Position numbers and translations under genes: made by a program
Shown here: positions 1-64,000 of the stretch, piece by piece
How positions within the stretch are numbered: position 1 is the first letter of the stretch
Layout: each line of letters begins with the position of its first letter
Notes under the pieces: model-generated
Told to the model about the DNA's origin: nothing
The model's database searches: none
What the model saw: the letters and a program-made list of their open reading frames with translations, nothing else
Source: an uncultured Acidobacteriota bacterium
Lineage (GTDB): Bacteria; Acidobacteriota; Vicinamibacteria; Vicinamibacterales; SCN-69-37
Direction of reading: 5' to 3'
DNA length: 64,000 nucleotides
NCBI GenBank assembly: GCA_963730095.1
Contig: CAVSQJ010000001.1
Coordinates: 689,599-753,598, forward strand

Positions 1-1166
1 GCTCGCGGCCGCGATCAACCAGAACATGGGGTCGTTCACGCTCTCGCCGCTCGCGACGGAAATCGAGGCGCAGACCGTGCGCTGGATCGCCGAGCTCATC
101 GGATTTCCGGCCGGTGGCGACGGCGTGCTCGTGAGCGGCGGCAACATGGCGAACTTCGTGTGCTTTCTGGCGGCGCGCGCGGCGAAGGCGCCGTGGAACA
201 TCCGCGCCGAAGGACTCACGGGCCGCGCCGCGGCTGCGTGTGTACGCGTCGAGCGAGACGCACACATGGATGCAGAAGGCGGCGGATCTCTTCGGCCTCG
301 GGACCGACGCCATCCGCTGGATTCCGGTCGATCGGCGCCAGCGCATGGAGATCGCGGCGCTCGAGGCGCAGATCGATCGGGATCGCGCCAGCGGCGATCT
401 TCCGTTCCTTGTCGTCGGCACCGCCGGCTCGGTGAGCACGGGCGCGGTCGATCCGCTGCCCGCGATCGCGGCGGTCTGTCGCGCGCGCGATCTCTGGTTT
501 CACGTCGACGGCGCGTACGGCGCCCTCGCGGCGCTCGCGCCAGGCGCGCCGGAAGACCTCCGCGCGCTCGCGCTGGCGGACTCGGTCGCCGTCGATCCGC
601 ACAAGTGGCTGTACGCGCCGCTCGAGGCCGGCTGCGCGCTGGTGCGCCGGCCCGGCGATCTCACGCAGGCGTTTTCGTATCACCCGGCGTACTACCACTT
701 CGACGTCGAGCATGCGATCAACTTCGTCGACCGCGGCCCGCAGAACTCGCGCGGCTTCCGCGCGCTGAAGGTGTGGCTCGCGCTGCGCCAGGCCGGCCGC
801 GCCGGCGCGATTGGCATGATCGCCGACGACATGCGCCTCGCCCGGCGCCTCGACGCGCTCGTTCGCGAGCATCCCGAGTTCGAGCCGCTCTCGCAGGATC
901 TGAGCATTACGACGTTCCGCTACGTGCCCGCCGAGCTCGCCGCGCGCGCGGGCGCACCTGACGTCGAGAAGCACCTCGACGAGATCAACCAGGCGCTGCT
1001 GGCGCGCGTCGAGAGGAGCGGGGAAGCCTTTCTCTCGAATGCCGTCGTCAACGGCAAGTACGCCCTGCGCGCGTGCATCGTGAACTTCCGCACCACCGAC
1101 GCCGACATCGAGGGCGTGCTGCCGCTCCTCGCGCGACTGGCGAGCGACGGGGTCACTCGAGGCTGA
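1..1166 (+). pseudogene. PLP-dependent group II decarboxylase (aromatic-L-amino-acid/Glu decarboxylase family); 5' end outside window; frame broken near 220-240
   Basis: Frame of ORF 26..961 reads NQNMGSFTLSPLATEIEAQTVRWIAELIGFP..SGGNMANFVCFLAARA..AEGLTGR. The frame of ORF 240..1166 continues VYASSETHTWMQKAADLFGLG..HVDGAYGA..VDPHKWLY (PLP-Lys motif) to the stop at 1164-1166. Both halves are colinear parts of one fold. Confidence 0.75.
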
Positions 1167-1207
1167 GCCCGGCCGCCTTGACGGCCCCGGCGAACCGGCC
1201 GTAGACT

Positions 1208-1226
1208 CCCATCGTCTAACGATGGG
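1208..1226. promoter_or_regulatory. Candidate PadR operator: perfect palindrome CCCATCGT-CTA-ACGATGGG abutting the RBS of the PadR gene
   Basis: 8-bp perfect inverted arms with a 3-nt spacer, about 10 nt upstream of ATG 1236. A related 19-bp palindrome occupies the same position before the PadR gene at 12711. Confidence 0.45.
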
Positions 1227-1235
1227 AAGGACGCG

Positions 1236-1574
1236 ATGGGCCTGACCAACACCGCGCCCGACCTGCTGCCGGGCACGCTCGATCTGCTGATCCTCCGACT
1301 CCTGGCGCGCGACGCGCTGCACGGATACGCCATGGCGCAGCGACTCAAGGTCGTGTCGCAGGACGTGCTGCAGGTCGGCGAGAGCTCGCTGTACCCGGCG
1401 CTCCAGCGCCTGCTCGCGAGCGGGTGGGTGACCGCGGAGTGGGGCGCGTCGGAGAACAACCGGCGCGCGCGTTTCTACACCATCACCGCAGCGGGCAGAA
1501 AACGCCTGGCCGCCGAGCGTGCGGAGTTCGAGCGGATCGCCGGCGCGATCGCGCGCGTGCTCCAGTTAGCGTGA
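1236..1574 (+). CDS. PadR family transcriptional regulator (acidobacterial PadR subtype)
   Basis: [61 protein letters not shown] is a typical PadR winged helix. It lies 7 nt upstream of the permease gene. Confidence 0.9.
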   Translation: MGLTNTAPDLLPGTLDLLILRLLARDALHGYAMAQRLKVVSQDVLQVGESSLYPALQRLLASGWVTAEWGASENNRRARFYTITAAGRKRLAAERAEFERIAGAIARVLQLA

Positions 1575-1581
1575 GCGCGCA

Positions 1582-4239
1582 ATGAAGCTCCTGCGTCGTC
1601 TCGCTCGATGGCCGTGGCGGCGCCAGGACGCCGCGCTCGCGGAAGAGATCGAGTACCACCGCGCGCAGATTCAGGCCGACCTCGAACGGCACGGCACGCC
1701 GGCGGCTGAGGCGGCCGCCGTCAGCCGGCGCGCGATGGGCAACCTCACGCTGGCTCGCGAGGACGCGCGCGAAGTCTGGATTGTCTCCTGGGCCGATCGC
1801 GTGTGGCGCGATGCGAAGCACGGCGTGCGCGGCCTGCGCCGCGAGCCGACGTTCGCGCTCACGACAATCATCACGCTTGCGCTCGGCGTGACCGCGACGA
1901 CCGCCGTGTTCAGCGTCGTCGACGCCGAGCTGTGGCGGCCGCTGCCGTTTCCGCGGCCCGAACAGCTCGTCGCGATCTACTCGCATGGCCCGTCGTCTCG
2001 CACGCTGGCCGATGGGCACACCATGGCCGACTTGCAGGAGTGGCGGACGAGCGCGCCCGCGTTCTCCGGCATCGCGGCGTCGGGCGACACGACGCGCCGC
2101 GTGCTCCAACTCGACACCGCCGAGTCCGTCGTTGTGGACGAGGTCACGTCGAACTATTTCGCCCTGCTGGGCAAGGCGCCGATTGCGGGCCGGACGTTTA
2201 CCGAGGTCGATGCCGGTCCGCGCGAGGCCGTGCTCACCGACCGCGCCTGGCGCCGTCTCTTCAATGGCGACGCGTCGGTCGTCGGCCGATCGTTCGCGCT
2301 CGACGGCCAGCCGACGACGATTGCCGGCATCGTGACTGCCGATGACGTCCTCGGCCCGGATCCCGATCTCTTCATCGCCATCTCCGATCGCCCGCCGGGC
2401 GGCGCGGTCGCGGGGGCGTCGGTGTTCGGTGTGATCGGCAGGCTGCGCCCGGGCGTGAGCGTCGAGGCGGCGAGGTCCCAACTGCAGGCCCTCACGACGC
2501 GACGCACGGCCGCGTCCTCGGGCTCCGTGCCGCACACGATCGTGATCGAGGACTTGCGGACGTACTACACCGGCTCGAGCTGGCATCCGCTCGTCTTTTT
2601 TCTCGGCGCGTCCCTGGTCGTGCTGCTGCTGAGCGCGGTGAACGCGGCGACGCTGCTGCTCGCGCGGGCCTCGCGGCGGACGCGCGAGTTCGCCCTGCGA
2701 GGCGCGCTAGGCGGCGGCAGCAGCGCGCTGGCGCGCCAGCTCGTCGTCGAAGGCGCCCTGCTCGCGATCCCCGCGGGCGCGCTCGGGCTGTTGCTTGCGG
2801 GCTGGGCGGTCCGTGCCGTCACGACGGCGCTTCCCGAGCGTCTTCTGCAGCACGGCACGCGCATTCCCGTCGACACGCGCGCCGCGGCATTTGCGGTCGT
2901 GGTGACGATGGCGACGACGGTGGTGTTCGCGCTTGCGCCGATCGCGTTCGCTCGGCGCATCAATCTATCGGGCGCGCTTGGACAGGGTGAGCGGAGCGGC
3001 CAGTCGGCCGCGGCAGGGCGTGCGCGCCTCGCGCTCGTCACCGTGCAAATCGCGCTGACGATGATGTTGCTCTTCGGCGCGGGAATTTTCGTGAAGAGCT
3101 TCGCGGCGCTCACGCACGTGCCGCTCGGGTTCGATCCGGCGAGCGCGATCTCGCTGCGCGTGTCGCTCAGCGGCCCGCGCTATTCAAGCGAGGGGGCCAT
3201 TCGCGACTATGCCCAGCAGCTGCTCGAGGGCGCGCGCGCCGTGCCCGGCGTGCAGCAGGCCGCGATCGGCACGAGCTCGCCGCTCGGCAGCGGTCCGCTC
3301 ATCCGCTCCGTCGCGCGGGACCTCCCGCGGCCGGCGGCCGGCAACGAGCCGCGCGCGATTCTCCGCGCGGTCGATGCGGGCTACTTTCGCACGCTGGGCA
3401 TCCGCCTCGTGCATGGCCGCGAGTTCACGCCTGAAGATACGGCCGCCGCGCCGCGTGTGGCGATCGTCAACGAAGCGCTTGCGCGCCAGATATTTGGCGA
3501 CGCGAGCCCGCTGGGCCGCGCGCTCGAGTTCGTTGCGCGGTCCGGGCGTTGGGCCTCCCAGGTCGATTCCGCGGTCATCGTCGGCGTCGCGTCCAACGTC
3601 AAGGAAGTGGGACTGAACGAGGTCGAGTTCGGAGACGTGTACCTGCCCTTTGCGCAGCTCCCATCGCCGTCAATCGAGCTCGTCGCGCGAACTGGCGTGC
3701 CGCCGCTCGGCGTGGCGGACGCGCTGCGGCAGCGCGCCGCGCGCGTCGATCCGGCGATGCCCGTCACGAGCCTCACCACGTTCGATACACGCGTGATCAG
3801 GGCGCTGCAGGGCGACCGGTTCAATCTGATTCTCATCGGCAGCTTCGCCGGCCTGGCGCTGCTGCTCGCCGCGATCGGGATCTACGGCGCCGTCGCGTAC
3901 CACGTGCAGGCGCGCACGCGCGAGTTCGGCGTCCGCCTCGCGCTTGGCGCGCGGCCGGCGCGACTGGTCGCCGCGGCGCTCTGGCAGAGCGCGCGGCTGG
4001 GCCTCGTCGGCGCCGCGCTTGGCCTGACCGGAACGCTCGCCCTCGCCGTGCCGCTTGGCAACGCCCTCTACCTCGTGCCCGGCGACCACGAGGGCTTGCT
4101 CTACGGCGTGAGCACCACCGACCCGGCGATGCTGGCGCTGGCTGGTCTTGGCATCGTGTTGATGGCTCTCGCGGCGGGCGCCTTCCCGGCACGGCGCGTG
4201 GCGCGCGTCGATCCCGTCCTCGCCTTGAGGCAGCAGTAG
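1582..4239 (+). CDS. ADOP-type duplicated MacB/FtsX permease with N-terminal helical prefix
   Basis: 885 aa. Order: prefix (EEIEYHRAQIQADLERHGTPAAEA), TM, large periplasmic domain, FtsX TM block, second periplasmic domain, second FtsX block. C-terminus is ARRVARVDPVLALRQQ. Confidence 0.9.
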   Translation: MKLLRRLARWPWRRQDAALAEEIEYHRAQIQADLERHGTPAAEAAAVSRRAMGNLTLAREDAREVWIVSWADRVWRDAKHGVRGLRREPTFALTTIITLALGVTATTAVFSVVDAELWRPLPFPRPEQLVAIYSHGPSSRTLADGHTMADLQEWRTSAPAFSGIAASGDTTRRVLQLDTAESVVVDEVTSNYFALLGKAPIAGRTFTEVDAGPREAVLTDRAWRRLFNGDASVVGRSFALDGQPTTIAGIVTADDVLGPDPDLFIAISDRPPGGAVAGASVFGVIGRLRPGVSVEAARSQLQALTTRRTAASSGSVPHTIVIEDLRTYYTGSSWHPLVFFLGASLVVLLLSAVNAATLLLARASRRTREFALRGALGGGSSALARQLVVEGALLAIPAGALGLLLAGWAVRAVTTALPERLLQHGTRIPVDTRAAAFAVVVTMATTVVFALAPIAFARRINLSGALGQGERSGQSAAAGRARLALVTVQIALTMMLLFGAGIFVKSFAALTHVPLGFDPASAISLRVSLSGPRYSSEGAIRDYAQQLLEGARAVPGVQQAAIGTSSPLGSGPLIRSVARDLPRPAAGNEPRAILRAVDAGYFRTLGIRLVHGREFTPEDTAAAPRVAIVNEALARQIFGDASPLGRALEFVARSGRWASQVDSAVIVGVASNVKEVGLNEVEFGDVYLPFAQLPSPSIELVARTGVPPLGVADALRQRAARVDPAMPVTSLTTFDTRVIRALQGDRFNLILIGSFAGLALLLAAIGIYGAVAYHVQARTREFGVRLALGARPARLVAAALWQSARLGLVGAALGLTGTLALAVPLGNALYLVPGDHEGLLYGVSTTDPAMLALAGLGIVLMALAAGAFPARRVARVDPVLALRQQ

Positions 4240-4302
4240 GCTCGAATTTTCAGAAAAACGTCACACAGAATTCAGAACTGCGGCGGTCCGCCTCCGTCAA
4301 TA

Positions 4303-5460
4303 ATGTGCGTGTTCACTGCCATGTTCCTGCGCCTGCCGCGAGGGTTCGGCGCTCGCCTCACGCGATTGTGGGCGGGGACGGCGGTGTGTGTCTTCGTGCT
4401 CGTCGGGCCAGCCCCGCGCGCCGCGCCGCCGCCGGCCGTCACCTTCGATGAGCTGTATCTCACCTACGCCGCCGGGGAGTACGACGTCGTCGAGCTCACG
4501 GTCCCGCGCGTGGACTATCGCAGCCTCAAGGTGCCCGACGCGGAGCACCTGAAGAAGTGGCTCGGCGCGTTCGACCGGCGGAAGGCCGCGTTCATTCTGG
4601 AGTTCGCGAGCGCGGCCGCCGGCCACGCGCCGGGCGGCGTGCTGACGACGCTCGGGGTCGGGCGCGCGTACGTCATGAGCCGGCCGGTGCCGCTTCACCT
4701 GTCGCGTACCGACGACGCGTTCGAGACCGCGTGGCACAAGAGCGCGATGGGCCTGCTCGAGAGCTGGTCGTTCGTCACCGCCGAGGACGTGTACCTCGAG
4801 GAGCTGATGAAGCGGTACGGCGCGTCGGGCGGCCTCGATCCCCGCTTCGTGCTCGAGCGCGCGATCGCGCAGGAACAACGCTGCGCGAGCGACGACAAGA
4901 TCGACAAACGGGACACGGCGGCGAGCGCCGTCGCCGCAGCCGCCAAGCCGACGCAGTCGCTCAGCGATCTTCTGACGCCGGTGACCGTCACGTCCGGCTC
5001 GGCGTGTCTGGCCGAAGCCAAGCACCGCTTTGCGCTCGCCGCGCTCGACCCGTCGACGGCAGCCGAGGCGAACACGCGCGGCGCCTGGGTGCAGTTCCAG
5101 CTCGGCGAGATCGCGGGCGCGCGCCTGACAATCGACAAGGTCGAAACGACGGACGATGCGGATCTCGCGTACTGGACGGCGCTGTTCCGCGGACGCATCA
5201 ACGATGCGGCAAACCGTCTGGCCGAAGCGGAACGCGCCTATCGGGCGGCGCTACAGGTGCGGCCGTCCGCGCAATCGGCCGCCATTGGCCTCGCGTTCAC
5301 GCTCTTCAGGATGGATCGGCGGGAGGAAGCGCGCGCGGCGGCCGGCGAGGCTCGCCGCCAGCCCGACGTCGCTTTTGATCCGTGGTGGAGGTATTTCGCC
5401 GGCGATGCGCGATTTCTCGCGACTTGGCGCGCCGAAATCCGCGGAGGGCTCGGGCAATGA
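4303..5460 (+). CDS. Hypothetical exported protein with TPR-like C-terminal region
   Basis: Hydrophobic N-terminus (alternative start M7 at 4321). The C-terminal helical-repeat-like sequence is AERAYRAALQVRPSAQSAAIGLAFTLFRMDRREEA. Its stop overlaps the next start (ATGA at 5457-5460). Confidence 0.55.
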   Translation: MCVFTAMFLRLPRGFGARLTRLWAGTAVCVFVLVGPAPRAAPPPAVTFDELYLTYAAGEYDVVELTVPRVDYRSLKVPDAEHLKKWLGAFDRRKAAFILEFASAAAGHAPGGVLTTLGVGRAYVMSRPVPLHLSRTDDAFETAWHKSAMGLLESWSFVTAEDVYLEELMKRYGASGGLDPRFVLERAIAQEQRCASDDKIDKRDTAASAVAAAAKPTQSLSDLLTPVTVTSGSACLAEAKHRFALAALDPSTAAEANTRGAWVQFQLGEIAGARLTIDKVETTDDADLAYWTALFRGRINDAANRLAEAERAYRAALQVRPSAQSAAIGLAFTLFRMDRREEARAAAGEARRQPDVAFDPWWRYFAGDARFLATWRAEIRGGLGQ

Positions 5461-6320
5461 GGCGCGCGCTGCCCGTCGTCATCGCCGTCGTGACGCTTTC
5501 GGCGCTGCCCGTCGCGCAGGGCGCCGTGTTTCGCGGAGGCACGGACGTCGTGACGCTTGCCGTCACGGTCCAGCGCGGCAAGACGCCGGTGCCAGGACTC
5601 CTCGCCGCGGATTTCGAGGTGCGGGACAGTGGCGTGCCGCAGGTCGTGACGGACGTGAGCTACAGCCGCATGCCAATCGATCTGCGGCTGGTGTTCGACA
5701 CGAGCGGCAGCATCACCGACGACCAGCTGCAGCGCTACCTCCGGGCGATGGTGCAGATCACGGGCACGCTTCAGGCGACCGATCGGTGCGACATCCTGGC
5801 GTTCTCGACGCGCGTGATCGAGCCGGCGACGCTGCAGGCGCCACCGATCGCGGTCAATCTGCGCCGCGCGCTGCCGAAGGCGACGTCGTTCTACGATGCG
5901 GTGGGCCTCTCGCTCGTGACCGCGCCCGTCGACGGCCGGCGGCAGCTCACGATCGTGCTGAGCGACGCCGACGACAACACGAGCTTCTTCGACTACGAGA
6001 TGATGCTCGAGATGGCGCGGCGCACGGACGCGGTCGTGTACGCCGTGACTCCGGCCGATGCGTGGCTGAGCGATCCCGATCGCGGCAAGATTTTTCGTGA
6101 GCGATTGCAGCGGCTGGCGCGGCTCACGGGAGGACGCGTGATTCCCGCGGAGGCCGACGTCGTGCCGGCCTTCCTTGGCGCGATCGAAGAGTTCCGGCAG
6201 AGCTACGTGGTCGTGTACACGGCCACAGGCGTTCCGCGCGGCGGCTTCCATCCGTTGACGGTCACCGTCCGCGGACAGAAGTCGCTCGCCGTGCGCACGC
6301 GGCAGGGGTATACGGGCTAG
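5457..6320 (+). CDS. VWA domain protein (acidobacterial VWFA-related type)
   Basis: Signal peptide MRRALPVVIAVVTLSALPVAQG. Contains FRGGTDVVTLAVTV, the MIDAS-like motif DLRLVFDTSGSI, and C-terminal HPLTVTVRG..VRTRQGY. Confidence 0.8.
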   Translation: MRRALPVVIAVVTLSALPVAQGAVFRGGTDVVTLAVTVQRGKTPVPGLLAADFEVRDSGVPQVVTDVSYSRMPIDLRLVFDTSGSITDDQLQRYLRAMVQITGTLQATDRCDILAFSTRVIEPATLQAPPIAVNLRRALPKATSFYDAVGLSLVTAPVDGRRQLTIVLSDADDNTSFFDYEMMLEMARRTDAVVYAVTPADAWLSDPDRGKIFRERLQRLARLTGGRVIPAEADVVPAFLGAIEEFRQSYVVVYTATGVPRGGFHPLTVTVRGQKSLAVRTRQGYTG

Positions 6321-6323
6321 CGT

Positions 6324-7520
6324 CTACTCGTCGTCGGCGGGCACGCCCGACCCGGCGTTACGATTCGCCTTCGTCACGAAGCTGATCTGCAGATCGAACT
6401 GCGCCGGCGTCGTCGTGTGGTAGCTCTGGAACGCGGCGGTATGGATGTCGCCGCCGCCGCCCGTGTCGATTTGCGCCCGCAATCCGCGCTTGTCCAACTC
6501 CGCCTTCACGGCATCCGGATCCCATGGCTGAATGCCGAACGAGATGTGATCGATGTTCGCACGGCGCGGAGGCGGCGGCGCGTTCGGATCGGCGCCACGG
6601 CCTCCCCCGCCAGCGCGAATGATGACGCCGCCGACGTCGCCGATCTCGCACTGGTTCTGCCGGCCGGTGTCCTTACCGAGCTTCCAGCCGAGTAGCGCCT
6701 GATAGAACGCGACTGTCTCTTTGTAGTTCGTGCACTGGAAGGAGATGTGATCGAGCCACACGGTATTCCAGCCCGTCGGGTCGAACGGCGCCGGTGCGCT
6801 GGTCTTCCCGTTGGCGGCCGACGTGCGCCGGTTCTTCATGTTGCCGTTGCTGATCTGCAGATCGAAGCCGTCTGGATCTTTCACGTGGAAGGATTGGAAG
6901 TCCTTACCCTGGTGATCGGCGACGGGATTGAGGCCGCGCTTCGTGAGCTCGGTCTCGACCTTCTTGGTGTCCCACGGCTCCACGCCCCAGCAGAAGCCGT
7001 CGACCACGAACTGACGCGGTTGCGCAGGCCCGCGCCCACCGCCGCGTCCCTGCCGACCGGCTGCCGCTGGATCGCCAGCGGCTGCGGGCGTCGGTGTCGG
7101 TGTTGCGGGCGGCGGCGCCGGCGGCGGCTGATACCCGCCGCGGATCACGAATCCGCCCCAGTTGCCGATGTCCAGCACCGCCTGCTTGCCGTCGTCGCTG
7201 CGAATTTTCCAGCCCATCAACGCGGCGTAGAACGCGGCTTCCTTCTGATAGTCGACGGCCTGACTGGAGAAGTGATCGAGGAGGACCGTCGTCCAGCCCG
7301 TCGCTTCGAACGGCAGCTTGGCCGGCGTCGTGTCGGGCGGCGGGCCCTGGCGCTGGCCCTGGCCGCGCGCGCCTGCGGGGTCTTGTCCTGCGTCGCGCCC
7401 GAACGCCAGCGCGGAAATCGGTCGAACGGCGACCGCGACGCCGAGCGCCTGCAGCAATTGCCGGCGCGAGATGCGGCCACGGTCGTACTCATTGAATAGT
7501 CTCGCGAGCCTGTCACTCAT
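6324..7520 (-). CDS. Tat-exported tandem VOC (glyoxalase/bleomycin-resistance fold) protein
   Basis: Twin-arginine signal ISRRQLLQALGVAVA. Two VOC-like halves (LDHFSSQAVDY.. and LDHISFQCTNY..), each with an R/G-rich loop. Confidence 0.75.
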   Translation of the reverse strand: MSDRLARLFNEYDRGRISRRQLLQALGVAVAVRPISALAFGRDAGQDPAGARGQGQRQGPPPDTTPAKLPFEATGWTTVLLDHFSSQAVDYQKEAAFYAALMGWKIRSDDGKQAVLDIGNWGGFVIRGGYQPPPAPPPATPTPTPAAAGDPAAAGRQGRGGGRGPAQPRQFVVDGFCWGVEPWDTKKVETELTKRGLNPVADHQGKDFQSFHVKDPDGFDLQISNGNMKNRRTSAANGKTSAPAPFDPTGWNTVWLDHISFQCTNYKETVAFYQALLGWKLGKDTGRQNQCEIGDVGGVIIRAGGGGRGADPNAPPPPRRANIDHISFGIQPWDPDAVKAELDKRGLRAQIDTGGGGDIHTAAFQSYHTTTPAQFDLQISFVTKANRNAGSGVPADDE

Positions 7521-7687
7521 CGGTCGCTCCTCCGGATGTCCGCGCAGGTTGGAAATTCGACCAGAGTATGCGCCGCCCGACGCCTGTTGGCAAGACGCGG
7601 GCGCCGCGCGCGAAGCCCGCGTCGGATATCATGCGCACGCGCGAGATCGTCGGCACGACGCCGCCACCATCGCGCGAGGAGCGCGTC

Positions 7688-9691
7688 ATGTTCCGGAAGA
7701 CGATCGGGCCGATGCTGGCGGGGAGTCTCGTGGTCGTTGTCTCCGCGGCACCTCAGCAGCCGCAGCAACCGCCACAAAATTTGACCGTCTGGGTGCCGCA
7801 CACCGTGACTCCCGAAGTCATCGACACCGACACGATCGCGAAGATCCGCACCGAGGGCATGGACCACTCGAAGATCATGTGGATCGAGCACAACCTCACC
7901 GACGTGTACGGCCCGCGGCCGATCGGATCGCCCAATCACAAAGCCGCCGCCGACTGGGCGGTGAAGACGATGACGAGCTGGGGGATGAAGAACGCGCACC
8001 TCGAGCCGTTCACGTGGCGCGGCGTCGGCTGGCTGCCCGGACGCGCGAGCGGGTACATCACGTCGCCCGTGAAAGCGAACGTCAAGTTCGAAGCGATTCC
8101 GTGGACGCCGTCGACCAACGGCACGGTGAGCGGCGAGGTCGTGCAGATTCTGCCGCCAGAGAATCCGACCGAGGCGGAGATGACGGCGTTTCTCACCGCG
8201 CTCGCGCCGAAGGTCAAGGGCGGCATCGTGATGGTGGGCGCATCGGTGACGGTGCCCGTCAACTTCAACGAGCCGCAGAAGCGCATTCCCGACGAGCAGG
8301 CGAAGGCGCGCTATCTGCCGCCCGATCCGAACGCGCCCGCGCGAGGCGGGCGCGGAGGACGCGGCGGTGGCGGCGGACGCGGGGGCGGTGGCGGCACGCC
8401 GACGCCGGAAGGGCATCTCTCCGCGCAGCAGGTGAACGCGCGCATCACGACGTTGCTTCGCGACAATCCCCCCGCGCTCCGGCTGACGCAGCAGGGCGGC
8501 GGCCGCCTTCCGGGTGTGATCGTCGCGCAAAACGGCGCCGGGCAGACGTACGAACAGGCGTCGCAGATCAGCCCGGGCGTGATTCTGCGGAACGACGACT
8601 ACGGCCGCATCTCGCGATTGATTGCGGACGGCACGCCGGTCTCCGTCGAGTTCAACGTCCAGAATCAGTACTTCCCCGAAGGGTCGACGTCGTACGTCAC
8701 GGTGGGCGAGATTCCCGGCACGGACAAAGCGGATGAGGTCGTCATGCTCGGCGGCCACCTCGACTCGTGGACCAGCGCGACGGGCGCGACCGACAACGCG
8801 ATTGGCTGCGCGATCATGCTCGAGGCCGCGCGCATTCTCGAGACCGTCGGGGCGAAGCCGCGCCGCACGATTCGCGTCGCGCTCTGGAGCGGCGAGGAAG
8901 AAGGCCTGCTCGGATCGTTTGCGTACGTCGCGAACCACTTCGGATCGGCCGAGCAGCCCAAGCCGGACTACGCCAAGCTCGACGCGTACTGGAACATCGA
9001 CGATGGCACCGGCCGCGTGCGCGGGGCGAACATTTTCGGGCCGCCCGAGGGCGCGATTGTGCTCGCGCAGTTCCTCAAGCCGTTCGAGGACTGGGGCATC
9101 TACGGCGCGTCGGCATCATCGGCGCGCGTCGAGGGCGGCAGCGACAACGGCGCGTTCGCCGTTGCGGGACTGCCCGGCATCGGCGCGCAGCAGGATCCGA
9201 TCGAATACAACAGCACGACCTGGCACACCGATCTCGACACCTACGAGCGCATCGTGCCCGACGACGTGATGAAGAACGCCGTGCTGAGCGCAGCGATCGT
9301 CTACAGCATCGCGAATCGCGACAAGATGATGCCGCGATTTCCGGCGGGGGAGATGCCGGCGGTGCCGCCGGCGCGTGGCGGCGGCGCGGGACGCGGCGGC
9401 GGAGCGCCGACCTCCGAAGCGCACCTGTATCTGGTGCCGAAGGGCAAGGCGCTGACGATCGCCGCGCCGGGCCTGGCCGGGATCACCGCCGGCGCGACCG
9501 CGGTCACGACGCCGCCCGCGACAGCGGCCATCGCCTCGCAGCCCGCGCACGGCAAGCTCGAGCTCAAGCCCGACGGGAGCTTCGTCTACACACCCGAGCG
9601 CGGGTTCTCGGGAACGGATACGTTCACGTACACGACGACCCGCGGCTCGACGACGACCAGTCCCGGGACGGTGACGCTGATCGTTCAGTAA
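7688..9691 (+). CDS. M28 family aminopeptidase with C-terminal Ig/cadherin-like domain
   Basis: Start chosen at MFRKTIGPMLAG (GAGGAG 7 nt upstream). M28 core is VMLGGHLDSW..TGATDNAIG..LWSGEEEGLLGS..SDNGAF. The tail KPDGSFVYTPERGFSGTDTFTYT is Ig-like. Confidence 0.85.
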   Translation: MFRKTIGPMLAGSLVVVVSAAPQQPQQPPQNLTVWVPHTVTPEVIDTDTIAKIRTEGMDHSKIMWIEHNLTDVYGPRPIGSPNHKAAADWAVKTMTSWGMKNAHLEPFTWRGVGWLPGRASGYITSPVKANVKFEAIPWTPSTNGTVSGEVVQILPPENPTEAEMTAFLTALAPKVKGGIVMVGASVTVPVNFNEPQKRIPDEQAKARYLPPDPNAPARGGRGGRGGGGGRGGGGGTPTPEGHLSAQQVNARITTLLRDNPPALRLTQQGGGRLPGVIVAQNGAGQTYEQASQISPGVILRNDDYGRISRLIADGTPVSVEFNVQNQYFPEGSTSYVTVGEIPGTDKADEVVMLGGHLDSWTSATGATDNAIGCAIMLEAARILETVGAKPRRTIRVALWSGEEEGLLGSFAYVANHFGSAEQPKPDYAKLDAYWNIDDGTGRVRGANIFGPPEGAIVLAQFLKPFEDWGIYGASASSARVEGGSDNGAFAVAGLPGIGAQQDPIEYNSTTWHTDLDTYERIVPDDVMKNAVLSAAIVYSIANRDKMMPRFPAGEMPAVPPARGGGAGRGGGAPTSEAHLYLVPKGKALTIAAPGLAGITAGATAVTTPPATAAIASQPAHGKLELKPDGSFVYTPERGFSGTDTFTYTTTRGSTTTSPGTVTLIVQ

Positions 9692-9694
9692 GCG

Positions 9695-12373
9695 CTAGTC
9701 CTGTCGAAGCGCGGTCAGCGGATCGACGGAGAGTGCGCGTCGCGCAGGCACGTAGGCTGCGAGGATGGCCATGACGGCGAGCGTGCCCGCCACGATGGCG
9801 CGCGTGGGCACGTCCGCGGCGCTGACGCCGATGAGCAGACTCTGCAGCAGGCGCCCGACCCCGGCGGCGCCCGCCAGTCCGAGCGCCACGCCGGCGACGA
9901 GCAGCAACGCGGCCTGACCCAGCACGAGCGCGAGCACGCGATGCCGTGGCGCGCCGAGCGCCACCCGCAAGCCGATCTCGCGCGTGCGTTGGGCGACGGC
10001 ATACGCGAGCACGCCATACAGCCCGATCGCCGCGAGCAGCAGCGCGATCACCCCGAGGATCGTTCCGAGCAGCGCGGCCGCGCGACGCGTGAACAGCGCG
10101 GCGTCCGTATATCCGGCCAGCGTGACGACCAGATCGGTCGGCACCGCGGGATTGAGCTCGCGCACTGCGCGCCGTACGTCCGGCAGGATCGAGGGCGCGT
10201 CGCCGGCGGTTCGGATGTGCGCGGCAAAGCCAGTGCTGGGCACGTAGTGCTGGCGCATCGGCACCCAGAAGTAGGGCGTGGCTGGCTCCGACACTTCCGC
10301 GACCTTGATGTCGCGCGCGACGCCGACGATCGTGATCGGCGCGCCCCACCCGGTGAAGCGCCGCCCGATCGGATCCGCGCCCGCGAAATACCTTGACGCG
10401 AACGTGTGATTGACGGTCGCGACGAGTGGCGCGCTGGCATCATCGCGCTCGGTGAAATCGCGACCGCCCAGGAGCGGGATTTTCATCGTGCCGAAGTACC
10501 CGGGCGAGACCATGTTGCGATAGATCTTCATGTTCTCGCCGGGCTGCGGGACGTACCCGTCGACGTCGAGCGTTTCCCACGAGCCCAGCGAGAATCCGAG
10601 CGGGACGTCCTCGGCGAAGCTCACGGTCTCGACGCCCGGCAGGAGGCGCAGGCGTTCGCCAAGGCGATCCTGGAAGGCGAGTCCGCCGTCGCGCTCGTAC
10701 CCGGACGATCCGAGATCGAATCCCACGAGCAGCACGCCCCGCGCGTCGAAGCCGGGATCGACGGCGCGCGCGTTCTGAAAGGTGCGCAGCAGCAAGCCGC
10801 AGCCGACGAGCGCCATCACCGCCAGCATCAGCTCGACGATGACGAAGCCGTTACGGAGCCAGCGCGCCCGCGGCCCAGGCGTCGACGCGCGCGAAGCCGT
10901 CAGGGCCTCCGCGACGCGCACGCGACGGGCCGCGAGCGCGGGCATCACGCCGAAGAGCAGGGCGACGAAGAGCGACAGACCGCCGGCGAACGCGAGCGCG
11001 GGCAGATCGATCCCGCCGATGAATGCGATTGGCAGCTCGCTTGCCGGCAGCAGGGCGATGAAGCCGCGTGAGGCCCATGCGGCCACGAGGACGCCGCCCG
11101 CACCGCCGAGCGCGGCCAAGAGCGCCGCCTCGACGAGCAATTGCCGCACGATCCGGCCGCGCGTCGCGCCCACCGCGAGCCGCACGGCCAGCTCGCGATC
11201 GCGACCGATCGCCTGCGCGAGCAACAGGCTCGAGAGGTTGGCGCTGACGATGATCAACACCGCCGCGCCGAGGCCGAGGAGCGCGACGAGCAACGGACCG
11301 AGATCGTGCTGCGCGCCGTACGGGGCGTCGACGAACGGCAGCGCCGCCGCGCGAACGTCAGCGTTGCTGTCGGGATGCTCGGCCGCGAGTTGACGGGCGA
11401 TGGACGCCACGTCCTCGTTGGCGAGCGCGACGTTCGTGCCCGGCCGCAAACGCCCGAGCATCTTGAGCGGACGACTCTCGCGATTCGACAGCCAGTCACC
11501 GCTCTGGCTGAGCGTCTGTTCCATCATCACGGGCACATACACGTCGAAGGCGAGGCCCGTGATCGTCCCGCGAAACGCGCGCGGCACGACGCCGACGACG
11601 GTAAGGTTGCGCCGATTGAGCCGAACCGTCGCGCCGATCGCGTCCGGCCGGCGCTGGAATTGCCGCTCCCAGAGTCCTTCGCTGATCACGGCGACCGGGA
11701 CGCCGCCCGGCCGTTCCTGCTGTTCGTCGGCGGAAAAGAAGCGTCCGGCCGCGGGCGCAAGACGCAGGACGTCGAAGTAGTTGCCCGAGACGAACAGCGC
11801 CCATACGCGCTCCGATCCATCGTCGGGCCCGAGGCGCAACGGCCTGTCGTTGAAGGCGAGCAGACCGTCGAAGGCGCGCGATCGATCGCGCACGTCGCGA
11901 TAGTCGAGCCAGGAAGAATCGATGTACGTGCCGGCCGGCGTGACGGACTCGACGGCGACGATGCGGCCCGCGGCCGGGACGCCGGGCAGCGGATTGAGCA
12001 GCACCTCGTTCATCCAGCCGAAGGCCGCGGTCGTCGCGCCGATGCCGAGGGCCAGCGACAGCGCGGCGACGGCCGACACGCCTGGATGGCGACGCAGTAC
12101 CCGAATGCCGTACCGCGCGTCCTGGGCGAGGGCATCGACGATCGGGAGGCCGCGACGATCGCGCACCGCCTCCTTCACGCTCTCGACGCCGCCGAATCTC
12201 ACGAGCGCGGCCCGTCGCGCGTCGTCCGGGGACATGCCGGCGTGCACGTTGTCGTCGATCTGGAGCTGCAGGTGGCTCTCGAGCTCCGCGGCGAGGTCCG
12301 CGTCGCGGTCGTGCGCACCGAGAGCGACCGAGACGCGTGCGATCCAGGCGCGCAGCCGGCCGAGCGGAGTCAT
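9695..12373 (-). CDS. ADOP-type duplicated MacB/FtsX permease with helical prefix
   Basis: Start taken at MTPLGRLRAW, which forms an ATGA overlap with the PadR stop. Prefix is ELESHLQLQIDDNVHAGMSPDDARRAALVRFGG. Two FtsX blocks; ends SVDPLTALRQD. Confidence 0.9.
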   Translation of the reverse strand: MTPLGRLRAWIARVSVALGAHDRDADLAAELESHLQLQIDDNVHAGMSPDDARRAALVRFGGVESVKEAVRDRRGLPIVDALAQDARYGIRVLRRHPGVSAVAALSLALGIGATTAAFGWMNEVLLNPLPGVPAAGRIVAVESVTPAGTYIDSSWLDYRDVRDRSRAFDGLLAFNDRPLRLGPDDGSERVWALFVSGNYFDVLRLAPAAGRFFSADEQQERPGGVPVAVISEGLWERQFQRRPDAIGATVRLNRRNLTVVGVVPRAFRGTITGLAFDVYVPVMMEQTLSQSGDWLSNRESRPLKMLGRLRPGTNVALANEDVASIARQLAAEHPDSNADVRAAALPFVDAPYGAQHDLGPLLVALLGLGAAVLIIVSANLSSLLLAQAIGRDRELAVRLAVGATRGRIVRQLLVEAALLAALGGAGGVLVAAWASRGFIALLPASELPIAFIGGIDLPALAFAGGLSLFVALLFGVMPALAARRVRVAEALTASRASTPGPRARWLRNGFVIVELMLAVMALVGCGLLLRTFQNARAVDPGFDARGVLLVGFDLGSSGYERDGGLAFQDRLGERLRLLPGVETVSFAEDVPLGFSLGSWETLDVDGYVPQPGENMKIYRNMVSPGYFGTMKIPLLGGRDFTERDDASAPLVATVNHTFASRYFAGADPIGRRFTGWGAPITIVGVARDIKVAEVSEPATPYFWVPMRQHYVPSTGFAAHIRTAGDAPSILPDVRRAVRELNPAVPTDLVVTLAGYTDAALFTRRAAALLGTILGVIALLLAAIGLYGVLAYAVAQRTREIGLRVALGAPRHRVLALVLGQAALLLVAGVALGLAGAAGVGRLLQSLLIGVSAADVPTRAIVAGTLAVMAILAAYVPARRALSVDPLTALRQD

Positions 12374-12711
12374 GACTGCTCCGGCGCCAGGAACCGGGCG
12401 AGGATGTCGGTCGTCCGCGCCCACTCGCGCGCTTCCTTCTCGATCTGCTTGCGGCCCGCGCGGGTGAGCCGATAGAACTTCGCGCGCCGGTTGTTCTCGG
12501 ACACGCCCCAGGACGACGCGATGAACCCTTCCTGCTCGAGCTTGAGCAGGGCGGGGTAGAGCGTGCCGTAGTTGAGCGTGAGGCGGTTCCCGCTCGTCTG
12601 CTCGATCCGGCGCGCGATGCCGTACCCGTGCAGCGGGCCGAGCGCCTCGAGCGTCCTCAGCGCCATCAGGGCCAGCGTGCCCTGCCAGATGTCGGTCTTG
12701 TCCGTGTCCAT
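12370..12711 (-). CDS. PadR family transcriptional regulator
   Basis: From MDTDKTDIWQGTLALMALRTLE..HGYGIARRIE..GTLYPALLKLEQEGFIASSWGVSENNRRAKFYRLTRAGRK. Confidence 0.9.
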   Translation of the reverse strand: MDTDKTDIWQGTLALMALRTLEALGPLHGYGIARRIEQTSGNRLTLNYGTLYPALLKLEQEGFIASSWGVSENNRRAKFYRLTRAGRKQIEKEAREWARTTDILARFLAPEQS

Positions 12712-12721
12712 GCCCGCTGCT

Positions 12722-12740
12722 CCTATGGGATAACCATAGG
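12722..12740. promoter_or_regulatory. Candidate PadR operator: CCTATGGG-ATA-ACCATAGG
   Basis: 19-bp palindrome (7 of 8 arm positions pair), 11 nt upstream of the PadR start and overlapping its AGGAG RBS. The half-site resembles the one at 1208-1226 (CCYATSG). Confidence 0.4.
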
Positions 12741-12838
12741 CATCATGCCATGACACATATTGGAAGGCAATAGGGACCACGGACGCGGCGCAGGCGCCCC
12801 CCGCGCGTGGTACAGTCGACGACCGCGCTGCGGTCGGC

Positions 12839-14749
12839 ATGCCGAAGACCCGCCGCGGGCCGAAACGCCCGCCTGCCCTCGAGGATCGACGCGCGGCGCT
12901 GCCCGCGCGCTGGATGGCCGCGACGGTGCTCGCGCTCGGCCTGATCGCCTACGCGCCGGCGACCGGCGGACCGTTCGTCTTCGACGACTTCCCATCGATC
13001 GTCACCAACACGACCAGTCGCGATCTCGCGCGGCCGCTGACGGTTCTCTCGCCGCCGCGCGAATCGCCGATGGCCGGACGGCCAATCGTCAACGCGACGC
13101 TCGCCGTGAACTACGCCATCGGCGGCCTCGAGCCGCGCGGCTATCACGTCGTCAACATCGCGCTGCACCTCGCGTGTGCGCTGCTCATCTTCGCGCTCGT
13201 GCAGCGGGTGGCGGGCGAGGCGGTCGGCTTTGCGGCGGCCGCGATTTGGGTCGTGCATCCGCTCGGCACCGAAGCCGTGAACTATCTCACGCAGCGGACC
13301 GAGCTCGTGATGTCGCTGTGCTATCTGGCGACCGTCTATGCGAGTGCACGGGCCCTGGACGGACGAGCCGCGCTCGTGTGGCAGATCACGGCAGTGGCCG
13401 CCTGCGCCGTCGGGATGGCGTCGAAGGAATCGATGGTCACCGCGCCGCTGATGGTGGTGCTGTTCGATCGATGCATCGCGTTCGATTCGTTCGCCGCGGC
13501 GTTTCGCGCGCGCTGGCGGCTCTACGCCGGATTGGCAGCCACCTGGGTCGTGCTCGCCGCGCTGATGGCCGCGTCGCCGCGCACGCTCGCCGCGGGATTC
13601 GCCGGCGCGCACGTGACGCCGTGGGCGTACTTCCTCGATCAGACGCGAATCGTGAGCCGGTACCTGCGCCTCGCCCTCTGGCCAGACGCGCTCGTCATCA
13701 ACTACGGCTGGGCGACCGACGCGTCGCTCGCCGAGGTCTGGCCCTACGCGCTCGGCCTGTCGGCGCTCGCGATCGCGGCCGTCGTCGCCCTCGCGCGCTG
13801 GCCGCGGAGGGCCTTTCCCGCCGCCTGGTTCTTCATCCTGCTCGCACCGACGTCGTCAATCGTGCCGATCGCCGCGGAGGTGGGCGCCGAGCGGCGCATG
13901 TATCTCGCGCTCGCGGGGGTCGTCGTCCTCGGGGTCCTCGCGGTTCGCCAGCTCGTGAAGGCGCGGGGGGCGCAAGCCGTCCTGCTCGGCGCCGTCGTCG
14001 TTGCGCTCATGGGCGTCACGTGGCATCGCGACGCCGAGTACGGGTCGGCGCTGACGCTCGCGCAGACGACGCTCGCGCGGTGGCCGACGCCGACGGCGCA
14101 TCAGATGGTCGGGACGGAGCTCGCGAAGCTCGGCCGACACGACGAGGCCATCGCCGAGCTTCGCCTGGCCGCGCCGGGCTATCCGCCGGCGCGCTACAAC
14201 CTCGGCGCGGAGCTGCTGCAAACCGGCCGGCTCGACGCGGGCATCGCGGAGCTTCGAGCGGCGATCGAGGCCGAGCCCGCGCACCTCGCGCGCCGCGATG
14301 CCGAGGTGATGATTGGCCAGGCGCTCGCCGCCGAGGAGAAGTGGCCGGAGGTCGCGCGCCAGGCCGATCGGATTCTGGAGGCGGTGCCAGGCGATGTGGA
14401 CGCCCTTGGCTTGCGCGCGCTCGCGAGCTTCGAGCAGCAGAAGTTCGACGAAGCGGTGAGCGAGTACCGGGCGTACCTGAGCGCTCGGCCGAATGATGCC
14501 GGCGCGCTCGGCAACGCCGCGATCGCGCTGATGATGACCGGTCGGGGCGCCGACGCTGTCGCGACCTTCCGCCGCGTCGTCGATCTCGACGGCAGCAATC
14601 TGCAGGCGCGACTCAACCTGGCGCGCGCGCTCGCGGAGACGGGCGACATCGCCGGCGCGCGGCGCGAGATCGCGCGCGTGCTGCAGATCGATCCGAACAA
14701 CGCGGCGGCCCGTCAGGCCGAGCAGATGCTGGCCGGCCGCGGGAAGTGA
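12839..14749 (+). CDS. Polytopic membrane protein with C-terminal TPR array (TMTC-like architecture)
   Basis: N-terminal half is multi-TM (FVFDDFPSIVTN.., many hydrophobic segments). C-terminal half has about 6 TPR-like repeats (..AIAELRLAAPGYPPARYNLGAELLQTGRLDAGIAELRAAIEA..). Confidence 0.7.
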   Translation: MPKTRRGPKRPPALEDRRAALPARWMAATVLALGLIAYAPATGGPFVFDDFPSIVTNTTSRDLARPLTVLSPPRESPMAGRPIVNATLAVNYAIGGLEPRGYHVVNIALHLACALLIFALVQRVAGEAVGFAAAAIWVVHPLGTEAVNYLTQRTELVMSLCYLATVYASARALDGRAALVWQITAVAACAVGMASKESMVTAPLMVVLFDRCIAFDSFAAAFRARWRLYAGLAATWVVLAALMAASPRTLAAGFAGAHVTPWAYFLDQTRIVSRYLRLALWPDALVINYGWATDASLAEVWPYALGLSALAIAAVVALARWPRRAFPAAWFFILLAPTSSIVPIAAEVGAERRMYLALAGVVVLGVLAVRQLVKARGAQAVLLGAVVVALMGVTWHRDAEYGSALTLAQTTLARWPTPTAHQMVGTELAKLGRHDEAIAELRLAAPGYPPARYNLGAELLQTGRLDAGIAELRAAIEAEPAHLARRDAEVMIGQALAAEEKWPEVARQADRILEAVPGDVDALGLRALASFEQQKFDEAVSEYRAYLSARPNDAGALGNAAIALMMTGRGADAVATFRRVVDLDGSNLQARLNLARALAETGDIAGARREIARVLQIDPNNAAARQAEQMLAGRGK

Positions 14750-14752
14750 ACG

Positions 14753-15715
14753 TCAGGGACGTCGAGCGATCGCGGACTTCGCCGGCTGCGCTACGAAGGC
14801 GATCCACTTCGCATCCGGACTCACAGCCAGGCGCGTGATGCTTGTCAGGCCGTTCGTCGAGAGATCAGCGCGACGCGCCGCCACGCACGGGCACCCGTTG
14901 AAGATGGTGGGATGGAGCGTTCGCCATGATCGTCGTTCCCCACGCGACCAGAAACTGGCCGCGATCGACCGACGGATCCCACGCGTAGTCTTCGGCGGGT
15001 AGCCCCCGCGCTGCCTTCGGAGAGCGGCGCGATCGCCTCGGACGCGCGCGTCCCGGGATTGATTTCCGAGAGCGGCCACGGCTTCACGGATTTGTTCACG
15101 AACGTCACTCGCGGCGGCGACGTGCCCGGCCTCACGCCAAGACGATCGTCCGATGTTCGTCGCCACAATCTCCGCCTTGCCAGTCATCGTGTCGGCGATC
15201 TGGAGCGTCGCCGGTTGTCCTTGCGCGCCGAGCACGAACAGCGCGAGGTGCGTCGCGTCGATCCACGCGTGATAGCCGACCGGCTTGACGTTCTCGAGCA
15301 CGAGCCGCGGGTTCGAGCCGTCGAGATCGAATCGCCACAAACGCTGCGTGCCGTCGGCCTCGACGCGAACCACCGAGAACGTCTTGCCGTCCGGCGTCAC
15401 GAGCGGCGAGTACTCGCTCTCCGGCGTGTGCGTGAGTTGCGTCAGCGCTTTCGACGCGATGTCGTACCGGTAGATGTCGGTTTGTTTGCCGTCGCGCTTC
15501 GACGTGAACAACACCGCGCGGCTGTCGGACGTGAAGCTCGGCTGATTGTCGTACTCCGGGTCGTTGCTGATGTTGGTGACCGCCGAGATCGCGACCCCCT
15601 GTCCCGGCCACGATGCGAGGTACACCTCGCTGTCGATCGGCGGTTGTTGATGCGCGCCGGCAAGCGCGCCGACCGACGCGCTGCCGATCGCGAGCACGAT
15701 GGCGAGTGTTCGCAT
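14753..15715 (-). pseudogene. TolB/PD40-like beta-propeller protein with an internally out-of-frame segment (about 14880-15145)
   Basis: Signal peptide followed by NDPEYDNQPSFTSDSRAVLFTSKRDGKQTDIYRY..YSPLVTPDGK. The middle is Arg-rich nonsense, while alternative frames (ORF 14845..15168) read LGVRPGTSPPRVTFVNKSVKPWPLSEINPGTRASEAIAPLSEGS. The C-terminus ITRLAVSPDAKWIAFVAQ is back in frame. Confidence 0.7.
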
Positions 15716-15737
15716 GACGCGGAGCTTAGCGCAATCG

Positions 15738-18332
15738 CTACTCGCCGAGCACGCGGACGGGATCGAGCGTGAGGATGCGTCGGGCCGGTACCCAGGCGGC
15801 CGCCGCCGAGACCACGATCAGTGCGCCCGCGAGCATCCAGGCGGCCGGCCAGAACGCGATCGGCCGCGCGGCGAGCGCACTGACCACGTGCGGCTCGACC
15901 AGTCGCGCGATGCCCACGCCGATGACGATGCCCATGGCGCCGAGGCGGAGGAGGCGCCCGACCGTCTGGCGCAGCACGCCGCCGGCCGTCGCGCCGAGCG
16001 CCAGCCGCACGCCCATGTCGCGCCGCTCGCGCGCGACGACGAACGCGACGAGCGCGTAGACGCCGCACAGCGCGAGGGCGCCGCCGGCCGCACCGAACGC
16101 CGCGGTCACGACCGCCGCGTGCCGCCGTTGCGACAACGACGTCTGCTTGAGGTCCTCCATCGTTCGCAGCTCGAGCACCGGCAGCGTCGCGTCCACGTCG
16201 TGCATCCCCGCGCGCACCGCGCCTGCCGTCGTCTCGATGTGTGGCGTGCGGATCCACATGTACAGGTCTTCCGTCGACGCGGCGTCCGGATACTGCCGGT
16301 ACGGCAAGTACCACGTTTCCGTGTAGTCGCCGCTGTCCTCCACGGCCGGAACGACGCCGACGACGCGCATCCACGGGAACGGCGAGTCGGTGGCGCCGCG
16401 CTTCACGCGCGTCCCCACGGCATCGCCACCGTGGAAATAGCGCCGCGCGAACCGCTCGTCGATCACGACGACGGGCTCGCTGCCCGCGACGTCGTGCCCG
16501 TCGAACACGCGGCCGGCGAGCGTCCGCAGCGCGAGCGCCGAGAAGTACATCGGCGTCACGAGGCGCCAGTTCACGACGCTCGCCGTCTGCGTTGTCGTCG
16601 GCTGACCCTCGACCGACATCTGCGATCCCCAGTCACCGCAGCAGAGCGGGTTCACGGTGCTCATGCCGACGCCACCCGGGCCGGCGATCGGCGCGAGGCG
16701 GTCGATGATGCGATCCACGATCGAAAGGTGCGCGGCCGCGGTCCGTCGACTCGGTGTGCCGAGCTCGACGTGCCACGTGAGCAGATCGTCAGTCTCGAAG
16801 CCGACGTCGCGGTTTTCGAGCTGCCGCAACCCCGCGCCGACCGTCACGGCCGTCGAGATCAAGAGCGCCGCGAGCGCCAGCTCGGCGACGACCAGCGATC
16901 CAAGCGCACGCCGGCCGGAGACCGACGATCCCGCGCGCGCCGTCGCGCGAAGCGCCTCGGTCAGATCGGTGCCCGGCGCGCGCCACGCCGAGAGCGCGCC
17001 GACGAGGACGCCGCAGACGATCGCGAGGGCCGCCGTCATGCCGACGACTCGCCAATCAAGTTCGAGCGAGCTCATCGTCGCCTGCTCGACGAGCACGTGG
17101 GGCGTCAGCACGATCAACGCGCGCTTCAGGAGCGATGCGATCACCAGGCCGAGCGCGCCGCCCGCGCCAAAGACGATCAACGCCTCGCCGATGAGGTGCC
17201 GCACTTGGCGTCCGCGCCCGCAGCCCAGCGCGGAGCGCACCGCCAGCTCGCGCTCGCGCGAGACGATGCGCGTGATGAAGAGCATCGTGACGTTGCTCGC
17301 GACGATGAGCAGGAGGATCGCGACGGCCCACGACAGCATCAGCACGACGCGGCCTTCGTCACCAAGCAGCACGTCTCGAATGTGGCGCACGCCTGGACCA
17401 TTGCCGTGCATCACGAGCGGGTAGTCGCGGACGAGCGCCGGACCCCGCGCGACGAGCCGGGCGTGCGCGTCCTCGAACGACACGCCGGACGCGAGGCGAC
17501 CGGCGAGAAACAGCCCGCGCTGCTCGACCGGCACGCGCGTCGGCCACCACGCGTCCTCGTCGTACGGGAAGCGATAGCCCGGGGGAAGGACGCCGACGAT
17601 CGTCCGGACGCCGCCGTCGAACGAGAGCGTCGCGCCAAGCACGTCGTCGTGACCGCCGTAGCGTTCGTGCCAGAGTCGATCGCTGATGAGCGCGACGCCC
17701 GCACCATCGCCCCGGGCCTCTTCCTCGGCGGTGAACAACCGTCCGAAGGCCGGCTGCAGGCCAAGCGCTTCGGTCCAGCCGGCGGTCACCGCGCCTGCCG
17801 CGATGCGTTCGGCGTCGCCTTGTCCGACGATGGCGGTCCACACCGGATTGAGGGCGGCCGCCACGGAGAACGCGCCGCTGTCTTTCATCGCTTGAAGCGA
17901 CGCGCCGCTGCCGTCGACCCAGCGAATCGCGCCGTCGGGCGCGCGCGAATATTCCTGCACGCGGACGAGCCGATCGGCGTCGGCGAACGGGAGCGCGCGG
18001 AGGAACGTCGCATTCGCGACGCTGAACACCGCGCTGTTGGCGCCCAGCCCGAGGGCCACGATGCCGACCGTACCGGCAGCGAACGCCGGGGCGCGGCGCA
18101 AGCGGCGGAGCGCGTCGCCCAAGTCGAACGCGATCTCGCGGAGCAGCGTGCGCAGGCGATCGCGGCGGCGATGCGACGTCGCCAGCGAGACGAGCTCGCG
18201 CTCGAGGCCGGGCGGCGGCTGGGCCGCGCGGCCGTCGCGGGCGCGCATGTCGGCGTTGAATGCCAGCTCGGCCCGGACCTGCGCACGGGCATCGTCGTCA
18301 TCGGCGCCAGGACGGCGCGTCACGGGAGTCAT
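15738..18332 (-). CDS. ADOP-type duplicated MacB/FtsX permease
   Basis: Start at MTPVTRRPG, forming an ATGA overlap with the PadR stop at 18329-18331. Two FtsX blocks; ends LDPVRVLGE. Confidence 0.9.
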   Translation of the reverse strand: MTPVTRRPGADDDDARAQVRAELAFNADMRARDGRAAQPPPGLERELVSLATSHRRRDRLRTLLREIAFDLGDALRRLRRAPAFAAGTVGIVALGLGANSAVFSVANATFLRALPFADADRLVRVQEYSRAPDGAIRWVDGSGASLQAMKDSGAFSVAAALNPVWTAIVGQGDAERIAAGAVTAGWTEALGLQPAFGRLFTAEEEARGDGAGVALISDRLWHERYGGHDDVLGATLSFDGGVRTIVGVLPPGYRFPYDEDAWWPTRVPVEQRGLFLAGRLASGVSFEDAHARLVARGPALVRDYPLVMHGNGPGVRHIRDVLLGDEGRVVLMLSWAVAILLLIVASNVTMLFITRIVSRERELAVRSALGCGRGRQVRHLIGEALIVFGAGGALGLVIASLLKRALIVLTPHVLVEQATMSSLELDWRVVGMTAALAIVCGVLVGALSAWRAPGTDLTEALRATARAGSSVSGRRALGSLVVAELALAALLISTAVTVGAGLRQLENRDVGFETDDLLTWHVELGTPSRRTAAAHLSIVDRIIDRLAPIAGPGGVGMSTVNPLCCGDWGSQMSVEGQPTTTQTASVVNWRLVTPMYFSALALRTLAGRVFDGHDVAGSEPVVVIDERFARRYFHGGDAVGTRVKRGATDSPFPWMRVVGVVPAVEDSGDYTETWYLPYRQYPDAASTEDLYMWIRTPHIETTAGAVRAGMHDVDATLPVLELRTMEDLKQTSLSQRRHAAVVTAAFGAAGGALALCGVYALVAFVVARERRDMGVRLALGATAGGVLRQTVGRLLRLGAMGIVIGVGIARLVEPHVVSALAARPIAFWPAAWMLAGALIVVSAAAAWVPARRILTLDPVRVLGE

Positions 18333-18685
18333 CGGCTGGTCCCCGAAAGCAGGCGCGTGACCGCGCGGGCGAACACGGTCCAATCGCGCGTGCGCCTGGC
18401 GAGCGCGGCCCGGCCGCGCGGCGTCAGCGCGTAGAACCGCGCGCGCCGGTTCGCCTCGCTGCGTCCCCACGATCCCTGAATCAGGCCGCGGCGCTCGAGC
18501 CGGTAGAGCGCCGGATAGAGCGATCCGTCCTCGATCCGGCCGGCGTCGCCGAGCGCCTGCTCGATCTTCCGGCCGATGCCGTAGCCGTGGTCGCTCGACT
18601 CGGCGAGCACGCGCAGCACCATCGCCTCGAGCGTGCCGCGAAGCAGCTCGCCGCGCTCGTCGGCTTCTCCAGAGCGTCTAGCCAT
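18329..18685 (-). CDS. PadR family transcriptional regulator
   Basis: From MARRSGEADERGELLRGTLEAMVLRVL..HGYGIGRKIE..GSLYPALYRLERRGLIQGSWGRSEANRRARFYALTPRGR. Start M13 of the ORF was chosen by alignment to the paralogs. Confidence 0.85.
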   Translation of the reverse strand: MARRSGEADERGELLRGTLEAMVLRVLAESSDHGYGIGRKIEQALGDAGRIEDGSLYPALYRLERRGLIQGSWGRSEANRRARFYALTPRGRAALARRTRDWTVFARAVTRLLSGTSR

Positions 18686-18751
18686 CGACCCCAAGATACT
18701 CTGGGGAGACGGCCGGTGCAAGCGCGCCAGGCACGGCCGGCCGGCGCGGCG

Positions 18752-19786
18752 TCAGGACGCCGCCTGGGCCCCGCTCAGCGCCATGCCCTCGCGCGCGTAG
18801 CGCGCGTGCAGGCGCTTGACGAACTCGTGCCGCACGAGGTCCTGGTCGGTGAACTCCCGCGCGCGCATGAACACGCTGAATCGCACGCGCGCGTCGGCCA
18901 TCGTCCGGAACCGGATCGCCGGCTCGAACTCCGGGACGCCGCCCGGGACGCGCCGCATCACGTCGCGCGCGACGTCGAGCGTCACCGCTTCGAGCCGCTC
19001 GAGGTCCCGCGAGGAGTCCACGCCCACGTCGACCGCGACGTCCACGTCACTCGAGGCCGGCCGATGGTTCGCCACGACGGTGACGATCGCCTGCGACAGC
19101 TTGGCGTTGGGCACGATGATGATGCTGCCCGACATCATCTGGATGCGCGTCGCGCGCCAGTTGACGTCCACGATGTACCCCTCGACGCCCGAGTCGAGCT
19201 TGACGAAATCGCCGATGCGGATCTGGCCCGCCGCCGAGAGGAACACCCCGGCGAAGAGATTCGAGAGCGGCTCCTGCAGCGCAAGCGCGACCGCGAGGCC
19301 GCCGACGCCGAGCGCGGTCAGCATCGGCGTGATCGACACGCCCAGGCCGTTCAGAATCACGAGCGCGCCGAGCACGAGGATGACGAGCCGCGTCAGATTC
19401 TGCGTGAGCGCGGCGACGGGCACGCCGGGCGAATGCGGCCCATAGGTCGCGACGAGCCTGACGCCGATGCTCGCCAGGGCCAGCGTCGCCAGCAGCGCGC
19501 CCAACGCGAAGATCGCGCCCGACGCGAACGCCTTGATGCCAGGATCGAGCGGCCAGTACGCGAGCGAAAGCCACGCGCCGCCGAGAAACGCCAGCCACGG
19601 CACCCGCCCCTTGAGCTCGACGGCGACGTCATCCCAGTGGCCGCGCATATGGCCCGCGAGCCGGCTGAGACGGCCAATGATGAGGCTGTTGACGACGCGG
19701 CCCGCGAGGTACGCGATGGCGAGCGTCGCCACGGTCTCGACCGTGTGCGTCGCCCATTCCGGCCATTGCTGAAGATTCAGTGACAT
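18752..19786 (-). CDS. MscS-family mechanosensitive channel
   Basis: From MSLNLQQWPEW (GGAGGGAG RBS). TM helices are followed by PLSNLFAGVFLSAAGQIRIGDFVKL..GYIVDVNWRATRIQ..IIIVPNAKL. Confidence 0.85.
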   Translation of the reverse strand: MSLNLQQWPEWATHTVETVATLAIAYLAGRVVNSLIIGRLSRLAGHMRGHWDDVAVELKGRVPWLAFLGGAWLSLAYWPLDPGIKAFASGAIFALGALLATLALASIGVRLVATYGPHSPGVPVAALTQNLTRLVILVLGALVILNGLGVSITPMLTALGVGGLAVALALQEPLSNLFAGVFLSAAGQIRIGDFVKLDSGVEGYIVDVNWRATRIQMMSGSIIIVPNAKLSQAIVTVVANHRPASSDVDVAVDVGVDSSRDLERLEAVTLDVARDVMRRVPGGVPEFEPAIRFRTMADARVRFSVFMRAREFTDQDLVRHEFVKRLHARYAREGMALSGAQAAS

Positions 19787-19943
19787 CCCGGCTCCCTCCG
19801 CCGCAGAACGATCCGCGTGGGTTCGGGGGGAGCGGCGACCTGCGCTCACCTGCATCGTCGCCCGGGCCGTGCCTCGGGGTCAACCCTCATCACGTGACGT
19901 CGGCGCGCGGTTAGGCTAACGTGGAGCGAACAGCGATTCATCG

Positions 19944-20771
19944 ATGGCGCGACTCCTCGCGATCTGTCCAGATGTGGGACTCGTGGCGGCGCTCTCCAGC
20001 GGCCTCCCGGGCCACGACTTCGTCCTCTCGGACGGCAACGTCGAGGCGGTGCGGCGCCTGCGCCAGCTGGCGGTCGACGTCGTCGTCACGGATCCGATGA
20101 CGACGGTGCCGGAGGACATTGCGCTCGCGGAGGAGCTGCGCAGCGCGCGCCCTGGCGTGAAGGTGATCTCGCTCGCGCCCGCGACGAGCCACGAGGACGT
20201 CGTCGCGGCGCTGCGGGCGCACGTGTTCGCGTGCTTCACGCCGCCGTTCGACCACGACGAGATCGCGGCGATGGGGCTGGCTGCGCTCCAGGCGGTGGAC
20301 TGGACGCACGGCATCGAGGTCGTCTCCGGGCTGCCGTACTGGATGACGCTGCGTGTGTCGTGCCATCTGCTCACGGCCGAGCGGCTCGTGCGGTTCATGA
20401 CGGAGTTCGAGGACACGCTGCCCGATCGCGAGCGCGACCTGCTCATGACCGCGTTCCGCGAGATGCTGGTCAACGCGATGGAACACGGCGCGGGCTTCGA
20501 TCCGAACAAGGTGATCGAGGTCACCGCCGCGCGGACCAATCGCGCGATCGTGTTTCACTTCCGCGATCCTGGCAACGGCTTCGATCGCGCCGATCTGGCG
20601 CACGCGGCCAAGTCGCGCCTGCCTGAAGAAGTGATCGACACGACGCTTCGCCGCGAACAGGAGGGCCGCCGCCCGGGCGGTTTCGGAATGCTCCTCGTCA
20701 AGCAGATCGCCGACGAGCTCGTGTACAACGAGCGGGGCAACGAGGTGCTGTTGATCAAGCACCTGAAGTGA
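19944..20771 (+). CDS. Receiver-like domain fused to an RsbW/SpoIIAB-type HATPase (Ser-kinase/anti-sigma-like) domain
   Basis: N-terminal CheY-like fold keeps the VVVTD acceptor position, but the conserved Lys position reads TPPF. The C-terminus has N-box EMLVNAMEHG, G1 RDPGNGF and G2 GGFGMLLV. Confidence 0.7.
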   Translation: MARLLAICPDVGLVAALSSGLPGHDFVLSDGNVEAVRRLRQLAVDVVVTDPMTTVPEDIALAEELRSARPGVKVISLAPATSHEDVVAALRAHVFACFTPPFDHDEIAAMGLAALQAVDWTHGIEVVSGLPYWMTLRVSCHLLTAERLVRFMTEFEDTLPDRERDLLMTAFREMLVNAMEHGAGFDPNKVIEVTAARTNRAIVFHFRDPGNGFDRADLAHAAKSRLPEEVIDTTLRREQEGRRPGGFGMLLVKQIADELVYNERGNEVLLIKHLK

Positions 20772-20780
20772 GCGATATCG

Positions 20781-23195
20781 ATGGGCACGCTCCTGCAGGA
20801 CGTGCGTTTCGCCCTGCGCAATTTGCGCCGGACGCCGGCATTTCCGCTGGCTGCCATCGGCACGCTCGCCCTCGGCATCGGCGCGACGACGGCGATCTTC
20901 GGGACGGTCAACGCGGTCCTGCTGAAGCCGCTGCCGTACCCGCGCGCGCAGGATCTCTACTCGCTTCGGACGAGGCTCACCGACGGCCGCACGACGAGCG
21001 GCCTGCTCTCCCCGGTGGAAATCCTGCGGCTCAATTCGCCGAACCTGTCCATTGAGCGGGCGGCGGGTCTCTTTCCGCAGGACGTGACGCTCTTGCGCGA
21101 CGACGGCACGCCGGTTCACACGGAGGTGTACGCCGTCACCGAGGGCTTCTTCGAGCTCTTCGGCCTGCCGATGACGCTCGGCGGCCTCACGCATGAGCAG
21201 TTCGTCGCGAACGGTCCGCCCGTCGTCGTGATCTCGTATCCGACGTGGCAAGACCTGTTTCACGGCGATCCGGCGGTCGTCGGCAAACCGATCCGCTTCG
21301 CGGAGATCACGACAACGGTCGCCGGCGTCGCGCCACGCGGGTTCGACACGCCCCACGGTGCGACCATCTGGTTTGGCACGGCGCTCGACCCGCAGGGCGT
21401 GAATCACAACTTCGAAGGGTTCATGCGGCTCGCGCCTGGCGCGGGCCTCGACCGGGCGCGCAGCGAGATGGCAAGCGTGATGAACGGGCTCGCGCACGAC
21501 TATCCCGCGAGCGACAACTCGCGCGTCTATGTCGTGCGATCGCTCGTCGAGTCGATCGTCGGCGATCTCGGGCCAATTCTCGTCGTCGTGCTGTCGGCGA
21601 CCGCGCTGCTGCTCGTGCTGGCGTGCGTGAACGTGACCAACCTGCTGCTCGCGCGCGGTGCGGCGCGGGCGAGGGAGATGGCGGTCCGCGTCGCGCTCGG
21701 TGCCGGCCGTGGGCGCATCGTCCGCCAGCTGCTGACCGAGTCGGTGCTGCTCGCGACGGCGGGCGCGGCGGTCGGCGTGCTCGCGGCATGGATCGGCACT
21801 CGCGTACTGCTCGAGATCGGCGCGTCGAAATTGCCGCGCCTCGAGTCGGTGACGTTCGACGGGCATGTGCTGCTGTTTGCGCTCGGCGCGCTCGTCGCGA
21901 GCGGCGTGTTCGTCGGGTTTGCGCCGGCGCTGCGGCTGGCCGCGACCGACGTCAAGACGCTGATGAACGAGACCGGCCGTTCGACGTCCGGCGGCCGCGG
22001 CACCGCGCGCTGGCTCGCCGTGATGACCGTGGCCGAGATCGCGCTCGCGGTGACGCTCGTGACCGGGGCGGGCTGGCTCATCCGGGGATTTGCCAATCTC
22101 CGTACGACCGATCCAGGTTTCGCGCCGGAGGGACGCCTGGTGTTCGACGTGGCGTTCATCGGACCCAAGTATCGTGACGGCGTGGCCGTGACTGCCGCGG
22201 CGAACGACCTGCTCGATCGGCTGCGCGCGCTGCCGGGCGTCGTCGCCGCGGGCGCGACGTCGAATTTTCCGTTTCGCGGCGGCAGCGGCCAGGAAAACTC
22301 GCTGCTCGTGCAGCGTCATGGCGAGACGATGGACCCGGCGCATCCGCTCGGGTCCCGGCAGCGCACGGCCAGTCCGGGCTACTTCGGCGCGATGGGGATC
22401 GCGCTCATCGCCGGGCGCGATTTCACGATCGACGATCGCCAGGACACCAGGCCCGTCGTGATCGTCAATCAGGCGTTCGCGCGCAGGAACCTGGCGGGGC
22501 AGGATCCGCTCACCGCGCGTTTTTCGGCCGGCTATCCGACGATCGACACGCGCACCGAGTTCACGATCGTCGGCGTCGTTGCGGACGTGCGCCAGCGATC
22601 GCTCAGCGATCCGCCCGAACCGGCGTACTACAACCCGCACGGGCAAGGCACGCCCCGCCGGCACACGGTCGTCGTTCACACGCGCCAGGCGGATCTCGCG
22701 TCGCTCGAATCCTCGATTCGGAGCGAGATCAGACAGACCGATCCGCAGATGGCGATCGACTTCGCGGACGCGACCGAGCTCGTCGGATCGACCCTGCGGC
22801 GGCAGCAGCTGGGCATGACGCTGATGCTGCTCTTTGGCGCGGCGGCAGTTGCGCTCGCGGCCGTGGGGATCTACGGCGTGATCGCCTACGCGGCCGCACA
22901 GCGCCGGAGCGAGGTCGCGACGCGACTGGCGCTCGGCGCGACGCCGTGGAATGTGTTCTGGCTCGTCATGAAAGAGGGGCAATGGCTCACCGCGCTCGGC
23001 GCGGTGACTGGCGTCCTCGTCGCGTATTTTTCCGGTCGCGTCGTGTCGAGCCGGCTCTACGAGGTGCGCGCCTCCGATCCGCTGATTCTCTTGTCCGCGA
23101 CCGCGCTCGTCGCCGCGATCGCGATCGCCGCGACGATGATCCCCGCGTTTCGTGCGTCGCGACTCGATCCGTCGCGCGTGCTGCGTCCCGATTAG
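20781..23195 (+). CDS. ADOP-type duplicated MacB/FtsX permease lacking the N-terminal prefix
   Basis: Starts directly at MGTLLQDVRFALRNLRRTPAFPLAAIGTLALGIG (TM1). Two FtsX blocks; ends LDPSRVLRPD. It lies 9 nt after the previous gene. Confidence 0.9.
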   Translation: MGTLLQDVRFALRNLRRTPAFPLAAIGTLALGIGATTAIFGTVNAVLLKPLPYPRAQDLYSLRTRLTDGRTTSGLLSPVEILRLNSPNLSIERAAGLFPQDVTLLRDDGTPVHTEVYAVTEGFFELFGLPMTLGGLTHEQFVANGPPVVVISYPTWQDLFHGDPAVVGKPIRFAEITTTVAGVAPRGFDTPHGATIWFGTALDPQGVNHNFEGFMRLAPGAGLDRARSEMASVMNGLAHDYPASDNSRVYVVRSLVESIVGDLGPILVVVLSATALLLVLACVNVTNLLLARGAARAREMAVRVALGAGRGRIVRQLLTESVLLATAGAAVGVLAAWIGTRVLLEIGASKLPRLESVTFDGHVLLFALGALVASGVFVGFAPALRLAATDVKTLMNETGRSTSGGRGTARWLAVMTVAEIALAVTLVTGAGWLIRGFANLRTTDPGFAPEGRLVFDVAFIGPKYRDGVAVTAAANDLLDRLRALPGVVAAGATSNFPFRGGSGQENSLLVQRHGETMDPAHPLGSRQRTASPGYFGAMGIALIAGRDFTIDDRQDTRPVVIVNQAFARRNLAGQDPLTARFSAGYPTIDTRTEFTIVGVVADVRQRSLSDPPEPAYYNPHGQGTPRRHTVVVHTRQADLASLESSIRSEIRQTDPQMAIDFADATELVGSTLRRQQLGMTLMLLFGAAAVALAAVGIYGVIAYAAAQRRSEVATRLALGATPWNVFWLVMKEGQWLTALGAVTGVLVAYFSGRVVSSRLYEVRASDPLILLSATALVAAIAIAATMIPAFRASRLDPSRVLRPD

Positions 23196-24778
23196 CCGCC
23201 GGCCCGCGCCGGCACGATCTCGAGCGGCCGCATCATCTCGTTGTCGCCGTGCTCGAGCAAGTGGCAGTGCCACATGTAGCGGCCGGTGTAGCCTTCGAAC
23301 TTGATGATGATCCGCGTCACCGTGCCGGAGTCCACGCGCACGGTGTCCTTCCACCCGGACTCGCCCGGTGTGGGCGGCATCGCGGGGGCGACGTACCGCA
23401 CGCGGCCGTGGGTCCGGTACTCGAACTTGTCGACGATCCGGCGATCGAGAATCTGAAACCTGACCAGGTGCAGATGGATCGGATGCGAGTCGTCGGTCAG
23501 GTTGACGAGCTCCCACACTTCGACCGAATCGAGCGTCGGCCGTTCGGTCACCGGATCGTGCCACGAGGCGTTGTTGATGAGCATTCGCATCGGCTGCATC
23601 ACGGCGTCGTTCACTTCGTCGAGGGCATGCGTCCGCGTTCGTACCGCCATCGATTCAGCGAGCCTGGCGATCCGCCGACTGAGCACGGGCACGTGCGAAG
23701 GCGTCGAGCCCGCTGCGGTCCGCCGCACTCGATACTGCATGACCGGCTGGCCCGCGGTGACGAGCGTGATTGCGCGGCCGGCGTGGGCGGAGAAGTCCAC
23801 GAGCACGTCGGCGCGCTCCGCCGGCGCGAGCATGAGAAGCGTCGCCGGTGCGGGACGCTCGAGCAGTCCCTGATCGCCGCCGATTTGCGTCAGCGGCACG
23901 GCCTCCCCGGCCGACAGCCGCAGAAACGTGCCGTTGCACGCGTTGATCATGCGGAAGCGGTAGAGCGCCGGCTCGACGTCGAGGCAAGGGAACAGTGCTC
24001 CGTTCACCAGCATCGCCTCGCCGAAGACCCCGGGCACCCACGGCGCGTCCGGATCGTCTGACACGGGGTAGACGAGCTGAGCCGACGAGTCGAGCATGCG
24101 ATCGCAGAAGATCAACGGGATGTCGCGCGCGCCGCTCGGCAGGCCGATCGCGTCCTCCTCATCGTCCCGAATGAGATACGCGCCAACGAGGCCGGCATAC
24201 ACGTTGAGGCGATTGATGCCCATCGTGTGGTCGTGGTACCAGAGTGTCGTCGCGTCCTGCTGGTTCGGATAAAAGAACGACGAGGTGTGGCCCGGCGTGG
24301 TCCAGCTCTCCGGGTGCCCGTCGTCCTCTGGCTTCACGCGGGCGCCGTGGACGTGCACGACCGCGCGCGTCTCGGGCACGTCGTGTCCCGCGCCATGAAT
24401 CGTGTGATCGATGGGCAGGAAGTGCCGTGACGGCAGCTCGTTGATCCAATCGATCCAGATCGGCTGTCCCTTCCGCGCTTCGATCGTCGGGCCGGGAAAC
24501 GTCGAGCCAAAACTCCAGAACCGCGTCGGCGGAAGATCGGGGTGGAGTCGTGTCTCGACCTGGCGCATGGGGAGCTGGTAGACGGGTGTATGCGTCGCGC
24601 CGGTCGACTTGACGCTCGTGGCCTTGAGGGTTGGTGGAATCGGAAGAGGACTCACGAAGGGCCGCAGGCGCGACAGGTCGAGCGCCGGCGGCACTTTCTG
24701 CCGAGCCGCCACGCGGCTGCCGACGGCCACGCTCACCGCGAGCTGGCCGGAGCGCCTGAGAAAGTCTCGCCGGGTCAT
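23192..24778 (-). CDS. Tat-exported multicopper oxidase (CotA/bilirubin-oxidase-like)
   Basis: Start at MTRRDFLRRSGQLAV (M170 of ORF 23192..25285). Copper motifs are HVHGA, WYHDHTMG, HPIHLHL and MWHCHLLEHGDNEMM. Confidence 0.85.
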   Translation of the reverse strand: MTRRDFLRRSGQLAVSVAVGSRVAARQKVPPALDLSRLRPFVSPLPIPPTLKATSVKSTGATHTPVYQLPMRQVETRLHPDLPPTRFWSFGSTFPGPTIEARKGQPIWIDWINELPSRHFLPIDHTIHGAGHDVPETRAVVHVHGARVKPEDDGHPESWTTPGHTSSFFYPNQQDATTLWYHDHTMGINRLNVYAGLVGAYLIRDDEEDAIGLPSGARDIPLIFCDRMLDSSAQLVYPVSDDPDAPWVPGVFGEAMLVNGALFPCLDVEPALYRFRMINACNGTFLRLSAGEAVPLTQIGGDQGLLERPAPATLLMLAPAERADVLVDFSAHAGRAITLVTAGQPVMQYRVRRTAAGSTPSHVPVLSRRIARLAESMAVRTRTHALDEVNDAVMQPMRMLINNASWHDPVTERPTLDSVEVWELVNLTDDSHPIHLHLVRFQILDRRIVDKFEYRTHGRVRYVAPAMPPTPGESGWKDTVRVDSGTVTRIIIKFEGYTGRYMWHCHLLEHGDNEMMRPLEIVPARAGG

Positions 24779-24843
24779 ACGAGAAAATGTCGCGGACACC
24801 GCGCCTGCGAGCGTGCAGGCGCGATGTCCGGTGACGAGCGTGC

Positions 24844-26443
24844 TCAGAACACAGGCTGTCCAGTCGACTCGTTCAGGAACAGCCGCCTCGGGAAGAGCAG
24901 TCGGGGCGGATCCGGATCCAACATGCTGCGGATCGAATGCGCGAGCGCGTCGAACGATCCCTGTCCGATCCGCTCCCCGCCGAGCCAGTTGTCCTCGATG
25001 AACCTGATGATCGACGTCTGGTCGGTGACGGTGTGATCGATGAAGTTCGCACGGGCCATCGGCGAGATCACCAGCAGCGGCAACCGCGGGCCGTAGCCGC
25101 AGCGTCCCTGCGCGTGCGCGGTCGCCGAATTCACGCCGGGCAGCGCGGACGAACCGTCGCCGCACTGGCCGGGCCCGGTCAGGCCGTCCTGGCCAGTCTC
25201 CGAGTGATTCACGATCGGGCTCATCTGGTGGTCGTACCATCCGTCCGAATCGTCGTACGCGATCACCACGACCGTGTCGCGCCATTCGGGCCGCTGCTGC
25301 AGGAAGTTCAGCACGTGCACGATGAACGTCTGCTCATCCAGCGGATCGGAATTCCCCGCGTGGCCGTTCTGGAACTTCGGCGGCTTCAGGAAGCTGACCG
25401 CCGGGAAATTGCCGGCCTCGACCGCGGCGTAGAAATCCTGGATGTCGTACTGATGGTGCGCCTGGTCGCTGTGCCCGATGTTGCCGATTGAGTTCGGCCG
25501 CACGTGATCCGGGTTCGCCGTCGATGTGTAGTACTGAAACGGTTCATGATGCGGCACGTAGTCCTTCGACGCCCCGGCCAGTGCCGACGTCGAGGTCCGG
25601 TTACAGCCGGTCGAGCCGTCGGCGTTGGTCAGTTTGAGGTTGAACCCGCCCTCGAACCAGCCCCACGTGACGTGCGCGTCGTTCAGGAGGTCGCCGATGT
25701 TGCGTCCCGTCATCTGGACGGTCTCGCTTCCGGAGCATTTGTCGCCCGTCGGATCCGGATCGCCGATGACCGTGTACCGAGCCCCCGCCGTCCGGGATGA
25801 CGTCGCTGGTGATCGTCGAAGGATTTGCGCCGTTGGTCTGGCCAGAGATCAGGTTGAGGGCGCCGACCGTCGACGGTCCGAAGTTCGTGCCGTACGAATT
25901 GTCACTCATCGCGAAGTGCTGTGCATAGTTCCACAGGGCGGTCACCGTGTTGCCGTCGTAGTAACCCATGGTGAGGCCCGTCGTGCTGAAGACGCCGCCG
26001 CCCGGGGGCGGCGGACCGGGCACGCCGACCGAGGCCGGGAACAAGTCCATCAAGCCGTGATTGAAGGCGAGTTGCTCCGGGCCGTAGTCGTGATCCTGGT
26101 CGGCGGTGACGGCCTGCGATCGATCCAGGCGGAACGGATTGGAAGCGCCGAGCATATTCGCCGGGTTCAGCTTGTTCGGATTGGCCGAGAGCAACCCGCC
26201 CGTGAGCGTGTTGGCGGTGGGCGTGTCGGGATCCGCCTCGAACCTGGGCTGCCCGCCCGGGTTGAGCGCGTGTGGATACGTGCCGAAGTAATGATCGAAC
26301 GAGATGTTTTCGTCGAAGATGACGACGATGTGACGAACGACCGGGCCGTCATCGCGATCCTTGTCGGTTCGCGTGGCGGCCGGCAGCAACACGGTCGCAC
26401 ACATTGTCAGGAAGCCGGTAAACACCCACTTGCGCAAATACAT
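24844..26443 (-). pseudogene. Phosphoesterase family protein (phospholipase C / AcpA-type acid phosphatase), single frameshift near 25775-25790
   Basis: N-terminal half is in ORF 25601..26512 (RHIVVIFDENISFDHYFGTYP..SDVIPDGGG). It continues in the frame of ORF 24844..25713 (YTVIGDPDPTGDKCSGSETVQMTGRNIGDLLND..). The junction sits at a C5 run. Confidence 0.8.
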
Positions 26444-26556
26444 ATGAGATCCTCCGGGGCCGCAGGGAAGCGGTGGCCGTACCGGCGGATCGTGCCGTGG
26501 CGTCGTGACCAATCAGTGACGTTGATGTCGCTTCGACGTAAATCTGGAGGGCCGCG

Positions 26557-26871
26557 TCAGTCGACGTGAATGGACGCGTCGAATCGCTCGGCGATGCTGG
26601 CGTCGCCTTCCCACTCGCGCCAACGCTTGAGACCGAGCGGGGCGCTGCCGGCCGACTGGGCGTGGAACTCGAACGTGCGCGTGCCGCGCCCGCCAACGCC
26701 GCCTGCCGCATCGAACGTATCCTTGCGCAGCGCGAGGTTGACGGACGAGACGTCGATCTTCCAGCGGAAGCCGCTGCCCGGCGTCTCAGGCAGGCGCAGC
26801 AGCAGCTCGTCGCCGACACGCGCGCGCACGGTGCCGCCGTTGTCCTTCGACGTCGCGACGACCGTCGACAT
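26557..26871 (-). CDS. Chagasin-type (I42) cysteine-protease inhibitor
   Basis: 104 aa with the three family loops: LPETPGSGFRWKI, AAGGVGGRGTRTFEF and LKRWREWEG. Confidence 0.75.
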   Translation of the reverse strand: MSTVVATSKDNGGTVRARVGDELLLRLPETPGSGFRWKIDVSSVNLALRKDTFDAAGGVGGRGTRTFEFHAQSAGSAPLGLKRWREWEGDASIAERFDASIHVD

Positions 26872-26874
26872 GCG

Positions 26875-27024
26875 TCAGACGGGTCGCCGGCCCTGAATGA
26901 TGCGGATCAGCACCACCACGATCGCCAACAGGAGCAGAATGTGAATGAAGCCGCCGAGGGTGTACGACGACACCACGCCCAGCAGCCACAGAACCAGAAG
27001 CAGCACGAAGATCGTCATCAACAT
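26875..27024 (-). CDS. lmo0937-family small membrane protein (49 aa; absent from the ORF track)
   Basis: My manual translation is MLMTIFVLLLVLWLLGVVSSYTLGGFIHILLLLAIVVVLIRIIQGRRPV, i.e. two TM helices and a basic tail. The stop lies 3 nt before the I42 inhibitor start. Confidence 0.65.
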   Translation of the reverse strand: MLMTIFVLLLVLWLLGVVSSYTLGGFIHILLLLAIVVVLIRIIQGRRPV

Positions 27025-27180
27025 CGTCCGAGTCCCCTCAGACCCGATTCAGTGGGTCGCCGCTTGGGACTGCACGAGCCGTGCCCGAAGATCCGGCGCG
27101 TTGAGCCGCGCTGGAAGGAAGCCGGATGCCTACTCTGGGAAGCGGGCGGGCCACTTCGGTCGAGGCGTGTGCCAGCGGCG

Positions 27181-28035
27181 CTACCGTCCGAGCCCGCACG
27201 ACGCGAGCTCGCCGCCGTCGAGTCCGCGCTTGAACGACGCGACGCGATCGGCCGACGACCCGTGCGTGAACGATTCGGGCATGACGCGACCGGTGCTCTC
27301 GCGCTGGAGACGATCGTCGCCAATCGCGGCGGCGGCGTTGAGTCCCTGTTGCACGTCGCTCGTGTCGATGTAGCCCCGCTGGGCCGCCGAGTGCCCCCAG
27401 ACCCCGGCAAGACAATCGGCCTGCAGCTCCTGGCGTACCGACAGCGCGTTCGCCTGCGCGCGCGAGAGCCCGGAGCCGCTCGACAGCGCGCCCATCAGCG
27501 TCTGCACGTGATGGCCGACCTCGTGTGCGATGACGTACGCCTGGGCGAAGTCACCGGGCGCGCCGAAGCGCTCCGCCAGCTCGCGGAAAAAACTCAGGTC
27601 GAGATAGAGCTTGTGATCGCCGGGACAGTAGAACGGGCCCACCGCCGCCGAGCTCAGCCCGCACGCCGAATCGACTTGATCGTTGAAGAGCACGAGCGTC
27701 GGCGGCGGATACGTCTGGCCCGTCTTCGCGAAAATCGCGGCCCACGTGTCTTCGGTGTCGCCGAGGATCTTTCGAGCGAACCTTGAAGCGGTGTCGTTGG
27801 CCGGCGGCGCGCCTGCGGGCTCGCTCACGCCGCTCGGCGCCGACCCGTCAGGCGAGATCAACTGCATCGGATCGACGCCGAACAGGTAGCTGACCAGGAG
27901 CAGGATCAGCAATCCGCCGAGGCCCAGGCCGCCCGTACGGAACATCATCCCGCCGCCGCCGAAGCCGCCGCTCGCGGCGCCAGAACCGCGCCGGTCCTCG
28001 ACGTTGTCGCTCTGTCGCAGGTCTTCCCACTTCAT
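27181..28035 (-). CDS. YpfJ-family neutral zinc metallopeptidase
   Basis: MKWEDLRQSDNVEDRRG, a Gly-rich stretch, a TM, then GPFYCPGD..YVIAHEVGHHVQ (HExxH). Confidence 0.85.
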   Translation of the reverse strand: MKWEDLRQSDNVEDRRGSGAASGGFGGGGMMFRTGGLGLGGLLILLLVSYLFGVDPMQLISPDGSAPSGVSEPAGAPPANDTASRFARKILGDTEDTWAAIFAKTGQTYPPPTLVLFNDQVDSACGLSSAAVGPFYCPGDHKLYLDLSFFRELAERFGAPGDFAQAYVIAHEVGHHVQTLMGALSSGSGLSRAQANALSVRQELQADCLAGVWGHSAAQRGYIDTSDVQQGLNAAAAIGDDRLQRESTGRVMPESFTHGSSADRVASFKRGLDGGELASCGLGR

Positions 28036-28120
28036 AGGTGCGCGCCCGCGGAGTCATCCGCGCGTTTGCCGTGTGCTGGGTGAGAGGCCAGTGTACCGGA
28101 TTCCGGCGCCGGCGGCGTCG

Positions 28121-30715
28121 TCAGCTGTCGCGAAGAATGCGGGCGGGATCGAGCCCGGCGGCCCGCCGTGCCGGGCCCCAGCACGCCGCGGCGGCGACGG
28201 CCACGAGCGTGACGGGAACGATCGCGAGCGTTGCCGGATCGGTGGGACTCACGGCGAAGAGCACGGCGCGGAGCAGCCGCGCGGTCAGCAAGGCCGCGCC
28301 GAGTCCGACGCCGACGCCCGCGAGCACGAGGCTCAATCCGCGCGAAAGCACGAGGCGCCGGATCGCGGCCGGATCGCCGCCGAGCGCCAGCCGCACGCCG
28401 ATGTCTCGCGCGTGCTGCTGGACGAAGTGCGCCATCACGCCGTAGATGCCGACGACGGACAGCACGAGTGCGGTGAGTGCGAACATCCCGATCAGCGTGC
28501 CGAGGTACGTCGGCTTGGTGATCGAATCGGCGACGAGATCGTCGCCCGTCGCGATGTCGGAGATCGCGAGCCCAGGATCGAGCGCGCGCACGGTTTGCTG
28601 CAAGGCGAGCGAGAGTGACGCCGGATCGACGGCCGTGCGCAGCACGAAGTACGCGCTTGGCAGGTCCTCGAGCGGGAAGTACACCGTGCCGTCCGGCTCG
28701 GCCTCCAGCCCTGTCCACTTCACGTCGTCGACGACGCCGACGACGGTCGTCCAGGGACAGGACGTGCAGCCGCCACTGTGCAATCGCCGGCCGATGACGT
28801 CCTCGCCGGGAAAAAAACGATTCGCCCAGGCGCGGTCGACGACGATGACGTCATCGGCGAGCGAGTGCGAGTCGAGCAGTCGGCCGCGCTCGAGGCGCAG
28901 GCCGACGGTCTTGAAGAAGTCCGGAGACACGCCGACCCAGGTGCAGATCGGCTGATTCTGGCCGACGGGCGCCGGATGATCTTCGAGATCGAAATTGTTC
29001 TGCTGGCCGGCGTCGTCCGGCGGCCGGCTGTCGGCGAGCGCGGCCGACGTCACGCCCGGCAGCGCGGCCAGCCGCTCGACGGATCGCGTCCAGAAATCCG
29101 CGCGGCCGGTGTCCTTGGCGTAGGCGGGGCCGGTGAGCTGGACGGCGGCGGTGAGCAGATGCGACGTGTCGACGCCGACGGGTACGTGCCGGAGATGGTC
29201 GAGGCTCGAGAGCACGAGTGTCGCAGCGATGATGAGCGGCGTCGCGAGCGCGAACTCGAGCGCGACCAGCACGCGCCGCAACCGGCGCGCGGCGGGCGCG
29301 TCGCTGTTCGATCGGCCGCTCGCCGCGAGCGCCTGGTCGATGCGCAGCCGCGAGCCGTGGATTGCCGGGACGATGCCGATCACGAGACCGCTCGAGGCGG
29401 CGAGGATCGCCAGCCACCCGAGCACGGGACCCGACAACCGGACTTCGTCGATCCGCGGGATGTCGCTCGCGCCGTAGCTCCTCAGCAGCTGAATCGCGCC
29501 CGCGGCCACGGCGAGCGCGATGAGCGCCGCCGCAATCGTGAGCACGCCGGACTCTGCCGCGATCGTCTGCAGCAGCCGGACCCGCGACGCACCGAGCGCC
29601 CCGCGAATCGCCAACTCGCGACTGCGGCCGAGCGCGCGCGCGACGAGCAGGTTGACGGCGTTCGCGCACGCGATGAGCAGGACGCACGCCACGGCCGCCA
29701 GCGCGACGAACAGCGTCGAGCCGACGTCGCGGACGACGCGCGACTTGAGATCCTGCAGGCCCCAGGTGGCCTTTTCGTCCTGATATGACGATCGCCAGAT
29801 CGGAAAGAGCCGCCGGTTGGTCGCGCGCAAGGTGTCGAGAGCGGCAGCGCGGGAGATCCCGGGCCGCAGGCGACCCAGCGCCATCGTGAAAAACGGACCC
29901 TTGCGCGTCGGCGTCGGCCAGTGCGCGGCGGTGAAGAGCGAGATGTCGTGCTCGAGCGGGCCGCTCGGGCCGGCGAGCACCCCGACGATCGTCGCGCTCC
30001 CGCCGTCGATCGTCAGCGTTCGGCCGACGATCATGGGATCGGCTCCGAAGCGCTTCGCCCAGTACGGTGTCGTCAGCACGACGAGGGCGCCGCCGCGCGC
30101 ATCATCCGACGGGTCGAACAGTCGGCCGAGCGCGGGCTTCTGGCCGAGGAGCGGGAAATACGATCCGGTGACGTCCTTCGCGTTCACGCGCTCCGATTCC
30201 CCGTTCGTCGTCACGGTGACGCGATTCGTCTGGTAGCCGGCGATGCCGCTGAGGGCGGGATGATCGGCCTCGAGCGCGCGGTAGTCGACGACGGAGAAGC
30301 GGAAGTGAAAGGGCGGCGTGTCGGTGTAGATCCACGCGAGCGAGCCGGCGTCGGCGTAGGGCAGAGGGCTCACGAGCACCGCGCGGATCACGCTCACCAT
30401 CGCGGTCGTTGCGCCCAGGCCGATGCCGACCGTGAGCACGATCGTCGCGGCCACGATTGGCGCGCGCGCGAGGCTGCGGAGGCTATAGAGGACGTCCTGC
30501 CCCAGGTGCGTGACGCTCGATCGCGCCTCGTCCCACGTGTGGCTCATGCGCGCTCCCGCCAGGTGAAACGCGAACCCGACCCGCTGCCGGCGCAGCCATC
30601 GGGCGGCAGCGCGGTCGCCGTCCTGCCGGCGGTGCAGTTCGTAGAGCTCGGCCAGCTCGCTTTCGATCACGCGACGGTCCGCGTCGCTCACGAGCCACCG
30701 CGTCAGCCAGCGCAT
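28121..30715 (-). CDS. ADOP-type duplicated MacB/FtsX permease (different prefix type)
   Basis: 864 aa. Prefix is MRWLTRWLVSDADRRVIESELAELYELHRRQ. Two FtsX blocks; ends LDPARILRDS. The start is 1 nt after the PadR stop. Confidence 0.9.
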   Translation of the reverse strand: MRWLTRWLVSDADRRVIESELAELYELHRRQDGDRAAARWLRRQRVGFAFHLAGARMSHTWDEARSSVTHLGQDVLYSLRSLARAPIVAATIVLTVGIGLGATTAMVSVIRAVLVSPLPYADAGSLAWIYTDTPPFHFRFSVVDYRALEADHPALSGIAGYQTNRVTVTTNGESERVNAKDVTGSYFPLLGQKPALGRLFDPSDDARGGALVVLTTPYWAKRFGADPMIVGRTLTIDGGSATIVGVLAGPSGPLEHDISLFTAAHWPTPTRKGPFFTMALGRLRPGISRAAALDTLRATNRRLFPIWRSSYQDEKATWGLQDLKSRVVRDVGSTLFVALAAVACVLLIACANAVNLLVARALGRSRELAIRGALGASRVRLLQTIAAESGVLTIAAALIALAVAAGAIQLLRSYGASDIPRIDEVRLSGPVLGWLAILAASSGLVIGIVPAIHGSRLRIDQALAASGRSNSDAPAARRLRRVLVALEFALATPLIIAATLVLSSLDHLRHVPVGVDTSHLLTAAVQLTGPAYAKDTGRADFWTRSVERLAALPGVTSAALADSRPPDDAGQQNNFDLEDHPAPVGQNQPICTWVGVSPDFFKTVGLRLERGRLLDSHSLADDVIVVDRAWANRFFPGEDVIGRRLHSGGCTSCPWTTVVGVVDDVKWTGLEAEPDGTVYFPLEDLPSAYFVLRTAVDPASLSLALQQTVRALDPGLAISDIATGDDLVADSITKPTYLGTLIGMFALTALVLSVVGIYGVMAHFVQQHARDIGVRLALGGDPAAIRRLVLSRGLSLVLAGVGVGLGAALLTARLLRAVLFAVSPTDPATLAIVPVTLVAVAAAACWGPARRAAGLDPARILRDS

Positions 30716-30716
30716 C

Positions 30717-31040
30717 TCAGCTCCTGGGCGTTTTGAGCAGCGGCGCGAGGCCGCGCCACAGACGCGCGTGCTCGACCTGGTGCGCCTTGACGACGGCGAG
30801 GCCGCGCCTGGTCAGCTTGACGTAGCGGCGCGTGCGCCCGGCGTCGGGCGCGTCCAGCCGCGAGGCCACGAGGCCTTTGGCTTCGAGGCGGCTCAGGGCG
30901 ATGAAGACCGCCGCGGGCGCGACGCGCCGGCCCGCGCGCTTCTCGAGCTCGAGGAGCAGCGGCACGCTGTAGGTCTCGCCGCGCTGGCGCAGCATCGCGA
31001 CGAGGACCTGGAGCTCGAACGTCTGGAGCGACTTCGGCAT
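30717..31040 (-). CDS. PadR-like transcriptional regulator (short subtype)
   Basis: 107 aa: FELQVLVAMLRQRGETYSVPLLLELEKRAGRRVAPAAVFIALSRLEAKGLVASRL..RRYVKLTRRG. Confidence 0.8.
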   Translation of the reverse strand: MPKSLQTFELQVLVAMLRQRGETYSVPLLLELEKRAGRRVAPAAVFIALSRLEAKGLVASRLDAPDAGRTRRYVKLTRRGLAVVKAHQVEHARLWRGLAPLLKTPRS

Positions 31041-31081
31041 CGGCGGACTATACCACTAGCAGTGTTAGTCTGAGTCCGCCG
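31041..31081. promoter_or_regulatory. 9-bp stem (CGGCGGACT/AGTCCGCCG) with a 23-nt loop containing CACTAGCAGTG, abutting the PadR-like start codon
   Basis: Read directly from the sequence. It lies between the GH127 stop (31103) and the PadR-like start (31040), so it could act as a terminator, an operator or an RBS-occluding hairpin. Confidence 0.35.
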
Positions 31082-31102
31082 GCGATTGGTTAGCCGTCCT
31101 CG

Positions 31103-33454
31103 CTAGAACGCCCTGATCGCCCGGACCCGCCGCGGGAAGTCCTTGTCGTCGCTGTGCTGGCGGCCGTTGTCGGCGAAATCGATGTGCGCCGCCATGTCGG
31201 TGGTCTGCTGCGACGAGGACCAGTAGGTGAAGTTGTCGGCGATGCCGCGGCCGGCGAAATCGCCGAGGCCGGTGGCCTTGAGCGCGCGGTACATCTGGGC
31301 GAGCTCGTCGCGCGACGGCAGGAACCAGCCGCCGACGCCGTTGAGCGTGTATTCGGCGCAGAGCCGGGCGGCGGTGCCCGCCTCCGCGCAGGTCGCGAGC
31401 ATGTCCTTGGTGTTCTCGCGGCCGGCGCCGATGGCCGTGCCGCGCGCGCCGCTCGTGGGTGTGCGGAAGCAGCCCCACCTGGCGCCGGCGCTCTGATCGA
31501 CGGGCGCGGCCTCGAGGTAGCGCCAGCCGTCGGTCGCGTACTTCGGGTTGTCGTAGAAGATCAGGCCGCCCGCCGGGCCGACGTCGCCGATCGCGTACTC
31601 CGCGTGCGAGAGCCACACGGACATTTCACCGGCGCCGCGGTTGGCCCATTGGTAGTAGGGAATGAGCGTCACGGGCGCCGCCGCCAGCGTCGGGTTGGCG
31701 ACGCGACGGGCCGTCGTGCGAATCACCGTCGTGCCGTCGCGCGCCGGATCGACCGCGGCGACGAGCGGCGTATCGTGGCTCACGAGCAGATCGAGCACGC
31801 GCTTGTCGCCGGCGTCCGGCCACTCGGCGCAGTACACGATCGGCCCGCGCTCGATCGCCATCCGGCCCTTGTCCGCTCGCACGCGCGAGTCGGCGACGAC
31901 GCGCCGCACGTCCATCGGAAAGTCGACCGCGATGACGTCGCCGCTCGTCCAGGCCCGATCGATCGACACGTAGCCCATCGCGTCCGGCGCGGCGCCGACC
32001 GGCCGCCCGTTGACCGACACGGTCGCGCGCCGGTCGCTCGGTGTGCCGTAGCGATAGAGCGCCCCGGGCGCAGGCTGGTTGCGCGTCCAGCCCGGCATGC
32101 GCAGCTTGATCGCGCCCTTGACGTCGTGCTTGGCCGACATCGTGATCTTCGTTGCGCCGCCCCACGGCATGTCGCTCTCGACCTGGAGCGTGACCGGCTG
32201 ACCGCCGATCGCGAACGTCGCCTCGCTCGAGACGTACAGATTCACGTACACGGCGTCGCTCTTGTCCTGAGCGTAGATGAACCCCGGCATGCTCGCGAGA
32301 AACCGCACGAGGTTGGGCGGACAACACTCGAGCGAGGCGCGCGCCCAGCGGACGTCGCGCCCGTCGCCCGCGCTCGCGAGCCGGTTGACGTAGAAGAAGC
32401 GATCGCCGGACGCCGAGACGCCGTCGATCGCGTTGTTGTACATCCCGCGCTCCATGACGTCGATGTACTTGCTGTCGCCCGTCGCGAGGAACATCCGATG
32501 GTTGAACGTGATGAACATCAGCACCGCGCACGTTTCCGAGTAGGCCGAGATGTTCGGCAGCGCGTACGCCTCGCCGAAGCCTTCGTTGCCCGTCGAGCCC
32601 ACGCCGCCGGTGATGTACATCTTTCGCGTCGCCGCGTCCGTCCACATGCGCTCCGCGACCTTGAAGTACTCCGGCAGCCCGGTCAGCACGCCGACGTCGG
32701 CGACTGACACCATGAGCGAGCAGCAATTCACGGCGTGGCCGACCGCCTCGCTCTGCTCGAGCACCGGCGTGTACGACTGATTGTGGCGGCTGCGGCCGAC
32801 CGAGCTCTCGAGCCCGCGGATGTCGAGGTAGTGCTTCGCCAGATCGAGATGCTTCTTGTCTCGCGTGATGCGATAGAGCTGCAGGCAGTTGATCGCGTCG
32901 CGCTCGCCGCCGTTGAACGGCGGGTTGCGGACGCGGAAATCTTCGTAGAGCGCGTCGGCGGATGCGATCGCCGGATCGAGCAGGTCCCGCCTGCCGGTCG
33001 CCTGAAACCATGCCGCCGCGACCTCGAAGCCGCCGTTGCCGCGCTCGGGACGCGCCGCGAGCGAGCCAACGCTCGAGTCGACGATCTTCTGGAGCGCCGC
33101 ATCCGGGTGCGTCTCGAGCGAGTAGATCGCCGCCTCGAGCACGTTCCCGCTGAGCGCGCGGCCGTTCTCCGTCAGCTTCTGGACCTCGAACGGAATCGTC
33201 ACCGTCGCGTTGGTCGCGACCTTCGGCTGCCAGAACGCGTCGCGGAGCGCCACCTCGGCGTATCGCTTCGCGCGAATCGAGTAGTCGGCGACCGGCGTGT
33301 ACGCGCGGCTGCCAATCTGGACGCTCCCCGCGCTGGCCGACTGCGCCTCCGCGTGCGCCACCGGAAGGCGCGCCGCACACGCCAGGGCGCCCGCGGCCGC
33401 CGACGCCGTCTTCAGAAACTCCCGTCGAGCGATGGGATCTGCCATGGCCGCCAT
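31103..33454 (-). CDS. Tat-exported GH127 (DUF1680, beta-L-arabinofuranosidase family) fused to a C-terminal DUF1566/Lcl-like domain
   Basis: Tat signal ARREFLKTASAAAGA. The GH127-like core includes ..HAVNCCSLM..ETCAVLMF..LECCPPN. The last ~150 aa (GGLIFYDNPKYATDGWRYLEAAP..GGWFLPSRDELAQMY..YWSSS) is DUF1566-like. Confidence 0.8.
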   Translation of the reverse strand: MAAMADPIARREFLKTASAAAGALACAARLPVAHAEAQSASAGSVQIGSRAYTPVADYSIRAKRYAEVALRDAFWQPKVATNATVTIPFEVQKLTENGRALSGNVLEAAIYSLETHPDAALQKIVDSSVGSLAARPERGNGGFEVAAAWFQATGRRDLLDPAIASADALYEDFRVRNPPFNGGERDAINCLQLYRITRDKKHLDLAKHYLDIRGLESSVGRSRHNQSYTPVLEQSEAVGHAVNCCSLMVSVADVGVLTGLPEYFKVAERMWTDAATRKMYITGGVGSTGNEGFGEAYALPNISAYSETCAVLMFITFNHRMFLATGDSKYIDVMERGMYNNAIDGVSASGDRFFYVNRLASAGDGRDVRWARASLECCPPNLVRFLASMPGFIYAQDKSDAVYVNLYVSSEATFAIGGQPVTLQVESDMPWGGATKITMSAKHDVKGAIKLRMPGWTRNQPAPGALYRYGTPSDRRATVSVNGRPVGAAPDAMGYVSIDRAWTSGDVIAVDFPMDVRRVVADSRVRADKGRMAIERGPIVYCAEWPDAGDKRVLDLLVSHDTPLVAAVDPARDGTTVIRTTARRVANPTLAAAPVTLIPYYQWANRGAGEMSVWLSHAEYAIGDVGPAGGLIFYDNPKYATDGWRYLEAAPVDQSAGARWGCFRTPTSGARGTAIGAGRENTKDMLATCAEAGTAARLCAEYTLNGVGGWFLPSRDELAQMYRALKATGLGDFAGRGIADNFTYWSSSQQTTDMAAHIDFADNGRQHSDDKDFPRRVRAIRAF

Positions 33455-33532
33455 TCTAAGACCGTTCCCGCCAACCAACCGCGGGCCGGGATCGTCTCAG
33501 GTAGATGATCTAGTGGTCGGAGGCGCGAGCGC

Positions 33533-33886
33533 ATGCCGAAACGAGGAACGCCGCCCATCGAGGGCGATCTGCTGCAGGGCACGCTGGACCTGCTCATCCT
33601 GAGGACCGTCGCGCTCGGCGCGGCCCACGGCCACGCGATCGCGCACGCCATCGAGCGCCAGTCCGACGCGGTCCTCCAGGTCGAGCACGGCTCGCTCTAC
33701 CCGGCGCTGCACCGGCTCGAAGACCGCGGCTGGATCGCGTCGTTCTGGGGCACGTCGGAGAACAATCGCCGCGCGCGCTACTACCGCCTGACGCCGGCCG
33801 GCCGTCGCCAGCTCGCGCAGCAGACGTCACGGTGGGACGTGCTCGTCGGCGCCATCAACCGCGTGCTCCGACCGACGGGAGGCTAG
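33533..33886 (+). CDS. PadR family transcriptional regulator
   Basis: [64 protein letters not shown]. The stop directly abuts the permease GTG start. Confidence 0.9.
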
Positions 33887-36580
33887 GTGGGCGTCTCGCG
33901 CTTCTGGCGTCGCGCGAGGTGGGACGATGAACGTCGCGCCGAGCTCGAGGACTACGTCGCGCGCGAAACCGAGGACAACCTCGCGCGCGGCCTCAGTCCG
34001 GACGAAGCGCACGCGCGGGCCCTTCGCAAGCTTGGCAACGCCACGCTCGTGCGTGAGGAGATCTTCGAGATGAATACGATCAACTGGCTCGAGTCCGTCT
34101 GGCAGGACGTGAGGTACGGCGCGCGTGTGCTCCGCCGCAGTCCCGCGTTCGCCATTGTCGCGCTCCTCTCGCTCGCGCTCGGCATCGGCGCCAACGCGGC
34201 GATTTTTCAGCTGCTCGACATCGTGCGGCTGCGAACGCTCCCGCTCCACCGCCCCGAAGAGATCTTCGAGGTCCGCATCGGCCCGAACAAGACTGGTCGC
34301 ACAGGCTCGTTCCAGGGCACGAGGCCGTCGCTGACCAATCCGATCTGGGAGCAGATTCGCGATCAGCAGCAGTCGTTTTCGGACCTCGTCGCGTACGGCT
34401 CAGCCACGTTCGATCTCTCATCGGGCGGCGAAGCGCGGCCGGCGGAGGGCCTGTTCGTCAGCGGCCGCTTTTTCCATCTCCTCGAAGGACGCGCCGAGCG
34501 CGGGCGGCTGATCGAAGCCGGCGACGATGTGCGCGGATGTGGATCGCCGGGAGCGGTGATCAGCGCCGCGTTCTGGCAGAAGGAATTCGGCGGGGCAGGC
34601 GACATCGTCGGCCGCGCGCTCAGGCTCGACGGCCAGCCTGTGCCAATTATCGGCGTCGTCAATCGCGGGTTCGCCGGAATCGAGGTCGGCCGCCGCACGG
34701 ATGCGTATCTGCCGATTTGCGCCCGGCCACTCCTCAAGCGAAGCGATCCAGGGATCGACGCGCGCGCCGTCTGGTGGCTCGCGGCGTTCGGACGCCTCGA
34801 GCCGGGCACGACGATCGAGCAAGCGAAGGCCGAGCTGGCGTCGCGGTCGCCGGCGATCTTCCAGTCGACGGTCGCGCCCAACTACGCTCCAGAGGACGCG
34901 AAAGGCTACCAGGCCTTTCAGCTCTCGGCGTTTCCCGCCGGCACGGGCGTGTCCGGGCTGCGCGCCCGCTACAGCGATTCTCTGACGGTGTTGCTCTCGA
35001 TTGCCGGGCTCGTGCTGCTGATCGCGTGCGCGAACCTGGCGAACCTCATGCTCGCGCGCGGGGCGGCACGGGCGCGCGAGATTTCGCTGCGATTGGCGAT
35101 TGGCGCGTCGCGTCGGCGCGTGTTCCGGCAGCTGATCGCCGAGAGCCTGCTGCTCGCCGGTCTCGGCGCGGCGGCCGGCATCTGGCTGGCCCTCGCGCTG
35201 AGCCGTCTGCTCGTTGCGATCCTCGTGAGCGACGGCGGCCCGTGGACGCTCGATCTCGCGATCGACTGGCGCCTGGCGGGCTTCACGGTCGCGCTCGCGG
35301 TCGTCGCGTGCCTGCTGTTCGGCCTGTGGCCCGCCTGGCGCGCCACGCGCACCCAGCCCAGCGAGGTGCTGAGGCGATCGGGCCGAGGCCTGACGGCGGA
35401 TCGCGGCCGCTTCATCGTGCGTCGCGTACTGGTCGTGTCGCAGATCGCGATCTCGCTCGTCCTCGTGGTCGGCGCGCTCCTCTTCGTCGGCACGCTGGAG
35501 AACCTGACGACGGCCGATTTCGGGTTCTCCGATCGCGACGTGCTCACCGCGAATCTCGACTTGCGCCCGGCGGGCGTCGCGCCGGGCGCGATGCTGGTGT
35601 TTCAGCAGCGCCTGCTCGATCGGCTGCGCGCGGTGCCGGACGTGGCGCAGGCATCGTCGGCCGCGATCGTGCCGGTGAGCGGGTCGGGCTGGAATGAGAC
35701 GGTCATCATCGACGGCGAGAAGAAGGACGGGCATCCCGACGCGAATCGCGTGAGCGCGTCATTCTTCCAGGCGCTCGCCGTGCCGTTCATCTCGGGCCGC
35801 ACCTTCGACGCGCGTGACAAAGTGGGCGCGCCGCCGGTCGCCATCGTGAATGAGGCGTTCGCGGCGAAGTACCTCGGCGCCAATCCGATCGGGCGGTCGT
35901 TCAGGCTCGAGGTCGGCCCGGGCGATCCGGATCCGACCTTCGAGGTCATCGGCGTCGTGCACAACACGAAGTATCGCGATCTGCGCGAGCCGCTCGGACC
36001 GATCATGTACTTCGCGGACACTCAGGAGGCCGAGCCGTCGCCGTTCATCACGGTGGTCGTCAGGGCGCGGCACGATTCGGCGGCGCTCCGCGCGAGCCTG
36101 ATGCGCGCGGTCGCCGACGTGCATCCGGCGATCACGGTGACACTGCAGTCGATGACCGAACAGATCCAGAGCACGCTGCTGCGCGAACGGCTGATGGCCG
36201 CGCTCTCGGGCGGCTTTGCGGCGCTCGCCGTCGTGCTTGCGGCCGTCGGCCTCTACGGCCTGATGGCGTACGGCGTGGCGCGGCGACGCAACGAGATCGG
36301 CGTGCGCGTGGCGCTTGGCGCCACGCGCGGCCGCATCGTCCTGATGATCGTTCGCGAGACGGCGATCCTCGTGGTCGCCGGCGTCGTCGCCGGCGTCGGG
36401 TTGACGATCTGGTCGGGCCGCGCGGCCGAGGCGCTGCTCTATGGCCTCACCGGATCCGATCCGCGAATGCTGGCGATCGGCGTCCTCGCGCTCACGGCCG
36501 TCGCCGTCATCGCGAGCGTGGTGCCCGCGCAGCGGGCCGCGCGGCTGGATCCGACGACGGCGCTGCGCGAAGAAACGTAG
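33887..36580 (+). CDS. ADOP-type duplicated MacB/FtsX permease with helical prefix
   Basis: 897 aa. Prefix is ELEDYVARETEDNLARGLSPDEAHARALRKLGN. Two FtsX blocks; ends LDPTTALREET. Confidence 0.9.
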   Translation: MGVSRFWRRARWDDERRAELEDYVARETEDNLARGLSPDEAHARALRKLGNATLVREEIFEMNTINWLESVWQDVRYGARVLRRSPAFAIVALLSLALGIGANAAIFQLLDIVRLRTLPLHRPEEIFEVRIGPNKTGRTGSFQGTRPSLTNPIWEQIRDQQQSFSDLVAYGSATFDLSSGGEARPAEGLFVSGRFFHLLEGRAERGRLIEAGDDVRGCGSPGAVISAAFWQKEFGGAGDIVGRALRLDGQPVPIIGVVNRGFAGIEVGRRTDAYLPICARPLLKRSDPGIDARAVWWLAAFGRLEPGTTIEQAKAELASRSPAIFQSTVAPNYAPEDAKGYQAFQLSAFPAGTGVSGLRARYSDSLTVLLSIAGLVLLIACANLANLMLARGAARAREISLRLAIGASRRRVFRQLIAESLLLAGLGAAAGIWLALALSRLLVAILVSDGGPWTLDLAIDWRLAGFTVALAVVACLLFGLWPAWRATRTQPSEVLRRSGRGLTADRGRFIVRRVLVVSQIAISLVLVVGALLFVGTLENLTTADFGFSDRDVLTANLDLRPAGVAPGAMLVFQQRLLDRLRAVPDVAQASSAAIVPVSGSGWNETVIIDGEKKDGHPDANRVSASFFQALAVPFISGRTFDARDKVGAPPVAIVNEAFAAKYLGANPIGRSFRLEVGPGDPDPTFEVIGVVHNTKYRDLREPLGPIMYFADTQEAEPSPFITVVVRARHDSAALRASLMRAVADVHPAITVTLQSMTEQIQSTLLRERLMAALSGGFAALAVVLAAVGLYGLMAYGVARRRNEIGVRVALGATRGRIVLMIVRETAILVVAGVVAGVGLTIWSGRAAEALLYGLTGSDPRMLAIGVLALTAVAVIASVVPAQRAARLDPTTALREET

Positions 36581-36589
36581 CGGCCAGGA

Positions 36590-36886
36590 TTACCCGCCCG
36601 CCATCGCGCCGACGATCAGGAACGGCTCGCGGCCGCGGGCGACCGCGTCGGGCAGCGGTGCGTCCGGGCGCTCGAACGACCAATCTTCCTCACAGGCAAA
36701 GAAGCGCACGAGCGGCCGGCGCTCGTGCGTCACCTGATCGCGAATCGTGCCGCAGAGCATCGGGTAACGCGCCTCGAGGGCGTCGAGAATGGCGCGCGGC
36801 GTGACGACGCTCCCGACGTCGAGCGCGAGCTCACCGCCGACGTTGGCGAGCGTTCTGAGGTGCACCGGCAGGACGACGCGAATCAT
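36590..36886 (-). CDS. MoaD/ThiS-family ubiquitin-like protein ending in Gly-Gly
   Basis: 98 aa from [48 protein letters not shown], then stop. Confidence 0.8.
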
Positions 36887-36891
36887 CGGGC

Positions 36892-38022
36892 TCACCGGGA
36901 CGCGGCGGAGACCGTCTGCACTTCGACCGAGAGCACCGGCGGAAGATTCTGCGCGATCGCGGTCCAGTGATCGCCGCCATCCTTCGACGCGTAGACCTGG
37001 CCGCCCGACGTGCCGAAGTACACGCCGCACTCGTCGAGCCGGTCGACCGCCATCGCGTCGCGCAACACGTTCACGTAGCAATCCTGCTGCGGCAGACCGT
37101 TGGTGAGCGGCTCCCACTCGTTGCCGCCGGTGCGGCTGCGATAGACGCGCAGCTTGCCGTCGGGCGGGTAGTGCTCCGAGTCGCTCTTGATCGGGACGAC
37201 GTAGATCGTGTCGGGCTCATGCGCGTGGACGTCGATCGCGAAGCCGAAATCCGTCGGCAGATTTCCGCTGACCTCGTGCCACGATTCGCCGGCGTCATGG
37301 CTGCGCATGACATCCCAATGCTTCTGCATGTACAGCACGTTCGGGCGCTCGGCGTGCATGGCGATGTGGTGAACGCAGTGGCCGACCTCCGCGTCCGGAT
37401 CAGGCAACACGCCCTGCGACATCAGACCCTTGTTGATCGGCCGCCACGTTGCGCCGTCATCGTCGGTGCGAAATGCGCCGGCGGCCGAGATCGCGATGAA
37501 CATGCGGCCCGCGTGTTTGACGTCCGCGATGATCGTGTGCAGGCACAGTCCGCCCGCGCCCGGCTGCCAGTGGGACGCGGACTTGTGCGTGCGCAGCCCG
37601 GGCAGCTCCTGCCATGTCGCGCCGCCGTCGGTCGTGCGGAAGAGCGCGGCGTCCTCGACGCCCGCGTAGACCGTGTCCGGATCGCCCGGCGAGGGCTCGA
37701 GATGCCACACGCGCTTGAACTCCCACGGGTGCGGCGTGCCGTCGTACCACTTGTGCGGGCCGGGCGTGCCTTCGTAGAGGAATTTGTTGCCGACGGGCTC
37801 CCACGTCTTGCCGGCGTCATTCGAGCGCTGAATGAGCTGGCCGAACCAGCCGCTGCTTTGCGACGCGTAGAGGCGATCCGGATTCGCCGGCGATCCCTTC
37901 AGGTGGTAGATCTCCCAGCCGCCAAAGTGCGGGCCGGCGATCTTCCACGTCGCCCGCCGGCCGTCGGCGGTGAGCACGAACGCGCCCTTGCGCGTTCCCA
38001 CGAGCACGCGGACCCCGTTCAT
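36892..38022 (-). CDS. BNR/Asp-box (sialidase/sortilin-like) beta-propeller protein, no signal peptide
   Basis: Repeated Asp-box-like SxDxGxTW motifs: [53 protein letters not shown]. Confidence 0.8.
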
Positions 38023-39245
38023 CGTTTTCTTCCTTTAATGAGGACGTCCAGGCTGTCGTTGCGGTCGTTGTAGAAATCGAGCCGGATCTTCTGATCGGCC
38101 GTTTCCGAAATGACGGCCGGAATCGAAGAAGCCGTCAGATACCAGCCGGCCGGCAGCACGACCGAGTTGCGCGGCCGTCCAAGACTGCGATCGAAGACGA
38201 AATCCTGGCCCTCGAGGCGATAGCTCTCGGGCGCCGCGTAGGTTTCCGAGATACGCAGCCGGACCGACTGGCCCGGCTTGACGGCGGGGAAGTAGACGAC
38301 GACCACTTCGGTGTCCGGCGCGACGGTGCCGGCGTCGATCTTCGCGGCCGTGATCGCCTCGCCCTTGAGAATCTCGTCTTTCAACGCTTCGCCCGTGTCG
38401 AGGATGATCGCGGAGGGATTGGACACGTGACTGCCCGTGCGGACCTCGTTGACGTACTTGTCGATGCCCGGCCGCGATTCGGTGTAGTCGTGAAACAGGC
38501 TGAACGAGCTCGTCGATGGATCCTGCAGGAAGTACGTGATGTCGCGGTCCTGATGCGCGCGCTCGGCGAGGCGCGTACGTTCGGTCGGGCCCTGCGCAGG
38601 CGGCGGCTCCCAGCTGCGCTTGTCGGTGAGCGGCGTGGGCGCGGCGGCGGCGCCTGACTTCACCCCCGCCCGCGTCCTGACCACGAGCGTCGTCGCCCCC
38701 GGCGCCTGATTCATGAACGCGACGCTGATCCGTCCGTCCGGCTGCGACAGCACCTGCGAGGCGACGTTGCACCCGATGAGCTCGTACCCGGCCGGCACGA
38801 CGACCAGTCCGCGTCGCGCGGGCAGGAGCACGGAAAACGTGACCACGCCGTTTTCCGCCTGCGAGTAGCCGCGCGAATCGCGAATGGTTTTCTCGAGCCG
38901 GATCCGCGCCTGACCGCTGCGCGGCACCGGCCGCGCGAGCGCGACGATGAGCTGGCTCGGGTTCTGCGTGATGATGAGAGGCTGTCCCGTCATCATGTCC
39001 GTGGCGCCCGCGTCGGTCACGATCGTGCCGGGCACGATCGGATCGGTGTAACGCGCCATGTTCTCGGTCGTCGCGCTGACCTCGAACGACACGTGGAACG
39101 ACGCCGTCGTGGGCGCCAGCAGGTCGTAGCGCACGTACTCGTCGGTCTGCGTCTGCACGGGCTGGATTTGCGCGCGGCCCGCGGAGCCGACCAGCGTGCA
39201 CAGCGCGAGCCCCGCCGCCAGCCAGGTTCGGTCACGTCGTGTCAT
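38019..39245 (-). CDS. Secreted hypothetical protein built from two homologous ~190-aa halves
   Basis: Start at [20 protein letters not shown] (M99 of ORF 38019..39539). The two halves align (..[30 protein letters not shown].. against ..[30 protein letters not shown]..). There is a 4-nt overlap with the BNR gene. Confidence 0.6.
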
Positions 39246-39247
39246 GG

Positions 39248-41407
39248 TCACTTCCCCGGCTGATACGTGCGCGTCGTGTGTCCCTGCAGCTGCGCCGGGT
39301 AGAAGTACACCTCGCGCAGATCGCCCGTGGCGTAGCGCTTGGCCTCGTCGTTGAAGTGCGGCGACTTCGGGATCGCCGCTTTCGCCGCCGGCGGTGACGG
39401 CCCGAGCGCGCACCGTCGGTCCAAACTCGACGACAGCGACGAAGCTGTTGCCGCTCGTGCCGTACCATTTCTTCGTGCCAGGATACGCGCGCGCGCCGAA
39501 CGAGGCGAGCGAGCCCCACGTGGCGGAGGTGAACGGCACCGGAATGACTCGGGCCCGCGTCGTTGAAGGGCTGGACGATGTCGCCGGTGAGGCGCTGGAA
39601 GCGATTGATGTCGCCCCACGGCGTTTTCCACGTGCCGAAGTCCGACGTCAGCCGGCCGCACGCTGCGACGAGCGCCTGCAGCAGCTGACCTGCGGCGCGC
39701 GGCCGTCCACCGGGCCGCCTCGTCCGCGGCCGCCGGCGCGCTGCGCTTCTTCGCCCCAGAACACCGCGAGCGACGTCGGGATCGAATCGGCGGCCCAGCG
39801 CAGATCCCACCCGCGCAGCTGCGCGATCGTTCCGCGAGCGACGCCTTCAGCGGATCGCCGGGTGGCAGCGCGTCGTACGCCTTGATGAGCGCCGGCATCG
39901 GCTTCTCGAACCACGTCAGATAGCTGTCGAACGCGGCGCCGACGAGCGAATCGAGCGTGAAGTCCTTCTTGTCCTGCAACACGCGCACGGCGTGCAGTCC
40001 GCGCGCCGATTCGCTGCCGTTGTCCACGTACTTCGGGTAGTCGCTCTGCTTCGGGCTGCTCGGCCCCGCGGCCGACCACGGCCAGTTGTTGGAGTTGTAG
40101 AGCCAGCCGCTCGCCGGATTGAGCAGGTGCGGCGTCTCGTCGATCGAGAGCAGGCCCTGCTAGTCGGTCTCCGGATTGCTGCCGTCGACCGGCTTCGTCC
40201 AGTCGAAGCTGGGGTCGCGCTTCGGGATGAAGTTGCCGTGGAAGTACGCGATGTCGCCGTCGGCGTCGGCGAAGATCGTGTTGTTCGACGAGTTGGTGTG
40301 CAGCTCCAGCGACTGCCGGAACGACTTGTAGTCGGTCGCCTTCGTGCGCGAGTAGGACTGCGTCAGCGCCTTCACCGGCTCGTTCATCAGCGCGAACGCG
40401 ACCCACTTGCCGTTCATGTCGCGGACGATGGGCCCGTGCTGCGTGCTGATACGTCGTGAACGCCTTCTTCGCCATGCCGGTGTCCGTCTTGTACGGCACG
40501 GTGATCTCGCTCGTCGACACCGGCCGCTCGTCATTGCCGTACTTGTAGAAGTAGCTTGCCGCCGCTGTTCGTCGACGGTCTCGAGGAACTCGTCCGGTTG
40601 CATCGACGCCGCTCGACGTGTGCATCCAGCCGGCGCGCGCGATTGAAGCCCTGGTAGACGAAGAACTGTCCCCACGTCGCCGCGCCGTAGGCGTCGAGGC
40701 CTTCGTCGCTCGTCATCTGCAGCTCGGAGCGGAAGAAGAACGACGTGTGCGGATTGATCAGCAGCAGCGCGTGATGGCCGACGGTGTTCGACGGCGCGAT
40801 CGCACGCCGTTCGAGCCGCGCGGCTCTTCGTCGGCCGGCGCCGGCTCGGGCGGCAGCTCGCTCGCCGGCGTCTTGCCGTAGAACGCCTGCAGCTGATTGA
40901 GGTTCACGCGCTCGATGTCGCCGCCGATGCTGCCCTCGGTGAAGCGACAGCGCCATCCACGGCTCGAAGTGCGTGATCACGCGCGGCTTCACGCCGGGAT
41001 GCTTCGCGAGATAGAAGTTGAGACCGTCCGCCCACGCGTTCATCAGGCTCTTGAGCCACGCCGGGCTCGACGCGTAGTCCTTCTTCAGCGACCTCCGGGT
41101 CGATGAACAGCTTCATGCGCAGGTCCTGCTAGACCTTCGACTCGCCTTCGGCTTCCGCCAGCCGGCCCATCGCGTTGATGTAGTTCGTCTCGACGCGATT
41201 GAAGTCGTCCTCGGCCTGCGCGTAGATCATGCCGAACACGGCGTCGGCGTCGGTCTTGCCGGTGACGTGCGCGATGCCCCAGTCGTCGCGGACGATCGTG
41301 ATGCGGCCCGCTTGCTGCTGCCAGCGCGCCATGTCGGCGCTCTGCAGCGCGGACGGCACGGTGACGGGCACGGCGAGGATGAGAAAGAGGAGAAGGAGTT
41401 TTTTCAT
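39248..41407 (-). pseudogene. S45 penicillin-amidase/AHL-acylase family gene, heavily disrupted (about 11-12 frameshifts plus 2 in-frame TAG)
   Basis: Colinear family segments are scattered over all three minus frames of the track. In order: signal peptide plus RDDWGIAHV.., MNAWADGLNFYLAKHPGVKPRVITHFEPWMALS, APSNTVGHHALLLINPHTSFFFRSELQM (nucleophile Ser), MHTSSGVDA, KWVAFALMNEP..IAYFHGNFIPKRDP, NPASGWLYNSNNWPW (my translation), TWKTPWGDINRFQR, PFTSATWGSLASFGARAYPGTKKWYGTSGNSFVAVVEF, SPHFNDEAKRYATGDLREVYFYP. Confidence 0.85.
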
Positions 41408-41430
41408 GACAATTCCTGCGTAAACATAGC

Positions 41431-41450
41431 ACCACGGATCGGGCCGTGGT
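41431..41450 (-). terminator. Possible terminator or attenuator hairpin after the M14 gene
   Basis: 7-bp stem ACCACGG/CCGTGGT with a 6-nt loop, followed on the minus strand by GCTATGTTTAC (weak T tract). Confidence 0.3.
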
Positions 41451-41458
41451 AAATCCTC

Positions 41459-43156
41459 TCAACGCACTTCGCGCCGCACTTTGAAAATCGGATACACGGC
41501 CGCGTGCGCGTCGGCGCCGAGGGCGTGCAGCTTGTCGTCGAGCACGCTCCAGCCGACGAAGCCGTCGCGCGCTTGCGGCTCGAGGTAGTAGAACGCCGCG
41601 TTGGCCATGGGCTGCGCCATGTCCAGATAGAACGACCCGGCCGGAAATTCCTTCGTCTCGAGCGGCTGGAACGCGCCGTCGAGCACCGTCATCTCGTACC
41701 CGCTGCTGCGCACCTTGCGCATGCGCTCGATGCGGAAGGCCTCGCCCTCGACCCGCATCGGCTTGTCGAGCGCCTGGACCTTGATGTTGTGCAGGCGCAG
41801 CTTGGCGACGACATCGACGAAATCCGCCGGCAGCATATAGCCGCGCGGCACGACGGCGTCGCGCGTGCCGACCGGCATCGTGAGATCGTCGACGCCGTGG
41901 ACGATCTCCGGCGGGCCGGACGCCGTGCCGGGCCGGGTGCCGAGAATGCTCGTGCCCGGCCGGTAGTCGGGCACGTTGCTCCGGTACGCGAGCAAATCGA
42001 TCTTGCCGCGTGAACGATACTCGCCATCGAGCCAGTTCTTCAGCTCGCCGGACTCCGCCTTCGCCAGGACGTTCGCGACCGTCTCATCGTCGGCCTTCTT
42101 CACGACGGTCTGGATGTCCTTCGCGTGCGAATCGGTGTACTCGAGCAGCGCCGTGATGTACGCGTACTGCGCGTAGATGCGCCGCTCGAACGTCGGCTGA
42201 CCGGGCGTCTCGGTGATGATGGCCAGGCGGTTGCGCAAGCCGTAGTCGTTGACGATGAACTTGGCGTCGACGGTCCAGGCCGCGCGATCGTGGCTCCACG
42301 ACGCCGGCGGCCACGTATTCGGCACCGGCAGCGCGTGCGTGAAGACCTCGAGCCCGAACTCGCTGCGCACCATGTCGCGGACGGCGGGGAAGAGCGTGTC
42401 GTGCGTATAGTCGCGCGGCCCGGGCGCCGCCGCCGGCACGGTCGTCGTGCCGTACGTGTTCGCGTAGCCGTGACTCACGCGATCCATCAGATGCCCGTCG
42501 AGCAGCAGCACCGGGTCCCACTGGTTGAGCAGGCGGTACATGCCCTGCGCTTCGACCGTCTGCAGCTTGACGCCGTCGCGGTTGAGGTCGAGGCCTGCGG
42601 CGTTCTCCCGCACGCCGAGGATGAACGGCGTCTCGCTGCCGAGCGCGCCGTCCTGGTTCACGAGCGTGTCCGTGCCGTCGACGTTGAAGATCGGCGCGAT
42701 GATGACGATCTGGTGATCGAGCAGGTTCTTGCGCTTGCCGGCGGCGAGATCGCGCGCGACCATCATCAGCGCTTCGGCGGCCTCGGGCTCGGGCGGATGA
42801 ATGTTGCCGAACAGGAAGACCACCGGCTTGCCCGACGCCCGCGCCTGCTGTGGCGAGGTCACGCGCGGATTCGAGATGACGATCGCCGGCGCCGCCTTGC
42901 GCAGCGGGCTGATGAACATGTCGACGACGTGCAGGGTGTCGCTCTTCGCTTTGAGCGCGGCGATGAACTCGAGCAACTGGACGGACGACACGGTGCGCGT
43001 GTAGGCAGTGCGCTCGGCCACCGTCTGCAGGTCGGCCGGCCACTGCCCGGTCCAGCCGGCGGGCACGACGTCGCCCCAGTAGATTTGTTGAGCCGTCACG
43101 ACGACCGAGAATATGACAATCGCCGCTACGGCAACACCGCGGTGCGTCCTGGTCAC
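41459..43156 (-). CDS. M14-family zinc carboxypeptidase-like protein, secreted
   Basis: Signal or anchor sequence, then GNIHPPEPEA (HxxE), IFNVDG, NAAGLDLNRD and LLLDGHLM (third zinc ligand). Confidence 0.7.
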   Translation of the reverse strand: MTRTHRGVAVAAIVIFSVVVTAQQIYWGDVVPAGWTGQWPADLQTVAERTAYTRTVSSVQLLEFIAALKAKSDTLHVVDMFISPLRKAAPAIVISNPRVTSPQQARASGKPVVFLFGNIHPPEPEAAEALMMVARDLAAGKRKNLLDHQIVIIAPIFNVDGTDTLVNQDGALGSETPFILGVRENAAGLDLNRDGVKLQTVEAQGMYRLLNQWDPVLLLDGHLMDRVSHGYANTYGTTTVPAAAPGPRDYTHDTLFPAVRDMVRSEFGLEVFTHALPVPNTWPPASWSHDRAAWTVDAKFIVNDYGLRNRLAIITETPGQPTFERRIYAQYAYITALLEYTDSHAKDIQTVVKKADDETVANVLAKAESGELKNWLDGEYRSRGKIDLLAYRSNVPDYRPGTSILGTRPGTASGPPEIVHGVDDLTMPVGTRDAVVPRGYMLPADFVDVVAKLRLHNIKVQALDKPMRVEGEAFRIERMRKVRSSGYEMTVLDGAFQPLETKEFPAGSFYLDMAQPMANAAFYYLEPQARDGFVGWSVLDDKLHALGADAHAAVYPIFKVRREVR

Positions 43157-43195
43157 CGCGTCATCCTAGGGCCGGCGTCCGCCGGCGTCCAGCGG

Positions 43196-43241
43196 CAAAA
43201 GAACAACACGGACGCGGGCGCGATGCCCGGGTCCGTGTTGT
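43196..43241 (-). terminator. Rho-independent terminator after the TonB-dependent receptor
   Basis: 11-bp perfect stem ACAACACGGAC/GTCCGTGTTGT (43203-43213 and 43231-43241). It is followed on the minus strand by TTCTTTTG. Confidence 0.6.
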
Positions 43242-43287
43242 CGTCGCCGCGGGGGTCGGCGCGTGGAGACCGTTCAGTCGTGCGTCA

Positions 43288-46200
43288 TCAGAACACCAGC
43301 TGCGTGCCGACGCGGAACACGCGCGGCGGTACGATCGATGTCGGCGCGCCGAAGCGCGCGCTCGACAGGCTGTCGCTGGAGTAGTTGAGGATCGTGTTCA
43401 CGTTGAACACGTTGAAGGCGTCGAACATCACCTTCACGCGGTTCTTGCCGCCCCGGAACGTGAACACCTTCTGCGCGCCCAGGTCGAGCAGCTTCGTTGG
43501 CTGCAGCCGCGTCAGGCCGTCGTTCTGGAACCGCAGGTTGTTGTACGGGCCGTTGTTTCCGCCGATCGTCGTCGGCTGGCCCGCGGCGTTCACGCCGCCG
43601 TAGACGTTGCCGGGCCCGGTGACCGTCACCACCCGGTTGTCGCCGTCGTTCACGTTGAGATTGGCCGACGTGTTGATGCCGTACGGCATCGCGTACGTCC
43701 CGCTGATCTTGATCAGGTACCGCGCGATCGTGCTCCTCGTGTCCTGGAACACGATGCCGGTCGGATTCACGTACGATCCCGTCGGCGTGAACCCAGGATT
43801 CGTCTGCAGCGTGGCCGACGCGTTCATCTGCCAGCGATCGCTGAATCGCTTGGTCAGTGTCGGGACGACGGCCTGGTACGTGGAGTAGCTCAGGTCGGTC
43901 ACCGTGATCGATCCGAGGCCCGAGGGCCGGATGCAGCCATCGCAGATCCTGGTAGTACGGCGCGGTGATCTTCGTCGTCGGGTCGGTGTAATAGAGCGGG
44001 CCCGTGTAGATCTGGGACAGCGGGAACTTTGGGGCGCCCGGCTGATAGCCGGCGGTGTACGCCGCGGTGCCGTCGTCGTACTTGCGATACACGTAGTCGA
44101 CGCCGACCGCGAGGTTCGGCATGAGCTCGTGCTGCACGCCGGTAATGAACTCCTTCGTGCGCGCGAGCTTCGCGTTCGGATCGACGGCGTTGCCGGCAGG
44201 CGTCAGCACGCCGGTGGTGACGTCGAACCGACTGCTGCTCGGCGTGGGCGTGCCGGTCAGCTCGTTCGCCTGGATGATGCCGTCGAGATTCTGATCGATC
44301 CAGCAGGACGTGCCCGTGCACGTGCCGTTCGCGGCATTGTTGCCCCAGGCGAGCTGCAGCGCGCCGAGGCCGCTGAGGCTGTTGGCGAGCGTGATCTTCG
44401 TCTGGTAGTACAGCGAGTAGCTCGCGTGCACCGAGGTCTTGCCGTTGCCGAACACGTCATAGGTCGCTGACACGCGCGGCGCGAAGACGCTGAACGACGG
44501 AAGCGGGGTGAGGACCGGATTTCCGCTGGCGTCGAGCGTCGGCAGCCCCGTGTTCGGATCGAGCACCGTGGACAGGTTGGTCTCGGCGTCGCACTGCGCC
44601 GGCAGCAGATCGGGGCGCACGATGTTGGCCGGGACGCATCCGCCGAGGTACTTGGACGTCTGCCAGTCGTAGCGCAGGCCGCCCTGGATGCGCCACCGCC
44701 CGCGGCTGTAGCCGTCCTGGATGTAGCCGTCGTACGTCCACCAGTCGTTGTTGGCCGACAGGCGATCGCGGCCAAGCGTGGCGGACCGGGCGACGAAGCC
44801 CGCGGCCGAGCCGGGCGCGACGAAGTTGCCGTTGCCACAGAGGCTCGCGTTATTGCCCACGCACTGCACGCTGGCGCGTCCACCGCCGCTGTAGTGCGAG
44901 TAGGTCATGATCGGATTGCGTCGCCAGCCGGCGCCGAACTTCAGGCTGTGGTCGCCCCCGAGCTTGTTGGTGAGGAAGTACGTGCCGTCGGTCTTCGCTT
45001 CCCAGGACTTCCGCACGGTCTGGTAGGTCCTCGCGAGCGAGTGGCTCGAGAGGCCGGACGTGTTGTTGCTGAGCGACTGCACGTTCCACAAGCAGTTGGC
45101 GCTCGCGCGGCTGCCCGTCAGATAGTCCTGCGCATTGGCCGTGTTCAGATACCGGCTCTGGAGACAGCCTCCCAGCGGCGGCACGTCCTGGTAATCGAGA
45201 AAGAACCCGCCGCCGACATACGTGAGCTGGTTGTTGAACACGAGCTTGTCGGTGAGGATCAGCGTGTGCGTCAGCGAGTGCGTGGGAAGCGGGAGCTTCC
45301 ACGGGGCGTCGCTGGTCTGCTGGGTCGTGGCTTCCGTCGCGGTGTTCGCGCTGGCGCCGCGGTGGTTGCGGTACTTGTTGTCGCTCGAGAACAGGTACTG
45401 GATCTTGTTCGCCGAGTTGAGCTGGTAGTTGAACTTCCACTCGAGGTCCTTGATCACCGTCTTGTCGTTCGTCAGGCAGTCGACGACGTTGTTGAGCTTG
45501 TCGTAGGTCGCCGTGCTCGAGAGCGCGTTGCCGCCCTGCTTCTGCGCGGCCACGAGCTGGCTGCAGAACGCGCCTTTGCTCGCGTCGAAGAAGTTCACGA
45601 CGCCGACGTTGATGTCCTGCTTGTCAGCGGCGCCCCAGAACCACAGGCGGTTGCGCTTGATCGGACCGCCGTATTCGACCGAGTAGTTGGTGATCTTTTG
45701 CAGCGGGTTGCCCGAGAGCAGGCCGCTCGTGCCCGAATAGAAAAGCTCGGGCGTGACGTTGTTGGCCTGCATCGCGTCGTTCTCGAACGTCGCGACGGCG
45801 GTGCCCTTGAACACGTTGCTGCCGCTCTTGCTCACGAGGTTGATGCTGAGGCCGCTCGACTGGACCGACACGTCGCCGCCGCCCGTCGTCACCTGGATCT
45901 GCTCGAACGAGTCGAAGTTGAAGTACGCCGGCGAGCTGTTCGACGAGAGGTCCGTGATTGCCCCGCCCTCGAGGTTCCACTGCACGTTGGAGCCCGTGCC
46001 GTAGACGCTCAGGCCCACCTGCTGGCCCGACGAGGAGCCGCCGACGTTCAGGCCGGCCTGCACGCCCGGCGTCATGTTGATGATCTGCCACGGGTCGCGC
46101 GCGGTCGGGATGTTCTCGAGGATCTCCTTGCTGAACGTCGCACCGGTGGTCGTCTTCTTCGTGTCGACGACCGGCGCGGCCGCGGTGATCGTCATTTCCT

Positions 46201-46546
46201 CCGAGACCTGCCCGATCTCCATCTTTTGATCGATGGGCGCGTTGAAATTCGTTTCGATGACCACGTTCGGCCGCGCGGCTTTCTTGAAGCCGTTCAGCTC
46301 GAACGTCACCGTATACGTGCCGATCGGCACGGTGGGGAACTGGTACGTTCCGCTCGCGCCGGTCGTCGCGACCAGCGCCCGTTGCAGCCCGCTGCCCGTG
46401 ACCGTCACGGTCACGCCCGGCAGGATGCCGCCGGACGGGTCGGTGACCTTGCCGAAAATCGATCCCATGCCCTGGGCGTGGGCCGAGCCGGCGCACAGTG
46501 CCAGCACGGCTGGCACGAGCAGGATCCCTCGGAAGACTCTCGTCAT
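43288..46546 (-). pseudogene. TonB-dependent receptor with CarboxypepD_reg-like N-domain; frameshift near 43940-43950
   Basis: Start at MTRVFRGILLVPAVLALCAGSAHA. The N-domain reads GKVTDPSGGILPGVTVTV..GTYTVTFELNGFK. After ..APYYQDL the long ORF turns into Arg-rich nonsense, while ORF 43288..43902 carries the real barrel end ..RVFRVGTQLVF (terminal Phe). Confidence 0.85.
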
Positions 46547-46727
46547 CTTTCCTCCTTGGCCCTCCTGCGTCCCCGCGATACGTGGACGTTGGATGCTACG
46601 GTAGGGTATGAAGTCGGTCTCCCTGGTAGTATCCTGTCGAGACTGTATTTCTTGGCCGGAAAGCCGGGATTCCAGTCCCCGCCCCCAGCGGGCTGCGCCT
46701 CGACGACCGCCACCAGGAGGTTGAGCC

Positions 46728-48125
46728 ATGGCAACCGGCTCGCCCGCGGCTGCGCGCGTTGACTACCTGCCTGAAGGAGGGCCCCGGCTGCCCGACCGCC
46801 TCGGGCTGCGCGTCCTGCTTCTGCTCGGCTTCGGCGGGGTCTTCATCCTCTGGCTCCTCTTCGGCTACGCGATCGCCGACAGCACCGTCGAGACCGACAA
46901 CCGGAGCGCGATGCTTCGCGCGCGCTTTCTCCGCAACGAAGAGCTGCTCTCGACGGTGCGCGTGCAGGCGCTGCTGAGCTCGGTGTACGTTCGCGACGCC
47001 CTGACCGATCCCGATCGATCGCAGGGAGACTTCTATCGCGACGAGCTGTCGCAGATCCGGCGGACGATCGAACAGGCCATGGCCGAGTACGCGCCGCACG
47101 CCGACGTCGAGCAGGCTGACGTCGATCGGCTGCGGCGGCGGCTTCGCGAATTCTGGGACGCGATTGAGCCCGTGCTGACATCGGCGCGCGGGGCGACTCC
47201 CGCCGAGTCGCGCGCGTTTCTGCGCGACGAGGTGATCCCCCGTCGAGAGACGGTGATCAACATCTCCGAGGAAATTCACGCGCTCAACAAGGACGCATTC
47301 GAGGCCGAACAGAAGGAGCTCGCCGAGATTCGCGGCACGCTGCACTTGCGCATCTGGCTGACGAGCCTCACGACGATCGGCCTGGCCCTGGTCGTCGCCT
47401 TGCTCGCGGCCCGCGCGGTCGGCCGGCTGAACGCCCGCCTGCGCGACCAGCATCGTCACGAGGTCAAGCAGACGCGCGAGCTGGCGCGCCTCTCGACGCG
47501 CCTGCTCGAGGCGCAGGAAGACGAGCGGCGCCGCATTGCGCGCGAGCTGCACGACGAGATCGGCCAGGCGCTCGGCGCCCTGAAGCTCGAGCTGGCCGTC
47601 GCCGAGCGGACCGCGGCCGGCTCGTCGCTCGACGTCGTGCTGGCCGAGGCCCGATCGATCACGGACCGGACGATCACCACGGTCCGGGATCTGTCGCAGC
47701 TGCTGCATCCGGCCATGCTCGACCATCTCGGCCTGCCGGACACGGCGGACTGGTACCTGCGGGCGTTCTCGCGGCGTACCGGCATCGCGAGCGAGCTTCG
47801 CATCGAGCGGCTCGACGAGCGTTTGCCGCACGATGTCGAGGTCTGTACGTACCGCGTGATTCAGGAGGCCACGACCAACGTCGCGCGCCACGCCGGCGCG
47901 ACGTCCTGCCGCGTGCGCATCGCCCGCGATCCGCGCGCGCTGCGCGTAGTCGTCGAGGACAACGGGCACGGCTTCACGCCCGGGCCGCCTCGGATGACCG
48001 ACGGCCACGGGCTCGGGTTGATCGGCGTGCGCGAACGCGTCGCGAGCCTCGGCGGGAGCCTGCGCGTCGAGAGCGGCGCGGGCGCCGGCACCTGCCTCAC
48101 CGTCGACCTGCCATTGTCGGCCTGA
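46728..48125 (+). CDS. NarX/LiaS-type sensor histidine kinase (HisKA_3 + HATPase_c) with a periplasmic helical sensor
   Basis: Two TM segments flank a helical domain. H-box is RIARELHDEIGQAL. The ATPase region includes IQEATTNVARHA..DNGHGF..GHGLGLIGVRERV. Confidence 0.9.
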   Translation: MATGSPAAARVDYLPEGGPRLPDRLGLRVLLLLGFGGVFILWLLFGYAIADSTVETDNRSAMLRARFLRNEELLSTVRVQALLSSVYVRDALTDPDRSQGDFYRDELSQIRRTIEQAMAEYAPHADVEQADVDRLRRRLREFWDAIEPVLTSARGATPAESRAFLRDEVIPRRETVINISEEIHALNKDAFEAEQKELAEIRGTLHLRIWLTSLTTIGLALVVALLAARAVGRLNARLRDQHRHEVKQTRELARLSTRLLEAQEDERRRIARELHDEIGQALGALKLELAVAERTAAGSSLDVVLAEARSITDRTITTVRDLSQLLHPAMLDHLGLPDTADWYLRAFSRRTGIASELRIERLDERLPHDVEVCTYRVIQEATTNVARHAGATSCRVRIARDPRALRVVVEDNGHGFTPGPPRMTDGHGLGLIGVRERVASLGGSLRVESGAGAGTCLTVDLPLSA

Positions 48126-48128
48126 GCG

Positions 48129-48779
48129 ATGAGCGCCCTCCGCATTCTCGTCGCCGACGATCACCGGCTGGTCCGACAGGGCCTCCGCAAGATTCTCGAG
48201 AGCCAGCCCGGCTGGGTGGTCGTGGCCGAGGCGGGCGACGGCCGAGACGCCGTGCAGCATGCCCTCGATCTGCAGCCGGACATCATCATCATGGACATCG
48301 CCATGCCGCGGCTCAACGGCATCGAGGCGCTGCAGCAGATCGAGCGGCGCGCGCCAGGCGCGCGCGTGCTCGCCTTGAGCATGTACGCCGACGAGGCCTA
48401 CGTCACGCGGGCCGTTCGGGCCGGCGCTCACGGCTACCTGTTGAAGGACTCGGCGGACGTCGACCTCATTCAGGCGGTGATCGCGGTCTCGGAGGGCAAA
48501 TCGTTCTTCAGCCCGGCCGTGGCCAGGGTCCTGCTCGACGAGTACGTCCGCCAGCTGGCCGAACGGGGAGTCGCGGACCGTTACGAGACCCTGTCGGAAC
48601 GTGAGCGCGAAGTTTTCCAACTCGTCGCCGAGGGTCACAGCAACAAGCAGGTCGCCGCGCTCCTGCACATCAGTCCGACGACGGCCGAGACGCACCGGGC
48701 GCACGTCATGGAGAAGCTCGACCTCCACAGCACCGCCGACATCGTCCTCTGCGCGGTGCGCAAGGGCATCGTTCACTAG
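48129..48779 (+). CDS. NarL/LuxR-family response regulator
   Basis: REC domain (ILVADDH..IIIMDIAMP..) followed by LuxR HTH (LSEREREVFQLVAEGHSNKQVAALLHISPTTAETHR). Confidence 0.9.
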   Translation: MSALRILVADDHRLVRQGLRKILESQPGWVVVAEAGDGRDAVQHALDLQPDIIIMDIAMPRLNGIEALQQIERRAPGARVLALSMYADEAYVTRAVRAGAHGYLLKDSADVDLIQAVIAVSEGKSFFSPAVARVLLDEYVRQLAERGVADRYETLSEREREVFQLVAEGHSNKQVAALLHISPTTAETHRAHVMEKLDLHSTADIVLCAVRKGIVH

Positions 48780-48915
48780 CGCGTTCGAGGCGGTCGCGCC
48801 ATGTCGCGGTCGTTGCGGGATCGCACGACGGTTGGACGACCCGGCGAGGCCGCCAAGCCCGGCGTGTGGCGACGGCCGCGAACGGAACGCGCGTTGCAAG
48901 CGACAACGAAGGACG

Positions 48916-49224
48916 ATGGTCCTCCTCTCCGTCGGGTTCCGGACCCAGTCGAGCAAGCGCGACGAGGTGTTGAGCGCGGTTGACGAGGCCGTGGCCCGCA
49001 TGCGTCACCAGCCCGGGTGCGCACGCGGCCGGGTATTCGCCGACACGAACGACCCGGACGCGTTCACGCTCATCTCCGAGTGGGATTCCATTGACGATGC
49101 AGACGGATTTTTCGCCTCGCGGGAATTCCAGGTCCTGCGCGGCCTGCGCATGCTCCTCCGCGACGAGCCGGTCGTCGTCGTCGACGACGTGAAGGCGCGG
49201 TTCACGCGGCTCGTCCGAGAGTAG
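48916..49224 (+). CDS. ABM (antibiotic-biosynthesis-monooxygenase-like) ferredoxin-fold small protein
   Basis: 102 aa from MVLLSVGFRTQSSKRDEVL..FTLISEWDSIDDADGFFASREFQVLRG, with a GAAGGA RBS. It is a paralog of 56601..56909. Confidence 0.65.
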   Translation: MVLLSVGFRTQSSKRDEVLSAVDEAVARMRHQPGCARGRVFADTNDPDAFTLISEWDSIDDADGFFASREFQVLRGLRMLLRDEPVVVVDDVKARFTRLVRE

Positions 49225-49367
49225 CCCACGACCGGTCGCGGACGCCGCGCGGTAGCACGAGTCCCGGCCGCGCACAGTTCGGATCGCCGCATGGCAGGTT
49301 CTTTGCTCCTTCGTAGCGCCGGAACGCCGGCGCCGCGAAGCGTGCGATCGTCGCGTTCGTTGGACGC

Positions 49368-49596
49368 GTGACGGCGCAAGGTGGCGCGGAGTTCGTCGCG
49401 CCTGCAGAACGGATTGCCGTGTTCGAGCCCAATTCTCGCGTTCGGCAACTCCGATGGCGATCAGCAGATGCTCGAATGGACGGCGGCGGGCGCTGGCGCG
49501 CGCTTCATGGGCCTCGTCCATCACCCCGACGCGGCGCGCGAGTACGCCTACGACCGGGCATCGCCGGACGATTGGAAGGCGATTTTTCCGAAGTAG
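49368..49596 (+). pseudogene. Remnant of a HAD-superfamily hydrolase gene
   Basis: Two frames read GGAEFVAPAERIAVFEP and PILAFGNSDGDQQMLEWTAAGAGARFMGLVHHPDAAREYAYDR. These resemble non-adjacent parts of HAD-IB-type hydrolases. The N-terminus is missing and there is an internal deletion. Confidence 0.5.
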
Positions 49597-49940
49597 GATT
49601 CGGCCCATGCCACTGCCGACACTCCTATCGTCGCCCGTTGGTCGCTACATCCGGCAAGCAGAGCCCACAGCCATGCCGAAGGCCGGCGGCAGACCAACGA
49701 CGACGCCGGAGCAGCGGGCAGAATAGGGGAACGGGGCGTGCGATTTCAGACAAAGCGAAGAGCACCGTTCCGGCCTTCGGCTACCCCGTGCCGTGCGCCG
49801 TCAGTGGCCAGTAGTGATCACGCGCGCGCGCGTCCGATCACAGATTTGATCGGGTGCAATTCCTTCAGGCGGTAGTACATTCCCACGTGCTGGCCGCGCT
49901 ATCATTGACGGCCATGCGAAGTGCGACCGCGACTGCCGAA

Positions 49941-50570
49941 ATGACTGAGGTCGGTACTCCGACCGTGTTTATCGTCGACGACGACCCATCGGTGCGGACG
50001 TCTGTCCAACGCCTGCTCGAATCCGTCGGTCTGCCATGCGAGATGTTTTCGAATGCGGCTGATTTTCTGAAGCGCGTCGAACACAGCGTCGTCGACGGCT
50101 GTCTCGTGCTCGACGTCCGCATGCCCGGTCCGAGCGGGCTCGACCTCCAGCGCTCCCTCGTCGCGATGGGGCAGGACTTGCCGATCGTCTTCGTGACCGC
50201 GTACGCCGACGTGCCGCTGACCGTGCGCGCGATGAAAGCCGGCGCGATGGAAGTGCTGACCAAGCCGTTCGACGATCAGGCGCTGCTCGACGTGATCAAT
50301 GCCGCGCTCGCCAAGGCGCGCGTGCGGCGGCACGATCGCGAAGAGACCGGCCGGCTGCGCGCGCTCCAGGACAAGTTGACGCCGCGCGAGCGCGAGGTGA
50401 TGGGCCTCGTCGTGTCGGGCTTGCCGAACAAGCAGATCGCCACACAACTCGGCACGACCGAACGCACGGTGAAGGCACACCGCGCGCAAGTCATGCACAA
50501 GATGCGCGCCGATTCGCTCGCCGAGCTCGTCCGGATGGCCGATCGGTTGCATCCCGCCAAGTCCGAGTAG
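49941..50570 (+). CDS. FixJ/LuxR-family response regulator
   Basis: REC domain (TVFIVDDDPSVR..LVLDVRMPG..VFVTAYADV..KAGAMEVLTKPF) followed by HTH (LTPREREVMGLVVSGLPNKQIATQLGTTERTVKAHR). The start is uncertain (alternative at 49914). Confidence 0.85.
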   Translation: MTEVGTPTVFIVDDDPSVRTSVQRLLESVGLPCEMFSNAADFLKRVEHSVVDGCLVLDVRMPGPSGLDLQRSLVAMGQDLPIVFVTAYADVPLTVRAMKAGAMEVLTKPFDDQALLDVINAALAKARVRRHDREETGRLRALQDKLTPREREVMGLVVSGLPNKQIATQLGTTERTVKAHRAQVMHKMRADSLAELVRMADRLHPAKSE

Positions 50571-50584
50571 CCCCAAGCGCGTCA

Positions 50585-50606
50585 CCATTGGCCGATTGGC
50601 CAATGG
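50585..50606 (+). terminator. Hairpin after the FixJ-like gene
   Basis: 9-bp perfect stem CCATTGGCC/GGCCAATGG with loop GATT, 15 nt after the stop. The T tract is weak. Confidence 0.45.
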
Positions 50607-50672
50607 ACGGCCTGTTGTCGCGCGACCTAGAGTGAGCGTCCCGTTCTGAGCTCGACTCAGGGGCGAGCGGGC

Positions 50673-52220
50673 ATGACTCACTTCGCGCCGTTCCGCTTCG
50701 ACGAACTCGACCTGACGCTGTGGCATGGGCAGGAGCCGCGCCCGCTCACGCGCAAAGCCTCGCACTTGTTCGCGTGTCTGCTTGCCGCGCGCGGGCACTG
50801 GGTGTCGAAGGCGGAGATTCTCGCCGCGGTCTGGCCCGACACGCACGTCCACCCCGACAACATCAAGGTGCTCGTTCGGGAGATCCGGCTTGCGTTGCAC
50901 GACGACGCGGGGAACCCGAGGTTCATCAGGAGCGAGGCGGGCCGCGGCTACGCGTTCGTCGCGGCGACGGTCGATGGCGCGGGCCGCGCCGCAGGCGGAA
51001 CCGGCGTGCCGCTCTTCCTCGGCCGCGCCGGCGAGCTGGCTTCGCTCATCGAGGCGCTCGACGCGGTGCGCGCCGGGTCGAGCCGCGTGGCACTGGTGCT
51101 CGGCGAGCACGGCGTGGGCAAGACCGCGCTCTGCGACGCGTTCCTCCGCGTCGCGCGCGCCACGACACTGATTCGCGCGGCGTCGGCCGAGTGCATCAGC
51201 GCGCCGCACAGTCCTGAACCGCTGCTGCCGTTTCACGACGCGTTTCGCGCGTGCTGCCGCGACGCGCCCGCGGTCTTCGCGCGATTGATGGCCGCGGCGC
51301 CTGCCTGGTCGGCCACCGCGCCCGAGTGGATGCAGGGCGTGCTCAGCGTCCCGGCCGATGCCGCGCCGCTCGCGGCCGAGCTCGCTCCGGCGCTCGCCGC
51401 GATCTCGGAGGATCGTCCGCTCGTGCTCGTGCTCGAGGATCTGCAGTGGGGCGATCCGGCCAGTCTCGAGGCCGTGGCCGCGCTGGCGCGCGCCTCCGCG
51501 CACGCGCGCTGGCTGCTTCTCGCGACGGCCTGTCCGTTCGGGCCGTCGTCCGGCGCGGTCGGTCTCGTCGAGCTCGAGCGCGTGGCGCGGTCGAGCTCGT
51601 CGGCCTTCGCGCTCGAGCTGGCGCCGTGGGGGCTCGCGCAAATCGGGCGCTACCTCGACGTGCGGTTCGGCGCCGGGTGCTGCACCGGCCTGACAGCGAC
51701 GGTGCATGAGGTAACGGGCGGCAATCCTTCGATGGTGGCGGCGGCCGCCGACCGCCTCGTCGAGTGCGGCGCCGTCGCTTTCGAGACGGGGCGGTGGACA
51801 CGCGATCCCGGCGCCGACTCCGCGCGCGTGTCGCGTGCGCTTCGCGCCATCGCGATCTCGCAGATCGATCGATTGACGGCGGACGAGCGCGCGCTGCTCG
51901 AAGCCGTATCGGCGGTCGGCGGCTCATTCACGAGCGCCACCGCGTCGATCGCCGCCGACATCCCGGAGGCCGAGGCGGCGCGCCTGCTCGATCGCCTCGC
52001 CCATCGCCGGCTCCTGGTTAGCCACGGACCGGCCGCCGGCCGGCGCAGCGCGACGGCGAGCGCGTATCGCTTCCTTCACGCTCTGCACGTCGAGGTCCTC
52101 GCGGAGCGTGCGCCGATCACGCAGCAGATTCGATCGGCCCGCCGTCTGGCGGAAGCCGCCGAGCGCGTTGCCCGTCCGGACGGCAAGCGCCGGCATGCTG
52201 GCGATCGCGCCGCGAGTTAG
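50673..52220 (+). CDS. OmpR/PhoB-type winged-helix DNA-binding domain fused to a P-loop (STAND/AAA-like) ATPase
   Basis: wHTH domain (WVSKAEILAAVWPD..NIKVLVREIRLAL..SEAGRGYAFV) followed by Walker A (VLGEHGVGKTAL) and a Walker B-like motif (LVLVLEDLQWGD). Confidence 0.75.
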   Translation: MTHFAPFRFDELDLTLWHGQEPRPLTRKASHLFACLLAARGHWVSKAEILAAVWPDTHVHPDNIKVLVREIRLALHDDAGNPRFIRSEAGRGYAFVAATVDGAGRAAGGTGVPLFLGRAGELASLIEALDAVRAGSSRVALVLGEHGVGKTALCDAFLRVARATTLIRAASAECISAPHSPEPLLPFHDAFRACCRDAPAVFARLMAAAPAWSATAPEWMQGVLSVPADAAPLAAELAPALAAISEDRPLVLVLEDLQWGDPASLEAVAALARASAHARWLLLATACPFGPSSGAVGLVELERVARSSSSAFALELAPWGLAQIGRYLDVRFGAGCCTGLTATVHEVTGGNPSMVAAAADRLVECGAVAFETGRWTRDPGADSARVSRALRAIAISQIDRLTADERALLEAVSAVGGSFTSATASIAADIPEAEAARLLDRLAHRRLLVSHGPAAGRRSATASAYRFLHALHVEVLAERAPITQQIRSARRLAEAAERVARPDGKRRHAGDRAAS

Positions 52221-52226
52221 CGGAGC

Positions 52227-54803
52227 TCAGGACGCCTGGCCGGCGTCGACGGGCAACAGCACTTCGAACACCGCGCCCTGGTCCTCGTGGTTGGTGGCGT
52301 GGATCGATCCGCCGTGCGCCTCGACGATCGATCGTACGATCGAGAGGCCCATGCCCATGCCAGTGGGTTTGGTCGTGTAGAAAGGTTCGAAGACGAGGTC
52401 CTCGCTGCCGGCGGGGAGGCCGGGTCCGGTGTCGTGCATGCTCACGCGGACGGCCTCGCCGTCGATCGCGCGGCAGCGCACGGTGACCAGGCGCGCGCCG
52501 AGGGGCTGGTCGTCGACCGCGTCCATCGCGTTCTGCAGCAGATTCAGCACGACCTGCTGCAGCTGCACGCTGTCGCCGCGCACGAACACCGGGTGATGAT
52601 CGACGTCGAGCGACACGGTGACGCCGCGGACGATGGCGTCGCCGATGACGAGGTCGGCCACCTCGCGGATGACCTTCGTCAGGTTGACGCGCGTCATGGC
52701 GAGCTCGCCGCGGCGCAGCAGCTCGCGCAGGCGCTTGATGATGTCGCTCGCGCGGCGATCGTCCTTCACGATGTCCACGAGGATCGCGTGCAGCTTCGCG
52801 AAGTCGGGATTGGGGGAGTCGAGCACGCGCCGCGCGGCCTGGGCGTTGGTCATGATCGCCGAGAGCGGCTGGTTGAGCTGGTGCGCGATCGACGCCGTGA
52901 GCTCGCCGACCGTGGACACGCGCGCGACGTGGGCCAGCTCCTGCCGGCTGCGCTGCGCTTCGAGCTCGGCGCGGCGCACGTCGGTGACGTCCGACTGCGC
53001 GATGACCGCGCCGCCCTCCGACGAGCCGAGCGGCAGCACCTGCAGCGTCCACCACTGCGGCGCCGGCCCCACGTCCGATCGGTGATCGAGCGAGAACTCC
53101 GGCTGCGATCCGCTCAACACGGCTGCGATGCCGGGCGCGAGGGCGCGCGCCAGCGGCTCCCCCAGGCGCGCGGCGGCCTCGCAGCTCATCAGGAGGTTGC
53201 CGCCGACCGCCACGTCCATCGCGCCGCTCTCGCGCGCCACCGCCCTCCACGCTTCATTCAGCGCGACGACACTGCCGAGACGATCGACGACCGCGACACC
53301 TGTCTGAAGCGATTGCAGGATCGCCGACTTCATCAGCTCGCTCGTGCGCAGGGCGTCCTCGGTCTGCTTGCGCGCCAGCGCGCTCGCGAGGACCTCGCTC
53401 ACCAGCCGCAGGTTCGCCTTGAGCTCGTCTTCCCATCGCCGCTCGACGAACGACCCGCACGCGAGCACGCCGAGGAACGTGTCCTTGCCGGCGAGCGGCA
53501 TCGCGAGCGCGGCGTTCAGCCCCAGGCTCTCGAGCGATCGCCGGTCCGTGGCGGCGTTCTCCGGCAGCGCGTCGAGGTTCGGCAGGTTGAGCACCCGGCG
53601 CTCGAACAGCATGTCGAGGATCCACGGGAAATCGCGCGTCACGAGGATCTCCGGCGGGGGGCCGAGGCGCCGTCCGGACCACCAGTACGTCGCGCGGAAC
53701 GCGCATGCGTCGTCGGTCGCGACGAACAGCGCCAGCAGGTCCACCCGCAGCACGGCGCCGATCTGGCCGAGCCACTTGTCGAGCGCGGCGTCCATTTGGT
53801 CGCTCGGCAGCTGCACGAACGCGCCGGAGAGCCGCGAGAGCAGCTCTTCGAACTCGAGCCGCGAGGCGAGCGCATGCTGCGTGTGGCGGCGTTCATCGAC
53901 CAGCGTCGACACGTACATCAACGTCGTCGCGACGACGATGAGCGAGATGATGAGCGCCGGCACCGTCGTGTTCGGATCGAGCGTCGCGAACGGGCCGACG
54001 CCATGCACGAGCGACCAGCCGCTCAGGAGGGATGTCGCGAGCAGCGTCACGCCGGCGCCGACGGGCCCGAAGCGCACTCCCGCCCACAGCAGGAACGGCA
54101 GCTGCAGCGCGAGCGGCGCCTGCGTCGTGAGGACGCGAAGCGCCGGCAGGTTTGCGAGCTCGCTGTGCAGCCCGCTGACCCACACGACGCTGAAGCCGAT
54201 CGCGAGCACGAGCGCTTCGGTGGTGCGCGAGGTCCATCGGTTCTCGCGCCAGCGCGGCAGCGCGCCGATGAGGCCGACGACCGCCGGCACGAACGTGAGC
54301 TCGGCCAGCGCGTTGCTGAACGTGCGCCTCGCGAACACGGTCCAGTACGGCTCGCCGTGGAAGATCGTCACCGCCGCGGCGTCGGCGAACGACGAGAGCA
54401 GGGGCCCCGCGATCACCGCCGACACCATGAAGGCGGTCAGCCGCGGGAACGTGTCGAAGTCGCGCGGCGAGTCGCTGAAGAGCCAGATGCCGCCAGCGGC
54501 GACCACCGCCTCGATGCAGTTGGTGACGAAGAGCGAGAGGATGAGCGGCAGCGGCCAGCCCGTGCTGTGCTCGACGAACAGATGGATCGGCAGCGCCGCG
54601 AGCAGCAGCAGCGGCCAGCGCTTCGGCGGCGAGAGCACCAGCGCGGAGGTGAGGATCGCGTTGGGCGGCCAGAGAATCGACGGCGTCGCGCCGGGCAGCC
54701 GGAGACTGAGCCCGACCTGGCACGCGGCGTAGTAGCCAACGGCCACGCCAAGCGCACCGCCGATCAGAGCGAGGCGCGAACTCGCCGGGCGCGTGGGTGT
54801 CAT
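52227..54803 (-). CDS. MASE1-GAF-PAS-HisKA-HATPase_c sensor histidine kinase
   Basis: Start at MTPTRPASSRLALIGG. The MASE1-like polytopic N-terminus includes ..SILWPPNAILTSALVL... H-box is ELTASIAHQLNQPL. The ATPase region is LLQNAMDAV..HDTGPGL..GMGMGLSIVRSIVEAHGG. Confidence 0.85.
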   Translation of the reverse strand: MTPTRPASSRLALIGGALGVAVGYYAACQVGLSLRLPGATPSILWPPNAILTSALVLSPPKRWPLLLLAALPIHLFVEHSTGWPLPLILSLFVTNCIEAVVAAGGIWLFSDSPRDFDTFPRLTAFMVSAVIAGPLLSSFADAAAVTIFHGEPYWTVFARRTFSNALAELTFVPAVVGLIGALPRWRENRWTSRTTEALVLAIGFSVVWVSGLHSELANLPALRVLTTQAPLALQLPFLLWAGVRFGPVGAGVTLLATSLLSGWSLVHGVGPFATLDPNTTVPALIISLIVVATTLMYVSTLVDERRHTQHALASRLEFEELLSRLSGAFVQLPSDQMDAALDKWLGQIGAVLRVDLLALFVATDDACAFRATYWWSGRRLGPPPEILVTRDFPWILDMLFERRVLNLPNLDALPENAATDRRSLESLGLNAALAMPLAGKDTFLGVLACGSFVERRWEDELKANLRLVSEVLASALARKQTEDALRTSELMKSAILQSLQTGVAVVDRLGSVVALNEAWRAVARESGAMDVAVGGNLLMSCEAAARLGEPLARALAPGIAAVLSGSQPEFSLDHRSDVGPAPQWWTLQVLPLGSSEGGAVIAQSDVTDVRRAELEAQRSRQELAHVARVSTVGELTASIAHQLNQPLSAIMTNAQAARRVLDSPNPDFAKLHAILVDIVKDDRRASDIIKRLRELLRRGELAMTRVNLTKVIREVADLVIGDAIVRGVTVSLDVDHHPVFVRGDSVQLQQVVLNLLQNAMDAVDDQPLGARLVTVRCRAIDGEAVRVSMHDTGPGLPAGSEDLVFEPFYTTKPTGMGMGLSIVRSIVEAHGGSIHATNHEDQGAVFEVLLPVDAGQAS

Positions 54804-54875
54804 CGACGACGGCGTTATTCTATGACTTCTCGCGCTCCTGCCGCGGCGCGAGCCTCCGAAGTCGTGCGGGGGGTG

Positions 54876-54884
54876 TGGTAATAT
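54876..54884 (+). promoter_or_regulatory. Possible extended -10 element (TGgTAATAT) for the sortase operon
   Basis: This is the lowest-GC patch of the divergent intergenic region. No convincing -35 element. It is followed by the GGGGAC..GTCCCC hairpin before GTG 54946. Confidence 0.25.
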
Positions 54885-54945
54885 TCGTTTCGCTCCCGTA
54901 ATTTCGCGTGATCTGGCGGGGACTCCGTGTCCCCGGGAGAACGTC

Positions 54946-55590
54946 GTGACGCGTCCGTCCTTGGTGTGGCGAGTGCTGGAGCAAGGCGCCTGGACCGCCG
55001 GCATCGTGTGCGTGAGCGCATGGGCCGTCGTCGCGTTCACGGGCGCCGCGCGTGCGCGCCACGACATCAGTCGCTTCGAAGCGTTGCGAGACCAGGCGGC
55101 CACGCTCGCCGCCGCACCGCCCGATCTCAGCCTCTGGTCCGAGCCGCGCGTCCGCGCCTGGCGCGCCGCGCTCGCCGCCGACGGGCCCGCGCCGCTCGCC
55201 GTGCTCCGTATTCAACGGCTGCGGCTCGAAGCGCCCATCCTCGAGGGCACCGACGATGCGACGCTCGATCGCGGCGTCGGCCACATCGACGGCACGCCCG
55301 AGCCCGGCGCCGACGGCAACACCGGCCTCGCTGGACATCGCGACGGCTTCTTTCGCGTGCTCAAGGACATCACGCCCGGCGACACCCTCGAGCTCGAAAC
55401 GCTGCGCGCCACCGAGCGCTACCGCGTCGAGCGCACGTGGATCGTGACGCCTGACGACGTGTCGGTACTCGATCCGACCTCCTCGCGCGCGATCACGCTC
55501 GTGACCTGCTATCCGTTCTATTTCGTCGGTTCCGCGCCCCAGCGCTTCATCGTCCGCGCCGTGCAGACGACCGTGAGCGCGGCGCGATAA
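54946..55590 (+). CDS. Sortase, Gram-negative (class GN / marine-proteobacterial) type
   Basis: N-terminal TM. The catalytic triad context is GLAGHRDGFF (His), ITLVTCYPF (Cys) and QRFIVRA (Arg). Confidence 0.85.
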   Translation: MTRPSLVWRVLEQGAWTAGIVCVSAWAVVAFTGAARARHDISRFEALRDQAATLAAAPPDLSLWSEPRVRAWRAALAADGPAPLAVLRIQRLRLEAPILEGTDDATLDRGVGHIDGTPEPGADGNTGLAGHRDGFFRVLKDITPGDTLELETLRATERYRVERTWIVTPDDVSVLDPTSSRAITLVTCYPFYFVGSAPQRFIVRAVQTTVSAAR

Positions 55591-55628
55591 GTCTCTCCAC
55601 TCGGCGGCTGGGTCTGGAAGGAGGCTCT

Positions 55629-56420
55629 ATGAGAGGCAATGCAAGGTGGCTCACGGGGATCGTCGGTGCCGGATTCATCTGCCTGATGGCTGGCATCGCG
55701 ACCGCGCAGCAAACGAGCACGTCAACCGAAACGAAGCGCTTCGAAGTGATTTCCGTCACCGGCAACAAAACGGTCCTGCGTGCCCAGGACGGCACGTCGA
55801 AGGAGTACACGGTTCCGGAAGACTTCCGCTTCGACGTCAATGGCCAGAAGATCTCGGTGCACGATCTGAAGCCGGGAATGAAGGGCACCGCGACGATCAC
55901 GACGACGACCACGGTCACGCCGGTCACCGTGACTGAAGTGCGCAATGGCGAAGTGATTCAGGCGAACGGCGGCTCCGTGCTCGTGCACGGGCCGAACGGC
56001 TTCAAGATGTTCACGCAGGGCGACGTCGACAAGCGCAACATCACGGTCATGCGCGACGGCAAGCCGGTGGATATTTCGGAGCTGCACGCCGGCGATCGGC
56101 TGAGCGCAACGATCGTGACCGAGAAACCGCCGAAAATCATGACCACGCAGCAGGTGCAGGCCAGCATCGCGCCGGGCACGCCTGAAGCGGCGGCGCTCGC
56201 AGAGGCCACGACGCCAGCGGCATCATCCGCGAAGGCGGCGCCGCACGCGGGCGCGTCCTCGGCCGCCTCGTCTTCCGCGATGTCGGCCCCGAGCACGGGC
56301 GGGACGGCCGGGAAGACGCTGCCGAAGACCGCGAGCTCGCTCCCGCTCGTCGGGATCAGCGGTCTCGCGCTGCTCGCGTTCGCTGCGCTGCTCGCGCTGC
56401 GGCGCCGCGTGGCTGTTTAG
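55629..56420 (+). CDS. Predicted sortase substrate: secreted two-domain protein with a C-terminal LPKTAS sorting signal
   Basis: Signal peptide, two ~70-aa beta-rich repeats and an Ala/Ser-rich linker. The tail is TLPKTAS-SLPLVGISGLALLAFAALLAL-RRR (motif, TM, basic tail). A strong GGAAGGAGG RBS precedes it. Confidence 0.8.
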   Translation: MRGNARWLTGIVGAGFICLMAGIATAQQTSTSTETKRFEVISVTGNKTVLRAQDGTSKEYTVPEDFRFDVNGQKISVHDLKPGMKGTATITTTTTVTPVTVTEVRNGEVIQANGGSVLVHGPNGFKMFTQGDVDKRNITVMRDGKPVDISELHAGDRLSATIVTEKPPKIMTTQQVQASIAPGTPEAAALAEATTPAASSAKAAPHAGASSAASSSAMSAPSTGGTAGKTLPKTASSLPLVGISGLALLAFAALLALRRRVAV

Positions 56421-56439
56421 CGGATCGTCAGACGTCCGA

Positions 56440-56472
56440 GCCCGACGGCGCGCGCCGGCGCTGCCGTCGGGC
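56440..56472 (+). terminator. GC-rich hairpin after the sortase-substrate gene
   Basis: 10-bp stem GCCCGACGGC/GCCGTCGGGC with a 13-nt loop, 20 nt after the stop. No clear T tract. Confidence 0.4.
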
Positions 56473-56600
56473 CGCTTGACGCCACGAACTCTCGCGGGTC
56501 GTGCGCGCAGGCGGGCTCGCGCATCGACTTGGGGGCGCCGCGAATGTGATGCGGCCGCCGATTTGCGACGGAACGACCGTTGCAGAGTCGAGGACCGGCC

Positions 56601-56909
56601 ATGCTCCTCGCCTCCCTGACGTTCCGCGTGCAGCCGTTCAAGCGCGCCGAGGCGCTCAGCAGCGTGGACTCGCTCGTGGAGCGGATGCGACAGGCCGCCG
56701 GGTGCGTCCGCAGCCGGGTGCTCATCGACACCGAAGACGCCAATTCCTTCCTCGTCTCATCCGAGTGGCTGGACTCGACCACCGCTGAAGCATTCTTCTC
56801 GTCGGGCGAGTTCCGCGTGTTTCGCGGCATCCGCATCCTGCTGCGCGACCAGCCGCGCATCGTCCTTGACGACATCCGGACGCGAACGACCCGTCCGCTG
56901 AAGCGCTGA
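56601..56909 (+). CDS. ABM-like ferredoxin-fold small protein (paralog of 48916..49224)
   Basis: MLLASLTFRVQPFKRAEAL..FLVSSEWLDSTTAEAFFSSGEFRVFRG..LDDIRTR, with GAGG 7 nt upstream. Confidence 0.65.
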   Translation: MLLASLTFRVQPFKRAEALSSVDSLVERMRQAAGCVRSRVLIDTEDANSFLVSSEWLDSTTAEAFFSSGEFRVFRGIRILLRDQPRIVLDDIRTRTTRPLKR

Positions 56910-56922
56910 CGCCACGGGGCGG

Positions 56923-57594
56923 CTATCGCGCGACGGCCAGCGCGAAGCGCTCGACCAGCCCGTCGCAGAAGATCTGCACGCCGACGGCCAGCAGGATGAA
57001 CGCGGACAACCGGAGCAGGATCGTCGTGCCCGTGCCGCCGAGCGCGCGGAGGACCGGCGTCGCAAACCGGTACGCCAGGTAGATCGCCGCCGCCGCGATT
57101 GACAGGCCCACGACGGTGCCGGCCAGCCCGAACGCCGTGTCGACGTTCACGCCGTGCGTGCCGGCGCCGAGCGTGACGGACACCGAAATCGATCCAGGCC
57201 CGACCGTGAGCGGAAAAGTCAGCGGGTAGAAGCTGCGCTGGCGGATGTCGGAGACGCCGGGCAGAGCGGTGGCCGACGCGAGATCGGTGTCCGTGTTCTG
57301 ATCCGCGGAGAGCAGGCGCCAGCCGGTCGCGCTCACGAGCAGCCCTCCCGCCATCCTGACGACCGAGACGGGCAGCCCGAAGAAGGCCAGGACGTACGAG
57401 CCGATGAGCGTCGCGGCGACGAGGAGCAGAAACGAGTTGCTCGCGATGCGCCAGGCGAGCGCCGTGCGCGTGGCCTCATCCGCGCCCGGCGTCATCGAGA
57501 GGAAGATCGGCGCCGATCCGGGCGGATTGATGACCGGCAGCAGCGCGGCCAGCGTCAGGATCGCGGCGCGAATGAAGTTACCGATGTGGTCCAT
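56923..57594 (-). CDS. MarC-family (UPF0056) integral membrane protein
   Basis: 223 aa from MDHIGNFIRAAILTLAALLPVINPPGSAPIFLSMT.. with six hydrophobic segments. It is the C-terminal part of the artefactual 1318-aa ORF. Confidence 0.85.
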   Translation of the reverse strand: MDHIGNFIRAAILTLAALLPVINPPGSAPIFLSMTPGADEATRTALAWRIASNSFLLLVAATLIGSYVLAFFGLPVSVVRMAGGLLVSATGWRLLSADQNTDTDLASATALPGVSDIRQRSFYPLTFPLTVGPGSISVSVTLGAGTHGVNVDTAFGLAGTVVGLSIAAAAIYLAYRFATPVLRALGGTGTTILLRLSAFILLAVGVQIFCDGLVERFALAVAR

Positions 57595-57662
57595 GAGCCT
57601 CTCGCGGCGCGTCCGCGACATCTCGCGGCGCCCGCGCCCGCCCGCGCCGTGCCTTGATGTCG

Positions 57663-58694
57663 CTACCGCGGCCGCGCGATTCCCAGCTTCAGCATCCGGC
57701 TGCGAAGGGTGCTCGGCTTGAGGCCGAGAATCTGCGCCGACCCGCGGCTGCCTTCGATGCGCCACCGGCAGTCCTCGAGCACGCGCACGATGTGGCGGCG
57801 CTCGACATCGACGAGCGTGCCGGTGCCCGTGGCGTACGCCGCGGCCGACTCGGATGGCGGCCGCCACCGATCGCCCAGCGTCAGCACGCCGCCCACGGAG
57901 AGAATGATCGCATGCTGCAGCACGTTCTCGAGCTCGCGCACGTTGCCCGGCCAATCGTACGAGTCGAGCGCGCGCATCGTCGCCGGCGGAATCACGTCGA
58001 TGCGCTTCTGAAGGGCCGGCGCGAGCCGGGCGACGAGATGGCGCACGAGCAGCGGCAGGTCCTCCTTGCGATCGCGCAGCGACGGCATCGTAATTGGAAA
58101 CACGTTCAGCCGGTAGAAGAGATCCGCGCGGAAGCGGCCCTGCCGCACGTCCGTCAGCAGGTCGCGGTTGGTCGCCGCGATGAGCCGCATGTCCACGTCG
58201 ACGGTCCGCGGGTTGCCGAGCCGCTCGATCTGCCCGTTCTGCAGGACGCGCAGCAGCTTCGGCTGCAGCTCGAGCGGCAGCTCGCCGATCTCGTCGAGGA
58301 AGATCGTCCCGCGGTTGGCCAGCTCGAACCGCCCGACCTGCGTCGTGTGCGCGCCGGTGAACGCGCCGCGCTCGCGCCCGAAGAGCTCGCTCTCGATGAT
58401 CGTCGCCGGCAGCGACGCGCAGTTGACGACGACGAACGGACGATCGCGGCGGCGGCTGCGCCGATGGATGTCGCGGGCGACGAGCTCCTTGCCCGTGCCG
58501 GTCTCGCCGAGCAGCAGTACCGTGGCGTCGGTTTCGGCGACCTGCTCGGATCGCGTCGTCACGTAACGCATTACGTCGCTGTCGCCGACGATGGCAAACT
58601 TGTCGCGGTCGTGGGTGTCCCGAATCGCACGCGCAGCCGAGCCATTGACGACGACGTCGTGCGATTCGTTCACGGGCAATCCTGCGAATGGCAT
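57663..58694 (-). CDS. Sigma-54-dependent transcriptional activator without a sensory N-domain (PspF-like architecture)
   Basis: AAA+ core: [26 protein letters not shown] and [13 protein letters not shown]-terminal Fis-type HTH: [21 protein letters not shown]. Only about 40 aa precede the AAA+ domain. Confidence 0.9.
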
Positions 58695-58875
58695 GACCGG
58701 CTCCTACAGGGGGTGCCCGACATCTTGCGTCGGCTGGCGCGCCACGAGAGGTAGGACGTCGGTAAGTTCTCGCGACGAACGAGTAAGCCGCGAGTAAAGT
58801 GGGAGATCGAAAGAGCAAGCGGCGCCCGGCCAGAGGACAATGGCGTCGAGATCGATCTTCGAAGGAGAGCTCAGC

Positions 58876-60858
58876 ATGCGTCGCGTGATCGCGCTGTCGT
58901 TCGTGACGGTTGCCTTCGTTCCAGCCACGGCCCGGACCGCGGCGACGACTCCTTCCATCGACGATTTGATCTCGCTCAAGCGCGTCGCGGGCGTCCCGGC
59001 GATCTCGCCAGACGGGCGCCGGGTGGCGTACACCGTGCGCGAGACGAACTGGGACGAGGACCGGTATCAGACACAGATCTGGATCGCCGACGTCGCCACC
59101 GGCGTCGTCAAGCAGCTGACGAACGCGCCGAAGTCGAGCAGCGCGCCGGCGTGGTCGCCCGACGGCCGGCGCCTCGCGTTCGGATCGGACCGGACGGACA
59201 AGCGGCAGATCTACGTGATCGATCCCGCCGGCGGCGAAGCCGAGCGGATGACGTCGGGTGAGGAAGGCGCGGGCGCGTTCAAGTGGTCGCCCGATGGCCG
59301 GACGATCGCGTTCACCGCGACCGATCCCGCGCCCGATCGGCTGAAGGCGCAGGAAAAGATGTTCGGTCAATTCGACATCATCGGCCGCGAGCACCGCATG
59401 ACGCACCTGTGGCTGCTCGAGATCGCGACGAAGCAGATCAAGCGCCTGACGTCGGGCGATTTCACCGTGGGCGGTTTCGACTGGTCGCCGGATAGCCGCC
59501 AGATCGCGTTCGACCATCAGATCAACGGCGACAACGCGAACGGCGGGACGGCCGACATCTCGATCGCGACCGTGGCCGATGGTACCGTGCGGCCGCTCGT
59601 GACGCAGGCGGGACCGGACACGAATCCCGTCTGGTCGCCCGACGGCGCCCGCATCGCGTTCGAGACGCACATGGCGAATCCCTCGTTTTTCTACTCGAAC
59701 ACCCTGATCGCCATCGTTCCGGCCGCGGGCGGGACGATCGAGCCCGCGTCGAACACGTTCGACGAGGACGCGTCGATCGTCGCGTGGAAGGGCAGCGGCC
59801 TGTATTTTTCGGGAGATCAACGCACGGCGAGCGGCCTGTTCCGGCTCGACGTGGCGGCGCGGACGTTCACGAAGGTGCTGCCGGCCAGCGGAGAAATCGG
59901 CCTCGCGTTTTCCTTGAGCGCCAGCGCCGACGCCGTGGCGTTCGTCAAGGCGACGCCGACGTCGGTCCCGGAGGTGTTCGTGTCGGCGGGCGGCACGACG
60001 AAGCGGCTGACGTCGTTCGATGCGCAAACAGCCGACTGGGCGCATCCGACGCACGAGGTCATCACCTGGAAGAGCCAGGACGGGACGACGATCGAGGGCG
60101 TGCTGCACAAGCCGGCGGATTTTCGCGCCGGCGGGCGCTACCCGCTGCTCGTCGTCATCCACGGCGGGCCGACGGGCATCTCGCGGCCGATTCCGTTTTC
60201 GAGCACGAGCATCTATCCGATCGATATCTGGCTCGGGAAAGGCGCGCTGGTGCTCGAGCCGAACTATCGTGGTAGCGCGGGCTATGGCGAGAAGTTCCGG
60301 TCGCTGAACGTTCGCAACCTGGGCGTCGGCGATGCGTGGGACGTGCTGTCGGGCGTCGACGCGCTCGTCGCCCAGGGGCTCGTCGATCCGGCGCGCGTGG
60401 GCGCGATGGGCTGGAGCCAGGGCGGGTACATCTCCGCATATCTCACGACGCACGACAGCGCGCGGTTCAAGGCGATCTCGGTCGGCGCGGGCATTTCCGA
60501 CTGGATGACGTACTACGTCAGCACGGACATCACGCCCTTCACGCCGCAGTACCTCAAGGCGACGCCCTGGGACGACCCGGAGATCTACGCGAAGACGTCG
60601 CCGATGACCTACATCAAGGGTGCGAAGACGCCGACGCTCATCCAGCACGGCGCGACCGACCAGCGCGTGCCGCCGCCCAATGCCTTCGAGCTCTACCGCG
60701 GCCTCCAGGACGAGCACGTTCCGAGCGAGCTCATCATCTACCGCGGCTTCGACGGCGTCGGGCACGGGCCGTCGAAACCCAAGTCGAGCCGGGCGGTCAT
60801 GACCCACAACCTCGAGTGGTTCGACAAGTACTTTTTTCCCGACCGCCCTGAACGCTGA
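58876..60858 (+). CDS. S9 family serine peptidase (prolyl oligopeptidase/DPP type) with an N-terminal beta-propeller
   Basis: Start at MRRVIALSFV (GAAGGAG RBS). PD40-like repeats (WSPDGRRLAF, WSPDGRTIAF, WSPDSRQIAF, WSPDGARIAF). Catalytic GWSQGGY, with Asp and His further downstream (..HGATDQRV.., ..GVGHG..). Confidence 0.85.
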   Translation: MRRVIALSFVTVAFVPATARTAATTPSIDDLISLKRVAGVPAISPDGRRVAYTVRETNWDEDRYQTQIWIADVATGVVKQLTNAPKSSSAPAWSPDGRRLAFGSDRTDKRQIYVIDPAGGEAERMTSGEEGAGAFKWSPDGRTIAFTATDPAPDRLKAQEKMFGQFDIIGREHRMTHLWLLEIATKQIKRLTSGDFTVGGFDWSPDSRQIAFDHQINGDNANGGTADISIATVADGTVRPLVTQAGPDTNPVWSPDGARIAFETHMANPSFFYSNTLIAIVPAAGGTIEPASNTFDEDASIVAWKGSGLYFSGDQRTASGLFRLDVAARTFTKVLPASGEIGLAFSLSASADAVAFVKATPTSVPEVFVSAGGTTKRLTSFDAQTADWAHPTHEVITWKSQDGTTIEGVLHKPADFRAGGRYPLLVVIHGGPTGISRPIPFSSTSIYPIDIWLGKGALVLEPNYRGSAGYGEKFRSLNVRNLGVGDAWDVLSGVDALVAQGLVDPARVGAMGWSQGGYISAYLTTHDSARFKAISVGAGISDWMTYYVSTDITPFTPQYLKATPWDDPEIYAKTSPMTYIKGAKTPTLIQHGATDQRVPPPNAFELYRGLQDEHVPSELIIYRGFDGVGHGPSKPKSSRAVMTHNLEWFDKYFFPDRPER

Positions 60859-60961
60859 CACCGTTTTCGCCCGATACAAAAGGACGGATGACGGTGTACT
60901 ATTCTTGGCTGGCGTCTGCCGATGAGCGTCGGGCGTCCGTCCCTGACTCGCTGGCTGTCAC

Positions 60962-62023
60962 ATGAATAACGAGATCGAATTGTCCGACTCCGCACGATCC
61001 GGAGCTACCGTGAACTGGAAAGAGGTCGTGGCGCGCTATCAGACGCCGTCGGTCGCGCGCGGGACCTATCAGGTGGCGAACACCCTGATTCCGTACGTGG
61101 CGCTCTGGGCGGTGATGTATTTCGCGAAAGACGTGTCGTGGTGGCTCGTCGCGCCGCTCGCCGTGCTCGCCGCGGGCTTCCTGGTGCGGCTCTTCATCAT
61201 TCATCACGACTGCGGCCACGGGTCGTTCTTCAAGTCGCGCCGGGCGAACGACACGCTGGGCTTCATCACAGGCGTGCTGACGTTCACGCCGTACGATCAC
61301 TGGCGCTGGGAGCACGCGCTCCATCACGCGACGTCGAGCGATCTCGATCGGCGCGGCATGGGCGACATCTGGACGCTCACCGTGCAGGAGTACCTCGAGT
61401 CCTCGCGCTGGCGGCGCTTCGCGTACCGCCTCGCGCGCAATCCCGTGATTCTGTTCGTCATCGCGCCGCTCTATCTCTTCCTCATCCAGCATCGCTTCGC
61501 GCGCGACGGCGCGAACCGCCGCGAGCGCGAATCGGTCTACTGGACCAACCTTGGTATCTGCGGCGTCGCCGCAGGCGTGAGCTGGATCTTCGGGCTCGAG
61601 ACCTACCTGATCATTCAGTTCATCATCATGGCCGTCGCCGGCGCCGCCGGCGTGTGGCTGTTCTACGTGCAGCATCAGTTCGAGGGCGTCTACTGGGAGC
61701 GCGAGGCGGAGTGGGATTACGTGAGCGCGGCGCTCCAGGGCAGCTCGTTCTACAAGCTGCCGAAAGTCCTCCAGTGGTTCTCGGGCAACATCGGCTTCCA
61801 CCACATCCATCACCTGAGCTCGCGCATTCCGAACTACCACCTCGAGCGCTGCCACGAAGCGGAGCCGCTCTTCCAGGCGGTGCGGCCCGTGACGCTCATC
61901 GAGAGCCTCCGCTCGTTCACGTTCCGGCTCTGGGACGAACAGCGCCGGCGGCTCGTCGGCTACGGCCACCTGCGCGCGATCCGTCGCGCGCAGCGCCAGG
62001 CCAGCCGACGGCAGGTGGCGTAG
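60962..62023 (+). CDS. Membrane fatty-acid desaturase
   Basis: Three His boxes: HDCGHGS, HALHH and HHIHH. Confidence 0.9.
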   Translation: MNNEIELSDSARSGATVNWKEVVARYQTPSVARGTYQVANTLIPYVALWAVMYFAKDVSWWLVAPLAVLAAGFLVRLFIIHHDCGHGSFFKSRRANDTLGFITGVLTFTPYDHWRWEHALHHATSSDLDRRGMGDIWTLTVQEYLESSRWRRFAYRLARNPVILFVIAPLYLFLIQHRFARDGANRRERESVYWTNLGICGVAAGVSWIFGLETYLIIQFIIMAVAGAAGVWLFYVQHQFEGVYWEREAEWDYVSAALQGSSFYKLPKVLQWFSGNIGFHHIHHLSSRIPNYHLERCHEAEPLFQAVRPVTLIESLRSFTFRLWDEQRRRLVGYGHLRAIRRAQRQASRRQVA

Positions 62024-62056
62024 ACGGGTACGACAGGTACGTCGGGGTACGACGGG
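62024..62056. repeat. Imperfect 9-bp-periodic block (ACGGGTACG-like, about 3.5 units); left arm of an inverted repeat
   Basis: ACGGGTACGACAGGTACGTCGGGGTACGACGGG is about 28/33 complementary to the block at 62133..62165. Confidence 0.6.
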
Positions 62057-62105
62057 CGCCAGGAACGTACTATCGCTGGCCAACATTCTTTACTTTCGAA
62101 CCAAA

Positions 62106-62128
62106 GAAGCTGACAGGAATGCAGCTTC
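62106..62128 (-). terminator. Hairpin GAAGCTG..CAGCTTC followed on the minus strand by TTTGGTT; likely terminator for the MoeZ-like gene
   Basis: 7-bp perfect stem with a 9-nt loop, in the AT-richer spacer between convergent genes. Confidence 0.45.
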
Positions 62129-62132
62129 CTCC

Positions 62133-62165
62133 TACCCGACGTACCCGACGTACCCGACGTACCCG
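62133..62165. repeat. Perfect tandem repeat TACCCGACG x3 plus TACCCG; right arm of the inverted repeat
   Basis: Read directly from the sequence. It ends 1 nt before the stop codon of the minus-strand gene. Confidence 0.8.
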
Positions 62166-63629
62166 TCAGTATTTCGGCAGTGTCGGATCGACTGCCGCGA
62201 TCCACGCCAGAATCCCGCCCGTGAGGTTGCTGGCGCGCGCGTAGCCGTGCTGGCGGAGCAGGGCGACGGCCTTGGCGCTGCGGCCGCCCATCTTGCAGTG
62301 CACGACGATGTCCGGCGCGTCGGGGCCTGAGGGAATCTCGGCGAGGCGCTTCGGTAGCTCGCCGAGCGGAATCAACGTCGAGCCGGGAATGCGGCAGATG
62401 TCGAACTCGCGCGGCTCGCGCACATCCAGAATCCACGTCGGCGTGCCGCGGTCCAGGCGCGCCTTGAGCTCCTCGACCGTGATCTCCGGTTCGGTCGACG
62501 CCGCCGCCGCGGTCGCGGCCGGCGCGACGCCGCAGAACTGCTCGTAGTCGATGAGCGCCTTGATCGTCGGCCGATCGCCGCAGATCGGACACGCCGGATC
62601 GCGCCGCAGCTTCACCGTGCGGAACTCCATCGTCAGCGCGTCGAGCAGCAGGAGCCGGCCCGCGAGCGTCTGTCCGGCGCCGGTGATGATCTTGATCGCT
62701 TCGGTCGCCTGGATCGTGCCGACCAGCCCCGGCAGGACGCCGAGCACGCCGCCCTCGGCGCAGCTCGGCACGAGGCCCGGGGGCGGCGGCTCCGGATAGA
62801 GGCAGCGGTAGCACGGGCCGTCCTTCGTCGCGAAGACCGAGGCCTGTCCATCGAACCGGAAGATGCTGCCGTACGCGTTCGGCTTGCCGAGCAGCACGCA
62901 GGCGTCGTTGACGAGGTAGCGCGTCGGGAAATTGTCCGCGCCGTCGACGATGACGTCGTACTGCGCGAAAAGATCTCGAGCGCGTTCGCCGACGTCAGCC
63001 GCGTTTCGTGCTCGACGACGCGCACGTTCGGATTGAGGTCGACGTGAGCCGTTCGGCGGCCGCCGCGAGCTTGCGGCCGACCGACGTCCGCCGTCGATGT
63101 ACAGGATCTGCCGCTGCAGGTTGCTGAAATCGACCGTGTCGAAATCCACCAACCCGAGCGTGCCGACGCCCGCGGCCGTGAGGTAGAGCGAGGCCGGCGA
63201 ACCCAGGCCGCCGGCGCCGATGCAAAGCACGCGCGCGGCCTTCAGGCGCTTCTGACCCTCGACGCCGATCTCCGGCATGATGAGGTGCCGACTGTAGCGC
63301 CGGACCTCTTCATGCGAGAGCGCCGCTGGGTCGGCCGGCGCCGCCACCGCGTCCGTGCCGCCGGCGACCGACGGCACGATGCTCACGGTGTCCGCCGCGC
63401 CGACCGCCGTCCGCTCGCGATCCAGATACCGCACGTCCTCGTCGTTCACGTACACGTTGACGAAGCTGCGCAGCGATCCATCCGACGCAAACAGATGCGG
63501 CTTCAGATCGACGTACTCGCTCGTCAGGCGATCGAGGACCTGTCCAACCGTGGCGCCCTCGACGTGGACGACGGCCTGCTGGGCCGTGAACGGCCGGAGG
63601 GGCGTGGGAATGCGAACGGTTACGGGCAT
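62166..63629 (-). pseudogene. CysO/ThiS-like Ubl (GG at aa 90-91) fused to a MoeZ/MoeB-type E1 adenylyltransferase and a C-terminal rhodanese; about 45 codons internally out of frame
   Basis: The Ubl domain reads MPVTVRIPTPLRPFT..FVNVYVNDEDVRYL..TVSIVPSVAGG. The E1 domain reads RYSRHLIMPEIG..VLCIGAGGLGSP..CYRCLYPEPP..CPICG. The rhodanese domain reads VVHCKMGGRS. The middle segment is nonsense in the long ORF, while ORFs 62995..63225 and 62633..63025 read GRKLAAAAERLT and VRVVEHETRLTSANALEIF. Confidence 0.85.
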
Positions 63630-64000
63630 GACGGGCTCCTTGGAGTCGAAAGGGTGACGAGCTCTTCAACGTACGCGCTGCGGTCCGGCCGCAGGCGCCA
63701 GGATCGCAGCTCGGCGTCGCGTCCGGCGCGGACCGAGACGATCGCGTAGCTGAGATTGGGCCACGCGTGCTCCAGGTCGAATGCGGAGGGCACGGCCGGG
63801 TGGTCCGGATGCGAATGGTAGAAGCCGAGCAGCTCGCGGCTGGTCTCGGACGCGCGCTGCTCGGCCCGCCGGTAGTCATCGGGCGTGACGGCAAATCGCC
63901 GCCGGCGCTCGCCGTCGAAGCGATTGTCGAGCGCGAGCGTGTCGTCGACGACGCCCGCGCGCGGCCCAAGCAGGGCGCCGCAGCACTCGTCGGGATACGC
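63620..64000 (-). CDS. JAMM/MPN+ metalloprotease (Mec/Mov34-like), N-terminus outside the window
   Basis: My translation is AYPDECCGALLG..ELLGFYHSHPDHPAVPSAFD (E..HxHx7Sx2D JAMM motif)..stop TAA at 63620-63622. It overlaps the downstream ATG (63629) by 10 nt, and an AAGGAG RBS lies inside its 3' end. It is not in the ORF track because the start lies outside the window. Confidence 0.85.
   Translation of the reverse strand, partial: AYPDECCGALLGPRAGVVDDTLALDNRFDGERRRRFAVTPDDYRRAEQRASETSRELLGFYHSHPDHPAVPSAFDLEHAWPNLSYAIVSVRAGRDAELRSWRLRPDRSAYVEELVTLSTPRSPSCP

Follow-up and report, generated by a model that had tools for sequence, protein, structure and literature searches.

The right end of the window (the whole 64,000-nt stretch of DNA analysed) carries two overlapping genes on the minus strand, the upstream one of which runs off the window edge (Table 1). 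The downstream gene is a single open reading frame that, as written in the window, encodes 487 aa and joins a sulfur carrier to its presumptive activating enzyme. A sequence-only reading had proposed this arrangement, and the frame, the CysO-like character of the first 91 residues, the position of Gly-Gly and the rhodanese domain were all confirmed. Residues 5-91 match Pfam ThiS (PF02597; E 4e-13). The top solved-structure match of the carrier domain is M. tuberculosis CysO (3DWG_C, E 2e-18), whose residues 1-93 it aligns with end to end, reaching the terminal Gly-Gly of CysO; the second-best structural match is 4N6E_B. The Gly-Gly of the carrier domain does not lie at the translated C-terminus: 396 residues follow, and a free end could arise only through the predicted cleavage. 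The linker that comes next is Ala/Pro-rich and 12 aa long, rather than about 15 aa as described earlier.

Table 1. Features of the two genes and of the adjoining intergenic element (positions in the window)
Feature	Position	Strand	Basis or remark
JAMM (Prok-JAB) metalloprotease domain, 3' end of gene leaving window	63620..64000	-	Pfam Prok-JAB, E 5e-21
Upstream catalytic Glu of JAMM domain, in ECCG	63986-63988	-	Direct translation
JAMM zinc-site motif HSHPDHPAVPSAFD (HxHx7Sx2D), intact	63776..63817	-	Direct translation
Gene junction: Shine-Dalgarno and 10-nt overlap	63620..63641	-	Sequence
Whole fusion ORF	62166..63629	-	CysO-like carrier, linker, adenylation domain and rhodanese domain
CysO-like ThiS/MoaD beta-grasp sulfur-carrier domain, aa 1-91	63357..63629	-	Pfam ThiS; CysO 3DWG_C match
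Gly90-Gly91 of carrier domain	63357-63362	-	
Linker TDAVAAPADPAA, aa 92-103	63321..63356	-	Unconserved, variable length in homologues
MoeB/MoeZ-type E1-like adenylation domain, aa 104-351	62577..63320	-	Pfam ThiF; NCBIfam MoeB and MoeZ models; structures
GAGGLG in adenylation domain	63201-63218	-	
Frame-scrambled patch, aa 178-222 (45 core residues)	62963..63098	-	Comparison with all relatives
DGADN in adenylation domain	62931-62945	-	
CYRC, aa 273-276, first CxxC pair	62802-62813	-	
Cys290 in PSCAEGG, adenylation domain	62760-62762	-	
CPIC, aa 347-350, second CxxC pair	62580-62591	-	
Rhodanese domain, aa 384-478	62196..62480	-	Pfam Rhodanese, E 7e-19
Rhodanese active-site Cys445 in HCKMGGRS	62295-62297	-	Cys invariant in homologue alignments
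Intergenic element between convergent fusion gene and fatty-acid desaturase gene	62023..62165	.	Tandem Repeats Finder; RNA fold

The adenylation domain matches Pfam ThiF (aa 112-348, E 3e-68, 229.9 bits) and the solved structures of MoeB (1JW9, E 1e-50) and Uba4 (6YUB, E 4e-52). For much of the comparison below we relied on L083, a metagenome contig that was found via the neighbouring desaturase and is 99.57% identical to the window over 6.3 kb. The intact enzyme part of L083 clears the MoeB model NF006444 (464 vs 449) and the subfamily model NF004281 (311 vs 266). The cut-off of the MoeZ equivalog model NF005902 (647 bits) was not reached by the window product (478.5) or by the L083 enzyme part (528.8). 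An AlphaFold2 model of an intact homologue was moderate (pLDDT 69.6, pTM 0.51; shallow alignment of 37 sequences) and for that reason a poor guide to carrier docking; we used it for the linker, which appears disordered (pLDDT < 50), and for the segment equivalent to the patch described below.

The JAMM frame has no start codon within the window. Its best solved-structure match is 2KCQ (E 2e-27). The TAA stop of this frame overlaps the ATG of the fusion gene within the 10-nt sequence ATGCCCGTAA (63620-63629), an overlap that L083 shares, and an AAGGAG Shine-Dalgarno sequence lies 6 nt ahead of that ATG (63636-63641); this layout would be compatible with translational coupling. In L083, positions 5900-7273 encode one 457-aa protein consisting of a cysteine synthase domain (PALP, aa 19-297) and a Prok-JAB domain (aa 322-434), and the 126 aa of the JAMM frame present in the window are 100% identical to its C-terminus. 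By comparison, then, the JAMM frame of the window appears to be the C-terminal domain of a 457-aa PALP-JAMM fusion. The earlier description of an upstream JAMM gene with an intact motif and a 10-nt overlap therefore stands, amended in that this domain is part of a larger protein. The cysM gene that had been suggested as a neighbour to look for upstream is present in L083, fused to the JAMM domain. The single PALP-JAMM frame was found in L083, L082, L001 and at least 120 further clusters and is thus unlike the stand-alone M. tuberculosis form of about 140-150 aa. In 70 of 77 loci, the gene immediately preceding the JAMM gene is CysM-like.

The synthase part lies outside the window and was scored from L083. 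It is above the cut-off of the cysKM subfamily model (347.8 vs 344.15) and below that of the cysM equivalog model (366.7 vs 394.2), which is still its best model. Since the JAMM frame is joined to a cysteine synthase in L083, the pathway would be encoded by two fusion genes, and the window would contain the 3' two-thirds of the proposed two-gene operon. A search of the operon and of the region upstream of it in L083 gave no Rfam family.

Downstream of the fusion gene, the intergenic element is built from two arrays of a 9-nt unit in inverted orientation, GACGGGTAC × 3.7 and TACCCGACG × 3.7. They fold as a long hairpin (-89.6 kcal/mol, z = -9.1), which may serve as a bidirectional transcript end or stabiliser. 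The window has one 9-nt unit more than L083, and the syntenic relative L082 has a 21-nt spacer at this position. A scan of 61800-64000 for promoter-like and terminator-like consensus sites gave none.

The ThiF/MoeB domain with its CxxC pairs had been recognised in the sequence-only reading, and Pfam ThiF and both pairs (CYRC and CPIC) bear this out; what had been missed is that 45 of its residues are frame-scrambled in the window. Residues 178-222 are out of frame with respect to all homologues because of four small insertions: 1 nt at ~ 63098, 1 nt at ~ 63075-63076, 2 nt at 63037-63038 and 2 nt at ~ 62963-62967. Three substitutions fall in the same patch. The conserved peptide of this segment, STADVGRP/KLAAAAERLTS/LNPNVRVVEHETRLTSANALEIFS, can be recovered only from the other two frames. 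In the window product, the GAGGLG, RQ and DGADN elements of the nucleotide-binding core and both CxxC zinc pairs are readable, whereas the Lys of DVGRxK and the following helix-strand-helix, intact in L083, are out of frame. The insertions add a net 6 nt, and the frame is restored downstream. Removing the 6 nt in silico gave a 485-aa protein and raised the identity to the homologue P0002 from 86.4% to 92.6%. In L083 precisely these 6 nt are absent, and its gene (4452-5909) gives an intact protein of 485 aa; accordingly, no contig encoding the 487-aa product turned up in an exact look-up, the near-identical strain having the 485-aa form.

We consider it likely that the four insertions reflect an unpolished patch of the assembly rather than a real inactivating allele. 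Of the 27 positions at which the window and L083 differ over 6.3 kb, seven are clustered in 135 nt, among them all of the small indels. Real insertions, in an allele that was recently inactivated or radically changed and had its frame restored by chance, seem unlikely. Such an allele would agree with the deposited protein P0001, which is identical to the window product, and with the frame-preserving net change of 6 nt. Moreover, the only indel relative to L083 outside the patch is one 9-nt repeat unit, so the assembly is not uniformly error-prone. However, the patch has four indels and three substitutions in 135 nt and the remaining 1.3 kb of the gene four substitutions, which is unlike neutral decay, and the sequence between the insertions, read in shifted frames, still gives the conserved peptide. 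In the intact homologue, the counterpart of the scrambled stretch belongs to the Rossmann-fold core and is modelled well (pLDDT 76-90), and multiple frame breaks in two other window genes fit patches of an unpolished long-read consensus. For a frame-broken amidase region, we sought a near-identical contig and found none; the best metagenome relative was 91% identical, and the frames were mapped with an 82% relative for lack of a closer one. A GC3 phase scan also flags the patch in the fusion gene, at a noise level too high for counting frameshifts elsewhere. When the window product was modelled, the adenylation domain collapsed (pLDDT < 50), which is soft evidence only. As deposited, the enzyme is without the conserved Lys of the DVGRxK segment, and if the insertions were real, the window copy of the enzyme would be dead.

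The carrier-E1 fusion itself is genuine and conserved, as judged from comparison of related loci. More than 120 protein clusters match 100% of the query with the same ThiS, ThiF and Rhodanese domains, which settles the database check that had been proposed for this single-chain architecture. Among 83 related loci, the fusion is in frame in 52 and split in 31. The fused state is dominant in Vicinamibacteria, Bryobacterales, Blastocatellia and Gemmatimonadota, and at least eight split lineages are nested within fused clades. A lost stop codon or an assembly artefact as the origin of the fusion is ruled out by the 52 independent fused loci together with L083, which has the same in-frame GGTDAVAAPADPAA junction and hence no stop codon after Gly-Gly that would make two genes. 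Upstream sequence is available for 50 fused loci; each has a JAMM gene immediately before the fusion gene, and the two often overlap. Each of 80 loci gave one ThiS-like match, so that there is no second carrier nearby, and split sister lineages have orthologues of the fused carrier domain as stand-alone carriers. The isc genes, conserved nearby in about 15 loci, are the only conserved neighbours; no conserved tailoring-enzyme or cofactor-synthesis genes were found near the loci.

Gly-Gly and the linker differ in conservation. PSVAGG is invariant in the alignments of fused homologues (38 and 37 sequences), and remoter loci with SIAGG or AIAGG in its place keep the Gly-Gly. The linker, in contrast, ranges from 6 to 37 aa (median 11; 38% Ala + Pro) and is unconserved in sequence; in 48 of 51 fused proteins it begins with Ser, Ala, Thr or Val. 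All 31 split relatives have 1-29 residues beyond Gly-Gly. As every carrier of the clade, fused or split, is thus tailed, a maturation cleavage would be needed besides adduct hydrolysis. Experimental precedent exists: HvJAMM1 cuts a linear SAMP1-MoaE fusion exactly after Gly-Gly (PMC4443979), and MoaX needs cleavage after Gly82 for activity (PMC4326299). The need for processing after Gly-Gly, argued earlier from the sequence, is accordingly supported by the invariant Gly-Gly next to an unconserved linker, the linkage to JAMM at 50 of 50 loci, the tails of the split carriers and these precedents. Together they strongly suggest cleavage by the JAMM domain, with Gly91/Thr92 as the predicted site. 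Fusion and fission have occurred repeatedly and have always left residues beyond Gly-Gly, which points indirectly to processing as an inherent part of the system. Our literature search returned no paper on a CysO-MoeZ fusion, a CysM-JAMM fusion or this fused family.

It is improbable that another protease, or self-processing, cuts after Gly-Gly and that the JAMM domain is only Mec-like, hydrolysing the carrier-cysteine adduct. Although adduct hydrolysis is the only documented role of Mec (PMC3227635) and the protease acting on M. tuberculosis MoaX awaits identification (PMC4326299), precise cleavage of a linear carrier fusion by a JAMM protease is on record, as cited above, and the JAMM and fusion genes show strict linkage. 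Furthermore, the bonds in the adduct and in the precursor are both Gly-Xaa amides after the same Gly-Gly tail.

Our preferred reading, held with moderate confidence, is that the two genes form an operon for protein-thiocarboxylate-dependent cysteine synthesis, made of a CysM-JAMM and a CysO-MoeZ(rhodanese) fusion with a carrier released by the JAMM domain. The carrier would be translated as a blocked precursor in which Gly-Gly is followed by the flexible linker and the activating enzyme (step 1). The JAMM zinc protease domain would cut after Gly91 to yield a 91-aa carrier with a free C-terminal glycine (step 2). The MoeZ-like domain would then adenylate this glycine, and the persulfide of rhodanese Cys445 would convert it to a thiocarboxylate (step 3). 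The cysteine-synthase domain would join the thiocarboxylate to activated serine, and an S-to-N acyl shift would give carrier-cysteine (step 4), from which the synthase-tethered JAMM domain would hydrolyse free cysteine, recycling the carrier (step 5). Domain identities, fusion architectures, their conservation and synteny are observed directly; for steps 2-5 we infer from homology to the M. tuberculosis enzymes, whose pathway is summarised in PMC3227635, and from the JAMM precedents on linear carrier fusions. An operon of cysteine synthase, JAB, ThiS/MoaD and E1-rhodanese has been listed for Solibacter (PMC1779556, Table 1, row 4c).

Since the MoeZ and cysM equivalog cut-offs were not reached, the substrates could differ from the mycobacterial ones. 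The operon might even make thiocarboxylate for a product other than cysteine (molybdopterin, a thio-cofactor or a secondary metabolite), the PALP enzyme using a different acceptor, but we assign this a low probability. MoeZ-type enzymes can also serve molybdenum cofactor synthesis, as in the dual role of MoeZR in mycobacteria (PMC3227635), and CysO-type carriers have been co-opted by other pathways, as 4N6E_B, the second-best structural match, recalls. On the other hand, the PALP domain exceeds the cysteine-synthase subfamily cut-off with cysM as its best model, the four-component set and its linkage match both the mycobacterial cysteine operon and row 4c of PMC1779556, and the conserved neighbourhood holds isc genes in place of any tailoring or cofactor-synthesis genes. 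Very improbable is a ThiS-like domain that is never released and acts as a permanent docking or regulatory domain beside a separate free carrier encoded elsewhere, as Iyer et al. argued for Ubl-ThiF fusions that co-occur with solo ThiS in Campylobacter-type thiamine operons (PMC1779556) and as Ubl-E1 fusions noted without evidence of cleavage (PMC2948915) might suggest: none of 80 loci has a second ThiS-like gene, the domain is orthologous to stand-alone carriers and aligns with a true carrier, CysO, to the last Gly, its Gly-Gly never varies, and a JAMM gene accompanies each of the 50 fused loci whose upstream sequence is available.

The operon would thus be read as a cysteine route with a JAMM-released carrier. 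The earlier interpretation was supported in those parts that are open to sequence analysis, and the fusion form, which is widespread in soil bacteria, appears as a variant of a known pathway. To our knowledge, the thiocarboxylate cysteine route has been studied almost only in mycobacteria; abundant soil phyla (Acidobacteriota and Gemmatimonadota) would carry it in a condensed form of carrier-E1 and synthase-protease fusions. The carrier-E1 fusion offers a natural substrate with which to study the recognition and cleavage of a linear Gly-Gly junction by JAMM proteases of prokaryotes. A more speculative proposal, which we regard as possible but rather doubtful, is that in this Acidobacteriota/Gemmatimonadota clade the sulfur carrier is always made as a blocked pro-form because this is a selected safety catch and not an accident of gene fusion, the synthase-tethered JAMM domain licensing the carrier by cutting it from the E1 and recycling it at each turnover. 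If so, the four-protein mycobacterial pathway would have become a self-stoichiometric machine of two polypeptides and a bacterial metabolic parallel of ubiquitin-precursor processing. The window is also a warning for annotation: an open 487-aa frame with three good domain matches nevertheless holds four frame errors which, if accepted as written, would leave the enzyme inactive.

All four activities of the M. tuberculosis CysM/CysO/Mec/MoeZ(R) pathway are predicted here: the carrier is CysO-like, the activating enzyme is MoeB-like with a rhodanese domain, and both are in genetic linkage with a JAMM protease and a CysM-like PLP enzyme. In M. tuberculosis, however, these are four separate proteins with moeZ unlinked, in place of carrier-E1 and synthase-protease fusions, and CysO has its C-terminus exactly at Gly-Gly, whereas all carriers of the present clade have residues after it. 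The QbsE/QbsD/QbsC (quinolobactin), PdtH/G/F and HcyS/HcyD/HcyF (Wolinella) systems likewise combine a ThiS-like carrier, an E1 and a JAMM protease, with a rhodanese in Qbs and Pdt. There, the JAMM protease (QbsD, HcyD) must expose the Gly-Gly of a tailed carrier before activation. Their extensions are one or two residues, whereas here the extension is a 390-aa enzyme, and these systems act in siderophore or methionine synthesis, not in a CysM-linked route. The operon class of JAMM-linked sulfur carriers was described in PMC1779556 (rows 4a-4c).

In MoaX (MoaD-MoaE) and SAMP1-MoaE, as in the present protein, a pathway partner is joined to a beta-grasp carrier whose Gly-Gly is internal; the partner there is the sulfur-using MoaE and here the adenylating enzyme, and the SAMP1-MoaE fusion cut by HvJAMM1 was engineered. 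An N-terminal beta-grasp domain on an E1-like enzyme is also found in Ubl-ThiF of Campylobacter-type thiamine operons (PMC1779556) and in Ubl-E1-TBP of Thaumarchaeota (PMC2948915). In those other Ubl-E1 fusions, the fused domain has been described as something other than ThiS, a solo ThiS is also present and the thiamine operons are without a JAMM gene, whereas here the fused domain is the sole carrier present and the JAMM gene is always adjacent. Eukaryotic polyubiquitin and ubiquitin-ribosomal protein fusions have a blocked Gly-Gly that is freed by a dedicated peptidase, and deubiquitinases include JAMM enzymes. Synthesis of a carrier or modifier with a blocked Gly-Gly and its release by a peptidase, as proposed here, would be common to both, although ubiquitin precursors serve protein conjugation and the present system would serve sulfur transfer, with no E2 or E3 enzymes.

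The open reading frame at the end of the window encodes a carrier, an adenylation domain and a rhodanese domain on one chain. Its first 91 residues are CysO-like, as the sequence-only reading had proposed: the best match among solved structures was M. tuberculosis CysO (3DWG_C; E 2e-18), aligned from residue 1 through to the last Gly-Gly of CysO. The same reading had the frame running past Gly-Gly into adenylation and rhodanese domains with CxxC pairs, and this was borne out by the Pfam matches and by the residues themselves. The peptide LSHEEVRRYSRH is the usual start of E1-like enzymes such as this one; the enzyme part matches the solved structures of Uba4, MoeB and ThiF, the top NCBIfam models for the product are MoeB and MoeZ adenylyltransferase/sulfurtransferase, and the product has both CxxC pairs as well as the cysteines of PSCAEGG and of HCKMGGRS, the latter in the rhodanese domain. 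The upstream gene, likewise read correctly as JAMM with an intact motif, matched Prok-JAB; its stop and the fusion ATG share a 10-nt overlap (ATGCCCGTAA), and 6 nt separate this ATG from an AAGGAG ahead of it. The end of the window cuts off the JAMM frame before any start codon.

Coordinates of features in the window and, where stated, in contig L083 or in the fusion product
Feature	Position	Strand	Remarks
Prok-JAB (JAMM) frame	63620-64000	(-)	Pfam; intact HSHPDHPAVPSAFD motif
Fusion ORF	62166..63629	(-)	487 aa
ThiS domain	aa 5-91 of fusion product		Pfam
ThiF domain	aa 112-348 of fusion product		Pfam, E 3e-68
Rhodanese domain	aa 384-478 of fusion product		Pfam
Gly90-Gly91	63357-63362	(-)	followed in frame by TDAVAAPADPAA, then LSHEEVRRYSRH
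Insertion 1	~63098		1 nt; DNA alignment
Insertion 2	~63076		1 nt; DNA alignment
Insertion 3	63037-63038		2 nt; DNA alignment
Insertion 4	~62963-62967		2 nt; DNA alignment
PALP-JAMM fusion protein	L083 5900-7273	(-)	457 aa; PALP cysteine-synthase aa 19-297, JAMM aa 322-434
Penicillin-amidase-like gene	39251-41365	(-)	at least 6 alternating frames, mapped with 82%-identical L087 4197-6608
CarboxypepD_reg + outer-membrane beta-barrel gene	43274-46729	(-)	frame change near 43,900-43,960
Spacer between convergent fusion and desaturase genes	62023-62165		two inverted 9-nt-unit arrays GACGGGTAC / TACCCGACG, ~3.7 copies each

The carrier–enzyme fusion is genuine. A search of 5.8 billion proteins for the single-chain architecture gave >120 clusters with 100% query coverage and the ThiS+ThiF+Rhodanese Pfam set; their named members are from Vicinamibacterales, and the aligned sequences share SIVPSVAGG, then a linker that varies, then the E1 start. 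Carrier and enzyme form one open frame in 52 of 83 related loci, taken from independent assemblies with short-read metagenomes among them, and are split in 31. The closest locus, the metagenome contig L083 (99.6% identical to the window), has the identical GGTDAVAAPADPAA junction. Because fused loci recur in independent assemblies and L083 has the same junction, a missing stop codon and an assembly artefact at this point are both excluded.

In the enzyme-domain tree, fused genes prevail in Vicinamibacteria, Bryobacterales, Blastocatellia/Pyrinomonadaceae and Gemmatimonadota. Within fused clades there are at least eight split lineages, and a Terriglobia group is largely split as well; several of the splits amount to no more than a linker stop codon with an in-frame Met after it. 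Six contigs that carry the operon and group with acidobacterial sequences (L008, L009, L021, L022, L041 and L048) have record labels of Cyanobacteriota, Bifidobacteriaceae, Clostridia, Chitinophagaceae, Acetobacteraceae or Heliobacteriaceae. Since these labels are at odds with the clustering, the contigs are probably mis-binned or mislabelled.

Of the fused loci, all 50 with sequence available on the upstream side have a JAMM gene as their immediate upstream neighbour; so do 29 of the 31 split ones. This gene often overlaps the start of the carrier, and a CysM-like gene directly precedes it in 70 of 77 loci. L083 (JGI sample 3300086547), found by look-up of the neighbouring desaturase protein, matches window positions 57706-64000 at 99.57% and extends farther upstream. 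The cysM sought there is present, fused to JAMM: the last 126 residues of the PALP-JAMM protein are identical to the partial frame of the window. The next closest relatives, L082 (8618-9991) and L001, have the same architecture, as do at least 120 further protein clusters, mostly annotated just 'cysteine synthase B'. Because CysM-JAMM is one protein in L083, the operon in the window's lineage consists of two genes, cysM-JAMM and cysO-moeZ(rhodanese). In L083 it is transcribed divergently from a PilZ gene. Each locus searched gave one ThiS-like match and no second ThiS-like sequence. An IscR-IscS-IscU-IscA cluster lies 1.5-4 kb downstream of the fusion gene in ~15 of 80 genome loci (for example L003 11505-12728, L014 11536-11997 and L004 13446-13877); it would supply cysteine desulfurase, from which the rhodanese domain might receive sulfur.

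E1-like enzymes adenylate the free carboxylate of a terminal glycine, as established for MoaD/MoeB. Since this carboxylate is needed, a carrier with an internal Gly-Gly could not be activated, an argument that has been made for MoaX (PMC4326299). Gly-Gly is invariant in the homologues; the next 6-37 residues (median 11) are unconserved, with 38% Ala+Pro, and in 48 of 51 cases a small residue (Ser, Ala, Thr or Val) comes first. The linker was modelled with pLDDT <50. Gly-Gly is the end of mycobacterial and Amycolatopsis CysO proteins. Because 1-29 residues remain after it in every split carrier (31/31), all members of the clade would need trimming, and all appear to keep a JAMM protease next door. 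Several split CysO homologues of Terriglobia (L027, L033, L037, L074, L080) have a cysteine-rich tail at this position, such as GGCCPCGCCCCPR, ...VGCCPPACGR and ...RRMRCCPACCR. As to precedents, HvJAMM1 cuts the linear fusion SAMP1-MoaE both in vitro and in vivo, precisely behind Gly-Gly (PMC4443979), and MoaX is inactive unless cut between Gly82 and Ser83 (PMC4326299). Together with the comparative data, they fit a predicted obligatory processing of the carrier.

We propose that the JAMM domain of CysM-JAMM would cut the precursor after Gly91 and that the released MoeZ-like enzyme would adenylate the carrier. Its rhodanese persulfide would then convert the carrier to a thiocarboxylate, the CysM domain would join this to activated serine and, after an acyl shift, the tethered JAMM domain would hydrolyse carrier-cysteine; these last three steps are borrowed from the mycobacterial pathway (PMC3227635). 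In our interpretation, the protease–synthase fusion may position the protease at the site of adduct formation, and the carrier–E1 fusion may ensure one-to-one synthesis.

Residues 178-222 of the window product (IDGGRRSAASS...ARDLFA) match no homologue, and the conserved peptide is read in pieces from the other two frames (STADVGRP / KLAAAAERLTS / LNPNVRVVEHETRLTSANALEIFS). DNA alignment with three relatives, then with L083, located four insertions. Without the six bases, the frame encodes a 485-aa protein whose identity to the homologue P0002 is 92.6%, up from 86.4%; L083 encodes exactly such a protein (ThiF 283 bits vs 230 bits for the window product). Within the scrambled segment lie the conserved DVGRxK lysine and, from the Rossmann core, a helix-strand-helix. 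The equivalent segment is among the best-modelled parts of an intact homologue (pLDDT 76-90); modelling of the window product put the adenylation domain as a whole at pLDDT <50, which is soft evidence. Over the shared 6.3 kb, window and L083 differ by 12 substitutions, one 9-nt repeat unit and the four insertions.

The insertions are probably an assembly artefact: patches of ~5% error in otherwise clean sequence are what unpolished long-read assembly stretches look like. That they represent a real allele seems unlikely, since the four insertions and three of the 12 substitutions fall in the same 135 nt, a clustering at odds with neutral decay, and two other window genes are frame-broken. In the penicillin-amidase-like gene, either a decayed pseudogene or an unpolished assembly patch, consecutive parts of PF01804 lie in different ORFs; in the beta-barrel gene, PF25183 positions 140-555 lie in the long ORF and 692-836 go on in ORF 43288..43902.

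For the hairpin formed by the spacer arrays, the folding energy is -89.6 kcal/mol (z = -9.1). L083 has one unit fewer than the window, and the spacer of syntenic L082 is just 21 nt. A 1318-aa ORF at 56923-60879 (-) owes most of its length to a high-GC antisense shadow of the S9 peptidase gene 58840..60858 (+), and only its C-terminal stretch (~56926-57594) is a real gene, of the MarC family.

Operons of cysteine synthase, JAB, ThiS/MoaD and E1-rhodanese form a class whose biochemistry is known from M. tuberculosis. There CysO ends at Gly-Gly, whereas the carriers of the window's clade all have residues beyond it. The class was catalogued in 2006 by Iyer, Burroughs and Aravind (PMC1779556), where row 4c of Table 1 takes in the acidobacterium Solibacter usitatus. 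That paper also mentions in passing the Ubl-ThiF fusions of thiamine operons, whose Ubl was not considered to be the carrier, and PMC2948915 mentions a Ubl-E1-TBP fusion in Thaumarchaeota. Literature searches, together with term searches in the text of both papers, found no description of a CysO-MoeZ(rhodanese) or CysM-JAMM fusion; both are present in public databases, unremarked, under generic names. The finding is genuine and the reasoning of the sequence-only reading sound; it gains precision from the second fusion, the universal tails after Gly-Gly, the recurrent fission and the scrambled patch, and a specialist would find it neat more than surprising. The system has the features of carrier, E1-rhodanese and JAMM; it lacks a free C-terminal Gly-Gly and a stand-alone protease, and even the intact L083 proteins score below the curated equivalog cut-offs for MoeZ and cysM. 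For these reasons, and because the operon class is known, we regard the system as a known pathway in a new architecture and not as a new kind of system.
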